From assembly GCF_044704955.1 (NCBI RefSeq), contig NC_091984.1, positions 179,366,001 through 179,430,000 on the forward strand: a stretch of DNA of 64,000 bases, written 5' to 3'. Both the position numbers and the translations under genes were made by a program. The notes under the pieces are model-generated. The model made no database searches. It saw only the letters and a program-made list of their open reading frames with translations, and was not told the DNA's origin. The DNA comes from Pristiophorus japonicus (lineage: Eukaryota). Below are positions 1-64,000 of the stretch, one piece after another; position 1 is the stretch's first letter, and each line of letters starts with the position of its first letter.

Positions 1-279
1 AAACTCAACCCTCTTATTATCCTTGTTTTGAATCACTTCATACTTGTCAATTTAAGTAACATTGATGCCGACATCCTACTGCTCCAGCCTTGTGATATGG
101 TTGGAGCTCCAGAAGCTCATAAGATGTAATTAGAATTGAGCAATGAGCGTAAATGAATCACGAACAATGACTGTATTTTACTATATCTACCGAACTACAA
201 TTTGCTCCATCATTCAGTTCAGCACGGGTTTAGAGTAATAACGAGTTGCATTGAATATCCAGCAAAGAAACAGGCATCC

Positions 280-2090
280 AAGCTATTTTTCTCAATTACT
301 CCTTGTGGTAGCGGGTTCCAGATTCTTACCTTGTTTTAGGTAAAGACGTTGTTCCTGAATTCCCTATTGGATTAATTCATGATTCTCTTATATTTATGAC
401 CACTAGTTTTGGAATCCCCCCCCCCCACAAGGGAAAACATTTTATTTATGTCTACCCTCTCAAAATCTTTGATTATCTTAAAGATCTCTATTAGGTCACC
501 CCTTAGCCTTAGCTTTTCGAGAGAAAAGAGCCTCAGCCTCTTCAGCCTCTCGTGATAAGTATATACTCTCAGTTCTGGCAACATCCCTGTGAAAATGTTT
601 TTGTTTTTTTCACTAATGCCTCTCTCCTATTTTTCTAATATGCAGACCAGAAATGTTAATCCAAGTATGGTCTAACCAAACAAAAGCAATATGCTGCGGA
701 TGCTGGTAATATGAAATAAAAATAGCAAATTCTGGAAATACTCAGCAGGTCAGGCAGCATCTGAGGAGAGATAAACAGGGTTAATATTTCAGGGCGATGA
801 CCTTTCATCAGAACTGGAAAAAGTTAGAGATGTGACAGGCTTTAAGCAAGTACAGAGAGAGGGAAAGGGGGAGGGGAGGAGAGAAATAAAAGGAAGTTCT
901 GTGTCAGGGTAAAAAGCTAAAATAATTAAATCAGAAAAGGGATGATGGTAAAAGGCAAAAGGGAGTGGTTATGGGGCAATAATGAAACAAAAGACGTGTC
1001 TAGAGGAGCTAAAAATGTCTAAAGCAAAATCATTACCAGCAACTGCTGTCCGAAAAAATGGGAGCAATGGTTATGGTCGGAAATGGTTGAACTCAATCTA
1101 CAGAAGGCTGTAAAGTGCTTAATCGTCGGATATCAAAATTTCTAAGCTTCTCAATATAGAAATATAGAAATATAGAAATTTAGAAATGGAACCTAGTGCT
1201 TGATTTGCTTTATATGGCCTTATTAACCTGCATCACTACTTTGAGTGATTTGTGTACCTGTAACCAGAGATCCATTTCCTCGTCTACCCCATTCAGTCTC
1301 TTATTATCCAAGCATTATGTGGCCTCCATTTTCTTCCAACAAAAATACGCTGACTCGCAATTATCTGTATAAAATTAATTTGCCAATTACACACCCATTC
1401 TGCTAGTTTACAAATGTCTTCCTTTATGTCGTCGTATTCTTCCTTTGTGTTAATTACACCTTACAATTTGGTGTCATCCACAAAGGTTGAAATGGAAGTT
1501 CCGATTCCTGCATCCAAATCTTTAATGTAAATTGAACAACAATGGTCCCAACGCCAATACCTGTTGAACCCCACTTCCCAAGTGTTGCCAGACTGAGTAG
1601 CTATCATTAAGCATCACTCTCTGTTTTATGTTTTGTAGCCAACTTGCAATCCATTCTACGAAATGTCTCCTGCCTCCACATGTTCTAACCTGAGTTATAA
1701 GCATGTTAAGTGGCATCTCATCAAAGGCCTTTTGAAAATCCAAATATATTACATCTACTGAATTATACTTTCTTTTACTTCTTCAATTAATTCAATGAAG
1801 TTGATGAAGCACGACCATCCCTTTTAAAATCCATGCTGTCTATTCTTCATTATATTTTCGATTTCCAGATGTTTAGCTATTACATCTTTGACTCAGGATC
1901 CCAGTATCTTTCCTACCACTGATGTTAAGCTAACTGGACTATCGTTCCACGGACGTGTTCTGTCTCCATTTTAAATATAGAAATTGTATCAGTTGTCTGC
2001 TAGTCCTCTGGCACTATTATCTTCTCTAATAAATTGTTATACGTATATATTGGCACTTCTGCTTTCTCTTGCCTAACCTCTTTTCATAAT
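280..2090 (-). mobile_element. Degraded CR1-type LINE (RT and 3' end), interrupted by a Penelope-like fragment at ~681-1150
   Basis: ORF pieces MDFQKAFD...GVQQVLALGPLLF (1522-1743) and ...LFSLEKLRLRGDLIEIFKI (372-584) are CR1 ORF2 motifs in the correct order on the - strand. Confidence 0.85.
681..1150 (-). mobile_element. Penelope-like element terminal fragment carrying a minimal hammerhead-ribozyme motif (~785-812)
   Basis: The - strand reads CTGATGA-a-aggtc-atc-gccct-GAAA; the flanking ~130 bp match the copy at 32190-32318. Confidence 0.65.
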
Positions 2091-2091
2091 G

Positions 2092-2935
2092 TATAGAATA
2101 ATAGAATCATACAGCACACAAGAATGTTATTCGGCCCATCGCGCCTCTTTGAAATAGCCATCCAATTAGTCCCTCTCCCTCATTCTTTCACCAAGCTCTG
2201 CAATGTTTTTACTTTTCAAGAATATACAAATACACTTTGGAAATGTATTATTAAATCTGCTTCCATTACACTTGCAGGTAATGCCTTTAAGATTACGATG
2301 ACTGGCAGTATAGAATAAATCTCCTCATCTTCCCCACTGGAATGTTTGCCAATTATTTTAATTCTGTGACATTCTGGTTGCCGACCATCTAGCCAATGGA
2401 AACAGTTTCTCCCTATATAAAAACTGCATGTAATTTTGAACACCTCTATTAAATCTTCCATTAAACTTCTTTGTTCTGAGGAAAAAAATCCCAGCTTCCC
2501 TAGTCTCTGTGCATAACTGAATTCTCCCATCCTTGATAGCATTCTGGTAAATTTCCTTTGCACTCTCTCCGAGGCCTTGATACCATTTCTAAAGTATGGT
2601 TTCCAGAATTGCATACAATATTTTAGCTAAAGTGTAACCAATGTTTCACCATTATTTCCTTGCGTTTGTATTCTATGCCTTTATTTATATGGTTTTTTAA
2701 CAGCGTTATCAACTTATCCGGCCAACTTCAAACATTTGTGTATGTGATCCCCCAGGTCTCATTCTTTCTGCACCCCTTTAAAATTGTACCAATTAGTACT
2801 CATTTTATTTGCAACATTCATCACTTCACACTTCTCTGCATATGTCTGATCACTTCACCAGTCTACCTATTTCCTACTGACGTCTACTACTATCCTTCGC
2901 ATTGTTTACTATATTTCAACCTTTTTGTACTTCCA
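2092..2935 (-). mobile_element. CR1 LINE 3' fragment
   Basis: ORF 2216-2614 QFWKPYFR...ERVQRKFTRML...LIEVFKI; ATAGAATC-type tail at ~2092-2110. Confidence 0.85.
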
Positions 2936-4019
2936 TTAATACACTCCTACCTGATGGCAGCCCTCCTGCTTAAACTTGCATTCGGAAGCAGCGAGTAGGA
3001 GCGCAGCTTAATGGCCCACGGATCCGAAGGTAACATCCTGTGTGGAAGCGGTCCTGTCGTCATTTAGGCTTGGCCTTCCAATCAGGAAACAGATTGCCTT
3101 TCATTGATTTAAATCCCTACATGACTTAATTACTACAGCCTTTAAAATACCAACAGATTTAGCGTTTTATCGTGGAATCCAATTCATTACTTATACATCC
3201 CACTTCTCAACAAATAATGCACACCGTGCAAAAAGTTATGAAATGTAAGCGTTGTTTTTTTTAAAAACGTGCAGCTTCAACATACACTAGGATTGTTTAG
3301 CATTGTTGCTGGATGTCATTGAATTAAAAGAAAATCTTTTTTTTTTTCATTTCGGGTATCCTTTTACATCGTGGCAATAGGCCCTGTGCCTATTTCCACC
3401 AGCTGTAAAATTTCCATAAGTAACAGCTGGGCAGTTGGTAGAGAAATAGCCGAACTCTGAGCTTTCAATAAGATTTTCAGTGGCGGTGTGGATGGCCTCC
3501 ACAGGTCGAAATCCCGAACCTGCGGTGAATTTCAAATGCAGTATGACGGTGTACTCTGCGTGTACGCTCTCATACCCATCTCAAAATCCGGGCCATTTCC
3601 TATCAATCTCCAAAGCCTAAATCTTCATGGAGGATATCATCTAACCTATTTTTTGTATTACAATACCAGACCCTCTGGTTGGTTAAATAGAGTATCGATA
3701 CAACAGAACAATACCCAACATTACAGGTTGCATCCCCCATGTGAATGGAATTGAAAGGGGAAAGGAAGCGCTTTGAGTGCATCCTGAAAAGTACAACTGA
3801 TGCAATTGCGCGAGGTACCAGGATTTGGAATTTGATAACTGCCTTCTTAGTATAATAACATCTGCCCTAGACAAACTGAGATCTCAAATTGCCGAACGCA
3901 GTAACGTGGAATAACGTTATTAACATCGTAGCGCATTAAAAAAACAACTGCTAATACATAACGACAGCGTCCTAATATTTAATATCCAGAAATTTGCAAT
4001 TTCAATGAAAGAAGAAGAA

Positions 4020-4475
4020 AGAAAGACTTGGATTTAGATAGCGCCTTTCTCGAACTCCGGACGTCTCAAAGCACTTTACAACCAATGAAGTACTTTTGTA
4101 GTATAGTCACCGTTGTAATGTAGGAAATGCGACAGCCAATTTGCGCACAAGCAAGCTCCCACAAACAGCAATGTGATAATGACCAGATAATTTGTTTTTG
4201 TTATATTGATTCACGGATAAATATTAGCCAAGGCATCAGGGATAGCACCCCTGCTCTAACTCGAAATACTGCAATGGGATTTTTTACGTCCACATGAGAA
4301 AGCAAGTTTAACGTCTCAGCTGAAAGTTAGCACCTCCGACAGTGAACCGCTTGCTCAGTATTGCATTGGAGTGTCAGCCTAGATTGTTCCTGTTCAGGTC
4401 TCTGGAGGAAGATTTGAAACCACAATCTTCTCACTCAGAGGCGAATTGCTACCCACTGAGTCGCAGCTGACACTG
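4020..4475 (-). mobile_element. tRNA-derived Deu-domain SINE (SacSINE1/AmnSINE1-like)
   Basis: The - strand has a tRNA-like head (gtcagctgcgactcagtgggtagc...), a central GGGAGCTTGCTTGTGCGCAAATTGGCTG...TTTCCTACATTACAAC Deu-like core and an L2-like AAAGGCGCTAT tail. Confidence 0.75.
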
Positions 4476-4656
4476 CAACTGGCACAACAATATATCTGCT
4501 GAGTAATTACATAGCACAGAACAGGCCATTCAGCACAACCAGCCTGTGCCGGCGTTTCTGCTCCCCTCAACCATCGTCCCACCTTTCCTCATCTAACCTT
4601 AGGAGCGTAACCCTCTATTCCCTAGTCCTTCATATGCATATCTAGTTTCCTAGGTA

Positions 4657-6235
4657 CTTATTGAATATATTTCACAAAAAAGAGAGGCGATGCAGACATT
4701 ACAATCTGAGAGGAGGAGTGTGAAATATTAGACCGAATAAAGATAGTGACAGAGGAAATATCAAGGCGTTTAGAAGCGTTGCAAGTGGATGAATCGACAG
4801 GCCCGATTGAAATGTATCTCGCGCTATTAAGAGAAGCAAAAGAGGAAATAACAGAGACTCTGACCATTATTTTCCATTCGTCTCTGGCTACTGGTGTGGT
4901 GCCGCAGGACTGGAGTATTGTTAATGTTGTACCTTTGTTTAAGAAGGGAGAAAGGGATAAACCGAGTAACTACCTAACGTCAGCCTAACATCGGAGGTGT
5001 GGAAATTATTGGATAAAATTCTGAGGATAAATATTAATTTAGAATGACACGGATAATCAAGGACAGTCATTTGTCATGGAAGGCCATGTCTGAATAACTT
5101 GATTGGAATTTTTGAGGAGGTCACAACGAGGGTCGATGAGGGCAGTACGTTTGATGTTGTGTATATGGATTTTAGCAAGCTTTTGATAAGGTCCCACGTG
5201 GCAACCTGGTCACGAAAGTAAAAGCCCATGCAAGGCAAAGTGGTAAGTTGGCTCCAGAATTATCTCAGAGGCAATAAACAAAGGGTAATGGTTGATGGGT
5301 GTTTCTGTGACAGGAACGCTATTTCCAGTGGGGTTCCACAGCTCTCAATACTAGATCCCTTGCTTTTGTGGTATATATCATTGACTTAGACTTGAATGTA
5401 GTGGGTATGATTAAGAAGTTTGCACATGATACAACAATTGGTCGTGTGGTTGGTAATGAAGAAGAATGCTGTAGACTGCAGGAAGATATCAATGAACTGG
5501 TCAGGTGGGCAGAGCAGTGGCAAATAGAATTCAATCCGAAGAAGTGTGAGGTAATGCATTTGTGGGGGGCTAACAAAGAAAGGCAATATGCATTAAATTA
5601 TAGAACACTGAGAAGTGCAGAGAAACAAAGGGACCTTGAAGTGCATGTCGACAGATCCCTGAAGGTAGCAGGCCAGGTAGATAAGATGGTTAAGCAGCCA
5701 TACATAGTACGTGCCTTTATTAGCCAACACATAGAATACAAAAGCAGGGTGGTTATGCTTAAACTGAATAAAACACTGGTTAGGCCACAGCTAGAGTACT
5801 GCGTGCAGTTCTGATCACCACATTACAAGAAATATGTGATTGCACTAGAGAGGGTACAGAGGAGCTTTAAAAGGATGTTATCTGGATTGGAGAATTTTAG
5901 CGATGAGGAAGAATTGGATAGGCTGGGTTTGTTTTCTTTGGATCAGCGGAAACTGAGGGGGACCATATTGAGGCGTATAATATTAGGAGAGACCTAGATA
6001 GAGTGGAAAGGGAACACCTATTTCCTTTAGCAGAGGGGTCAAAAACAAGGGGGCATAGATTTAAATTAATTGGTAGGAGGTTTAGAGAGGATTTGAGGGC
6101 ACATTTTTTCACCCAGCAGGTGGTGGGGGCCTGGAACTTTCTGACTGAAAGTGTGGTAGAGGCACAAACATTCACCACACTTAAAAAGTACTTGGATGTG
6201 CACTTGAAGTACCTTAACTACAATGCTACGGATCA
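4657..6235 (+). mobile_element. CR1 LINE (5'-truncated, degraded); its 3' UTR resumes at 20004-20115 after the provirus
   Basis: ORF2 pieces VPLFKKGERDKPSNY, KFAHDT, LVRPQLEYCVQF; joining ...gctacggatca to accaagagctggaaagt... restores the 3' UTR seen intact at 28100-28130. Confidence 0.9.
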
Positions 6236-7453
6236 TGTAAGGTGGGTGGTTGGGGTGGTCTCTATGAGGGGGTCAGATTCCCTTCTGACCAAATTGAGCG
6301 GTTTGAATCGCTCCCACTCCCTTGGGTTCTGTACTCTGGATTTATTTGGGCGGTGTGACAAAAGTGCAAAGGACACTAGTTTGATGCAAAGAAAGTTGTT
6401 TTTATTACAGTCAAGGTAATACAGGCTTATTAGTCAAGTAAGAAAATACAAGGCCAAACTTACAATCATTCTAATACAGGACAGTACAGGGAAAGGTACA
6501 AGGTCAAACTTATAACCACTCTAATAAAGAAACATACACTGCATATTCAAAGGGGGTTACAGTAAATTATACCTCCCACCTCCCAATACCTAATTCTAGC
6601 TCGGTTAGACTCCAGTGCAGGCAGGGACTTATGCTTACCAATCCTTTTGATAGTTAATGGTAGATCGTGGTTGGTTTTCCTTTGATACCACGTTGACTGT
6701 AGTCAGAGGCTGCTGCGATGGGGATGTTCTTCCTTCCTTCAGGACTTCAGGACTCCGAGGCTGGAGAAGTTAGTTTATAACTGTCGCGTTGGTTTCTCTC
6801 CTTGGCTTGATGAGGTAGTAGCAGCCTTGCAGTTAACTAGAAACCACCTCCAACCTCTGTTGAAAACAGTGGCCAGTTATACGATTTCAGTGGCTCTAAT
6901 CTTAGCGCCAGATCTCTTCAAAATCCTTTGTATAATTTTGGTGAGCTTGGTTCTTCTTTGTAATATTTTTGTCGGGCTCGTTAGCAGTTGACATGTCTTG
7001 GGTGGGTTGATATTCGAAAAGTGTTTCCCGATGGAAAAATTAGTTTGGTAATTGCAATGTCCTTTTGTGCTTAGTCTTTGGCATGCAGGCTGGATTGGGC
7101 CTCTTTGTGATGTACATGCTGAAATGGTTGTCCAGACCCATGTTAATGAGTAGCTATTTTGTAATGTTAATGTTCCTTGTGGAGAAAGATTCTTGACTAC
7201 TCAATTCGCCAGACAAAGTTACTTCAGTTCCAACACCTAGGCAGACCCATTAATCAGGGTGTCTCCTGTGGGTTCTTTAGGTCCGCCCACAGCCTTGAAT
7301 TTGTCTTGTAAAATCCAAAATTCTATTAAAGTTCGTACCTTCTTCCATAAGCACTTTAGGGTTCTAAACGTTTTGGTAGATAGTCCCAAATTAAATTTCC
7401 TTTCGAATGAGCCCAAACACAGGGGAGTTTCTTTTGAATTTTGAATTCTTTCA
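6236..7453 (-). repeat. 3' LTR of lokiretrovirus-like element
   Basis: TG at 6236, CA at 7452-7453; direct repeat of 18748-20003. Confidence 0.92.
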
Positions 7454-7461
7454 TTCCCCCC
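7454..7461 (-). promoter_or_regulatory. Polypurine tract
   Basis: GGGGGGAA on the - strand immediately before the 3' LTR. Confidence 0.8.
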
Positions 7462-7845
7462 TGTTGACACTCCACACTACTAAGTGTTAATCAAGTTAAG
7501 CAAAATTCCTGCTCCAGAGAATCAACCTTCCCTGCATTTATACTAGCTAAAGATTACCTCCGTTGATGCAGGGTAATCTTTAGGCGAACACAGTCATTAC
7601 AATTCGGTTATAGCATAGAGGGTGTATGATGTCCCTATTTTACTCAGTTTTCACAGTAAAATGACGGTATACAGTCATACACAACTTTAAGTAAATAAAA
7701 TAAAAAGACATAGTAACACATTCTCAAATAGCATAAAGGTCCATAGTCAAACACGTTTTAAGTTCAGTAAAATAAATGTACATGATCAAATTTTTAAGTA
7801 ACACTCTTACAGCACTCGCGATGTTGCGGTTTACAGCAAGTAAAA

Positions 7846-10800
7846 TCAAACACTAATTAAACATGGTATTATGATGTCACCCCCTCCCTGCGCGATTCCC
7901 AAGTTCGGCCAAGGAGCGTATAGCACCCTCTGGTGCCTGACCTGATGGCCTCTGTGTTTCACTCGGCAAGTGAGACACCATAAGTAATGTATAATCTTGA
8001 GTTGAAAAATAACTAAAGTGTGGGAAGCGATTCGGATCCAAACTTTGAAGGGTAACTTTGAAGGTATGAGGCGTGAATTGGCTAAGATAGATTGGCGAAT
8101 GATACTTAAGGGGTTGACTGTGGATGGGCAATGGCAGACATTTAGAGACCGCATGGATGAATTACAACAATTGTACATTCCTGTCTGGCGTAAAAATAAA
8201 AAAGGGAAGGTGGCTCAACCGTGGCTACCTAGGGAAATCAGGGATAGTATTAAAGCCAAGGAAATGGCATACAAATTGGCCAGAAATAGCAGCGAACCTG
8301 GCGACTGGGAGAAATTTAGAACTCAGCAGAGGAGGACAAAGGGTTTGATTAGGGCAGGGAAAATGGAGTACGAGAAGAAGCTTGCAGGGAACATTAAGGC
8401 GGATTGCAAAAGTTTCTATAGGTATGTAAAGAGAAAAAGGTTAGTAAAGACAAACGTAGGTCCCCTGCAGTCAGAATCAGGGGAAGTCATAACGGGGAAC
8501 AAAGAAATGGCAGACCAATTGAACAAGTACTTTGGTTCAGTATTCACCAAGGAGGACACAAACAACCTTCCGGATATAAAAGGGGTCAGAGGATCTAGTA
8601 AGGAGGAGGAACTGAGGGAAATCTTTATTAATCGGGAAATTGTGTTGGGGAAATTGATGGGATTGAAGGCCGATAAATCCCCAGGGCCTGATGGACTGCA
8701 TCCCAGAGTACTTAAGGAGATGGCCTTGGAAATAGCGGATGCATTGACAGTCATTTTCCAACATTCCATTGACTCAGGATCAGTTCCTATCGAGTGGAGG
8801 GTAGCCAATGTAACCCCACTTTTTAAAAAAGGAGGGTGAGAGAAAGCAGGGAATTATAGACCTGTCAGCCTGACCTCAGTAGTGGGTAAAATGATGGAAT
8901 CAATTATTAAGGATGTCATAGCAGCGCATTTGGAAAATGGTGACATGATAGGTCCAAGTCAGCATGGATTGGTGAAAGGGAGATCATGCTTGACAAATCT
9001 TCTGGAATTTTTTGAGGAAGTTTCCAGTAAAGTGGACAAAGGAGAACCAGTTGATGTGGTATATTTGGACTTTCAGAAGGCTTTCGACAAGGTCCCGTAC
9101 AGGAGATTAATGTGCAAAGTTAAAGCACATGGGATTGGGGGTAGTGTGCTGACGTGGATTGAGAACTGGTTGTCAGACAGGAAGCAAAGAGTATGAGTAA
9201 ATGGGTACTTTTCAGAATGGCAGGCAGTGACTAGTGGGGTACCACAAGGTTCTGTGCTGGGGCCCCAGCTGTTTACATTGTACATTAATGATTTAGACGA
9301 GGGGATTAAATGTAGTATCTCCAAATTTGCGGATGACACTAAGTTGGGTGGCAGTGTGAGCTGCGAGGAGGATGCTATGAGGCTGCAGAGTGACTTGGAT
9401 AGGTTAGGTGAGTGGGCAAATGCGTGGCAGATGAATTATAATGTGGATAAATGTGAGGTTATCCACTTTGGTGGTAAAAATAGAGAGACAGACTATTATC
9501 TGAATGGTGACAGATTAGGAAGGGGGAAGTTGCAGCGAGACCTGGGTGTCATGGTACATCAGTCATTGAAGGTTGACATGCAGGTACAGCAGGCGGTTAA
9601 GAAAGCAAATGGCATGTTGGCCTTCATAGCGAGGGGATTTGAGTACAGGGGCAGGGAGGTGTTGCTACAGTTGTATAGGGCCTTGGTGAGGCCACACCTG
9701 GAGTATTGTGTACAGTTTTGGTCTCCTAACTTGAGGAAGGACGTTCTTGCTATTGAGGGAGTGCAGCGAAGATTCACCAGACTGATTCCCGGGATGGTGG
9801 GACTGACCTATCAAGAAAGACTGGATCAACTGGGCTTGTATTCACTGGAGTTCAGAAGAGTGAGAGGGGATCTCATAGAAACGTTTAAAATTCTGACGGG
9901 TTTGGACAGGTTGGATGCAGGAAGAATGTTCCCACTGTTGGGGAAGTCCAGAACCAGGAGTCACAGTCTAACGATAAGGGGTAAGCCATTTAGGACCGAG
10001 ATGAGGAGAAACTTCTTCACCCAGAGAGTGGTGAACCTGTGGAATTCTCTACCACAGAAAGTGGTTGAGGCCACTTCACTAAATAATTCAAAAGGGAGTT
10101 AGATGAAGTCTTTACTACTCGGGGGATCAAGGGGTATGGCGAGAAAGCAGGAAGTGGGTACTGAAGTTTCATGTTCAGCCATGAACTCATTGAATGGCGG
10201 TGCAGGCTAGAAGGGCTGAATGGCCTGCTCCTGCACCTATTTTCTATGTTTCTATGTTTCTAAACTGGGACTTCTATATTTCTGAAAAGGTCCCACCAAA
10301 GTGGAATGGTGATCTCAAGAATCTTTTTCCCTATCGCAATGGTTTTCTGTTGTAGAGTATAGAAGTGTTTTTGTGAGATAATTGCAGCTTTTAGCAGAAC
10401 GGTGAGATGTTCGGGTAGAGGGGGAATTGTATAGCCAAATTGTACAACATAATCCTGCAGGTTTGTAATGTTTTCCTTCACAGTGAGGTGGACAGTGGAA
10501 GGTTCAGGAATGGGGACAATCCGTTCCTGGGCCACTTGAACTGATGCCTCAGGTTTGAAGCAAAAATTGCTGTCACTTACCGGACACCAGAAGTGTCCAT
10601 GGTGGTAGTGGGGCACACTGCTGGTGACACAATATGTGCTACCCCCTATGTATGCTACCTGTGGAGGGACATGGTCTTGTGATTACTTCCATGGTGCAGT
10701 TAATAGGCTGTGCGCCAGCAGCTTTAAACCCAAACTGTGACTTTGAATGGGCACTTAAGTACTGGGTACACAATATTATGTGTGCACCCCGGCTCCGGCA

Positions 10801-12423
10801 CCTGGAGAGGTCAGTACCCGTTACGGCATGCTCCCACTTTATGACATAGGGTGGGACCGCTGCGAAACGAATGTGTGCACCTCCCTGAAAAACTCCACCT
10901 GGTATACCGGTACGGGTCGGGCAGTCCCACCCATGACTGGCATCCTTAATACTATCCCCATAATAGCGTGCTTAGATTTCTCACAGTCTACTGGGACAGG
11001 GTAGGCCTCAGAGGCTAGGCGGAACTGGCAAGGGCTTAGTGAATTGCTGTAAGGGTGGAGGGCTACAAGGTGCTTGTTCCTGATCCAAGAGGGGACTACA
11101 CCTTGTTTTAAATCCTGCAGGTTGTTGCGGCTATCGCTCAACAACCATGCCCCATATATTATGCACACCTCGTTCTGTGCAGCCTCGTCAGAAGCGTTTT
11201 TATCCTCCCGTATGAGTGCATTCACTGTCTGTGCATGTTTTTCCAGCTGAGCCACTCTTTCTTTTAAATGGACAATCATAACCTGGTCCTCGTGTAGTTC
11301 TGATCCTACTACGGTGGTCTCCTGTTTCAGGATTTTTCTCAATTGGGTCTTCAAACTGTTTATCTTTGTTTGCAGTTCTATGTCTTCTACAATATTTATT
11401 ACAGAGGATGCTGTATTGTAGTCGTTTATGATTCCCCTTCTAGGTCTCCCTGAGCCCATGGTGTTCCGAGTGTTTAGGGTGTATAGGTCTGCTTTGTCTA
11501 CATTTCCAAAGTCTAACTCATAAAATTTCTTGAACATGTCTCTAAGTAGGGCCTGGTATAGCAGCTCTGTTTCCTTCGGACACCATGCAGGTAGGTGTAC
11601 CTCGATAAGGTTTAAAATTACTGAAGCTACTGCATAATGTACCACCTGGTATAACACCTTTTCAGTCGTTACCAATACTAATCCATTTCCAGGTCGCTTT
11701 GTGGTGGTAGGACACCTTTCTATTACTGTGCGTATTGGCGGGGTTGTGGGCAGGGGTTTCTTAATGTGTGTTCTTTGTTCGGTGGCATTAATTAGGAGTG
11801 GGGAGTGTGGGACCGCACACCCGTGTAGGCGAGAATCCCACCCTATCCTTTCCCGTTCATCTTTCCATTGCCTGGCGAAGGCGATTGATATGCCTGCGGG
11901 ACAAATACTATCGGATCCCCACATGCAAACATAAATTCCTTTTCGGATCCCCACAATTTCTCCCAACATACTTTTACTCCTCCCCGTGTTCCCGTGATGG
12001 TGCAGTACGTATCATTACTGAGTCTTTCCCAGTCCGATTCCTGGTCCCATGTGTCCTTGCTGAGTTTTCTGAGCCCCCACCATCTTCCCAGGGGAATGTT
12101 TCCTTTGCAAGTCAAACATACACGTTTTCCCTCTGTAACACTGACTCGGGAAGCGATGATCCGTATCCGGGGGTATGGAACTGAGGCCTTCCCGTAGGTA
12201 ACGCCTTCTTGGTTGGAGTAGCGGGTAGAATTAGATCCAGCCACCCTGGCCATCTTCCCTCGTGGGTGTAAACGGTGAGTTCTTCCACATCTTGGGGGCC
12301 ACCCCCGGCGGTTACAATTGGTGCTCTTCCTCCTGAACATCCGTAGATGAGGGATTCTTCCACGTCTCCTCGGTCGCTGCTGCTCATCCCTATCAGGGCA
12401 AGCAGGACCAGGATCCTTCTCAT
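7846..12423 (-). pseudogene. env: env: F-like class I fusion glycoprotein, frameshifted and split by CR1 8045-10261
   Basis: Splice acceptor ttttatgtgcccctacAG (12438-12437); signal peptide MRRILVLLALIGMSSS; furin RPRR (11447-11436) followed by heptads; Cys-rich block DLSRCRSRGAHIILC...INCT...YC...WC...FC; PLWWDLFRNIEVPV/WIRIASHTLVIFQLKIIHYLWCL membrane anchor rejoined across the CR1. Confidence 0.8.
8045..10261 (+). mobile_element. Young 5'-truncated CR1 LINE inserted in env
   Basis: Nearly continuous ORF2 ([31 protein letters not shown]) with few stops; (TTTCTATG)n tail; AAACT duplicated at 8040-8044 and 10262-10266. Confidence 0.95.
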
Positions 12424-12813
12424 GCTGCTCTCGTTCCTGTAGGGGCACATAAAACAGATTGTCTAGCCCTGAGAAAGTTCTCTCGCTTGACAAAGGTAAC
12501 CGAGTTCCAAATTGGGCTCATAGTCTTTAATTGACTTGCTGTCTTATTCAGTTCCTTGTGGATTGATATCTGCTTTTAACTTTTATCTCACAGCCGTATT
12601 GCCTGTTATCCTACTGGTGCTTCCTTAATAGCCATCCATACCAGTAGATTCTTCTTATTCCTGGGTATTACCCGGCCTGTGCCTCTTTTAATAGCTGCAC
12701 AGATAGATTCCTTTTCCTTACCCCAGTTAACTAATACATATACATATTTATCATTACACAGATAACCTTACACTAATCTAACTTATTCACTAAACATACT
12801 TAAATTCATATTG

Positions 12814-15800
12814 CTATATATGTACATCTGCCACCCGTCTCCGGGTGGCCAGGTTAATTCCCTTTCTTTTTCTCCCGCTGCGTGTCCAGTGAGGTAGGTG
12901 ATAGGTCAGTCTCCACCGCCTAACCCTAAGTACCCTGACCGGATGTGGTTTTGAGTCCCACACTATCGGGGGAATGTCCCCTCCAGTGCTGCAGCACACC
13001 ACTCCTTTGGGGGTGGCTGCCTGGTTCCTTTCTTCCTCTGGGGGTTGTCCTGCCTGGTCGAATGCTAAGAGCTGGGGACTCCCACTTGGTGGCTGGTCCA
13101 CCGCTATCTCTTCCGGGGGTCCCTTGTTTCCCGAGGCTACAGGCTCGGTGTCCCTGCCCGCGGGCTGGTCTCTGACCTTAGGTGCCCTTTTGCAGCTGGA
13201 CCCTCTCCCGGGGCTGAAGCATTTAAATTGGAGTGCTGGTGACCATGGTGTCTTTGGACGTGGCGTGCAGGGAGTCGTTCTTAAGGCTCCGGCTGCTGGA
13301 GGTGCGTCTGAGTCCCAAATGATTGGAGGGACATCTCCTCCAGTAACACAGACCACCGCTCCTCTAGGTGCAGTCTGTGGGTCTGTCACATCCCCTGTGG
13401 GATCTCCACAGTCGGGGGTTGTTGGCTGGGGGTCCCTGTCTTTAGCACGGTTTACAGGTTTTGGCTGTCCCTTACGTTTAGCTGCTGCCCCTGAGTTGAA
13501 ATGTTTGCACTGATTTATGTGGAACCACTTTGTTTGGCGGGGCTATTTTATGGCATAGACCATGGGCTTCCCTTGTCGACATTGTGTTAAGGTCCCATGT
13601 ACAGTGCCTCAAAGACCTCTACTCTAACGTAGTTCCTTACCATGACCTGGTCCCCTATCTCCCACTCGTGGTGCTTGCAGGTCTCTAGCAGCAGTCGGTT
13701 GCTCCAATGCTGTTTTCCCATGTTGTTAGCAGCCTGCCAGTGAATCTGTTTAAGGTGTTCAAACAGATTCCTAACAAAGCTGTCCCGGTTCACTTCCCTA
13801 AGCTGACCTTCCGTGAGTACCGGGGCTAACATATGGGTGGGGGTTCGCATGGCTCTGCCGGTTATGAGCTCGTACGTGGAGTACCCCGTACTCTTTGACT
13901 GGCTGGCCCGAATCCCCATGAGGATCGGACAGGTGATGCAGGAGACCCTTAAGGTACTCGGCATCAAAGGGAAATGGCATGTCGCCCACAACCCGCAGTC
14001 ATCCCTTTGGGTGAGTCCCCTGTTTCTTTGCGCAGCCTCTCTTTCATGGTGTGGTTTAAATGCTCCACAGGCCCAGATGACTGCGGGTTGTGGGCGACAT
14101 GCCATTTCCCTTTGATGCCGAGTACCTTAAGGTTCTCCTGCATCACCTGCCGGTGAAGTGACTCCCTTGGTCGGACTCCACGTATTGTGGTAGTCCCGAT
14201 TGAGGGAACACTTCTCTGACCAGGATGCTCGCTGTTCCCAGGACAGTGGCTGTTCGGCATGCGAAGGCTTCCACCCATTTTGTGAATACATCCACTAATA
14301 CAAGGCAGTACTTGTAACCTCTCTGGGCAGTGGGTAGGGGCCCGATGTAATCGATTTGGATCGACTGCCAGGGTCCCTCTACCCTCCTGATATGTCCCAT
14401 AGACACCTTTCTTTTCTGGGGGTCGGGGTTGTTAGCCGCACACACCAGACAGCTGATGCAGAACTCGCGGACATCTTCCCTGAGTCCTGGCCACCACCTT
14501 GCCTGTTCCACTTGTTGCCAAGTGGTTTCAGGTCCGGATGTCCTGTTCCTGGACCCTCGTGGGCCAGCTGGAGGATTTCTCTCTGGAGCTGTTGCCGTAC
14601 TACCCATTGCTCCCTCCTGAACAGCATGCCTTCTTTAATGGCAATTGCTGCGGTGCCATACAGACCGTCAATCCTTTCCTCTTTAGCTAGCTGTTCAGGA
14701 CAGTTTTGCGGACGGGGTCTTGGACCTGAACCGTTTTTAGGTCCGGGGTCAAAGCTATCCCTGCCTTCCCTGCCGTCCCCATCCTGGCCCTGACTGCTAC
14801 TATGGGTCCTGGGTTGTATGGATCCCAGAGCTTGTCCGTGCAAGCACCTTGCTTGGCTAACATGTCAGCCTGCTCGTTTTCCCTTGCTACAGGGTATCGT
14901 GGTGGAATGTACCTTCACCTTATGTATGTAGATATTCCTTTCTTTCCATGTGGCTTTCATGATCTTTTCCAGTAGGGGCTTAATTGCCAGTGGTGTGGAT
15001 GTATCCGCGGCGGGACCAAATAGCCAGCTACTCCGTACATGAATTGCATGTGAAAATACTGTCCGAGCAAATCGTGAATGGGATAGGGAATTCTTCGGAG
15101 TATGTGACTACGCACACCACCACAGGCAGTTCAGCATGCTAGGCAGTCATGGTGCTGGGGAGTTTAATCGCCAGGGCAATGCCTGCATCAGGGTCATTAT
15201 CTCCACAGCCTGTGAGTCGTTCACCTGCGGATACTGTGCTTGAACCGTCCCACATGGATCTCTTGGCCTGTGGGGTGTAACCCAGCCCGAAAGCCTATGT
15301 TAATTTCCCATACCCCATCTATGGAACACCGGTGGGCTGTCTCTGGATAAATCATGTTAGCTGCGAGTCTTGGCTCGCAGAGACCCTTCAGCCGTAGATC
15401 CATTTGAGAGAGGAGCAGGGTCCAGCGAGCAATGCGGGCACTGCTCACTGTCCCGTCCTTGATTCTCCCGTCCAGGAGCATTTGGGTTGGCGTATGGTGG
15501 GTAAGAAGTGTGATAGGGGACCTCCCTGTGAAGATCAGTGATCTTTTCACAGCCCAGTGAGTGGCTAGGAGGTGCCGCTCACAGTTGGAGTATCCCTTTT
15601 CCACGTCCGTGAGTATCCTGGAGGAGTAGACCACTGGTCTCAGCTGGCCATGCCGCTCTTGGAGCAATACTGCACTCCGGCTGTCCCCACTGGCTGCTAC
15701 CTCCAGGAAAAAACTCTTTACTCCCATCTATGGCCCCTAGTGCCGTCGCTGTCTGCAGGTCTTTCTTGAGTTGGATAAATGCTGCCTCGCAACCTTTGTC

Positions 15801-17080
15801 CCATTCTCACTCCACTCCCTTATGTCGGAGTCGAAGCAGAGGGGCTACTGTGGCTGCATAATCCTCAATGAAATCTCTGTAGTACCTGGTTAGCACTAGA
15901 AAAGATCTTGCTCCTGATACTATGTTGGGGGCGGGTAACTTCTGCACTGCTTCCCTTCTAGCTTTGTCTATTGCTCTTTCCACTGCGTGCACAGCCAGTC
16001 CCAGGAATTTTACTTCCTTCAGGCCGAACTGTGCCTTTTCAGGGTTTACTTTAAATCCCTCTTCTTTCAGTAGCTCCAGCAGCTCAGCCAGCAGTGGGCC
16101 ATACTCCTCCCCCACTTCGGTGAACAGGAGCAGGTCATCTACATACTGGACTAATTGCTGCGGTCTGCTGAAACTCTTTAAACAGTTGGCCATACGCTGA
16201 TAGAAAATACTGGGGCTGTTGTGGAAGCTCTGAGGGAGACAATTCCAAGTATATTGCTCTCCTTTAAATGTAAAAGCAAACTTGTACTGATCTTCCCTTC
16301 TTAAAGGTATGGACCAGAACCCGTTGGAAATATCCAGCACCGTGAAGGTGGTCGCGGAGGTTGTGATACTTCAATGAAGTCGGCGACAGCAGCAAAAGTG
16401 GGTGCATAGGTGGGGATGTTACGGTTGAATACTCGATAGTCCACCGTGGCTCTCCAGGAGTTGTCCGGTTTCTTAACCGGCCACAATGGAGAGTTCACAT
16501 GGGTCGCTATTGGTCTCAATACCCCCTGTTTAACTAAAGAACCCAAGGCTGTTTCCATGTCTGCCTCCGCCTCCCTGGGGAAGTTGTATTGTTTCATGGG
16601 GTCCCCATCTGTACTAACCTCGACCCCATTTATTCTCCCACAGTCGTGTTTATGAATGGCAAAAGCTGCAAGGTTTTTCCTCACATATTCTTGATATTCT
16701 ACAGGGGTGTTAAGGTCGTAACTCTCCTTTGGTTTCATGGTGCACACGGTTCCTTTTCCCTGTTTTCCCGAGATAAACATCACCTCACTCTCCTGTCCAG
16801 TACAGACTGACCCCCAAAGACAGTGGTTTCTTAAATCCACTAAGATCCCGTGGCCTAGGATGAAGTCAGTCCCCAGGATTCCTCTCCCTTCCTGCTCGCA
16901 CTTCATCAGGACACAAGTCCACTTCGTGTGGAGTGTACCTAAATGAATGGAGAGCGGAACGGAGAATGAGCCAGTTTGTTCAGTGCCTGTGAAACCCACC
17001 AAACTGTAGGGGACCCCGTTAGACAGAGGTGAGGCGGCGGCATTAGCTGCATAGACAAGGGTGCTTGAGGCACCGGTGTC
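12814..17080 (-). pseudogene. pol: pro-pol: truncated protease, RT, tether RNase H, second RNase H, integrase with long C-terminal extension
   Basis: DTGAS...GILGTDF; LDISNGFWS...LPQSFHNSP...QYVDDLL (YVDD 16146-16135); RPVVYSSR...CERHLLA; IHVDGSS...HAEL...ICSDS...HKVKVH...NEQADMLAK (~15260-14850); H-H-C-C, QIDYIGP, ESDQGSHF, SSGPVEH; many frameshifts and stops. Confidence 0.9.
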
Positions 17081-17084
17081 CCTT

Positions 17085-18674
17085 TCACCTTTTCCACTTC
17101 TTTCGTGTGCTATTCTTCCAAGGATTTTTACAATCCCTTCTCCAGTGCCCAATCGTTCCGCACCCAAAGCAGGTAAGTTTTGTATCGGAGGGGTTACCCC
17201 CCTCATGGCGCCATTCCTCTTATCTTGGTTAGGTCGGATTTCGTGAAGCCTTCCCTTTTGTGGGTGCTTTTCTGCCCCTCTGCCGTTTATGTAAGCTAAG
17301 GTCAGTTGCCTAAGCACTCTCTGGGGATCTCTTGGGTCGAACCAGGCCTCAGCCTTGGTTCTTATTCTGGGTAAACTGTTAGCTACTAGGTTTCGGAGCC
17401 AGTTTGCTAATTCGTCCGGGTTTAAGTGATCCCTGTCTATGTCCCCACTATAGGCGCTTTTGTACACCGGCCACAGTCGGTCTGCTAAAGCCTGTGGGGT
17501 TTCTCCTGTGAGCTGCAGCGTTTTCCCTACTCTAGAGAAGGGACTCCCGTCATTGCAGCCCATAGCTTCTAAAATGTCTTTCTGGACGGACGCAACTGTT
17601 TTCTGTCCTTTTTTGCTTTCAGTAGAGAGGGACTGATACAGTTTGCTGTCTAGAGATAGGAGAAGCATCTTTGCCATTTCTGCATCATCGCACCCATTAA
17701 TATCCCCTGCCTGTTCCACTTCCACAAAGTGAACCGAGGGGTGTCCCTTTGGAGTTAGCTTTCCCAGGGGGCTTATCATAGCCCTAAGCTGGTGGTGAGT
17801 GTGGGGGACCAGAAACTGACTTTACAGGGGCCGTGGACCCCCGTTAATGGTGTGCAGGCCAATCTTCTGTTGCCAGACCGGGCCCATTGGCCCCAGTTCT
17901 GGCTCTCCCTGTTCTGGCTCTCCTCCCTGCAGACAAGCCGAGTTGAAACTCGGTGCTACAGGTGGTGGTAGTTCACTATCCCTGTCCACCCCGCAACTGA
18001 TTTGCCCCTCCTACTGCTGAACCAGTGTAGTTACTGGTGCCACAGGTAGTGACCAGGTAGTTTCTTCCTTCTCTTCCAGGATTACCTGGGGCGTACCCGG
18101 GCTTATTAGGCATACCATGCCTTTTGCCTTGGACAGAGCAAGGTTTAAACTTTTAATTTGTTGCTGGCAGGAATCCTGATCTCCCGATTCAAACCCTAGA
18201 TTCAAATGTTAGTTACTTTATACGCTGCTTGCGCATCTTTTAATCTTTCCTGGAGCTCTTTTAGTTGTAGGTGAAGCTTTCCTCCCTCAGTGATTTTTCA
18301 TTACTTTTGGCCTCGGTAACCTGACATTGAAAATAGTCCTGACTGCTTTTAAACCTTTCCATTATTTGGGTCCTTTCCTGTTTTAGCTTACAGAGTTCTC
18401 CTGATAATCTTTCTTCTGACATAACCCTTTCCTGATAGTTCTCTGCGCATTCCCATAACTCTGCCTGTAATGTTTCATTCATTCTATCTAGGAGTTGGAC
18501 CTGTCGCTGTAGACAGACCAACCAAATTGCCTTCTCTACTGCTTCTTTGTGATCTTTGCTTGCTGTCCACTGGGCTGCAGCGTCAGCTGGACGCTCAGCG
18601 TGCAATAGACTAAGCACCCATTCTTTAGTTACATTGACCTTCTTATACACATAGGAGGAAATCCACTCCTCCAT
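17085..18674 (-). pseudogene. gag: gag with N-terminal coiled coil, capsid-like region and CCHC knuckle
   Basis: ATG 18674 (MEEWISSY); E/K/Q-rich heptads 18550-18270; QLTGETPQALADRLW MHR-like motif; CFGCGTIGHWRRDC at ~17171-17130 in a shifted frame. Confidence 0.8.
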
Positions 18675-18726
18675 TTCGGTTCTTTGCCCAAACCAGCACT
18701 CTCCACATGACACCCCTTGTACCACA

Positions 18727-18744
18727 GTCCTGCCGCGCTCGCCA
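18727..18744 (-). promoter_or_regulatory. Primer-binding site, tRNA-Arg-like
   Basis: TGGCGAGCGCGGCAGGAC 3 nt after the 5' LTR; resembles the Arg-type TGGCGAGCCAGCCAGGA (tRNA identity tentative). Confidence 0.7.
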
Positions 18745-18747
18745 CTT

Positions 18748-20003
18748 TGTAAGGGGTGTGGTTGGGGTGGCCTCTATGAGGGGGTCAGGTTCCTTTCTGA
18801 CCAAGTTGAGCGGTTCGAATCGCTCCCACTCCCTTGGGTTCTGTACTCTGGATTTATTTGGGGTGTGTGACAAAAGTGCAAAGGTCACTGGTTTGATGCA
18901 AAGAAAGTTGTTTTTATTACAGTCAAGGTAATATAGACTTAATAGTCAAGTAAGAAAATACAAGGCCAAACTTACAATCACTCTACTAAAGGAGAGTACA
19001 AGGAAAGTTACAAGGTCAAACTTATAACCACTCTAATAAAGAAACATATACTACATATTCAAAGGGGGTTACAGCAAATTATACCTCCCACCTCCCAATA
19101 CCTAATTCTAGCTAGGTTAGACTCCAGGGCAGACAGGGACTTATGCTTACCAATCCTTTTGATAGTTAATGGTAGATTGCGGTTGGTTTTCCCTGGATAC
19201 CACGTTGACTGTAGTCGGTCGCTACTGCGATGGGGATGTTCTTCCTTCCTTCAGGACTTCAGGACTTCGAGGCTGGAGAAGTTAGTTTACAACTGTCGCG
19301 TTGGTTTCTCTCCTTGCCTTGATGAGGTAGTAGCAGTCTTGTAGCTATCTAGCAACCACCTCTAACCTCTGTTGAAAACAGTGGCCAGTTATACGATTTC
19401 AGTGGTTCTAATCTGAGCGCCAAATCTCTTTAAAATCCTTTGTATAATTTTGGTGGGCTGGGTTCTTCTTTGTAATATTTTTGTTGGGCTCGTTAAAAGT
19501 TGATATGTCTTGGGTGGGTTGATGTTCGAAAACTGTTTCCCGATGGTAATATTAGTTTGGTAATTGCAATGTCCTTTTGTGCTTAGTCTTTTGCATGCAG
19601 GCTGGATTGGGCCTCTTTGTGATGTAATGCTGAAGTGGTTGTCCAGACCCATGTTGATGAGTAGCTATTTTGTAATGTTAATGTTCCTTGTGGAGAAAGA
19701 TTCTTGACTACTCAATTCTCCAGAAAAAATAACTTTAGTTCCAACACCTAGACAGACCCATTAATCAGGGTGTCTCCTGTGGGTTCTTTAGGTCTGCCCA
19801 CAGCCTTCAATTTGTCTTGTAAAATCCAAAATTCTATTAAAATTCGTGGCTTCTTCCATAAGCACTTTAGTGTTCTAAACTTTTCGGTAGATAGTCCCAA
19901 ATTAAATATCCTTTCGAATGAGCCCAAACACGGGGTGCGGGTGCGTGTGTGTGTGTGTGTGGGGGGGGGGGGGCGGGGTACTTGTGAATTTTGCATTTCT
20001 TTA
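18748..20003 (-). repeat. 5' LTR of lokiretrovirus-like element
   Basis: Direct repeat of 6236-7453; carries a private (GT)n/poly-G expansion at ~19935-19978. Confidence 0.92.
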
Positions 20004-20884
20004 ACCAAGAGCTGGAAAGTAGGTTTAGACTGGAAAGCTCTTTGTCGGCAGGCACGTATATGATGCATCGACATGGTCTCCTTCCATGCTGTAAATTTCT
20101 ATGATTCAATGATTCCCCTTAAATGCATCTATACTCTTCGTGGGTCATCATAAAAAGTTGTGAAAAATAATGGGATGGTGTTTTCGACAAGAGTATTAGG
20201 TATGGACGTGCTAGATTCTGTACCTATTTCCGTTCCTGAAGGTTTTGATACTGGAGTTAGTGGCCTGCATCACCATATGCTGGACACCAATACTGTTCAG
20301 CAGATTGCAGAATTAACGCAGTTAGGAAAAGTTCACGACACTTTTCATCCAACTACCTCGTTTCCATACCTGTATTTGGCAAATGATTTGGGCCAGACAA
20401 CCGAGTGGTTTGTATCTTGCATGTTGCTGTTGTGAGCTGCAATATGGGAGATTTTTCATATATCTCTTGTTGATGCTATGAAGGATCCAGGGGTATAATA
20501 AACTATGGCGCAATGTACGTTTGATTTAACCGTCACTGTCCTGCACCAGTTTGGCTTCAGGGTGTGGCAAGTTTCCCTTGTGGCCTATTTAGGGAATAAT
20601 ATACTTCATTTACAACATTCTTGTAACATACTCAGCAATAATTGTCTTGGCCTCTACACTGGACTCGTTCCTATGAGAATATCGTAGGGGATAGTACACT
20701 ATATTGCATGCCTCAGTAGAAGATGGAAGTTATCATAATTACATTGTATAACATTACAGCTCACGGCTCTCTGAATATTTCAGAATATCTACACTTTCGT
20801 GCTACTCTTGAAATGTATTCAGAGGTAATAATATTTTAATGAGTTTTACAAAATAAAGTAACAGAATAAAGCGCCAAGGCAATG

Positions 20885-21290
20885 AATGTGTGTGCATGTG
20901 TGGGGGTGGGGGTCAGGGTAGGTGCACTATGTGAGGTGGTGTGCCTGTGTGGGTGTGGCATATGTCTGCGTGTGTGAGTGGGGGGGGGGGTGGAATGGTG
21001 GGTATGGGCAGTAGTGTTTAGGGGTGGAGTGTGTGAGGAATATGTGAGTGTATATGGGGTGGTGTGTGTGTGTGAGGGGTGGTGTGTGTGGTGTGTGTGT
21101 GAGGAGAGTGTGTGGGGTGGGGTGTGTGGAGTGTGTGTGTGAGTGTATGTGTGGTGGTGTGTGTGTGAGGGGAGTGTGTGGAGTGGTGTGTTGGAGTGTG
21201 TGTGTGTGTATGTTTGGTGGTGTGTGTGTGAGGGGTGGTGTGTGTTGGGTCGTGAGTGTGTGAGGATTGCGCGGGCATGTCAGTGTGTAG
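20885..21290. repeat. Imperfect (GT)n/G-rich low-complexity repeat
   Basis: Direct inspection. Confidence 0.9.
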
Positions 21291-22417
21291 ATGACAGGAT
21301 GTCCAGTTAACTCAGCTGTCCTGGGTATCGAACAGTGGAACCTCTTGCCCGGAAAGTGGAAGGGTGAGGATGGGAATATTCAGCGCAAGCTACATGAATC
21401 AGAAATGTTATCGTGAACGGTTGTGCAGTTGACTGATGAAATAATTTAATGTTTGGACAATGAAAGAGTCGCTGCCATTTGGAGATTTCCCCATTCTGTC
21501 TCCTACATTATCGAAAGAGCAACATCGTAAAGGGTGCAATGAAATTCCCATCTCTGGTTAACTGCCTTAAATAGCAATGACTTATTTGAACATCATTCTT
21601 TGTACACAATGTAAGCGAAGTCTGTTGGCTCACCCAGGTCACGTTCTGCTGTCCACTGACGCAAGTTAATACTCAATGCGTCTCTACAGTATTTACCAAT
21701 TCGCGCTCCCAGACCATCGCCTGCCGGGAGCGCGGGTAGTACAATCTCCCTTTTGTGTGATTCAAAGGTCTCTATAGTGAGCGATAATATTGATGCAATT
21801 CTTTCTCTAAAAAACACTCGCCTTTAAAACATAAAATAAAAAGCTGCAGTGTTCAAATCTACTTTAGGAGAAATAGTTTTGCTGAATATTAACAAGTATT
21901 CTTTACTGAACTTGTTTGAATTTTAAAAATGAGTTCTTCGTGGTCGAATAATGTTAAAAATGGATTCGAAATCACTAATGCTTATGTTCATAGAAGAATA
22001 CGGAGATGTGCGATATGCCACATCTCTGTTCGCAGCCTCCAGTTGTCTTAGTGCAGTGGGTAGCTTGATATCTCTTTCGATTGAACAATTCTTCCAGGAC
22101 GCATTGGATCAAATTACACTGTGTAGTTTTGCTATATCTACTTTTCAGGTTTGCATGAAATTATTTTAACAGTCATGAAGTCATTTTAACAGGTTTTAAA
22201 TAGTGTAATGTCTCTGTTAAATAGCAACCAATGGATATGTCACATGAACTCATTCAGCATCCCCACGCAAAGTTGGACACCGTAATTTCATGTCAACGGT
22301 TTCTGCACGTCACGATCGGGTCGAATATTATAAAAAAATATTGGCTAAAATTCACTTCATGCAAACATTAATCAGACAGATTCCAAGGATCCAATAAACG
22401 GTCGCGATGTGAGAGCA

Positions 22418-22425
22418 ATTTGCAT
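22418..22425 (+). promoter_or_regulatory. Ig light-chain promoter octamer
   Basis: ATTTGCAT ~130 bp upstream of leader ATG 22551; conserved at 40619. Confidence 0.9.
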
Positions 22426-22550
22426 AAATATTAAATGCGACATGATATCCCCCTGTGTAAATGCACTTAAGGAGGTTTAGAAGGTGCCGGATGAGTAGGC
22501 TCGTGCAGGGAAATATTTTGTTCTGACCTTGATTTTTAAAAATCTGCAAA

Positions 22551-23099
22551 ATGAGTCACTGGTTTCGTGTTCTCGCTGCCGTGATGCTCTGCTTGCAACG
22601 TAAGTACAGCGCTGCAAACATCTTCAATATTCCTGCTCTTTGTATTACGCTGATCGGGTGCCTTACTTAAACTTCACCGATCTAAATTGCAATTATTTTC
22701 CGCAGTTTTTTTCAGGGTCACTTATTAATAACTTTTTAATTCACCAGGTACCAAAGCGGGTACTGAGCTGACTCAGACACCGTTTATCTCAGCTTCATTG
22801 GGAAAAACCATCAAAATCACTTGCACCCTATCCGGCGGCAGCATGGGCAGCTACTACACGAACTGGTGCTGGCAGAAACCTGGCAGTGTCCCTGCCTTTG
22901 TTTGGAAGGACGCTAGTTCGAGCAGAGGTGCGGGGATCCCTGATCGATTCACTGGATCCAGGGACAGGTCCAGCAACGTCATGCATTTAACCACCAACAA
23001 TTTACAATCCGGGGATGCCGCCGATTGTTTACTGTGGTGCCTGGCATAGCAGTGCTGGTGGATACATTTTTGGGAAATGAACTAAACTGAATCTGGGCA
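22551..23099 (+). pseudogene. Ig light chain (lambda/type II) leader (22551-22599) plus germline-joined VJ exon (22748-23099), pseudogene
   Basis: MSHWFRVLAAVMLCLQ/gtaagt; KITCTLSGG...WCWQKPG...GIPDRFTGS; +1 frameshift at DYYC (gattgtttactgt) and GGA>TGA in J (FGK*TKLNLG); no RSS between V and J. Confidence 0.92.
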
Positions 23100-23569
23100 G
23101 TAAGTACATTTTTCGCTTTGTACGCCTGGGATTCTTGAAGTGTGAGTTTTCAATTGTTGGCTTAATCCGGTTGTGGTGATAAGCTTTCCAACATACATTT
23201 ATAATTCTCGGAATCTCTCTTCCTGTTTAGAGAGAGATGTGTTCATACTCTGTTTGCCAAGTGCTCATGAAACTGTCGCACAATCACAATTTTATGGAAG
23301 AATTCCAAACTCTTTCGAATAATTATTCCTGGGTGGGTAGAATTGAACCCACGCCAGTTTAGTTATACTGTCATTGCGATTTGAAACATATTCGGAAAGC
23401 AATGACCAATCTTCATGAAACGGCACTTAAAATTAACTGAATACTTGTGGCTGACTTACATCGTCCTCGCGTTGTGATTAATGTCTCGCGTAGAGCTTAA
23501 AAAATATATAGCGAGAAATATTTTCTAATTCCCCGACACTGTAAAACATTAATTCATAATTTCACTAGT

Positions 23570-23867
23570 CATCATCATAGACAGTCCCTCGAAATCGAGG
23601 AAGACTTGCTTCCACTCCAAAAGTGAGTTCACAGGTGACTGAAAAGTCCAATATGGGAATACAGTCTCTGTCACAGGTGGGACAGGCAGTCGTTGGAGGA
23701 AAGGATGGGTGGGGAGTCTGGTTTGCCGCATGCTCCTTGCGGTGCCTTGTTTTCTGCATGCATTCGACGACAAGACTCGAGGTGCTCAGCGCCTTCCCGG
23801 AAGCTCTTCCTCCACTTAGGGCTGTCTTTGGCGAGGGACTCCCTGGTGTCAATGGGGATGTTGCACT
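23570..23867 (-). mobile_element. RTE-clade LINE 3' fragment in the J-C intron
   Basis: C-terminal ...CPTCDRDC... motif and (GAT)n tail; 10-bp TSD TTTCACTAGT (23560-23569, 23868-23877); empty site in the paralogue at ~41799-41808. Confidence 0.85.
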
Positions 23868-26064
23868 TTTCACTAGTATGTAACGAGTAGTTATAAATCA
23901 TAGTGATTGGGTTAGAAATGTTAATATAAATTACAGATTTTAAGAAGTTCTTTTTTGCATTCAGGAATATTAATGTTTTCAGAGATAAAATGGGATTTGA
24001 GGTTTGTTGTCTTTGGGAAGATATTATGGATGGGAAAGTTCATATCCTATCTGGTATAGTTATATGTTTTCAAGGGTACTGGGAAATATTGTTTGAAGAG
24101 AGATTATCTTATTTAAGTCAAATGATGCGTCCTTGGTAACTATGATCTCCTGAATCCGATTAATTTTGTATGGATCAGCGTTCGAGTTCTTATTTAAGTC
24201 TGTCAGTAAAAACATATAATCCTACACGTAATACAAGAGACTCAAACGATAGTTGTATTGGAATACTTAGCTATATGCTGTAGAAGAGGGGCTGCTTTGT
24301 ATTATAAATTGCCCCCATTCAATTTGCATCTGATGCAAGTTAAATTTCAAATACAATTTTGACAGAGTAGAAGATTATACTTTCAAATTATTTGCACATC
24401 TGGCGGTTGGCTTGTCTCAGTTGTAACTTTCTCACATCTGCAGCAGAACATTTTAGATTTAAGCCCCTTCGCCATGCTTCACATCGGAACACAGGAACAG
24501 GACAAGACTATGGAGCCCCTTGTGCCTGTTCCACATTCCATTGGATAATGGCTGATATGTAGCTTCACTCCATGTATCCGGCTTTGCTCCCCATCCCTTG
24601 ATATCCTTATCCTACACAAATGTATTGATCTCAGTCTTAAAAATCTCAATTTACCCAACAGCCACAATTGTTTTGGGGCAGGAAGTTTCAGATTTCCACC
24701 ACCCTTTGTATGAAAGAGTGTTTCCTGATTTCACTCCTTTATGCCATGGCTCTAGCTTAAAGACCTTGCCTTCCTGTTCTGGATTCGCCCACCCGAGGTA
24801 ATAGTATATGGACGGAGTGCGGATTTGAAGGAAATTCCTTCCTTTCGATGATGCCATAAAGAGGAACTCCACATTCGTTTTCAATCGATTTGCATTATTC
24901 GAAGAAAAGCAGAAGATCACAGCCCATATCCCAAGCCCCATCAATTATTGCCTTAGAAGGAATGGATTTGTGGCTGCAGCTTCTTGCCCTGTTTAGGTTT
25001 ACTATCACTGCGCTGCAGACTAATACATTTCAAAACGGATGTAGTGCTATATAAAGCTACATGTTATCCCTTTTTAAATTAAGGTAAGCAGTAGAAGCAG
25101 CTGAACTTCCTGCAGCAGATGGTTCCACCTCTGACTAGGCAGCTAAAAATGGAAAAACTGGGTAGCGATGACATCAAATAGCTACTCAAGCGTGACTCTG
25201 CCAGCGTGCAATAATAGTCCCAGCATTCACATTAAAACCGACTGAAAAGACTGAACAGACTGGGGCTCTGAATCGTTAAAGATGCTGGGAGGTGACCTAA
25301 TACAGGTCTTTTAATTTATGAAATGGTTTGATAGTAGACGTAGGAAAGATGTTTCCAATTGAGGGGTAGTCCAAAACCAGAATCATTAATAGTATATTGC
25401 CACGAATAAATGCAAGAATGAATTCAGGAGAAACGTCTTTGCCCGCAGAGTGGTTAGAATATGGAACTTGCTAGCAGATAGAGCATTTGAGGAGAAATAT
25501 TTAAATTCCTTTAAGTGGAAGCTAGGTAAATACATGAGGGAGAAAGGGATAGAAGGATGTGAAGATAGGGTTGGGTGAAGCAGGGTGGGAGGAGGCCCGT
25601 ATGGATCAGAAATACCGGCATAGACCAGTGGGGCGGAATGCCCTGTTCCTGTGCTGTAAATTCTATGTAATTCCATGCAAAAATACAAGGATGGCACTGT
25701 TGAGCGTTATTAATCTTGCATTGTAATATTCTTAATAGGTTTGGGCTACACATTAAAAGAAACTTTAAAGAAAGTAAAACTGTGATCTTCAGATTTATTC
25801 GAAATAAAAGCAAATCGTCTTCCAGTTTTATTATTTTCTGAATGCACGGAGCACTCGATTTCTCTGCAATTCATTATGCAGTTTTCTAGATCAACTGATC
25901 CTATGCGATTAGTTGAAGAACATTATTAATCTCCCATTGTAACATTCTTAAGATCGTACAGTTGTACGAAATTTAAATCTTTGAAATGGTAAAACGTAGA
26001 ATTTCGACTTTTTACATCCAATTCTGAGTGGCTTTTCACGGACTGTTTCTAATTTGTTTCTCAG

Positions 26065-26396
26065 ATCCGCGGGCCCCCTAGGTGTCCTTCCATCCGCCTT
26101 CATCGGATCAGATCGCAGCAAAGAACACGGCGATCCTGGTGTGTTTGGTGAACGGCTTTAACCCGGGGCGTTGTGGAGATTGAATGGTTGAATGGACTGT
26201 AGATGGCAGTGTGAGAGGAAATGGTGTTGAGACGAGTCAGATCCAGCAGGAGACGGACAAAACGTTCAGTGTGTGCAGTTATCTGACTCTGCCAGCCTCA
26301 GAGTGGAACTCACACGAGCTTTAATCCTGTGTGGTTAAACACGACACTCAGGCAAATCTGCTTCAAACAAGCATCACGAGATCCAGCTGTATCTGA
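26065..26396 (+). pseudogene. Ig light-chain constant exon, pseudogene
   Basis: Acceptor cag/atccgcgg; TAG in codon 6, +1 frameshift, TTGAATGG duplication, TAC>TAA; ends ...SSCI*; AATAAA at 26600-26605. Confidence 0.92.
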
Positions 26397-27280
26397 TTCA
26401 ATAATCTTATGTATTCTTCTAATATACCATTAGTAAACTTTCTTTGAACAAAGTTCGAATTTAAAGGTTAAGTTTTTTTTTAGTTTAATTGCAAGGTATA
26501 ACGATAAATATACAGTTAGTTTAGCTTGATTCAACTGGGTGTAACTCAAGAGTATGCTGAGTCTGCAGTCATCATACCTTTACTGTCTCATCGCAGAGTA
26601 ATAAAATGATTATTCCGCTTTTCAGATCATGTTATTCTTTTCTTGCTTTAAATTTTTCCGAATGTATAACCATTTTTAAACCGTCCAAATCTCTAGGTTC
26701 CACACTTTGTAAACGCTTGTAAGTTAACATAAAACCGCCAAATTCTCGGCAGAAATAACGATAGTACAGAACGGATGTGTGATGGGGTCGAAATCTAACA
26801 ACCTACAAAATCCTAATTTCGGTTTATATACTGATTGAACTGCATTGAGTCCGTGATTGCATTTAATATTCTCCCTTTTTCTGAATGATCTCAGTGAGAA
26901 ACTATATAAGTACCAAATAACGTTGTATCATGCCCGATGGAAAAGATGAATCTTAATTAGATTCCCAGTAGAATGGGAATACAACCTGAATTGAAAAGGG
27001 AATGCAGAGAATCATAGAATGATTTCGCACAGAAGGGGGCCATTCGCCCCATCCGATTTGTGCAGGCTCTTTAAAACACCTTGTCCAATTGGGGCCACGC
27101 CCTTGAAATTTCCACATAGCCCTGCAATTTCTAACCTTCAAGTATTAAATTGCCATCTCTGAATTCATTCTGCACGTAGTTAAAGCACGGATCCCTTGCT
27201 CATAAACATCCACATGTTAGAGTTTATTTTGAATCGATTTTAATTGCATTTACCAGACGCATAAGAACACGGACAGTACA

Positions 27281-28537
27281 CATGATTTTTGTGGTATATA
27301 TCAATAATTTGGACCTGAATATTGGGGTTATGATTAAGAAGTTTGCAGGTGGTACAAAAATTGGCCTTCTGGTTAATAATGAAGAAGAAAGCTATAGACT
27401 GCAGGGAGATATCAATGGACTGATTTGGTTGGCAAAAGTAATTCAATCCGGAGCAATGTGGGAAGGGAATGCACAATAAATAGTAGGACACTGAGAAGTG
27501 TAAAGGAACAGAGGGACATTGGAGTGCATGGTAAGAGATCCCTGAAGGTAGCAGGACAAATAGATAAGCTGGTTAACAAGACATATGGGATACTTGCATT
27601 TATTAGCCGAGGCACAGAATATAAGAGTAGGGAGGTTATGTTTGAACTGTACAAAACAATAGTTAGGCCACAGCTAGAGTACTGCGTGCAGTTCTGGTCA
27701 CCACATTACAGGAAAGACGTCATCACACTAGAGAGGGTACAGAGGAAGTTTACGAGGTGTTGCCTGGACTAGAGAATTCTAGCTATGAGGAAAGATTGGA
27801 TAGGCTGGGTTTGTTTTCTTTGGAACAAGGGAGGCTGAGGGGACATCTTATAGAGATGTATACAATTACAAGAGGCCTAGATAGCCTGGATAGGAAGGAC
27901 CTGTTTTCCTTAGCAGAGATGTCAATAACCGGGGGCATAGCTTCAAATAATTGGTAGGAGGTTTAGACTGGATTTGAAGGGAAACATTTTCACCTAAATG
28001 GTGGTGGGGTCTGGATCTCACTTCCTGAAAGGGTTGTAGATGCAGAAACCCTCACCACATTTAAAAAGTACTTTGATATGCGCTTGAAGTGCCGTAACCT
28101 ACAGGGCTACGGACCAAGAGCTGGAAAGTAGAATTAGGCTCGATAGCTCTTTGTTGGCTGGCATGGAAACGATGGGTAGAATGGCCTCCTTCTCTGCTGT
28201 CATTTTCTATACGTAACACCCCATTGACCATTACCATTCGCTTCCTGCCTCTGAGCCAATTTTTGATCCAATTTTCCACTTTGCATTGGATTCCATTGGC
28301 TTTTAATTTCGTGAGCTGTCTGCCATGTGGGACGTTATCAAAAGCCTTGCTAAAATCCATAAAGACTACATCAAATGCACTATCCTCATCGACTATTCTC
28401 ATTAACCCCTCGAAAAATTCAATCAATTTAGTCAGACACGACATTCCCTTAAGATGTCCATGGTGACTGTCCTTGATTAATCCGTGTCTTTCTAAATGAA
28501 GATATATCATGACCCTTAGAATATTTTCCAATAATCT
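27281..28537. mobile_element. Composite CR1: 3' part on + (~27287-28212) joined to its upstream part on - (~28213-28536)
   Basis: + VVYINNLD...VRPQLEYCVQFW...tail; - LTKLIEFFE...FMDFSKAFD...VMVNG. Confidence 0.85.
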
Positions 28538-30585
28538 AGCCTGAGAAGGAGCAGCTTGTACATTTAAATGAGGTTTTAAATCAGGAGAAAACTTGGATAA
28601 GTAGTCAATATCAGAGACGAAATGTTCAGATGAGAGAATAAGGATAAATAAAGGAGAAGATAATGTCCCTTTCCGACCGTTGACACAGGCTAAACGAGGA
28701 TCTTTTTTTGTTTCAGTGTACTGTTTTGTTTTAAGTTTCTCTGCGAAGCTGCAGTCTGCAGAACTATGCCCGATGTGGCTCCGTCCATTTGTCACAGTCG
28801 TTTTCTAAAGTGTTAACCCTTTGTAGACCTTACCATAGTTAACATTAACATTGGTACAAATATTTAAATCCTGCAAAAGCTAATTTGTTTCTCCATGTTA
28901 AACTGAATGGATCGGCAATGAAGCAATCCACTTGGCATGAACATAAATTATATTTTAAAGCCGAAGACATAACTAATGTTACCTGTAGGAGTAGTTATTT
29001 TGAGCAGAATAGCCAGCATCATATCAATTCATATCACAACAGCTTTAGAAGGGGTTAATGGAAACAAATTTGTCTCAAAGCCCAAAGGAACATAGAGATT
29101 AGAACGAAAGTGTGAAATGATGTATTGTCTGGAATTAGGTTGGCAATATGAAAAAATAATAGGCTTTCTCTGTAAGAGATCAGGAAGTGAAAGCCATGAG
29201 TGAAGAATGGGCACCGAATGAGTGAAAAAAAGGCAGCGATACGAGTATGCATGTGAACCTGCGAGGTGGAAATTACATTGCATATTGAAATGATATATTA
29301 ACAGATTGAAACAGGAATGGATTTAAGTAATAACAGTATGCGTAAACTGCGTAGTCCATCCTATAACCCTCCTAATTCTCATCTGCATGATGCCCCTCCT
29401 CGACATCATCAGAAGACACAACATCAAGTTCCACATATATGCTGACCATGCACAGCTGTAACTCACCACCACTTCTCTCAAACTCCCAATACCTCTGTAC
29501 TGTCAGAAATCCAGTCATGGCTCACAGAAATATCCTCCAATTTACAAGCGTAGTTATTACACCTGTCCTCATAATTTAACCATTATAGCCCCAGTATCAT
29601 CCTGGTTAATCTTCACTGCACTGTCTGCAAGACCGATATTTAATTCGTGAGGGTCAGTGGCCAGCTCTGAACACTGTACTTCAGAATAGGTCAAACCAGA
29701 GCGTTGTACAGCTGTAATATAACTTCTATCGATTTGTATTCCAGTCCTCTTACGATAAAGACCAACATTTCATTAGCCATGTTCATTATTTTTTGTAGAT
29801 TTAAGTGATTCCTGTACTTGGAGACGTGAATTTATCTGTGCATCCATAGTTCCTAGCTCCATGCCATTTAGAAAATTAGCTTTCTTCGTTCCAACGTGGA
29901 TGACGTCACAGTTTCCTGCATTGAACTGCACCTGCCACCGTTTTGCCCATTCACTTAATCTATCAATATCCGTTTGCAACTTTCTGCTCTCGGGTATATT
30001 GGCGTGGCCCTGAATTTACGGTCAGTATGAGACAATACTTTCATAGTATGCCATCATATTGCCTTTGAAATTGACCGTTCAATTCCAAACTTGCAATCTG
30101 TCGACTTCCGACTCCGCATCGGCTTTGCTGCACGTTTCTCCTACCCATTGAAATCAACATCCTGGCAAACAGTTGGGCTAATTGCCCAGGTGCATGAGCC
30201 TGTTTTCACAGCGTAGGAGGAGGGTGGTGAGAAAATTGTATAGGTATTAATTACCTTCAAATTAAATTAACAACGCCTTTTCAGATTACAGCGCCCCTCT
30301 TGTCAAAACCCACTAGAATAAGCATTAAGATGCAATGCTGACACTGAATGACATTACCTCCGCAAGTGCGCTTATTATTCATTTAGTCTTTTATCGATTT
30401 TTTTAAATGAAAACGTTTTCCATTATACTAATGCTCTACGTTATATGAAATATTCATCGGGATATAAAATTATGAATCCCACATAGTATAAATCTGTTCC
30501 TGTTTACATAGCTTTATTTGAACAATCCTTTCATTGCTTTCATTTCGTTTCGCTTTTGTAAATGAACTATTTAAATACATATAAT

Positions 30586-31249
30586 GGGTCGTAAATTGCG
30601 GCCTCTCCGGGTGCGTGCAATGTTCACACGTGCCCGAAGAGGGCTCTGAAGTGCCGATTTATTTTGACAGATCGCATGCATCCCTGGGAGAAGAGATTTG
30701 GGCTAATTGCCCAACTCCTGCGCAGTGCATGTCCTTCAAACTCCTATACCTGGTACCAGCTTAAGAGTTTTAAACAATAGAAAAACAAAATATTATCAAT
30801 AATTTTTACATTAAAAATACTGTACATTAAGGTAAGTTTGTTTTTACACCTATTAAAACATATTAAAAAAGTCAAAAATGTAAATATTTGTCTAAAACAT
30901 ATAATTAAATTCAATTTCCATTAATTTTAAGTATGTGAGGAGCTTTTTTTAATTTATTTTGTTGTGGTTCTGTGTTTTTGAAGGTATTCTCACATAATAT
31001 TGGGAGCTCGGAAATTCAGAACTCGCCATTATTGTCAATGAAAATACTCCATGTTCATTGGTGGTCCAGGCCCACGTGATCCCAGGTTGCGCTTACGTTC
31101 CTGGGTTCCTGGGCCCATACGCTGGACTGCAAATGGAGGCCTCGGACAGCAAGTCGACATTCCTCCAGGACCACTAGGTACAATCGTAAAAAAGGATTTC
31201 GGTCATAGGCGTACGCCGGCAGGAAGCCACCGACCGCAATTTCTGGGCC
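30586..31249. mobile_element. Non-autonomous DNA transposon (Harbinger-like MITE)
   Basis: Imperfect TIRs GGGTCGTAAATTGCGG / CCGCAATTTCTGGGCC with an AT-rich centre; termini resemble GGCCTAGAAATT at 62909. Confidence 0.55.
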
Positions 31250-32189
31250 TATAATCAGCTTTATAGTGAGTCTTTATAACTGAACGCTGCACTAATAAAC
31301 TGGGAACATCCACAACCATAAACGATAGTAATCTCTCTTTCCTGATTGGGTAAGAGTCGTGAAGTGAATTAAGCACCGCCCCCACGTGGTCCCGGGTATG
31401 CTAGCGCAACTGGGATCAGTGGGCCACTACGCTGGGCACAACTCTGCAATGAAGCAAGGCAGCTTCTCGAAGCGGGGTTCATATCAGATAAATGTGCGTT
31501 TCCTACGGATGCCAGTGGCATGGTTACATCACTGACGGCGAATTCAGAGCCTTTATTTGACGTGCCACCTTCCTAAATCTCGTCAGCAAACTTACATATA
31601 CAGCTCTCTATTCCTTCAACCAAGTTAGTTATACATATGTAGGACTGAGAATTATAGTAAGTGTCCACATTATCATCCTGCAGTCTCAGTCCGAGAATGG
31701 TTATTAATCGCCAAAGTGCTTTAGTGGGAATTAAAACGGTATCATGTGAAACATTTGACTTTGCGCCTTTATCTTTTGCCTACAATTACTGGCAGCCTGG
31801 CCATTTGAAAGACTAGGAGGCCGATCGTGCCCTCCCCATTTCTTTAAAAGAGCGTTCGACGTAAGCCGTTTTCCAGACATATTTTGTCCATTTTCGAATG
31901 TTTATCTACGTCCCTTTTAAAACGCTACCATGGATTCTGCTTGCTGCACACTTACAGGTAGGACACTGCATGTTCTCACAGACCCTTGTAAGCTTCAGGT
32001 GAATACAGCTTCTCCAATCTCCTTTCATAGCTAAAACCTCACAGTAGTGGTGACATCTTTTTAAATGGCTTTTGTATTGCCTCAAATGCATTAGGACCAC
32101 CCCAACCACTCCCCCCTCCCCCCTCCCCCCGCCCCCCGCTTCACCCCAAAGTTGTGCGCCCGTTGTGCCTGGCTATCACTTAAATATCA

Positions 32190-32318
32190 TTGACGAAAGG
32201 TCATCGACCTGAAACGTTAACTTTGTTTCTCTCGACAGATGCCGCCTGACCCGCTGAGATTTCCAGCATTTTCTGTTTTTATTTCAGATTCCAGCATCCG
32301 CAGTGTTTTGCTTTTGTA
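32190..32318 (+). mobile_element. Penelope-like terminal fragment with minimal hammerhead motif
   Basis: tTGACGA-a-AGGTC-atc-GACCT-GAAAC at 32190-32215; homologous to 681-815. Confidence 0.65.
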
Positions 32319-32612
32319 TAAATGCCACTAGCCGGTGATGTACAAGCTAATTATAAATATATTTTCAGGTCAATGGTTTTGACTTAAACTTACTCAATCT
32401 GCCAAGCAAATGTTTTTTTTCGTCCATCAGGTTGCAAATATTAGGGGACAGTTTAATGGGCGCTTTTGGAAACCGATTTAAATTATTTGCTGTAATCATC
32501 TTACAAGACAGTTATATTTTTGTACCCGGGAACTATGACCTAAAAACTAAAGAAAAATCGAAAATTGGTAGTTGACAAATCCGAAGCTGCACACTGCGAT
32601 TAATGTACTTAG

Positions 32613-34181
32613 TGCTCAGATTCAGCTTGGTTCCTCTCCAGAAAGTGAATCTATCAACACTCCACACAGCACAATAATAATCGGCGGCATCCTCTGATAG
32701 CACGTTGGTGATGGCTAAAAATCTTGTTACTCGATGAGTTCCCAGACCCTGTAAATCGATCTGGAATACCCGAGCTTCTGGAGCTTTCAACCAAACCAAC
32801 GCACGGGCACTGCCAGGTTTCTGCCAGTACCAGCTCGTGCCGCAGTTGCGGATTTTGCCTGCGGACAGGTTGATCATGACGGTTCTCCCAGGGAGGTTGA
32901 GATGGACGTGGGCTGAGAAAACAGAGAATCGTAGCCAGAGAATCACCTGCAATGGCTTCTCTTCCTGCCTAAGCATCCTTACCTCTGGTGTCCCCAATGA
33001 TCTATCCTTGGCCCCCTCCTATTTCTCATCCACATGTTGCCCTTTGGCCATATCATTCGAAAACACCGCGTCAGTTTCCACATGTACACTGATGACACCC
33101 AGCTCTAACTCACTTCCACTTCTCTCGACCCCTCTTCAATATTAATTTGTCAGCAGACATTTTCTCCAATTGAATATTGGGAAGACCAAAGCCATTGTTC
33201 TCCACAAACTCAGTTCCCTAGCCACTGATTCCATCTCTCTCTCCAACTTGTGTCTGAGGCTGAACCAGACTATCATAATCTTGGTGTCATATTTGATCCT
33301 GAAATGAGCTTTCGACCACATATTTGCTGCATAACTAAGTTCGCCTATTTCCATAAAATCGCCCATCTCCGCCCTTGCCTCAGCTCATCCGCTGCTGAAT
33401 CCTTCATACATGCCTTTGTATCTCTAGACTTGACTATTCCAAAGCACTACTACATTCTACCCTATGTAAATTAGAGATGTTCCAAAACTCGGCTGCCCGT
33501 GTGCTAAGTCAGACCAAGTTCAACTTACCTATCACACCTGTGTATCTGACCTACATTGGCTCCTGGTTATGCAATGCCTCGATTTCAAAATTCTCATCCT
33601 TGTATTCAAATCCCTCCGTGGCCTCGCCCCTCCCTAGCTCTGTAATCTCCTCCAGCCCCACAACCCCCGACATGTCTGCATTCCTCTAATTCTGCCTTCT
33701 TGAGCATCCCTGATTATAATCGCTCAATCATTGGTGGCCGTGCCTTCTGTTACCTTGGACGTAAGCACCGAAATTCCCTGCCTAAACCTCTCCGCCTCTC
33801 TACCACACTTTCCTCTTTCAAGACGCTCCATAAACCTACCTCTTTGACCAACCTGCCCTAATTTCTCCTTCTGCGGCTTAGTGTCAATTTTTTAAAGCTC
33901 ATAATACTCTGGTGAAGCGCCTTGAGATGTTTCACTACATTAAAGGCGCTATATAGATACAAGCTGTTGTTGAGTCAGGACAAGATCCCTGTTCGAACCT
34001 GGTGATATAACAAGTGATTGATGAGTCGCAAATCTGTGGATTTCTGAATATTCAGATCCGTTCAAAACAACCACAACCAAAAAATCAGGGCAATGTAAAA
34101 ATCAGCGATTTTAAAGGTTAAGTCCTGTACTAACTTAAGAAAGAGCATTAGTGCGGCGACAAGCCGAACCCATTGAGTCAT
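32613..34181 (-). pseudogene. Inverted orphan Ig light-chain leader plus germline-joined VJ pseudogene (leader 34181-34135; V start 33998-33971; remainder 32917-32613)
   Basis: MTQWVRLVAALMLFL; cag/..SNRDLVLTQ; SWYWQKPGSA; EDAADYYCAVWSVDRFTFWRGTKLNLS; first Cys codon deleted, frameshifts, J donor GT>CT (32612-32611). Confidence 0.88.
32918..33970 (+). mobile_element. L2-clade LINE 3' fragment inserted in V framework 1
   Basis: [12 protein letters not shown] and HMYTDDTQL motifs; AAAGGCGCTATATA...(TTG)n tail; TGAG duplicated at 32914-32917 and 33971-33974. Confidence 0.85.
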
Positions 34182-34302
34182 GGTGAAGGCTTTGGTGATG
34201 GTCAGAAGCAAAAGGTTTTCTGAGACGAATTTTGTTTAGGGCTTTTACGAAAGCGCCTTAAGAAGTTTCAAAATTCGCAATGTCACTTGGTTTTCATTAT
34301 TC

Positions 34303-34310
34303 ATGCAAAT
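34303..34310 (-). promoter_or_regulatory. Octamer of the inverted V gene
   Basis: ATTTGCAT on the - strand ~125 bp upstream of ATG 34181. Confidence 0.85.
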
Positions 34311-34967
34311 CACCGTCCACGTGACATCATAGGTCTTGTTCTGACTGATACTTCCACTATTCTATCTATTTGAAATAAATGAGCAATAAAGAGTCAACGT
34401 CATAGAATTGAACACGAGAATGGTAGAATACTGCATACTAAATGGAGCAGTAAAACGATGGCGAGCGACTAAGTTACAGTAGGCTTGGTGTTTAGAAGCC
34501 TAAAGGTTGTAATAGAGAGAAAAGCCTGAGTTTAGTGAAGGGTTCAATATCTCAGCAATATAGATGCAGATAGATGGATTCATGGAGAGAGAGATAGATA
34601 AATTGTATAGAGAGTTAAGCAGTGTGAGAAAAACATGGAAGATTTAACGGCGCTTTTTGAAAGGTATGTTATCAATGATTTTGAGAGATCTATTTGAGCT
34701 TACATGAGAAAGTGAAGTTCAGAATGTCGATGTATGGAAACAGTAAGGTAAATGAATCAAATGTAACAGTTGTTTGTGTCGTCTTGTGAGAGATACACAA
34801 AATTGCTTTGTGTTGTCCGGATGTGTGATCTCATTAAATGAACCTTTGTACGAAATTCCAGAACTTCCTATTTGAATGGGAGCGTTAATCATTTAAAAAT
34901 AGCAATCCAAAACGCATTTCTTACAGACACTTTAAATGCCTTTAACTAATATTTCACAGTGCGATTT

Positions 34968-35345
34968 CACTACAGACTTGAACACAAAAATCTAGCCTGA
35001 CACTTTGTGCAGTACTGAGGGAATGCTTCACTATCGGAGGTGCCATCTTTTGGATGAAGCATTAAACAGAGCCCCATCGCATGTAAACGATCCCATGGCA
35101 TTAATTCGAAGAAGAACAGAGGAGCTCTCCCCTGTGCCTTGGCCAAAATTGGTCTCTCAAACAACATCACAAAAACAGTGTATCTGTTCATTATCGCATT
35201 GCTCTTTGTGGGAGCTTGATGTGCGCAAATTGACTGCCGCGTTTCCTACATTACAACATTGACTAAACTTCCAAAGTACTTAATTTGCTGTACAGTGCTT
35301 TGGGACGTCCTGAGATCGTGAAAGGGGTTGTATAACTGCAAGTTT
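34968..35345 (+). mobile_element. Deu-domain SINE, 5'-truncated
   Basis: GGGAGCTTGATGTGCGCAAATTGACTGCCGCGTTTCCTACATTACAAC core; homologous to 4020-4400. Confidence 0.75.
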
Positions 35346-35838
35346 TTATTGTTTTAGAAGCATTGGATGAATTAACATTGCCATTGTCGAGTTGAAGGGC
35401 GTAGACAGCAAGATGCAAAGGTTTAATTGTTGCAATGGGAGAGCACTGAGGGTTGCGGTTTCAGATAACGTCATAAGTACATGCTTGCTAATCTTTGCAT
35501 GCATAGCCCTAAATCATCCCGATTTTGGGCTATTCCGTATCCTCACCACTGAAGAGGATCGAATAATTGAAATTTAACAAGTCAAATGACAATAGTTTAT
35601 GAGAACATTATATAAGTTTTTGTATATTTCCTGTTTTAAGCACACATTTTTGGCGTAAAATGTCTTGCGATGAGTTAATCCCTACTATGGAATTGAAAAT
35701 ATTGGCCCCGCTGATGGTTTGGAGAGTGTACAATAGGTTAACGGATTATCATGTTAAAGGGTAGTATGGAATGGTTAGCATAGAGGCATAAAGGAAAGGA
35801 GGAAATGTAGAAACCATGGGGTTACATTGGGCGTGAGT

Positions 35839-36856
35839 CATAAGAATTAGGAACAGGAGTAGGCCATCTAGCCCCTTGACCCTGCTCCGCCACTCAACAA
35901 GATCATGGCTGATCTGGCCGTGGACTCAGCTCCACTTACCCGCCCGCTCCCCATAACCCTTAATTCGCTTATTGGTTAAAAACTTATCGATCTGTGATTT
36001 GAATACATTCAATGAGCTAGCCTCAACTGCTTCCCAGGGCAGAGAATTCCACAGATTCACAACCCTCTGGGAGAAGACAGTCCTTCTCAACTCGGTTTTA
36101 AATTGTCTCCCCCGTATTTTGAGGCTGTGCCCCCTAGTTATAGTCTCCCCGACCAGTGGAAACAACCTCTCTGCCTCTATCTTGTCTATCCCTTTCATTA
36201 TTTTAAATGTTTCTATAAGATCACCCCTCATCCTTCTGAACTCCAACGAGTAAAGGCCCAGTCTACTCAATCTATCATCATAAGGTGGTAACCCCCTCAT
36301 CTCCGGAATCAGCTTGGTGAATCGTCTCTGTACCTCCTCCAAAACTAGTATATGCTTCCTTAAGCAAGGTGACCAAAACTGCATGCAGAACTCCAGGTGC
36401 GGCCTCACCAATACCCTGTACAGTTGCAGCAGGACTTCCCTGCTTTTGTACTCCATCCCTCTCGCAATTAAGGCCAACATTCCATTCGCCTTCCTGATTA
36501 CCTGTTGCACCTGCAAACTAACTTTTTGGGATTCATGCACAAGGACCCCCAGGTTCCTCTGCACCGCAGCATGTTGTAACTTCTCCCCATTCAAATAATA
36601 TTCCCTTTTACTGTTTTTTTTTCCCAAGGTGGATGACCTCACATTTTCCGACATTGTATTCCATCTGCCAAACCTTAGCCCATTCGCTTAACCTATCTAA
36701 ATCTCTTTGCAGCCTCTCTGTGTCCTCTACACAACCCGCTTTCCCACTAATCTTTGTGTCATCTGCAAATTTTGTTACACTACACTCTGTCCCCTCTTCC
36801 AGGTCATCTATGTGTATTGTAAACAGTTGTGATCCCAGCACCGATCCCTGTGGCAC
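35839..36856 (-). mobile_element. CR1 LINE, 5'-truncated
   Basis: [12 protein letters not shown]...KFADDTK...RAGKWS* (ORFs 36608-36868, 35926-36654) plus 3' UTR. Confidence 0.93.
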
Positions 36857-37419
36857 AATATTTATCATAATGTTACGACGGATGTTTTAAGCCTTCGGCA
36901 GAATGCTTAGAACATCCGTCGTAACATTATGATAAATACTTCAGAAGTTAGCACTAATATCTGTCTATTATAAATGTATTCTGAAGATGCAGCGTAACAC
37001 ATGGTTAAGATTGGGTTGTTGGATTCTGTAGGCCAAGCTAATCAGCCGGAGATGTCAGTTAAAGGCAATTCAGGAAACATCAAAGTGATTATGTAAATAA
37101 TTATGGCCAGTTTGGGTTCAGGTAGCATTGTTTAAGTTGTTATTATTCTGGTAAAGTTGTGAGCTTCATAACCGCAAAATTGCTTACTACTGATTAGAAA
37201 TGTCTTCCACAGTCCAGTGAGTATGAGCTATATGTGGTACAACATTGTCACCTACTAGCGTAATAGCATATGGCACAAAAAAAAAATCAAATAACTCTCG
37301 ACTTAGAATCAATGGCACAGGCCGTTTGTTATATACATCGCTTGATACTCAGTTCTATTGAAGACAATGGAACGTAATATCATGGCACTTTGTCATTTTG
37401 AATTCAGTTAATTCAAGAA

Positions 37420-39627
37420 AAATCTGGAATGAAAAGCTATAAAAAGCAAACTACGTAGGTATGAGGAGGCAGTTAGCTAAGGTAGATTGAGTAAATACAT
37501 TAAAAGATATGATGGTAGAAAAGCAAAGGATAGAACTTAAAGAATGAATACATAATTTACAACAAATGTCCATTCCTTTAAGGCATAAAAACCCCGTAGG
37601 AAAAGTGGTCCAACTGTGGCTAACAAATGAAGTTAAACATAGTACTAGGTCAAAGGAAGAGGTGTATAAAAATGCAAAAAAGAACAATAAACCTGACGAT
37701 GGGGAGGATTTTAACATTCAGTAAAGGAGGACGAAGAAATTGACAACGAACGGGCGAATAGAATATGAGAGTAAACTAGTGAGAGACTAAACTCAGGCTG
37801 CAAAAACTTCTATCATTAAATAAAAAGGGAAAGATTAACAGAAGTAAATGTCGTTCCCTTACAGGCTGAGGCAGGATAAATTACAATGGAGAATATGTAA
37901 ATGGCAGGGAAGTTAAACAAATACTTTGCATCTCCCTTCAGAGAAGAAGATGCAGAAAATCTCCCAGAAATAGTGCAGAATCAAGGATCTAGCAAGAATG
38001 AGGATCTGAAATAAATTAGTATTCGTAAAAAAAATAGAACTGGAGACATAAATGCGAGTGAAAGCAAATAAATTCCTTGGACCTGATGGCCTACATCCTA
38101 GGGTTTTGAAAGAGATGACTGTAGAGATAGTGGCTGCATTGGTTTTCATCTTCCAAAATTCGTTAGAATCAAGAACGATTCCCATGGATTGGAAGGCAGC
38201 AAAAGCAACCCATGTGTTTAAGAAATGAGGGACAGAGAAAATGGGGAACGACAGACCAGTTAGACTGATATCAATAGTAGGGAAATTGCTAGAATCTATT
38301 ATTAAGGACATGGAAACAGGGCACATAAAATAAGAGGATTGGGCAGAACTAACACCGATTTATGAGAGAGAAATCATGTTTGACGAATCTGTTAGAGTTC
38401 TTTGAGATTGTAATGAACAGAATACTTATGGCATACAGGGAGAACCGATGGATGTGGTGTACTTGGATTTTCAGAAGGCATTCGATCAGGTGCCACACAA
38501 GAGGTTATTAAACAAGATTAGTGTGCATGGAATTGGGGGTAATATCCTAGCATGGTTCGAGGATTAGTTAATGGACAGAAAATAGAGAATAGTAATAAAT
38601 AGGTCATTTTCGGGGTGCAGACTGTAACTAATGGGGTGCCACAAAGATCAGTGTTTGTGCCCCAGCTATTCACAATCTGTATCAATGATTTAGATGAGGG
38701 GCCCAAATGTATTATACGCAAGTTTGATGATGATACAAAGCTGGGTGGGAATGTAAGTTGTGAGGAGGATGCAAAGAGGCGTCAAGGGGATATAGACAGG
38801 CGAGGTGAGTAGGCAAGAACAAGGCAAATGGAAAATAATGTGGAGAAATGTGAAGTTATCCACTTTGGTAGGAAAAATGTAAAAGCATAGTATTTTAAAG
38901 TGATGAGTGGTTGGGAAATGTTGGTGTTCAGACGGACCGGTGTGTCCTTGTACATGAATAACTGAAAAATAACATGCAGGTATTGCAAGCAATTAAGAAA
39001 GCAATTAAGAAAGAAGGTTTGAGTCTGTCTTACTGCAATTATATAGGGCCCTGGTGAGACCACACCAAGAGTATTGTCACAGATTTGGTCTCTTTACCTC
39101 AGGAAGGATATACTTGCCATGGAGGATGTGCAACAAAAGTTCATATGACTGATTCTTGGGATGGGGGATTGCCCTATGAGGGGAAATTGAGTAGCCTGGG
39201 CCTATATTCTCTAGAGTTTAGAAGAATGCGAGATGATCTCTTCACACATACAAAAATCCTAAGCGCCTTGGCAGGGTAGATGCAGGGAAGATGTTTCGCC
39301 TGGCTGGGGAATATAGAACCAGGGGTCACAGTCTCAGAATAAAGGATCGGCCACTTAGGAGTGAGATGATGAGAAATTCCTTCACTCAATGTGTGGTGAA
39401 TCTTTGGAATTCTCTACCCCAGAGAGCTGTGGAGATTCAGTCATTGACTATATTCAAGACAGAGATCGACAGATTGTTAGAGATTAAGGGCATGAAGGGA
39501 AAGGGGGATAGTGCAGGAAAATTGAGTTGATATAAAAGATCCTATTGAATAGCAAAGCAGGCTCGAGGGGCCGAATAGCCTACTCCTGCTCCCATTTCTT
39601 ATGCTCTTATGTTCTTATGTTCTTATG
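37420..39627 (+). mobile_element. Degraded CR1 LINE
   Basis: GPDGLHPRVLKE, YLDFQKAFD, KFDDDTK motifs; (TTCTTATG)n tail 39595-39627. Confidence 0.9.
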
Positions 39628-40618
39628 AAGTGATTTTATGTTTGGTTAATGAAAGAGTTGCTTCTATTTGGAGACCTTCCCGTTCTGTTTCCTACGTCCT
39701 ATAAAGAACAGCAGCGTAAAGGACGCAATTAAATGCCCATCTCTGGTTAACTGCCCTAAATAGCAACGACTTACTTCAACATCATTCTTTGTGCACAATG
39801 TAAACGAAACCTGTTAGCTAACTTTAATTCACGCTCCTCTGAGCAATAAAGCAAGATAATTCTCGATACGCCTCTAAAGTATGAAACAGTTCGGGCTCAC
39901 AGACCATCGCCTGCTGGTAGCTCGGGCCGTACATCTACCCTTTGGGCGATTCCAAGGTCTTTATAATGAGCGTCAATATTGATGCCATTCTCGCTCTAAA
40001 AAAACACTCCACTGTAAAACAAGAAATTAAAAGCTGCAGTTTTTAAGTTACTTTGGAAAAACTAGTTTGCAGCACATAATTAGGAAGTATTGTCTATTGA
40101 CCTTTTTGGATTTTAAAACATGAGTTTTTCGTGGGCGATGTATATTAAAAATGGAATCGAAATCACTCAGGCTTGTTGTTCATAAGAATAATGAGATATG
40201 CGATATGCCACACTCTCTACACTCGCAGCTTTCAGTTGTCTTAGTGCAGTGGGCGAATCAGTATAGCTTGATATCTCTTTCAATTGAATAATGGTCAGCT
40301 CTTACAAGACACATTGGGTCAAATTGCACTGTGTTGTTTTGCTATATCTATCTTTCAGATTTGCAGGAAATTCAATTGGTCGTCATTTTAACAGACTTTA
40401 AATAGTGTAATGTTTCTGTTGAACAGTAGCCAATGGAATTTCACATGAACTCATTCAGTGTCCCAATGCTAAGAGGGACAACGTAATTTCACCTTAATTG
40501 TTTCTGCATGTCGCGATCGAGTGGAGTATTTCAAAAATATGGTGGCTAAAATTTACTTTATGCAATCGTCAATCAGACCAGTTTCGAGGATCCAATAAAC
40601 AGCCATGATCTGACAGAA

Positions 40619-40626
40619 ATTTGCAT
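40619..40626 (+). promoter_or_regulatory. Ig light-chain promoter octamer
   Basis: ATTTGCAT ~130 bp upstream of ATG 40754. Confidence 0.9.
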
Positions 40627-40753
40627 AAATAATAAACGTGACGAGATATCCCCCTGAGTAAATGCTCTTAAGGAGAGCTTTAGAAGGTGATGCATCATTA
40701 GGTGTGTGCAGGGAAACATTTTGTTCTGACCTTGATTTTTTTAAATCTGCGAA

Positions 40754-40802
40754 ATGAGTGAGTGGCTTCATGTTCTCGCTGCCGTGATGTTCTGTTTGCA
40801 AT
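40754..40802 (+). CDS. Ig light chain exon 1 (leader)
   Basis: MSEWLHVLAAVMFCLQ + phase-1 GTAAGT donor at 40803. Confidence 0.92.
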
Positions 40803-40942
40803 GTAAGTAGAGGGCTGTTAAAGTATACCTGCTTATTGTATTATACTGATCGGGTACAATATTTGAGCTTGACCGGTCTGAATTACAATTCTTTCCGCAG
40901 TTTTACTGAGGGACACTTATCAATAACCTTTTATGTTACCAG

Positions 40943-41293
40943 GTACCAACGCGGATACTAGGCTGACACAACCACCGTCCATCTCAACTTTACGGGGAGA
41001 AACCGTCAAAATCACTTGCACCCTATCCGGAGGCAGCATGGGCAGCTACTACACGAGCTGGTACTGGCAGAAACCCGGCAGTGCCCCTGCCTTTGTTTGG
41101 AATGACTGTGATTCGAGTAGAGGTGCGGGGATTCCTGATCGATTCACTGGAGCCAGGGACACCTCGAGCAACGTTATGCATTTAACCATCAGCAATTTAC
41201 AATCTGGGGATGCCGCCGATTATTACTGTGGTGCCTCGGATAGCAATGCTGGTGGATACATTTTCGGGAAAGGAACTAAACTGAATTTGGGCA
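40943..41293 (+). CDS. Ig light chain exon 2: germline-joined VJ (lambda/type II), open frame
   Basis: cag acceptor; DTRLTQPPS...ITC...SWYWQKPG...DYYCGASDSNAGGYIFGKGTKLNLG; phase-1 GTAAGT donor at 41294. Confidence 0.95.
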
Positions 41294-42082
41294 GTAAGTG
41301 AATTTTCGTTATGTACGTCTGGCATTCTTGAATTCCCAATTTTCAATTGTTCGATTAATCCGGTTGTGGTGAAAATGCTTTTGAAAATACGTTTATAATT
41401 CTCAGACTATCTCTTGGTGTATATTCTGTTTGCCAAATGCTCGTGAAAATGTCGCACAACAATTACAATGCTCCAAAAGCTTCCGAATAATTATTTTTGA
41501 GTGAGTAGAATTGAGCTGCACCAGTTTAATTGTAATTTCTTGGTGATTTGTAATATATTCGTAAATCATTGGTCAATCTGCATGATACGGCATTAAATAA
41601 GATGGATGCTTGTGGCTAACTTGTATTTTCCAGGCGCGGTTTTTAATGACTCGCGTGGAGCTCAAACAAAACTATAACGTGAAATATTTTCTAATTCCCT
41701 GACACGGTGTCATTAAAAACTCCCAATCAACAGTTGGTGCGTGTGTCGTTAGTGCGATATTTTCACTATTGTATTTCATGTTAAACATTAATGCATAATT
41801 TCTCTAGTGTGTAAAAAAACACGTAAACCTTAGTGATTGGGTTAGAAATTTTAAGATACATTATAGCTTTGATGAAGTTGATGTTCTTTTCTGACAGGGA
41901 TGTTGAAGTTATCAGAAATAAAATGAGATTAGTGGTTTGTTGCCTTTGGGAAAATATTGTGGATGGAGACGGTCATATCCTGTCTTTTATGTTTTAAGGA
42001 AACTGGGAAATATTAGCTGTAGAGAGATTAGCATAATCAGGTCAAATTATGTGTCCTGGTTAACTATTATCTCTTAACTCTT

Positions 42083-42610
42083 GCAGGAAAATGTGATTGC
42101 ACTAGAGAGGGTACAGTGAAGATTAACCAGAATGCTGCCTGGACTGGAGATTTTTAGCTATTAGGAAAGATTTGATAGGCTGCGTTTGTTTTCTTCGGGA
42201 AAGAGGAGGCTGAGGGGAGACCGTATTGATGTGTATAAAATTATGTGCGGCCTCGATAGAGTGGATAGAAAGCATCTATTTTCCTTAGCAGAGATGTCAA
42301 TAAGCAGAGGGCATATGTTTAAAGTAATTGGTAGGCGGTTTAGAGGGGATATGAGTAGATTTTTTTTCACTCAGAGGGTGATGGTGGTAGAGAACTCACT
42401 GCATGATAGGGTGGTGGAAGCAGCAACCCTCACCACTTAAAAAAAAAGTACTTCGATATGCACTTGAAGTGCCGTAACCTACAAGGCTGCGGACCAGGAC
42501 CTGTAAAGTGGGATTCGGCTTGATAGCTCTTTTCTGGCTGGCGGGGATATCATGGGCCGAAATTACTTACTTTTCTGCCGCAAAATTCTATGCTTCCATG
42601 ATTCTATGAT
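42083..42610 (+). mobile_element. CR1 3' fragment in the J-C intron, absent from cluster 1
   Basis: RRLRGDRIDVYKIM...FFTQRV; TTCTATGA tail. Confidence 0.85.
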
Positions 42611-44745
42611 AAATTTCCCAGAGTTTTCCCGGAATTGGTCAAATATGTTTCGCTGTTTTGGCTGTCCTGAAGATGACAGTACCGGCGGGTGCATGAGTGG
42701 ATATCCTCAGCAACTAAGGGCATGAAACTCCTCTGCCATCTTTGTGTTCGAATATTTGTAGCATTGTAATAAACATCAGTGTTTGATCCCGTGTCGATAT
42801 TTTAACAACTGACAGACTCATTACATTGGAATCCGATTCATTTTGTATTAAAAGAACCGTGGGGTCAGCATTAGAGTTTTTGGTTAAATCTGTCGTAAAA
42901 AAAAGTATAACGATGCAGGCAATCCAAAATACTCAAACGACATTTTGATTGGAATATTTCGCTACATGCTGTAGAAAAGGCGTTGGACTACATTATAAAT
43001 TGTTCCATTGAACTTACATCTGGTGCAAGTTAAATTTCAAAAATAATTTTGAGAGTGTACGAGATTATACTTTCAAACTATTTACAGGTCTTGCAGTTGG
43101 TGTATCTCAGTTTGTAACTTTCTCACGTCTGGAGCGGAACGTTTTAGATTTAAGCCGCTTTTACAGGCGTCAAGTCGGAACATAGTAACAGGAGACCATT
43201 ATGGAGTCCCTGTAGCTAGTTTCACCATTCTATTGGATAGTGGCTGATATGTACCTCAACTCCATTCAGCCGCTTTTTCTCCCTATCCCTTGATAGGCTT
43301 AGCCTACAAAAAAAACAGATCTCAGTCTTGAAAATCTCAATTTACCCAACAACCACAAACTTTTTGCCGGCAGGAAGTTTCAGATTTCCACCACCATTGG
43401 TGTGAAATAGTGTTTCCTGATTTCACTGCTTCACACTTTAGCTCTAATTTTAAGACTGTGCCTTCTTGTTCTGGATTCCCCCAGCAAAGAAAATAGTGAT
43501 ATGGATGGAGTGCAGCATTGAAGGAAATGTCTTCCTTTGGCTGACGCCACAAAGAAGAATTCCACATTCCTATTCAAGTGGACGTTCACGATCCCGTTGC
43601 ATTGTTCAAGGAACAGCAGAAAATCACAGCCCATTTCCCCACCCCCACAGCAATCATTCCAATTTAAAAAAAGGGATTTGTGTCCGTAGCATCTTTCTTT
43701 TTTAAGTTTATTATCACTGCTCTTCAAAGTAATATATGTGAAAACGGATGCGGTGCTTTAACATGCTGCACGCTATTCGTTTTATATTAACATAAAAAAG
43801 TAGAAGCAGCTGAGCTTTCTGCAGCAGATTCCACAACCGACCATGTAGCTAAACGCCGAAAATTGGATAGCTACTCAAGCGTGACTCTGCCAGGGTGCAA
43901 TCGTAGCCCCCAGCATTCACGTTATAAACGACTGAAAATACTGAGCAATCTAGGGCTCTGAATCATTGAACATGCTGGGCGGTGAGCTAATAGCAGTCTT
44001 TAAATTTATGAAAGGGTTTGTTAGTGTCGACGTAGGAAAGTTATTTCCACTTGAGTGGTAGTCCAAAACCAGGGGTCATAAATAGTAGATAGTCACAAAT
44101 ATGTCCAAGAATGAATTCAGGAGAAAGTTATTTGCCCACAAAGTGGTTAGAATGTGGAACTTGTTACCACCAGGACAAGTTGAGGCGAAATACTGAAATG
44201 GATTTAAGGGGAAACTAGTTAAGTACATGCGTGCGAAAGAGATAGAGGAAATGCAGCCAGGGTTAGATGAAGTAGGGTGGTAGTAGGCTGCTGGGGAGCA
44301 TGAACACCGGAATAGACCAGTTGGGCGGAATGGCCTGTTTCTGTGCTGTAAAGTCTATCTCATTCAATGTAACAATATAAGCCTGGCGCCGTTCAGCGTT
44401 ATTAAAATTGCATCGCAATATCTTAATAAGTTTGGGATACACTTTATAAGAAGATTTAAAGAAAGACAAACTTGAACCTTCAGGTTTAATCCAAATAAGA
44501 AAGATTAATCTTCCAGTTTTATTTTCTTCTAGATGCACGGACCCTCGGTTTTTCTTCAATTCGTTATATAATTTTCTAGTTCAATGGACCCTATGAGATT
44601 AGTTAAAGAATATTTTTAATCTCCCGTTGTTACATTCTTAAGCTTGTAAAGTGGTACCCAATTTTAAATTTTGAAAAATAAAATTTCGACTTTTTACATC
44701 CAATTCAGAGTGGTCTTCACGGGTTGTTTCTACTTTTCCCTTCAG

Positions 44746-45068
44746 ATCCGCGGGCGCCCTCGGTGACCGTCTTTCCGCCTTCATCGGATCAAATAGCAGC
44801 AAAGAACACGGCGACCCTGGTGTGTTTGGTGAATGGCTTTAACCCGGGTGCTGCGGAGATTGAGTGGACTGTAGATGGCCGTGTGAGAGGGAATGGTGTT
44901 GAGAGGAGTCGGATCCAACAGGAGACGGACAACACGTTCAGTGTGAGCAGTTATCTGACTCTGCCAGCCTCAGAGTGGAACTCACACGAGCTTTACTCCT
45001 GTGTGGTTAAACACGAGACTCAGGCAAACCCGCTTAAAAAAAGTATTGCCAGATCCAGCTATATCTGA
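44746..45068 (+). CDS. Ig light chain exon 3: constant domain, open frame
   Basis: cag acceptor; NPRAPSVTVFPPS...ATLVCLV...EIEW...YSCVVKHE...SIARSSYI*; splices in frame with VJ. Confidence 0.95.
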
Positions 45069-45270
45069 TTCAATAATCTGATGTATTCTTCTAATCAGTA
45101 AACTTTCTTTGAACAAAGTTCGAATTAAAGCTTAGGTTTTTCTAAAGGTTAATTGCTGTATTTCAAGCTATAAAAATAAAGATGCAGTTTGTTTGCTTGA
45201 TTCCTCCAGGTGTAACCCAAGAGTGTGCTGACTGTGCATTCATCATACCTTTACCGTCTCATTGCAATAT

Positions 45271-45276
45271 AATAAA
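45271..45276 (+). terminator. Probable poly(A) signal of the light-chain gene
   Basis: AATAAA conserved with the paralogue (26600-26605); another AATAAA at 45175-45180 is not conserved. Confidence 0.6.
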
Positions 45277-48260
45277 ATTATTGTTCCACTGTTCAGAATT
45301 TCTTGCTTCAATTCTCTCCGAATTCATGACCGTTTTTAAAATGTCCAAATCTCGAGGTTCCACTCTTGGGAAACTTTTGAAAATTAACCTAAAACCGCTA
45401 GTTGAAATTACGCTTCTGTCACAGGTCGAAACATAACAACGTATAAAATGCTAAATTCTGTTTGTGCATTGATTGAACTGCTTTGGGTCAATGCTTGTTT
45501 TTAATATTCTCCCTTTTCTGAATGACCTCAATGAGAAACTATATAAATACGAAATAACGTTGTATGAAACCCGATGCAAAAGTTACATCTTAATGAAAGT
45601 CCCAGTAGAATGGGAATGTAACGTGAATTGAAATGAGAACGCATAGAATCGTAGAATGATGCCGCACAGAAGTAGGCCATTCGGCCCATCGGATTTGTGC
45701 GGGCTCTTTGAAAGAGCTTGTCCAAATAGCGCCACTCCCCTACACATTCATGCTGAATTCATGCTCCTCGAAGTTAAAGCACGGATCCCTTGATCAGGAT
45801 CATATGTTAGAGCTTATTTTGCATCCAATTATTTGCATAAGAACACGAACAGTATCAATAGCCCTTTTTATGCAAACAGCTTAGTGAACCAAAGGTTTCA
45901 CTGTGGAGTTTCAGGAGGTGCGCATAGATAATGGCTAAATTAGGATAACCTGACATGGTCACAATGCAAGATGGCTTAATGCCTTGAGAATTACTAATAT
46001 TTCAAAGGACAAACTAGATTATGGATAATGGAAAATGAGCTCATCGAAGCCATGTAAAACAACAACCTTAAGAGATCTTGAGCTAAAAGAAACTGGAACC
46101 GTCTGGTACATGTAAAGGTAGAACAAGGGTCACAAAGAAGTTAGTTGAAATGGAGTTCCAGGGGCGGAACGACGGCAACTCAGTTCAGCTATTCCAGTTT
46201 GCTGATCTCTATAAATATAAATGATCAGCAACAACGTTCTGTCTTAATGCTGCAAATTGCCACGAACAGCATCGTCTGTATATCCCAAATAGAAATTCTA
46301 CTTCTGAGTTTATAGACGTATATTACTTACTTGTAGTCTTATCCGCACTGAAATATCAATAAACATCGACTCATGGATATTTGTCCAGTGAATCCGTGTC
46401 TGATTATCCTTGAGCCAGCCCCAACGTGTATTAGAGGAAATTCGGGAATATGAATTGAATTTGGCGTTAACAACAAAATGTAGAAGTAATGGAGAACTTA
46501 GCAGAATATGTACACGAATACAGCGCCAGCCACACTGGTAGCCCTCTTACACTAGCGGATTTGATGGGGAACACCCTGAGCGTGTTGATCCATGTGCTAG
46601 AGAAATAGCTCTTTAGCGCCAGATAACATTATAAAAACCACACCAAAGCACGGGTGTGGCAAGTTTTGATTGCCATTACTAAGGAAGTTGAAGTTTAGAA
46701 TAAGAAACGAAGAACTAGTATAAAAGAATAAAGGGTGAGCAGTAAGGAGTGTCTGTAACATGTCAAGAACTAATAACGCAATGAGAATCGTGCTCAAAAT
46801 TTTTTTAATAAATTAAATAAAATTGTGCAGGAGGAGGATGAACAGTTCCAGCGATTAAAGTAAGCCATCAAAAATTAGACCGAGGTTGTGCTGCAGTTCG
46901 ATAAAGATGCCTCTGCTATTCACATCAGTTGTAACAAAAGAATTGTGAGACAAAATAATTAAATTAACGGCCCACAACGTTGTTAACCAGAACTCCACAA
47001 GGCCCAGGCTTGGTTGAAGATTCTGACCAATGGGTGATTACATAGATAAATTGTGCTGGTACATCAACCACATCCCTGAATTAGTAAATAAGGCGGCACA
47101 ACAGGAGCACCAATGCAAGCCTGAGAACGAGCATCGCTTATACCTATATGAGGATTGAATCCCGTAGAAAACTCGGGTAAGTAATCAATATCACAGTTGA
47201 GATGAGAGAATAAGGATAAATAAAGGAGAAGATGATATTCCTTTCTTACCATTGACCAAGGCTGTGTCAGGTTCTTTTTTTTGTTTCAGTGTATTGTTTT
47301 GTTTTAATTTCACCGTGAAACTGCAATCTATGGAACTATGCCCGGGGTGGCTCCGTCCCCTATTGACAGTGACTCTTAAAAGTGTTGCCCCTTTGTAGAC
47401 ATTACTTTAGTTACCAATTAAGACCTGCAAGAGCAATTTTTTCCTCAATTTTAAATTGAATGGAAAGGCAACGAAACAATCCATTTTGGAGGAAGATAAA
47501 TTATATTTTAAAAACAAGGTCATAACTACTGCTTCCTGTAAGAGGAGTAATAGCGAGCCGAATTGCCAGCATCATATTAATTTGGGTCACAGAAGTTTTA
47601 GAAGGGTTGAATGGAATGTAATTACTTTTCGAGGACAATGGGCCACAGAGATTAGCACTAAAGTATGGGAGGATGTATTGTCTGGAGTTAGATTAGATGT
47701 GTGAAAGAATAATAGACTTTCTCAGCAATAAATATCTATAAGAGATAGGCAAGTGAAGGGAAGAAAGTCGAATATCAAAAAAGACAGCAATACGATTATG
47801 CACGTGGAACATGTGAGGTGGAAATTGCACTGCATGTTGCAAAGATGTATTAACAGGTTGTAATAGGAACGGGTTTAAGTAATAACATTATGCGTAAAGC
47901 AAGTAGTCGGTCCAAAACCCCCCTATTTCTCAAGTGAATGCTGCCCCTCCTCGACGTTAGCAGAAGACACATCAATTTCCACATGTATACTGATGATACC
48001 CAGTTGTACCTCACCACCACCTCTCTCAATCCCTCCACTGCTTCTGTGCCTCAGACATCCAGTCTTGACTGACAGAATTATCATCCACTTAACAAGCGTA
48101 GTCTATTAAACCTGGCCTTTTAATTTTTAGCCTCAGTATCATCCTGGTGAATCTTTGCTCCACTCTGTGCAAGGCCGATATATTATTCTTGAGGTGTGGT
48201 GCCCAGTACTGAACACAGTACTCTAGATTGGGTCTACCCAGAGCTCTGACCAGCTGTAAT

Positions 48261-49392
48261 GGGGTTGGGGTAAAAGATTAGCATGGATAGAAGATTGGCT
48301 AACAAACTGAAAACAGACAGTCTGGATAAATTGTACATTCTCTGGTTGGCAACCAGTAAAGAGTGGGGTGCCACAGGGATCAGTGCTGGGACCTCAACTA
48401 TTTACAATCTATATTAACGACTTGGAAGAAGGGACGGAGTGTAATGCAGCCAAGTTTGCTCACGATACAAAGATGGGAGGGAAAGCACTTTGTGAGGAGG
48501 ACATAAAAAAGCTGCAAATGGACATAGACAGGCTAAGTGAGTGAGCAAAAATATGGCAGATGGAATATAATGTTGGAAAGTGTGAGGTCATGCACTTTGG
48601 CAGAAAAAATCAACAGCAAGTTATTTTTCAAATGGAGAAAGATTGCAAAGTGCTGCGATACAGCGGGACCTAGGGGTACTTGTGCATGAAACACAGAACG
48701 ATTGTATGTAGGTACAGCAAGTGATCTGGAAGGCCAATGGAATATTGGACTTTATTGCAAAGGGGATGGAGTATAAAAGCAGGGAACTCTTGTTACAGCT
48801 GTACAGGGTATTGTGAGGCCACACCTGGAATACTGCGTGCAGTTTTGGTTTCCATATCTACGAAAGGATATGCTTCCTTTGGAGGCAGTTCAGCGAAGGT
48901 ACAATAGGTTGATTCCGGGGATGAGGGGGTTGACTTATGAGGAAAGGTTGAGTAGTTTGGGCCTCTACTTATTGGAATTCAGAAGAATGAGAGGTGATCT
49001 TATCGAAACGTATAAAATTATGAGAGGGCTTGACGAGGTGGATGCAGAGAGGATGTTTCCACTGCTAGGAGAGAATAGAACTAGAGGGCATGATCTTAGA
49101 ATAAAGGGCCGCCCATTTAGAACTGAGATGAGGGGAAATTTAATCTCTCAGAGGGTTGTGAATCCGTGCAATTCACTGCCTCAGAGAGCTGTGAAAGCTG
49201 GGACATTAAATATATTTAACACAGAAATAGACAGTTTCTTATTCGATAAAGGGATAAGGGGTTATGGGGAGTGGGCAGGGAAGTGGAGCTGAATCCATGA
49301 TAGGATCAGCCATGATTTTGTTGAATGGCGGAGCAGGCTCAATAGGACGTATGGCCTGCTCCTGCTCCTATTTCTTATGTTCTTATGTTCTT
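48261..49392 (+). mobile_element. CR1 LINE, 5'-truncated
   Basis: [24 protein letters not shown]...WAGKWS*, (TTCTTATG)n tail. Confidence 0.92.
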
Positions 49393-49423
49393 AAGCGGAA
49401 CGTTGTCAAATCACCCCTGTACT

Positions 49424-50389
49424 TGTGGATAAGTAAAATGGATATATGAAAATGTATAAGCCATGGAAAAATAACTAAGAGAATGTCAGATGGCAAATAA
49501 TACAACATCAGCACAATTAACAGACTGTCTCAAGGTTTTAAGCTACTAATCATGCCAGTAAAAATTGTAACATTTAGAAAAAATGCATAAGCTTTAGTAA
49601 AAACAGCTACTATAGATGTTGGCTCATGAGTGGACAATGGAAAGGAGGGAGCAAAAGGGGATAGGATGAACTAGGGTGTCACTTTAATTGTATCTTGTTA
49701 TCTTGTACCAAAAATTGTATAACTGTGTGTTTTCGCAATGTAAACTTACTTGTCCGTAGGAAGGGTGTACGCTCTATCAAGAGGGTACTCCTTCTGTCTG
49801 ATAAGTCTTGGCCGGCCGCTGAGAAATAAAGACTGCTTTGTTTAAAGCACAATCGGTGTTCGCGTCAGTGTATTCGGTGAAACAGATTGAAGGAAAAAAT
49901 GTGGATAAGTAAAATGGATATATGAAAATGTATAAGCCATGGAAAAATAACTAAGAGACTGTCAGATGGCAAATAATACAACATCAGCATAATTAACAGA
50001 CTGTCTCAAGGTTTTAAGCTACTAATCATGCCAGTAAAGATTGTAACATTTAGAAACAATGCATAAGCTTTAGTAAAAACAGCTACTATAGATGTTGGCT
50101 CATGAGTGGACAATGGAAAGGAGGGATCAAAAGGGGATAGGATGAACTAGGATGTCACTTTAATTGTATCTTGTTATCTTGTACCAAAAATTGTATAACT
50201 GTGTACTTTCACAATGTAAACTTACTTGTCCGTAGGAAGGGCGTACGCTCTATCAAGAGGGTACTCCTTCTGTCTGATAAATCTCGGCCGGCTGGTGAGA
50301 AATAAAGACTGCTTTGTTTCAAGCACAATCGGTGTTCGTGTCAGTGTATTCACTGAAACAGATTGAAGGAAAAAGAATCCGAATCAACA
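49424..50389 (+). repeat. Tandem 5' LTRs (49424-~49898, lacking the last ~15 nt; 49900-50389, complete)
   Basis: Both begin TGTGGATAAG; AATAAA in each; repeat of 59448-59936. Confidence 0.95.
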
Positions 50390-50391
50390 TT

Positions 50392-50409
50392 TGGTGTCAG
50401 AAGTGGGAT
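50392..50409 (+). promoter_or_regulatory. Primer-binding site, tRNA-Leu
   Basis: TGGTGTCAGAAGTGGGAT, 2 nt after the LTR. Confidence 0.88.
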
Positions 50410-50959
50410 CTCAACGGACAACTGCCGAAAACTTGCGAATTAAGAGCCAGACTAGCCTTGGATGAGATGAGGGGAAAGTGGCCACTGGAGTAAGTATACC
50501 TTCAATACTGCTCCAGTTTCCCCCAGTTTCAAAAGTCTGAGGAAAGTTTGGCCACTCGCTGGTTCTCAGGTAGAGTCTGAACGAGATCCAGGTCAATCAG
50601 GTGAATACCCTCTAAAACTTAGGATAAGTGTCCAAGTCAGGTGTGACGTCGATCTTGTATATCACTTGGCCCGTCTAGGCACTGATTGGATTTAAACTGC
50701 GCAGTGACGCGAAAGGATAGGGAAATCTGGAGACTAGAAGAAATTAGGTTCAGAAGAAATTAAATTAGGCTCACAGGGAGTTAAGTAAGGCGTATTAGGC
50801 TCACAGGGAATTAAGTAAGGCTTATGTGGAATTAAGTAAGGTTCATAGGGGAAAAGTGTCCAAGTCAGGTATGACATCGACCTTGTATATCACTTGGCCC
50901 GTCTAGGCACTGATTGGATTCAAATCGCACGGCAACACAGAAAGTCGGACTAGATAGGG

Positions 50960-51908
50960 CTAGATCGCGCTGACGCGAGATTGCGAGGTAACGCGAACCG
51001 CGGGCCGACCGACGCGATCTGCAGGACGACCGACGCGAACCGCGGGCCGACACAAGATTGAGAGGTAACGCGAACCGCGGGCCGACCAACGTGAACCGCG
51101 GGCCGACCGACGTGAACCGCGGGCCGACGCGTGATTGCGAGGTAACGCGAACCACGGGCCGACCGACGCGAACCGCGGGCCGATGCGTGATTGTGAGGTA
51201 ACGCGAACCGCGGGCCGACCGACGCGAACTGCGGCCCGACCGACGCTAACCGCAGGCCGACCGACGCGAACCGCGGGCCGACACGAGATTGCGAGGTAAC
51301 GCGAACCACGGGCGCAGCGACATGAACCGCGGGGTGATGCAATCGCGCAGCGACATGAACCGCGGGGTGATGCAATCGCGCAGCGACGCGAACCGCGGGC
51401 CGACGCGTGATTACGAGGTAACGCGAACCGCAGGCCAACCGACGCGAACTGCGGGCCGACCGACGCTAACCGTGGGCCGACCGACGCGAACCGTGGGCCG
51501 ACACGAGATTGCGAGGTAACGCGAACCACGGGCGCAGCGACATGAACCGCAGGGTGACGCAATCGCGCAGCGACGCGAACTGCGGGGTGACGCAATCGCG
51601 CAGCGACGCGAACCGCGGGGTGACGCAATCGCACAGCGACGCGAACCGCGGGGCGATGTGGGAAATAGAGTTAGTTTAGAGAGGATTAGATAGAATCGCA
51701 TGGTGATGCAAACCGCGGGGCGACGCAGGAGATAGAGTTAGTTTAGATAGGATTAGTTCAGATTAGATAGAATCGCGCAGCGACGCGAACCGCGGGGCGA
51801 TGCGAGAGATAGAGTTAGTTTAGAGAGGATTAGATAGAATCGCGCGGCGACGCGAACCGCGGGGCGATGCGGGCGATAGAGTTAGTTTAGATAGGATTAG
51901 TTCAGATT
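50960..51908 (+). repeat. CpG-rich compound tandem repeat in the ERV leader
   Basis: Units built on CGCGAACCGCGGG with alternative spacers (CCGACCGA; CCGACACGAGATTGCGAGGTAA; GTGACGCAATCGCGCAGCGA; GATAGAGTTAGTTTAGA...). Confidence 0.92.
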
Positions 51909-51911
51909 AAA

Positions 51912-53850
51912 ATGGATAATTAGTTAGATAAAACCACGGATGCGGGTAGTCCGCTACAAAAGTTACGTGAGGAATTCCCTGAAAGAGCTGAACAATTTAG
52001 AAAATTATCTGGAGCCCTGAACAAATTATTAGGAGATGACCAATGGCCCCTAGAAGCGTGGAGGTAGCAAAAAGGGCACAGGGATTGATTTGGAGAAGGG
52101 GACGAGGGAAAAGGGACAAGAATTTAATTGCCACGTGGCGACATTATTGTCAAAAATTGAAAGATGCATCACTTCTGTCAAGTTGGCAGGAAAACGCCAT
52201 TAAATTAGGATTACCATTGACAGAAGGAGGACATGTTAAAACCATAGACGTCTTAAAAAAAGAATGCGCGCATGAAAAACTTACTAAGAGATCCACTGGG
52301 ACCTCTGAGAAAGGTATTGACTGACTACGTAGTCAAATGGCTGGCTTTGCGTTGACCAAGGCTGATGATGAAATTGATGAATGGTCACTGACTCGGCGCC
52401 CAACGGCGCCTCCCGCATCCCTTAGCCCCTTGCCCCAGTCCTCTTCCCATCCCCCCCCCACCTTACACTCCGGCGAGAGGAGTTAAAGATAAATGTAACC
52501 CCACATCAACGAAACAACAAGCCCAAACTGACTCCTCCTCCTCTGATAGCGATTCGGATTCCCAGTTCACAGACAATATAGCTGGGAGGACCAGATCTCA
52601 CACCCAGAAGGGCAGAACTATATCTCGACATCACAGACAGTCCCATAAATCTTCTAGTCAATCTACCAGTCCCGGTTGTGAAAGGCATAGCAAACACTCC
52701 CGCCGATCGAGACGCGGAATTGTCGAGCAGTCAGACAGCTCTGAAACATCCTCCAACCTAGAAATCCCAAAGTCCCGACACCAATTCCCAGTCCGACCAA
52801 TGCCAAACCCTGATGCACAAGAAGCCGCAAACCACCCCACAATAGATGTCTATGTGCCCTGGAAACCGAATGAAATTATGGCCCTTATGGTCAGTATACC
52901 AGATCGAAAAAAAGAACCGATAAAATTTATAGATTATCTTCGAACTACTATTTCAGTTTATAATGCAGAATCAAGGGACCTGTGGGCCTTGGTAAAGCAA
53001 ATCCTGAGCCCAACTGAGCATACCCGATTTCTAACTCACCTAAGACGTGCTACTCATGATGCATTGGTGGTTGCTCACCCTAACGATGTCCATGATCGCC
53101 TAAATGCTATCTTTAATGCTCTCACCACGACCCTTCAGAAGCCCATCAGTATGGCCGCAGTATTAGAAACTAAACCCAAACGAGAAGAAACTGCCGATGA
53201 ATTCATGGAAAGATTTATTGAAATATACGGCAGTCAATCAGGAGATAATGCCTTCAGGGAAGAAGAGGATTCTCCTCAATTCTGCGCTATCCTACTTCAG
53301 TGCCTGCCCCTATTCAATTGCTCACGCTATCCGGACAAATAATATGAATTGGGCAGATAACAGTAAAGCCCAAATGGAAAGGGCAGGTAAATATTACTGG
53401 CAGGAAAAGAAAGGAGAGGGGGGAGGGGCAGGTGCGCCCACAACCCGGGTCAAGGCTAAATACGTGACTAAGAAAGAAGAACCGTCTCAGGTGGAAGAAC
53501 CAAAACCCGACCCAAGGGGATACCAGATGGAACCGCAGTATTGTGTGCAGGGTTGGGTGGATAAACAAGGATACGGTTATATCAAACACCAAAATGGCCC
53601 GGACCCTGCTAGTTACGGACCGTCCTATTGTCCCCGGCCTAGTATGGGAGGAGGTCGGGGTTGGGTGAGAGGAAATGAATGCTTTAATTGTGGGCTAGAA
53701 GGACATTGGAATAAAAATTGTCCCTACCGTCAGCACGAAAAAGGAAGAGGAGGAAGAGGAGGGGGGCAAGGGGGGAGAGGACGAGGATCTTACACTAACT
53801 TCTCCCAGAACAATCCCTTTGGCCAATCGTCCACCGATTATTCGTATTGA
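51912..53850 (+). pseudogene. gag: ERV gag (stops and frameshifts)
   Basis: MDN*LDK...QWPLE; PTAPP; YVPWKPNE...ETADEFMERF; CFNCGLEGHWNKNC; RGG-rich tail; TGA 53848-53850. Confidence 0.88.
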
Positions 53851-56800
53851 CTATGTAGCTTGATTTTGCAGGGACCCTCCCCAGACGACGAACCGATGAT
53901 ATTGTTAAAAGTTCTGAATAAGTGGCAACCCTTCTTGATAGATACGGGAGCCTTCATGTCCTCTGTACAATCAAAACTTAAACTCCCTGCCTCCACGAAA
54001 ACACAGGGACTGTCAGGATTCCTGGGACAAGTCTCTACATTCCCGGTGTCAGGACCGGTTGAAGTGGGTTACCAGGAAGAATCGATGGAACATCAATTTG
54101 TTATTGCTACCAATCTGGACTGTAACTTGATGGCTAGAGACCTCCTCTGCAAATTCCAATTACATTTAGAGTGTGGAGATGATGGAATTATTGTAAAACA
54201 AGGAATCCTTAAGCGGCAGTATAATACCACTAGAACCCCTCAGCGGTGGTCTCTGGACCTGCCGCAGGCACCCTATCACGTGACCCTAGCATACGATCCC
54301 AGTGGAAAGAATCAGGACCTACAGAACTTTTATCAGGATCACGAAGGGGAAGTGAAGGAAATTCTATTAAGGGCTAGACTGACTAGACCGGAAGGGAAGG
54401 CAGATTTGTGGAAATGGATAAGAATCTGTGGAGATGATCCCCAGTGGTGGCACCACATATCATTCGTGAAGTATTAGCCTCTCACCACGCTAATGATATG
54501 GGAGTTATGGTGCGCCAGGCTATAGACGAGGCTGACCCTACCAGTCGGGATGTGCAAATTGTGAAACATGCTCGAAAAGTCCAATTCCACGGGAACCCCG
54601 AGAAGGTCTTAACGACTCTGCAGCATCACACTGGCTCGGACATACTTGACTATGTGGATCCCCATGTGTGGGCAGAGGACCCATCCCAAGTGGATTATAC
54701 TCCTATTGATCCGATTGAAATCTCAGTACAGGGCAATGTGGACTGGCCTTCCATCCGACAGTACCCACTGAAGTCACAGGCAATACCAAGTATCCACCGA
54801 TTGATTAAGGGTCTAGTAGAACAGGGGATTTTGGTCCAATGCCAGTCCCCGTGTAATACTCCTATACTGGCAGTCCCTAAGCCAGGCAGACCAAACGAAT
54901 ACCGTTTGGTTCAAGACCTTCGAGCTATCAATGCTATCGTCCAGCCCCTGCACGCTCTGATTCCCAACCCAGCGCAGATACTGTCAATAATCCCAGCAAA
55001 CGCCAAGATCTTCGCAAAAATAGATCTTCAGCATGCTTTCTTTGCTTTGCCGCTAGCCCAGACAAGTCAGTACCTATTCGCCTTCACTTGCCAGGGACAG
55101 CAATATACCTGGACTAGACTACTCCAAGGGTTCATCCACTCCCCGACCTTATTCTCAAGGTGCCTGCAGAAACAGTTACAATCCCTCACGCTGACTAAGG
55201 GATCCACTTTAATTCAGTATGTGGACGATTTACTGATAGCCAGCGCAGATGAACCAAGTAATAGGGAGGATGCTAATCAGTTATTGAATTACTTGTCCTC
55301 CCTGGGATACATAGTTTCCCCGTCAAAGGTCAAAATTGGCCAGTCTCAAGTCAAATTTCTTGGGATCATTTTATCAGGCACCCACCGAACCTTGGAGGCT
55401 AGTCGAATCGAACCCAACTGCCAGTTTCCAGTCCCTAGCACAGCTAGACAAATGCGGCAGTGACTGGGTATGATAAATTACTGTAGATCCTGGATCCCTA
55501 ATGCTGCCCTGATGACCAAGCAACTCACACCATACACTACCAAGGAAGGCAGCTTTGAAATAGAAACCACAGACGTCCGAGCCTTTAAGCAACTAAAAAC
55601 AGCCCTGCTGCAAGCTCCGGCTTTGGGCCGGCCCCTCTATGACCGGCCCTTTCAACTGTATTGTACGATCTTGAAAGATTGTGCTACCGCTGTCTTAACT
55701 CAGAAACATGGGGATAAGCATAGGCCTGTTGCCTACTATTCTTCTAAAATAGACCCTGTTGCCTTGGGACACCCAGTATGTACTCAAATATTAACTGCCA
55801 TCTACAATAGCCTTCAATCTGCCGCCAACCTCACCCTCCAGCAGGATATTGTTGTATATACCTCTCACTCCGTAGCTGCCCTCTTGGGTCAACTGCAGAC
55901 TCAACATCTTACCATGGCCAGGCAGAGTAGATATGAAATCTACCTGCTAAATAATCCAAGGCTAACCTTTCGGCACTGTACTGCCACTAATCCGGCCTGT
56001 TTTCTGACCAAGCCACCCCAAGATGAGGAAGAAACGAGTCATGACTGTTTATCTTTAATTAAAGAAGCTAACTCGGTCAGGGAAGATTTAGTTGATGTAC
56101 CAATGGAGGACGCTGACTGTACTATGTATGTTGACGGAAGTTCTTCCATTGACCCAGAAGGCACACGAAATTCAGGATACGCTATAGTAGACCAGGAGAA
56201 TCAGGTCCTGGAATCTGCCGCTTTTGAGACCGCCTATTCTGCTCAACAAGCTGAACTATTTGCCCTCACCCGAGCCTGTATCTTGGCTAAAAACCTCAAG
56301 GTCAATATCTATACTTACTCTGGGTATGCCTTTGGAGTAGCCCATGATTTCGGACAATTACGGAAGAATAGGGGATTCCTAACTTCACAGGGGAATAAGA
56401 TATCCCATAAGCAGCTAGTATCTGACTTGTTGCAAGCCTTCATGCTCCCCAAGTGCATTGCCATTGTCAAATGTACCGCCCACACTACCGGAAAATCTCC
56501 ACTTGATATAGGAAACCGCTGTGCTGACCAAGAGGCCAAACAGGCCTCTCGTGAACAACAAATGGTAGTGCCCAGAATGATGAGTCAAACTAAAAATCCT
56601 GCAAAGGATAAGTTAGCCTCGGAAAAACCAATGCCAACCATCCAAGATGTCATTAAAGCACAGGAGGACGCTCCTGAAAGAGATAAACTGTTGTGGAAAG
56701 ATTATGGATGTACTTATGACAATGCCTCTAAACTCTGGACCACTCCCGCGGAACAGACTTGCATGTCTGACGAGTTGGCTCTATGGGTTATTGAATGTAT

Positions 56801-57770
56801 ACATTTTGCTACTCATTGTGGAGCAAGGACAACAAGTGATACGCTTTTGGCTACTTGGTGGCACCCTAGACTCCAGGCTTTGGCCCAGAACATCAGTAGT
56901 CGTTGCCTTGTTTGCCAACAACATAATCCAGGGAAAGGAGTCCCCTGTGATTCGGGTAAGACGCCACTACCACAAGATCCTTTTGAGACCTTGCAGTTGG
57001 ACTACATTGAGTTGCAAAAGGTTCAGTGTTACAAATATGTATTAGTAATAGTGGATGTGTTCAGCAAATGGATCGAAGCTTACCCTACCCTGGACAATAA
57101 GGCTCAAACTGTTGTTAAAGTGTTAATGAGGGAAATTGTTCCTATATATGGTATCCCTGCTCGACTGAGTTCCGATAATGGCCCTCACTTTATTGGCCAA
57201 GTTAACAAAGAATTCTGTTCCCAGATGCGCATTAACCAGCAGCTGCATTGCGCCTACCGACCCCAAGCTGCGGGATTAGTTGAACGTGCTAATCAAACTC
57301 TTAAAACCAAGCTTGCAAAACTGGTAGCATCAACCGGACTCAATTGGCTTAAACTCCTTCCCATAGCCCTATTCCAGATTCGCACTACTCCTACCGGTAA
57401 GGCTAGGCTGACCCCCGCTGAGATCATTTATGGTAGACCCCTTAGGACCCCCTGGAATCCGAATGTACCCTCCACTGTCAAGTTCCACCACATGACTGAG
57501 GAGATGACCACCTATATTCTTTCCTTGACTCAGGCCCTGCGAATAGCCCATAACCAGGTTCGAGATGCTCACCTCGACCTCCCAGTTTTACCCAAATCAT
57601 CCCTCGTGGTCCCAGGGAAGTATGTCCTGATTAAGAAATGGATTCGAAAGCGATTAGAGCCACGATGGGAAGGGCCTTTTCAGGTGTTACTCACTACCCC
57701 TACAGCAGCCAAGGTTGAGGCGAAAAATGCCTGGGTTCACCTGCACCACTGCAAGCTCACCACCCTCTAA
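53851..57770 (+). pseudogene. pol: ERV pro-pol: protease, 2H-like insert, RT, tether, RNase H, integrase
   Basis: FLIDTGA...NLMARDLL; YRLVQDLR; QYVDDLL (55218-55229); MYVDGSS...QQAEL; HHCC; QLDYI...SSDNG...GLVER; frameshift ~54405, stop 55461-55463. Confidence 0.95.
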
Positions 57771-57962
57771 CAAACCTATTTTACTGGTTATTCTAATTCC
57801 TGTCTCTGTTCCAGATTTCCTCTTCTTCATAGCTGAACAAGGCCATCGACATCCTAATAGACAGCCAGCTACAGCGACAGCTACACCACAAGCTACACCA
57901 CAGTGACCTGAGAAGAAGGACGAGAAAACTGAACTCTATTTAATTGAATTCTGAGCCTTAAG

Positions 57963-59411
57963 ATGAAACCATGTCTGTTTTCCACAGTCTTTATAATGGT
58001 ATGGATATATGACAGTTTCGGCGCATGGGAAGGGAGACAGAGACGAGAGCTCCATGTAAACACCTTTTTGTATATGTCTTACGTTTATGCGCAAAATGGG
58101 AACGTTTCTGGATGCTGGGTGTGTTCACATATCCCTATACATTCCAAAGGGGGAATTCCTTTGTGCACCGTTCCACTGACCCTAACTGAGACTGTCAGAT
58201 GGATTCAAAGCCAAACTATCATGAGAGGAGGGGGGCCAATACAAGTACGAGTGATGAAAGGCGGATCAAAAGAGGGATCACGGAGACCAGGAGGAATATC
58301 ATACCGTTACCGCATGAACATCCACGGGGAGGTCACCGACTGGGAGAGTGCTGGAGATCCCATTAGTCAGACATTTCAGGGATGGAACCAACCAACCTAC
58401 AACCGTGAAAAGGAACCCCCATTCATAGCCCTGACCAATATCTCAGGGATTGGGAGGCCAACCGGGGACATATGTCTAACCCGAAATGACACCAGTAACA
58501 GGGGACATATTTTAGGGTACAGCAATTGCCCACACAGTCTCGACCTCACCACAGGTGCACGAGTCACCATCCACTCTCACGATCCAAATAACGCAAGTGG
58601 AAGTGTGTGGGCCCAGTCCTGGGACCCAGAGACAATATATCAGAAAGCAGCTTTTAACAGCACGTATTTCATGTGCGGTCATAAGGCATATCCTTGGTTG
58701 CCTAGGCGATGGACAGGGTCCTGCTATCTGGGATATGTGGTGCCATTTGTGCGGCAAGTACATACCCTGGCGGAAGCACATGCCTCCAGCCGATACAAGC
58801 GAGCCATCACCCCCATCGACAAGTTCTTTGGGGTCATGATGTTCCCTTTCGGGATAAGATGTCTCATGGATGAAGTACAGAACCTAGAGACGATATTGGA
58901 ACAGATAGCTAACTATACTGCTGAAGCTCTGGAGGGCATCACAGCTGAAATGGTTGCAATAAGGACCGTAGCATTACAAAATCGAATGTCCCTCGATTAC
59001 CTTTTAGCTGAGAAAGGTGGAACGTGTGCCCTGATAGGATCTGAATGTTGCACTTACATCCCCGATAATTCAGAAAACATAGCCAATCTCGTTGATCACA
59101 TAAGAAGGGAGGTAAAGAAGTTATCCACCCCTGCAAGAGGAGTAGGCTGGTTTGATTAGCTGTTAGGTGGATCTTGGGGATCGTATCTAATGCATGGAGC
59201 AGTTATTCTCATCGGAATAATAATTACCTGTTGCTTGATTATTGGTTGCTTTAACCTTTGTGGTAAAGTCATGATGGCAAGGTTAGCAAACCCTCTGGTG
59301 GTCAAGGGGTCCCGGGTTATGATCCAACGAACTAAAGAACTATTCGACAATAACAACAATATAATTCAAGAAATAGAGTGTGAACGGATTAATGCAATAC
59401 TCCTAGAATGA
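57963..59411 (+). pseudogene. env: ERV gamma-type env with one premature stop (59157-59159)
   Basis: Acceptor at 57814; signal peptide; CWVC; RYKR furin site; LQNRMSLDYLLAEKGGTC ISD; CX6CC; membrane anchor VILIGIIITCCLII in the same frame after the stop. Confidence 0.93.
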
Positions 59412-59435
59412 TCCTAAATGTTATCATGGAATGAT

Positions 59436-59447
59436 AAAAGGGAGGAA
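59436..59447 (+). promoter_or_regulatory. Polypurine tract
   Basis: AAAAGGGAGGAA directly before the 3' LTR. Confidence 0.88.
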
Positions 59448-59936
59448 TGTGGATAAGTAAAATGGATATATGAAAATGTATAAGCCATGGAAAAATAACT
59501 AAGAGAATGTCAGATGGCAAATAATACAACATCACCACAATTAACAGACTCTCTCAAGGTTTTAAGCTACTAATCATGCCAGTAAAAATTGTAACATTTA
59601 GAAACAATGCATAAGCTTTAGTAAAAACAGCTACTATAGATGTTGGCTCATGAGTGGACAATGGAAAGGAGGGACCAAAAGGGAATAGGATGAACTAGGA
59701 TGTCACTCTAATTGTATCTTGTTATCTTGTACCAAAAATTGTATAACTGTGTGCTTTCGCAATGTAAACTTACTTGTCCGTAGGAAGGGTGTACGCTCTA
59801 TCAAGAGGGTACTCCTTCTGTCTGATAAGTCTCGGCCGGCCGGTGAGAAATAAAGACTGCTTTGTTTAAAGCACAATCGGTGTTCACGTCAGTGTATTAC
59901 TGAAACAGATTGAAGGAAAAAGAATCCGAATCAACA
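59448..59936 (+). repeat. 3' LTR of ERV
   Basis: TG...CA, 489 bp, followed by TSD. Confidence 0.95.
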
Positions 59937-60312
59937 TACTCACCAACCTAATTTAGCTGCTGGTCCACCAATGCCTCGAAGTTCAAAATCTCATCCTCAT
60001 GTTCAACTCCCTCCATTGTCTCGCCCTTTCCTATCTGTGTAACCTTCTCAAGACAGATAAACTTTTGCCAAACCAACTGCTACCCGGTTCCTGCATGTTA
60101 AGCTTCCATTACGTGGTATTTGTATTAGACTAACACGTAATGTTAATATAGTAATTATGCCATGAAGGCATCATCTGGGAAGTGTGGATAATATTGCACC
60201 ATGTATCATTAATGTTAGCGATCAGAGCAAGCATTAAACCTTTAATATGCATTTTTCCTGGCTAACCTGAATCCACAGCAGGCCAGGTAGTCATGCCAGG
60301 ATGTAACTAGCA

Positions 60313-61530
60313 GACTGGGCAAAGGAGAACCAGTGGATGTGGTGTATTTGTACTTTTAAAAGGCTTTTGACGATGTCCCACACAAGAGATTAGTGTGCAA
60401 AATTAAAGCACATGGTATTGGGGGTAATGTACTGACGTGGATAGAGAACTGCTTGCAGACAGGAAGCAGAGATTGGGAATAAACGGATCCTTCTCAGAAT
60501 GGCAGGCAGTGACCAGTGGGGTGCTGCAGGATTCAGTGCTGGGACCCCAGCTATTTACATTATATTACAATGATTTAGATGAAGGAATTGAATGTAATAT
60601 CTCCAAGTTTGCAGATGACACTAAGCTGGGTGGGAATTGAGCTGTGAGGAGGAGGCTAAGAGGCTGCAGGGTGACTTGGACAAGTTAGGTAAGTTGGCAA
60701 ATGCATGGCAGATCCAATATAATGTGGAGAAATGTGAGGTTATCCACTTTGGTGGCAAAAACATGAAGACAAAATATTATCTAAATAGTGCCAAATTAGT
60801 AAAAAGGGAGGTGCAACGAGATCTGGGTGTCATGGTACATTAGTCATTATAGTTTGGCATGCAGGTACAGCAGGTGGTGAAGAAGGCAAATGGCATGTTG
60901 GCCTTCATAGCTAGAGGATTTGAGTATAGGAGCAGGAAGATCTTATTGCAGTTGTACAGAGCCTTGGTGAGGCCACACCTGGAATATTGTATTCAGTTTT
61001 GGTCTCCTAATCTGAGGAGGGACGTTCTTGCTATTGAGAGAGTTCAGCGAAGGTTCACCAGTCTGATTCGTGGAATGGCAGGATTGACATATGAGGAGAG
61101 ACTGGATCAACTGGGCTTGTATCCACTGGAGTTTAGAAGAATGAGAGGGGATCTCATAGAAACATATAAAATTCTGACGGGATTGGACAGGTTAGAGGCA
61201 GAAAGAATGTTCTCGTTGCTGGGGAGTTCCAGAACCAGGAGTCACAGTCTAAGAATAAGTGGTAAGCCATTTAGGACCAAGATGAGGAGAAATTTCCTGT
61301 GCAATTCTCTACCACAGAAAGTTGTTGAGGCCAGTTCGTTAGATATATTCAAAAGGGAGTTCGTTATGGCTCTTATGGCCAAAGGCATTAAGGGATATGG
61401 AGAGAAAGCAGGAAAGGGTTACTGAGGTTGAATGATCAGCCATGATCTTATTGAATGGCGGTGCAGGCTTGACGGGCCGAATGGCCTGTTCCTGCACCTA
61501 ATTTTTATGTTTCTATGTTTCTATGCTTCT
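60313..61530 (+). mobile_element. CR1 LINE, same subfamily as 8045-10261
   Basis: KFADDTKLGG, LVRPHLEYCIQFW, (TTTCTATG)n tail. Confidence 0.92.
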
Positions 61531-62289
61531 AAGCTATTTAAGCTTTTTTCCCAGGAGACTATCGTAAGGGAACGACTGAACCAAGTAAGCGTGGTAAATT
61601 AAATGGTGCTGGGTGAAATGGAACTGTTAGAGTATGTTACAGGCTGTTGGTATAGAGACTTTCACTATATCCACTGCTTCCAGCAGCACAGTTGCCACAT
61701 GTTCTCTATATGTGATGCTTGCTTAATTTCTGTAAATAAATTTAGTTAGTTCATCCCGGTTTCCGCTTCTGGTTCATAACTAGTATAAGATCCCCTCGTG
61801 GAAAGTGTGGTGAGAAGGTTGAAAGAGTGAACAACTCATTACAATGCCTCAAAATTACACCATACTGGTGGCAGCAAACTGTGACAGGCATTTGTTCCAC
61901 ACCATGCTGAATAAAAATATATGGGAGTGACAGCTTTATCAAATATACTTCGACAACAATAGGCTAAGAGATCTAACGGCATTATGCTTCCAATCTGTAA
62001 TCGTATGTTTTATCAATCAATTATTATAACGCAGACAATATAACTACGGTGTGAAACGCATGTCGTGAGCACAAGGAGGCCTCGTTAAAATTTATCTTTA
62101 CAGAACCTCAAGTCTGAAACTGTACGTGGGGAGATACGTCAAGGAGATTCATTCAATAATATTGAGCCGCTGGTTTACGTGAAAGAGTAAGCGAAATTCT
62201 ATTATAATTACACAGGATTCAGGAACTTTAAGCTGTTATGCGAATAACATTCAGCGATTCATGTGAAAACCACAAAACAGCTTTCCAGT

Positions 62290-62905
62290 TGTTCATATAA
62301 TTCAACATTCATCTCCTATCTCGGCCCCTGTCACAGCTCATTTTCTCTTAAAACTTTCATCCATGTCTTTGTTAGCTCAACACTCAACTGTCCCAAAGCT
62401 CTCCTTGCACTCGGCATAAACTTGGGCTTATTGAAACTCTGCTCCCCGTATCATAACTCCCGTAAGTCCCCAACCATCATCACGATGCTTGCTGAAATAC
62501 AGTGGGTCTTGGTCCAGCAATGCCTCGATTTAAAAATTCTCACCCTTTTATTCAAATCCATCCACGATCTCGCCCCTCCATGTCTCTCGAACCTTCTCCA
62601 GCCCTACAATGCTCTGAGATCTCTGTAATCCTCCACATCTGGCCTTTTGAGCATCCCTATTTTAATCGCTCCAGCACTGGCTTCATGCCTTCAGCTGTCC
62701 ATAGCTCTGAATTTCCCTCCCTGAAAATCTCCGCCTCTCTTCTAGTCTCTCTTTCTTTGAGATACTTCTTAAACGTACCGCTTTCACCAACGTTTTGGTC
62801 ACCTGGCCTAATATCTCCTTATGCGGCTGTGTGTCAAATTGTGTTTTATATCTCTCCTGCGATCTTGGGACATTGTACTACGCTACAGGCGTGATTCAAT
62901 ACAAA
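62290..62905 (+). mobile_element. Degraded L2 3' fragment
   Basis: FIHVFVSSTLNC...LKILTLLFKSIHDLAPPCLSNLL; similar to 33360-33960. Confidence 0.75.
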
Positions 62906-62908
62906 CTT

Positions 62909-64000
62909 GGCCTAGAAATTCGGGGGTCCAGCGCTGGCCGTTAAGGCGGTTTGAAGGGAAAATGACGGCATCCGCCATTTTGGGCAGGTCGGCAGTGCCG
63001 CAATTCCTTGCGCTGGGCTGCAGAGATGTCGATTAGGCTGATCGTGACGACACTGAGTGTGCAAAGCTCACTTGATGCCAGATCTGCGGTTTTCACGGTC
63101 GCCAATCCACTTCTCAGTCTGCGTAAGTCACAACCAACGCGTTCATCAGCAGGAAGGAGGCTCCAGCAGTGGTACTTGAAGGGATCATCATCAACAACTT
63201 GCAACTGACATGTTTTTTCAGTTTGACTGGCTCTATGTCACTGTCTGCAATTTCTGTAGCTTTCTCAACTTGTTTCAAGTTCCTGAGGTGATAGGAAGTG
63301 TTGGTTCAAGTTACGAATGCCTTCATTCTCATTTAAAGGCTTCGGCTCATACAAATTTCTCACCAAAGGGATGATCACAGCACTGTGCCACCGTCTGCAA
63401 CCAGACATGCTGAATTAGTGCAGGCAGCCACAGCTCTCCCAATGGCTCTTAAGGTCACCGTAGCCCTCAGCTTTTTCGCCCGCAGATCCTTCCCGTCTGC
63501 AAGAGGAGACATAGCTAAAATCGCCCATTGCACCATACATCACTGCATCCGGGAGGTCACAGAGGCGTTCTACCACAGGAGAATGGATTATATTGTCTTC
63601 ACTCTAAATAGAGAGCAGCAGGAGGAGCCGGCATGTGGCTTGAAGCAGATCATTGGGGAGTTCAAGTAACAGTTCCACTGCCTTAACCACTCGACAGGAG
63701 CCTACCAGTGCTCGGCGAAGCAGGTGTCCCATTTCCTGGTGGTCTACTACATGCTTCACAACATGGCTAAGATGAGTGTGAAGCCTTTGCGTGAGGGATT
63801 GCAGGACCACCTCAGGAGGAGGAGGAGGAGAGGAAGCAGACATCACTCTCAATGGGGGAGGCTGCAGAAGGCCTTGTCAGCCGACCTCAATCAGCTGTGG
63901 GCCAAGAAGGCCCAGTTGTATATGGCACCCATCGTGACATCGGCGTCAGCAATTTGGGCCGGCTGGTTGACAGGCAGTGAGAAGGGCAATGGCAGAGTGG
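62909..64000 (+). mobile_element. Internally deleted PIF/Harbinger DNA transposon (HARBI1-like transposase remnants), runs off the window
   Basis: GGCCTAGAAATT terminus; ALKVTVALSFFA...GDIAKI...TIHHCIREVTEA N-terminal piece fused to EQIIG.FK..FHCL...MLHNMA C-terminal piece. Confidence 0.75.

Follow-up and report, generated by a model that had tools for sequence, protein, structure and literature searches.

An endogenous retrovirus (ERV) in the genome of Pristiophorus japonicus raises the question of which retroviral lineage it belongs to and which class of fusogen its envelope represents. The preliminary description of the window, the whole stretch of 64,000 nucleotides analyzed here, saw in it a complete lokiretrovirus-like provirus. 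Our own reading, which we hold with good confidence, is that the element is a dead member of a shark ERV family of high copy number with a canonical Retroviridae polymerase, likely snakehead retrovirus (SnRV)-like, and an env that is likely F-type and not gamma-type.

Structure and decay of the provirus

The provirus is real but dead, a single broken member among hundreds of genomic copies. Its features are as follows.

6232-6235, no strand: left target-site repeat ATCA (3/4 match to 20004-20007)
6236-7453, minus: 3′ LTR, TG...CA
7454-7462, minus: polypurine tract (PPT), 9-nt purine run
7850-8044, minus: 3′ portion of env, with the transmembrane helix and a short tail (80% to natural copy L039 in tblastn; hydropathy peak in L039)
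8040-8044 and 10262-10266: AAACT repeats flanking the LINE
8045-10261, plus: 5′-truncated CR1-like LINE inside env (RVT_1 E=6e-12; AAACT target-site duplication; repeats elsewhere in the window)
10262-12423, minus: env 5′ part, broken, in the order signal peptide, ∼270-amino-acid N-terminal domain, F2-like segment, furin site, fusion-peptide/heptad region, Cys-rich region
11436-11447, minus: furin site RPRR in env
12814-13542, minus: long Pol C-terminus following the SH3-like motif of integrase; it holds an internally repeated motif and is basic at its end
13563-14600, minus: integrase (H2C2 and core), broken
13930-14003 and 14076-14149: inverted duplication in integrase
14830-15282, minus: second (catalytic-type) RNase H, broken across frames
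15251-15718, minus: tether, a degenerate gypsy-type RNase H (PF17917, RT_RNaseH, E=8e-19, with the degenerate RNase H at 15224-15727)
15800-16591, minus: reverse transcriptase (RT), frameshift near 16370 (RVT_1 E=1.5e-27)
16830-17080, minus: protease, DTG motif (PF13975 E=0.004)
17095-17105, minus: site of a 231-bp deletion, gag stop/pol junction lost (in-frame TGA-CTA in other copies)
17109-18674, minus: gag, broken, with helical coiled-coil-like N-terminus, CA region, and single CCHC zinc knuckle
18727-18744, minus: primer-binding site (PBS), tRNA-Arg(TCG), 17/18 nt
18748-20003, minus: 5′ LTR, with a microsatellite at about 19936-19978 breaking up its outer end
20004-20007, no strand: right target-site repeat ACCA

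This layout, LTR-gag-pol(PR,RT,tether,RH,IN)-env-LTR with PBS, PPT, and target-site duplication, is that of canonical Retroviridae, and the provirus measures ∼11.5 kb without the LINE, which we take to be of CR1 type from its tail and RT. The LTRs that had been described are confirmed (1112/1188 aligned columns identical, 93.6%; K2P 0.067), as are the PPT and the PBS, which matches the 3′ end of a genomic tRNA-Arg(TCG). A GT/G microsatellite replaces the outer ∼70 nt of the 5′ LTR. The target-site duplication held at three of four positions only (ATCA versus ACCA), and its 5′ boundary is ambiguous; other copies of the family have perfect 4-bp duplications. V-set domains at 22732-23046 and 40927-41298 and a C1-set domain at 44682-45065 bear out the immunoglobulin locus, here a light-chain setting. 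The provirus is not complete, since stops and frameshifts interrupt every gene, the gag-pol junction is deleted, integrase carries an inverted duplication, and the 2.2-kb LINE splits env.

Gag had been said to start with a long coiled coil, and for this we obtained only weak Pfam coiled-coil matches (E 0.03 in the window and 0.005 in a natural copy). Family Gag has a CCHC knuckle, and zinc knuckles were its sole matches among PDB sequences.

Polymerase domains

The RT motifs LDISNGFWS and YVDD are present in the window copy as described, and the degenerate RNase H is there too, with its three catalytic acidic residues replaced as judged by eye. The second RNase H stands as a domain: in tblastn it shares 70% identity with its counterpart in a natural copy, for which PF00075 gives E=9e-20. 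In the window copy, the motifs D-G-S, A-E-L, S-D-S, and A-D are present but spread over different frames. In the natural copy L013, Pol runs PR-RT-tether-RNase H-IN, and this dual RNase H together with the RT trees below upholds a retroviral rather than a Ty3/gypsy (Metaviridae) assignment, as we found neither an RT within gypsy clades nor a single RNase H. Because a dual RNase H is common to all retroviruses, lokiretroviruses, and Odin (PMC7947760, PMC9040795), it does not discriminate in favor of a lokiretrovirus.

Phylogenetic placement of the polymerase

By sequence, the family's polymerase groups with canonical Retroviridae and not with lokiretroviruses (renamed lokiortervirus in PMC9040795). 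It lies inside the canonical-retrovirus clade, together with SnRV, WDSV, and gamma/epsilon-like rows, in a quick 81-row RT tree (99*), a 36-row RT tree (100/99*), and a 35-row RT+tether tree (100/99*), while rows with the lokiretrovirus motif form a separate, sister clade (99*, 100/99*, and 100/100*); these trees took in 6-7 lokiretrovirus references, with all references labeled by motif, by eye, and contained no foamy, ERV-L, or Odin sequences. An RT tree had been set beforehand as the check that could refute lokiretrovirus membership, and in substance it did, the RT nesting inside canonical Retroviridae. With RT+tether, the approximately unbiased (AU) test rejected a union of the family with lokiretroviruses (p=0.0016); with RT alone it did not (p=0.087). 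The family RT is 45% identical to that of SnRV, 51-54% identical to those of bullfrog and unnamed canonical pols, and 35-41% identical to seven lokiretrovirus rows. The bullfrog (P0005) and coelacanth (P0006) pols were considered as Loki-Rca and Loki-Lch and rejected, as the Dataset S3 sequences differ.

The idea that the element represents a divergent lokiretrovirus, which would be the first from cartilaginous fish, is already largely refuted, and we give it very little weight. It could draw on the AU result for RT alone, on the dual RNase H, on an env that, like those in PMC7947760, carries a furin site and is probably F-like, and on integrase, where identity fails to set the family apart from lokiretrovirus rows and the tree gives no supported placement; the RNase H tree does put the family away from those rows, although without starred support, and both of these trees lacked CGIN1 and foamy references. 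For lokiretroviruses, RNase H would be expected in a group I with foamy viruses, and integrase close to CGIN1. Besides the three trees and the RT+tether test, the RT itself argues against this idea, having LPQGFHNSP and lacking the lokiretrovirus signature PFGY-N-S-EF. Env is ∼830 amino acids long against ∼520 in Loki-Xtr, and the PBS is Arg whereas one lokiretrovirus PBS looks, by eye, like a type that we assume to be Met. A coiled-coil Gag, put forward as a lokiretrovirus hallmark, is not among the traits given in PMC7947760, where some members have a separate smc-like gene; we saw no such open reading frame, the coiled coil here being the Gag N-terminus, within a 618-amino-acid open frame of L013. 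None of six chondrichthyan genomes was positive for lokiretroviruses in PMC7947760, and when we searched this shark genome with lokiretrovirus RT, none of the 150 scored matches exceeded 43% identity. The suggested extension of lokiretrovirus host range to chondrichthyans falls away because the family lies outside that group.

Within canonical Retroviridae, the family is likely one of the snakehead-retrovirus-like (clade Huo/class III) lineages. It lies outside the 100/100* gamma/epsilon clade that holds WDSV (RT+tether tree), and the RT and RT+tether trees leave both it and SnRV in an open polytomy that does not include the gamma/epsilon clade. By RT identity no named virus is closer than SnRV, which in none of the trees is its supported sister. 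SnRV shares LDISNGFWS and LPQGFH-SP-IFH, its primer is presumably Arg, and SnRV-like ERVs likewise combine a dual RNase H with a stop in frame that separates gag from pol. The length of ∼11.5 kb without the LINE is a further point in common. These close systems include the elephant shark CmiERV lineage I (PMC4422223, PMC6001957, PMC11089739), and the RTs of cartilaginous fish are mainly of the class III ERV type (PMC11089739). The family differs from them in its LTRs of 1.2-1.5 kb, in its stop context (UGA-CUA versus UAG-GGC in SnRV; PMC13517186), and in its short Env tail (136 residues in SnRV; PMC12193657).

The RT had also been called spuma-like, but its motifs are, by eye against Dataset S3 of PMC7947760, closer to SnRV than to spumaviruses. 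A foamy-like element is the least probable identity that we considered, even though the best PDB matches of the RT are foamy Pol, in a ranking biased by the lack of SnRV-like RTs among the PDB matches. By eye, the RT has no foamy NGFW-HP motif. Foamy viruses are not known to have a knuckle in Gag, and they express Pol separately rather than fused to Gag and use a Lys primer; here we find a Gag CCHC knuckle, pol in frame behind a stop, and an Arg PBS, so the Spumaretrovirinae traits of a knuckle-free Gag and an unfused Pol are absent. Foamy-like ERVs do occur in cartilaginous fish (CmiFLERV in the trees of PMC7947760), and foamy Env has been shown to be F-like (PMC11468914).

Evidence for a probable F-type envelope

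From sequence comparisons, the family Env is likely an F-type (paramyxovirus-like, class Ib) fusogen and not a gamma-type one. That the env is unlike gamma-type was correctly described, as the gamma-type ISD and CX6CC are absent from it, unlike from two control envs in the same genome. The further claim of a Mononegavirales-F-like Env is probably right, by way of a homologous env fragment, L063, from a copy of another ERV family in this genome, that matches Fusion_gly. A profile of the family env scored 137-141 bits on the env of a third ERV family and 32.5 bits on L063, against ≤4 bits on 300 shuffles, with gamma-type envs below 0 or unreported. L063 was found independently in a PF00523 (Fusion_gly) search (Pfam E=1.7e-6). 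PF00523 used directly matched 0/5 family env pieces, 1/8 short fragments, and 0/6 long third-family envs. The top ESM Atlas families for env were gypsy Env, Baculo_F, and Fusion_gly at 0.90-0.93, a recognition below the Atlas threshold, and the order of env segments is, by eye, that of the Loki-Xtr Env in the supplement of PMC7947760.

A new kind of class I fusogen with no relation to F, resembling it through heptads and a furin site only, would account for the lack of direct matches: Pfam scans of the family env and PDB sequence searches with it gave neither an F protein nor a foamy Env, and two AlphaFold2 models (pLDDT 28 and 32) gave no usable fold. We nevertheless regard this as improbable, since the PF00523 match on L063 spans positions 10-105 of the profile, a part lying upstream of both fusion peptide and heptad, and since 10/10 best Atlas matches with a family belong to one clan. 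For the pLDDT-32 model, the top Foldseek match in BFVD was a paramyxovirus F (E=2.6e-3) and the top one in PDB was RSV/HMPV F (E=0.6-0.9), results that we discount given TM-scores near 0.1. A PF12259 scan of the genome gave two weak matches, neither of them related.

Could the env instead be a local oddity, recently captured by a canonical pol from a lokiretrovirus? Env swapping does occur here, as sister pol lineages in the genome carry either a gamma-type env (family 2) or a likely F-type env (family 3). Viral and metagenome collections gave no relatives. Sawshark and skate proteins match the env at 57-91% identity, and the likely F-type env is found in two distant pol lineages of this genome whose envs are only 23-26% identical. 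This spread points to old residence, and no lokiretrovirus RT was seen in the genome, which leaves a recent recombinant unlikely.

An F-type Env remains our preferred reading, and its scaffold would likely be the one shared by foamy Env, paramyxovirus and pneumovirus F, and coronavirus spike (class Ib, PMC11468914), although the family Env has no sequence match to the solved class Ib structures. The added module is N-terminal, as in spike and unlike in foamy Env, where the receptor-binding domain is inserted. Lokiretrovirus Env shares the signal peptide, R-x-[KR]-R site, fusion peptide, coiled coil, transmembrane segment, and F-like core (aligned by eye) but not the extra ∼270-amino-acid N-terminal domain.

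The pairing of a non-foamy canonical pol with a likely F-type env, seen in two separate pol lineages within a single shark genome and with sawshark and skate relatives, would bear on the origin of retroviral envelopes, and it allows env-versus-pol trees from cartilaginous fish to test which Env is the older. In the literature covered, which left out most subscription journals and Repbase, we found no F-type env described in SnRV-like ERVs. According to PMC9040795, canonical and lokiretrovirus Envs show no detectable similarity, and from this it argues for two separate origins of enveloped retroviruses. Tentatively, F-type Env could be ancestral in retroviruses and have persisted in lokiretroviruses, in foamy viruses, and in canonical lineages that are basal, this shark family among them, with gamma-type arriving later; this genome would then catch the swap, its sister pol lineages carrying either type, and the preference for independent origins in PMC9040795 would be overturned.

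Proposed expression and the env-less subfamily

In the ancestor, reverse transcription would have been primed by tRNA-Arg, with the degenerate RNase H serving as a tether and the second as the active enzyme, and integration would have produced 4-bp duplications. Furin cleavage of Env at RPRR would expose the fusion peptide and heptad repeat, and the extra N-terminal domain is possibly receptor-binding.

Gag-Pol would arise when ribosomes pass a UGA that is in frame and stands in the leaky context UGA-CUA. TGA-CTA is present at 88 of 100 env-type gag-pol junctions listed (329 total) and 83 of 100 env-less-type junctions listed (260 total), and the codons next to it are not the same in the two types. 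The alphaviruses Sindbis and o'nyong-nyong have UGA-CUA as their type II leaky readthrough context, likewise at an in-frame stop before the polymerase, and this context is not among the retroviral contexts UAG-G, UGA-AGA, UGA-CGA, and UGA-AGU of a 2026 review (PMC13517186); nor did we find UGA-CUAG in a retrovirus in the same literature coverage. Unlike in alphaviruses, the host system is retroviral and no conserved downstream stem is shown: a 3′ stem after the stop is favored in env-type junctions only (z −0.9 to −3.0; env-less z 0 to +2), and no folding signal common to both subfamilies emerged from the sequence after the stop. Conservation of the stop context among copies partly reflects shared descent. 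The junction would add a readthrough type to retroviruses, and the family may, as tentatively as for Env ancestry, be the first retrovirus group with alphavirus-type readthrough.

The env-less subfamily is the younger one; having lost env, it likely continued to multiply within cells, making it a natural case of a retrovirus becoming an intracellular retrotransposon.

Structure and decay of the provirus

The provirus examined here is a broken member of a high-copy shark ERV family:

6236-20003, minus strand: provirus (window copy)

Its LTRs, aligned as the preliminary description had proposed, share 1112 identities over 1188 aligned columns (K2P 0.067). The PBS has 17 of its 18 nt in common with a tRNA-Arg(TCG) gene from this genome; the tRNA search gave six pattern matches in the genome, and ARAGORN called Arg-TCG at two of four loci. 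The LTRs, PBS and Ig setting originally noted all stand, the last as V and C segments downstream of the provirus, but the flanks (ATCA versus ACCA) are only 3/4 identical. Among fetched family copies, 4-bp duplications are perfect in five of seven readable rows, two of these five apparently representing one insertion. The copy had also been called complete. It is dead, because every gene carries stops and frameshifts, the gag-pol junction has been hit by a 231-bp deletion, the integrase contains an inverted duplication and a LINE fragment flanked by its own 5-bp TSD interrupts env.

The family is abundant in this 5.9-Gb genome. All 150 scored matches to the RT piece of the window copy (146,355 candidates) belong here, with 84-89% identity once the copy itself is set aside, and all 150 to the env piece (17,001 candidates) have 80-87%. 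Named env relatives are sawshark proteins (59-91%) and skate proteins (58-71%), in keeping with a probable shark host. Pieces of family env are also included in three sawshark gene models, P0025, P0026 and P0028 (Niban-1-like, cadherin-related and zinc-finger), which are probably annotation chimeras.

The gag-pol layout is readable in L013, a family copy with open frames, where a single stop separates a gag frame of 618 aa from a pol frame of 1331 aa containing PR, RT, RT_RNaseH (the tether, a degenerate RNase H), RNase_H (E=9e-20), H2C2, rve and an SH3-like motif. Family Gag has a helical N-terminus and a single CCHC knuckle. Pol extends ∼230 residues beyond the integrase SH3-like motif (window 12814-13542), in a stretch where one motif occurs twice and the end is rich in Arg, and similar frames occur in other env-bearing copies.

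Placement of the pol gene

Reference RTs came from a search of 1.84 billion representatives that gave 169 proteins with an RT hit, seven rows carrying the lokiretrovirus RT signature; labels (SnRV, WDSV and lokiretrovirus) were assigned by eye, by RT motif against rows in PMC7947760. The same paper reports six chondrichthyan genomes screened for lokiretroviruses, none positive. The tree rows (81, 36 and 35) were hand-picked from the 169, most gypsy rows and short fragments being dropped, and held no foamy, ERV-L or Odin rows. All three trees reproduced the published topology, lokiretroviruses as sister to canonical retroviruses, and placed the family inside the canonical clade, with support of 99 (81 rows, quick), 100/99 (36 rows) and 100/99 (RT plus tether, 35 rows, with the window copy represented by L013, 87% identical to it in RT). 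These placements contradict the lokiretrovirus membership first proposed: grouping the family with lokiretroviruses was 53.3 lnL worse on RT plus tether (p-AU 0.0016), but on RT alone the constraint, 40.9 lnL worse, was not rejected (p-AU 0.087). The IN (27 rows) and RNase H (24 rows) trees, proposed alongside RT, gave no resolved placement. No match above 43% identity was found among the 150 scored for a lokiretrovirus RT query against this genome.

Inside Retroviridae, the family is not part of the gamma/epsilon clade but falls in a polytomy with SnRV and with pols from bullfrog and coelacanth. SnRV-like ERVs were previously known in a chimaera (PMC4422223), clade Huo is present across all vertebrates (PMC6001957) and class III is the dominant ERV type of cartilaginous fish (PMC11089739). 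In the way it would work, the family is like a lokiretrovirus only in its envelope.

A probable F-type envelope on a canonical pol

Natural env frames of the family span 611-748 aa (8 loci) and encode a signal peptide and a Trp/Cys-rich N-terminal domain of ∼270 aa, then RPRR, a fusion-peptide/heptad region and a Cys-rich region, followed by a single TM. By eye, Loki-Xtr Env has the same run of segments but without the N-terminal domain. Neither an ISD nor CX6CC was found in family env, whereas control envs of the same genome had CX6CC (2/2) and an ISD.

Direct comparisons with the paramyxovirus-like (class Ib) fusion protein, F, were negative: family env gave no F match in a direct Pfam scan or in PDB sequence searches, and two structure predictions were too poor to show a fold. 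In the ESM Atlas its neighbours, at 0.90-0.93 and with low recognition, were gypsy Env and the F proteins of baculoviruses and paramyxoviruses. An unbiased PF00523 (Fusion_gly) scan of the genome gave four matches among 10 candidates, the best being L063, an env fragment of a third ERV family (Pfam E=1.7e-6, one of eight fragments), a score near the 2.2e-7 reported for lokiretrovirus Env. A profile of family env scored 137-141 bits on the long relatives of L063 and 32.5 bits on L063 itself; none of 300 shuffles exceeded 4 bits. The indirect lines are consistent with an F-type envelope, and we consider it very probable that family env is of this type.

According to PMC11468914, foamy Env has an F core and the F scaffold accepts add-on receptor-binding modules; PMC9040795 reports no similarity between canonical and lokiretrovirus Env and prefers independent origins. 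The combination found in this family is not described in the available parts of 10.1101/2023.10.26.564294, PMC12583693, PMC4977317, PMC12287698, PMC13709493, PMC8922424, PMC12193657 or 10.1101/2024.03.17.585361. An earlier description of the SnRV Env as F-type would bear most on its novelty.

Envelope exchange and loss

Since the pol of the third family is sister to that of a second family, which has a gamma-type env (99/92 and 100/99), env type has changed at least once among canonical pols.

The third family (L063, L065, L069-L080) has a ∼730-aa env homologous to family env (23-26% identity), 151 genomic matches to its env fragment and a TAG-GGG gag-pol stop. The second family (L051-L062), with a gamma-type TM and RT 40-42% identical to the lokiretrovirus query, has a TGA-TG[CT] gag-pol stop, and the same pol occurs, from copy to copy, with either of two distinct env sequences.

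Env is missing from seven of the 10 fetched family copies (L013, L015, L017, L019, L021, L023 and L025, with the same pol), a ratio biased by the choice of eight of the 10 for long open frames. The LTR and PBS of the env-less copies differ from those of env-bearing copies, and their LTRs are younger (divergence 0.014-0.034, five measured, versus 0.054-0.076, three measured).

A predicted readthrough site at the gag-pol junction

The junction is readable in eight of the 10 fetched copies, with an in-frame TGA in all eight, followed by CTA in six. Genome-wide patterns, one per subfamily, with six key bases free and the following G fixed, gave 329 and 260 matches; counted by eye among 100 listed for each, TGA is kept in 99 and 94 and TGA-CTA in 88 and 83. 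Because the codons on either side differ between the env-bearing and env-less subfamilies, the comparison argues for selection on the TGA-CTA motif. In PMC13517186, UGA-CUA is listed as the alphavirus type II readthrough context and the contexts listed for retroviruses are others, including UGA in three aquatic retroviruses. We infer that the gag-pol UGA would be read through in this family; the window copy has lost the UGA-CUA site. The commonest variant junction, TGA-CGA, accounts for 7 of the 100 junctions listed per subfamily and is the context the same review gives for zebrafish ZFERV.

Other features of the window

A second, younger provirus lies at 49424-59747, with LTR repeats 98% alike, gag and a pol piece of 768 aa. 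Its env is of the canonical gamma/epsilon type (TLV_coat E=2e-12), has both ISD and CX6CC, and served as negative control for the env comparison. The leader of this provirus has GC-rich tandem repeats at 50933-51909. Ig light-chain clusters are repeated at 22237-27102, 32533-33018 and 40438-45739; at 40927-41301, a single germline open frame joins a V and a J segment, and a C exon lies at 44682-45068.
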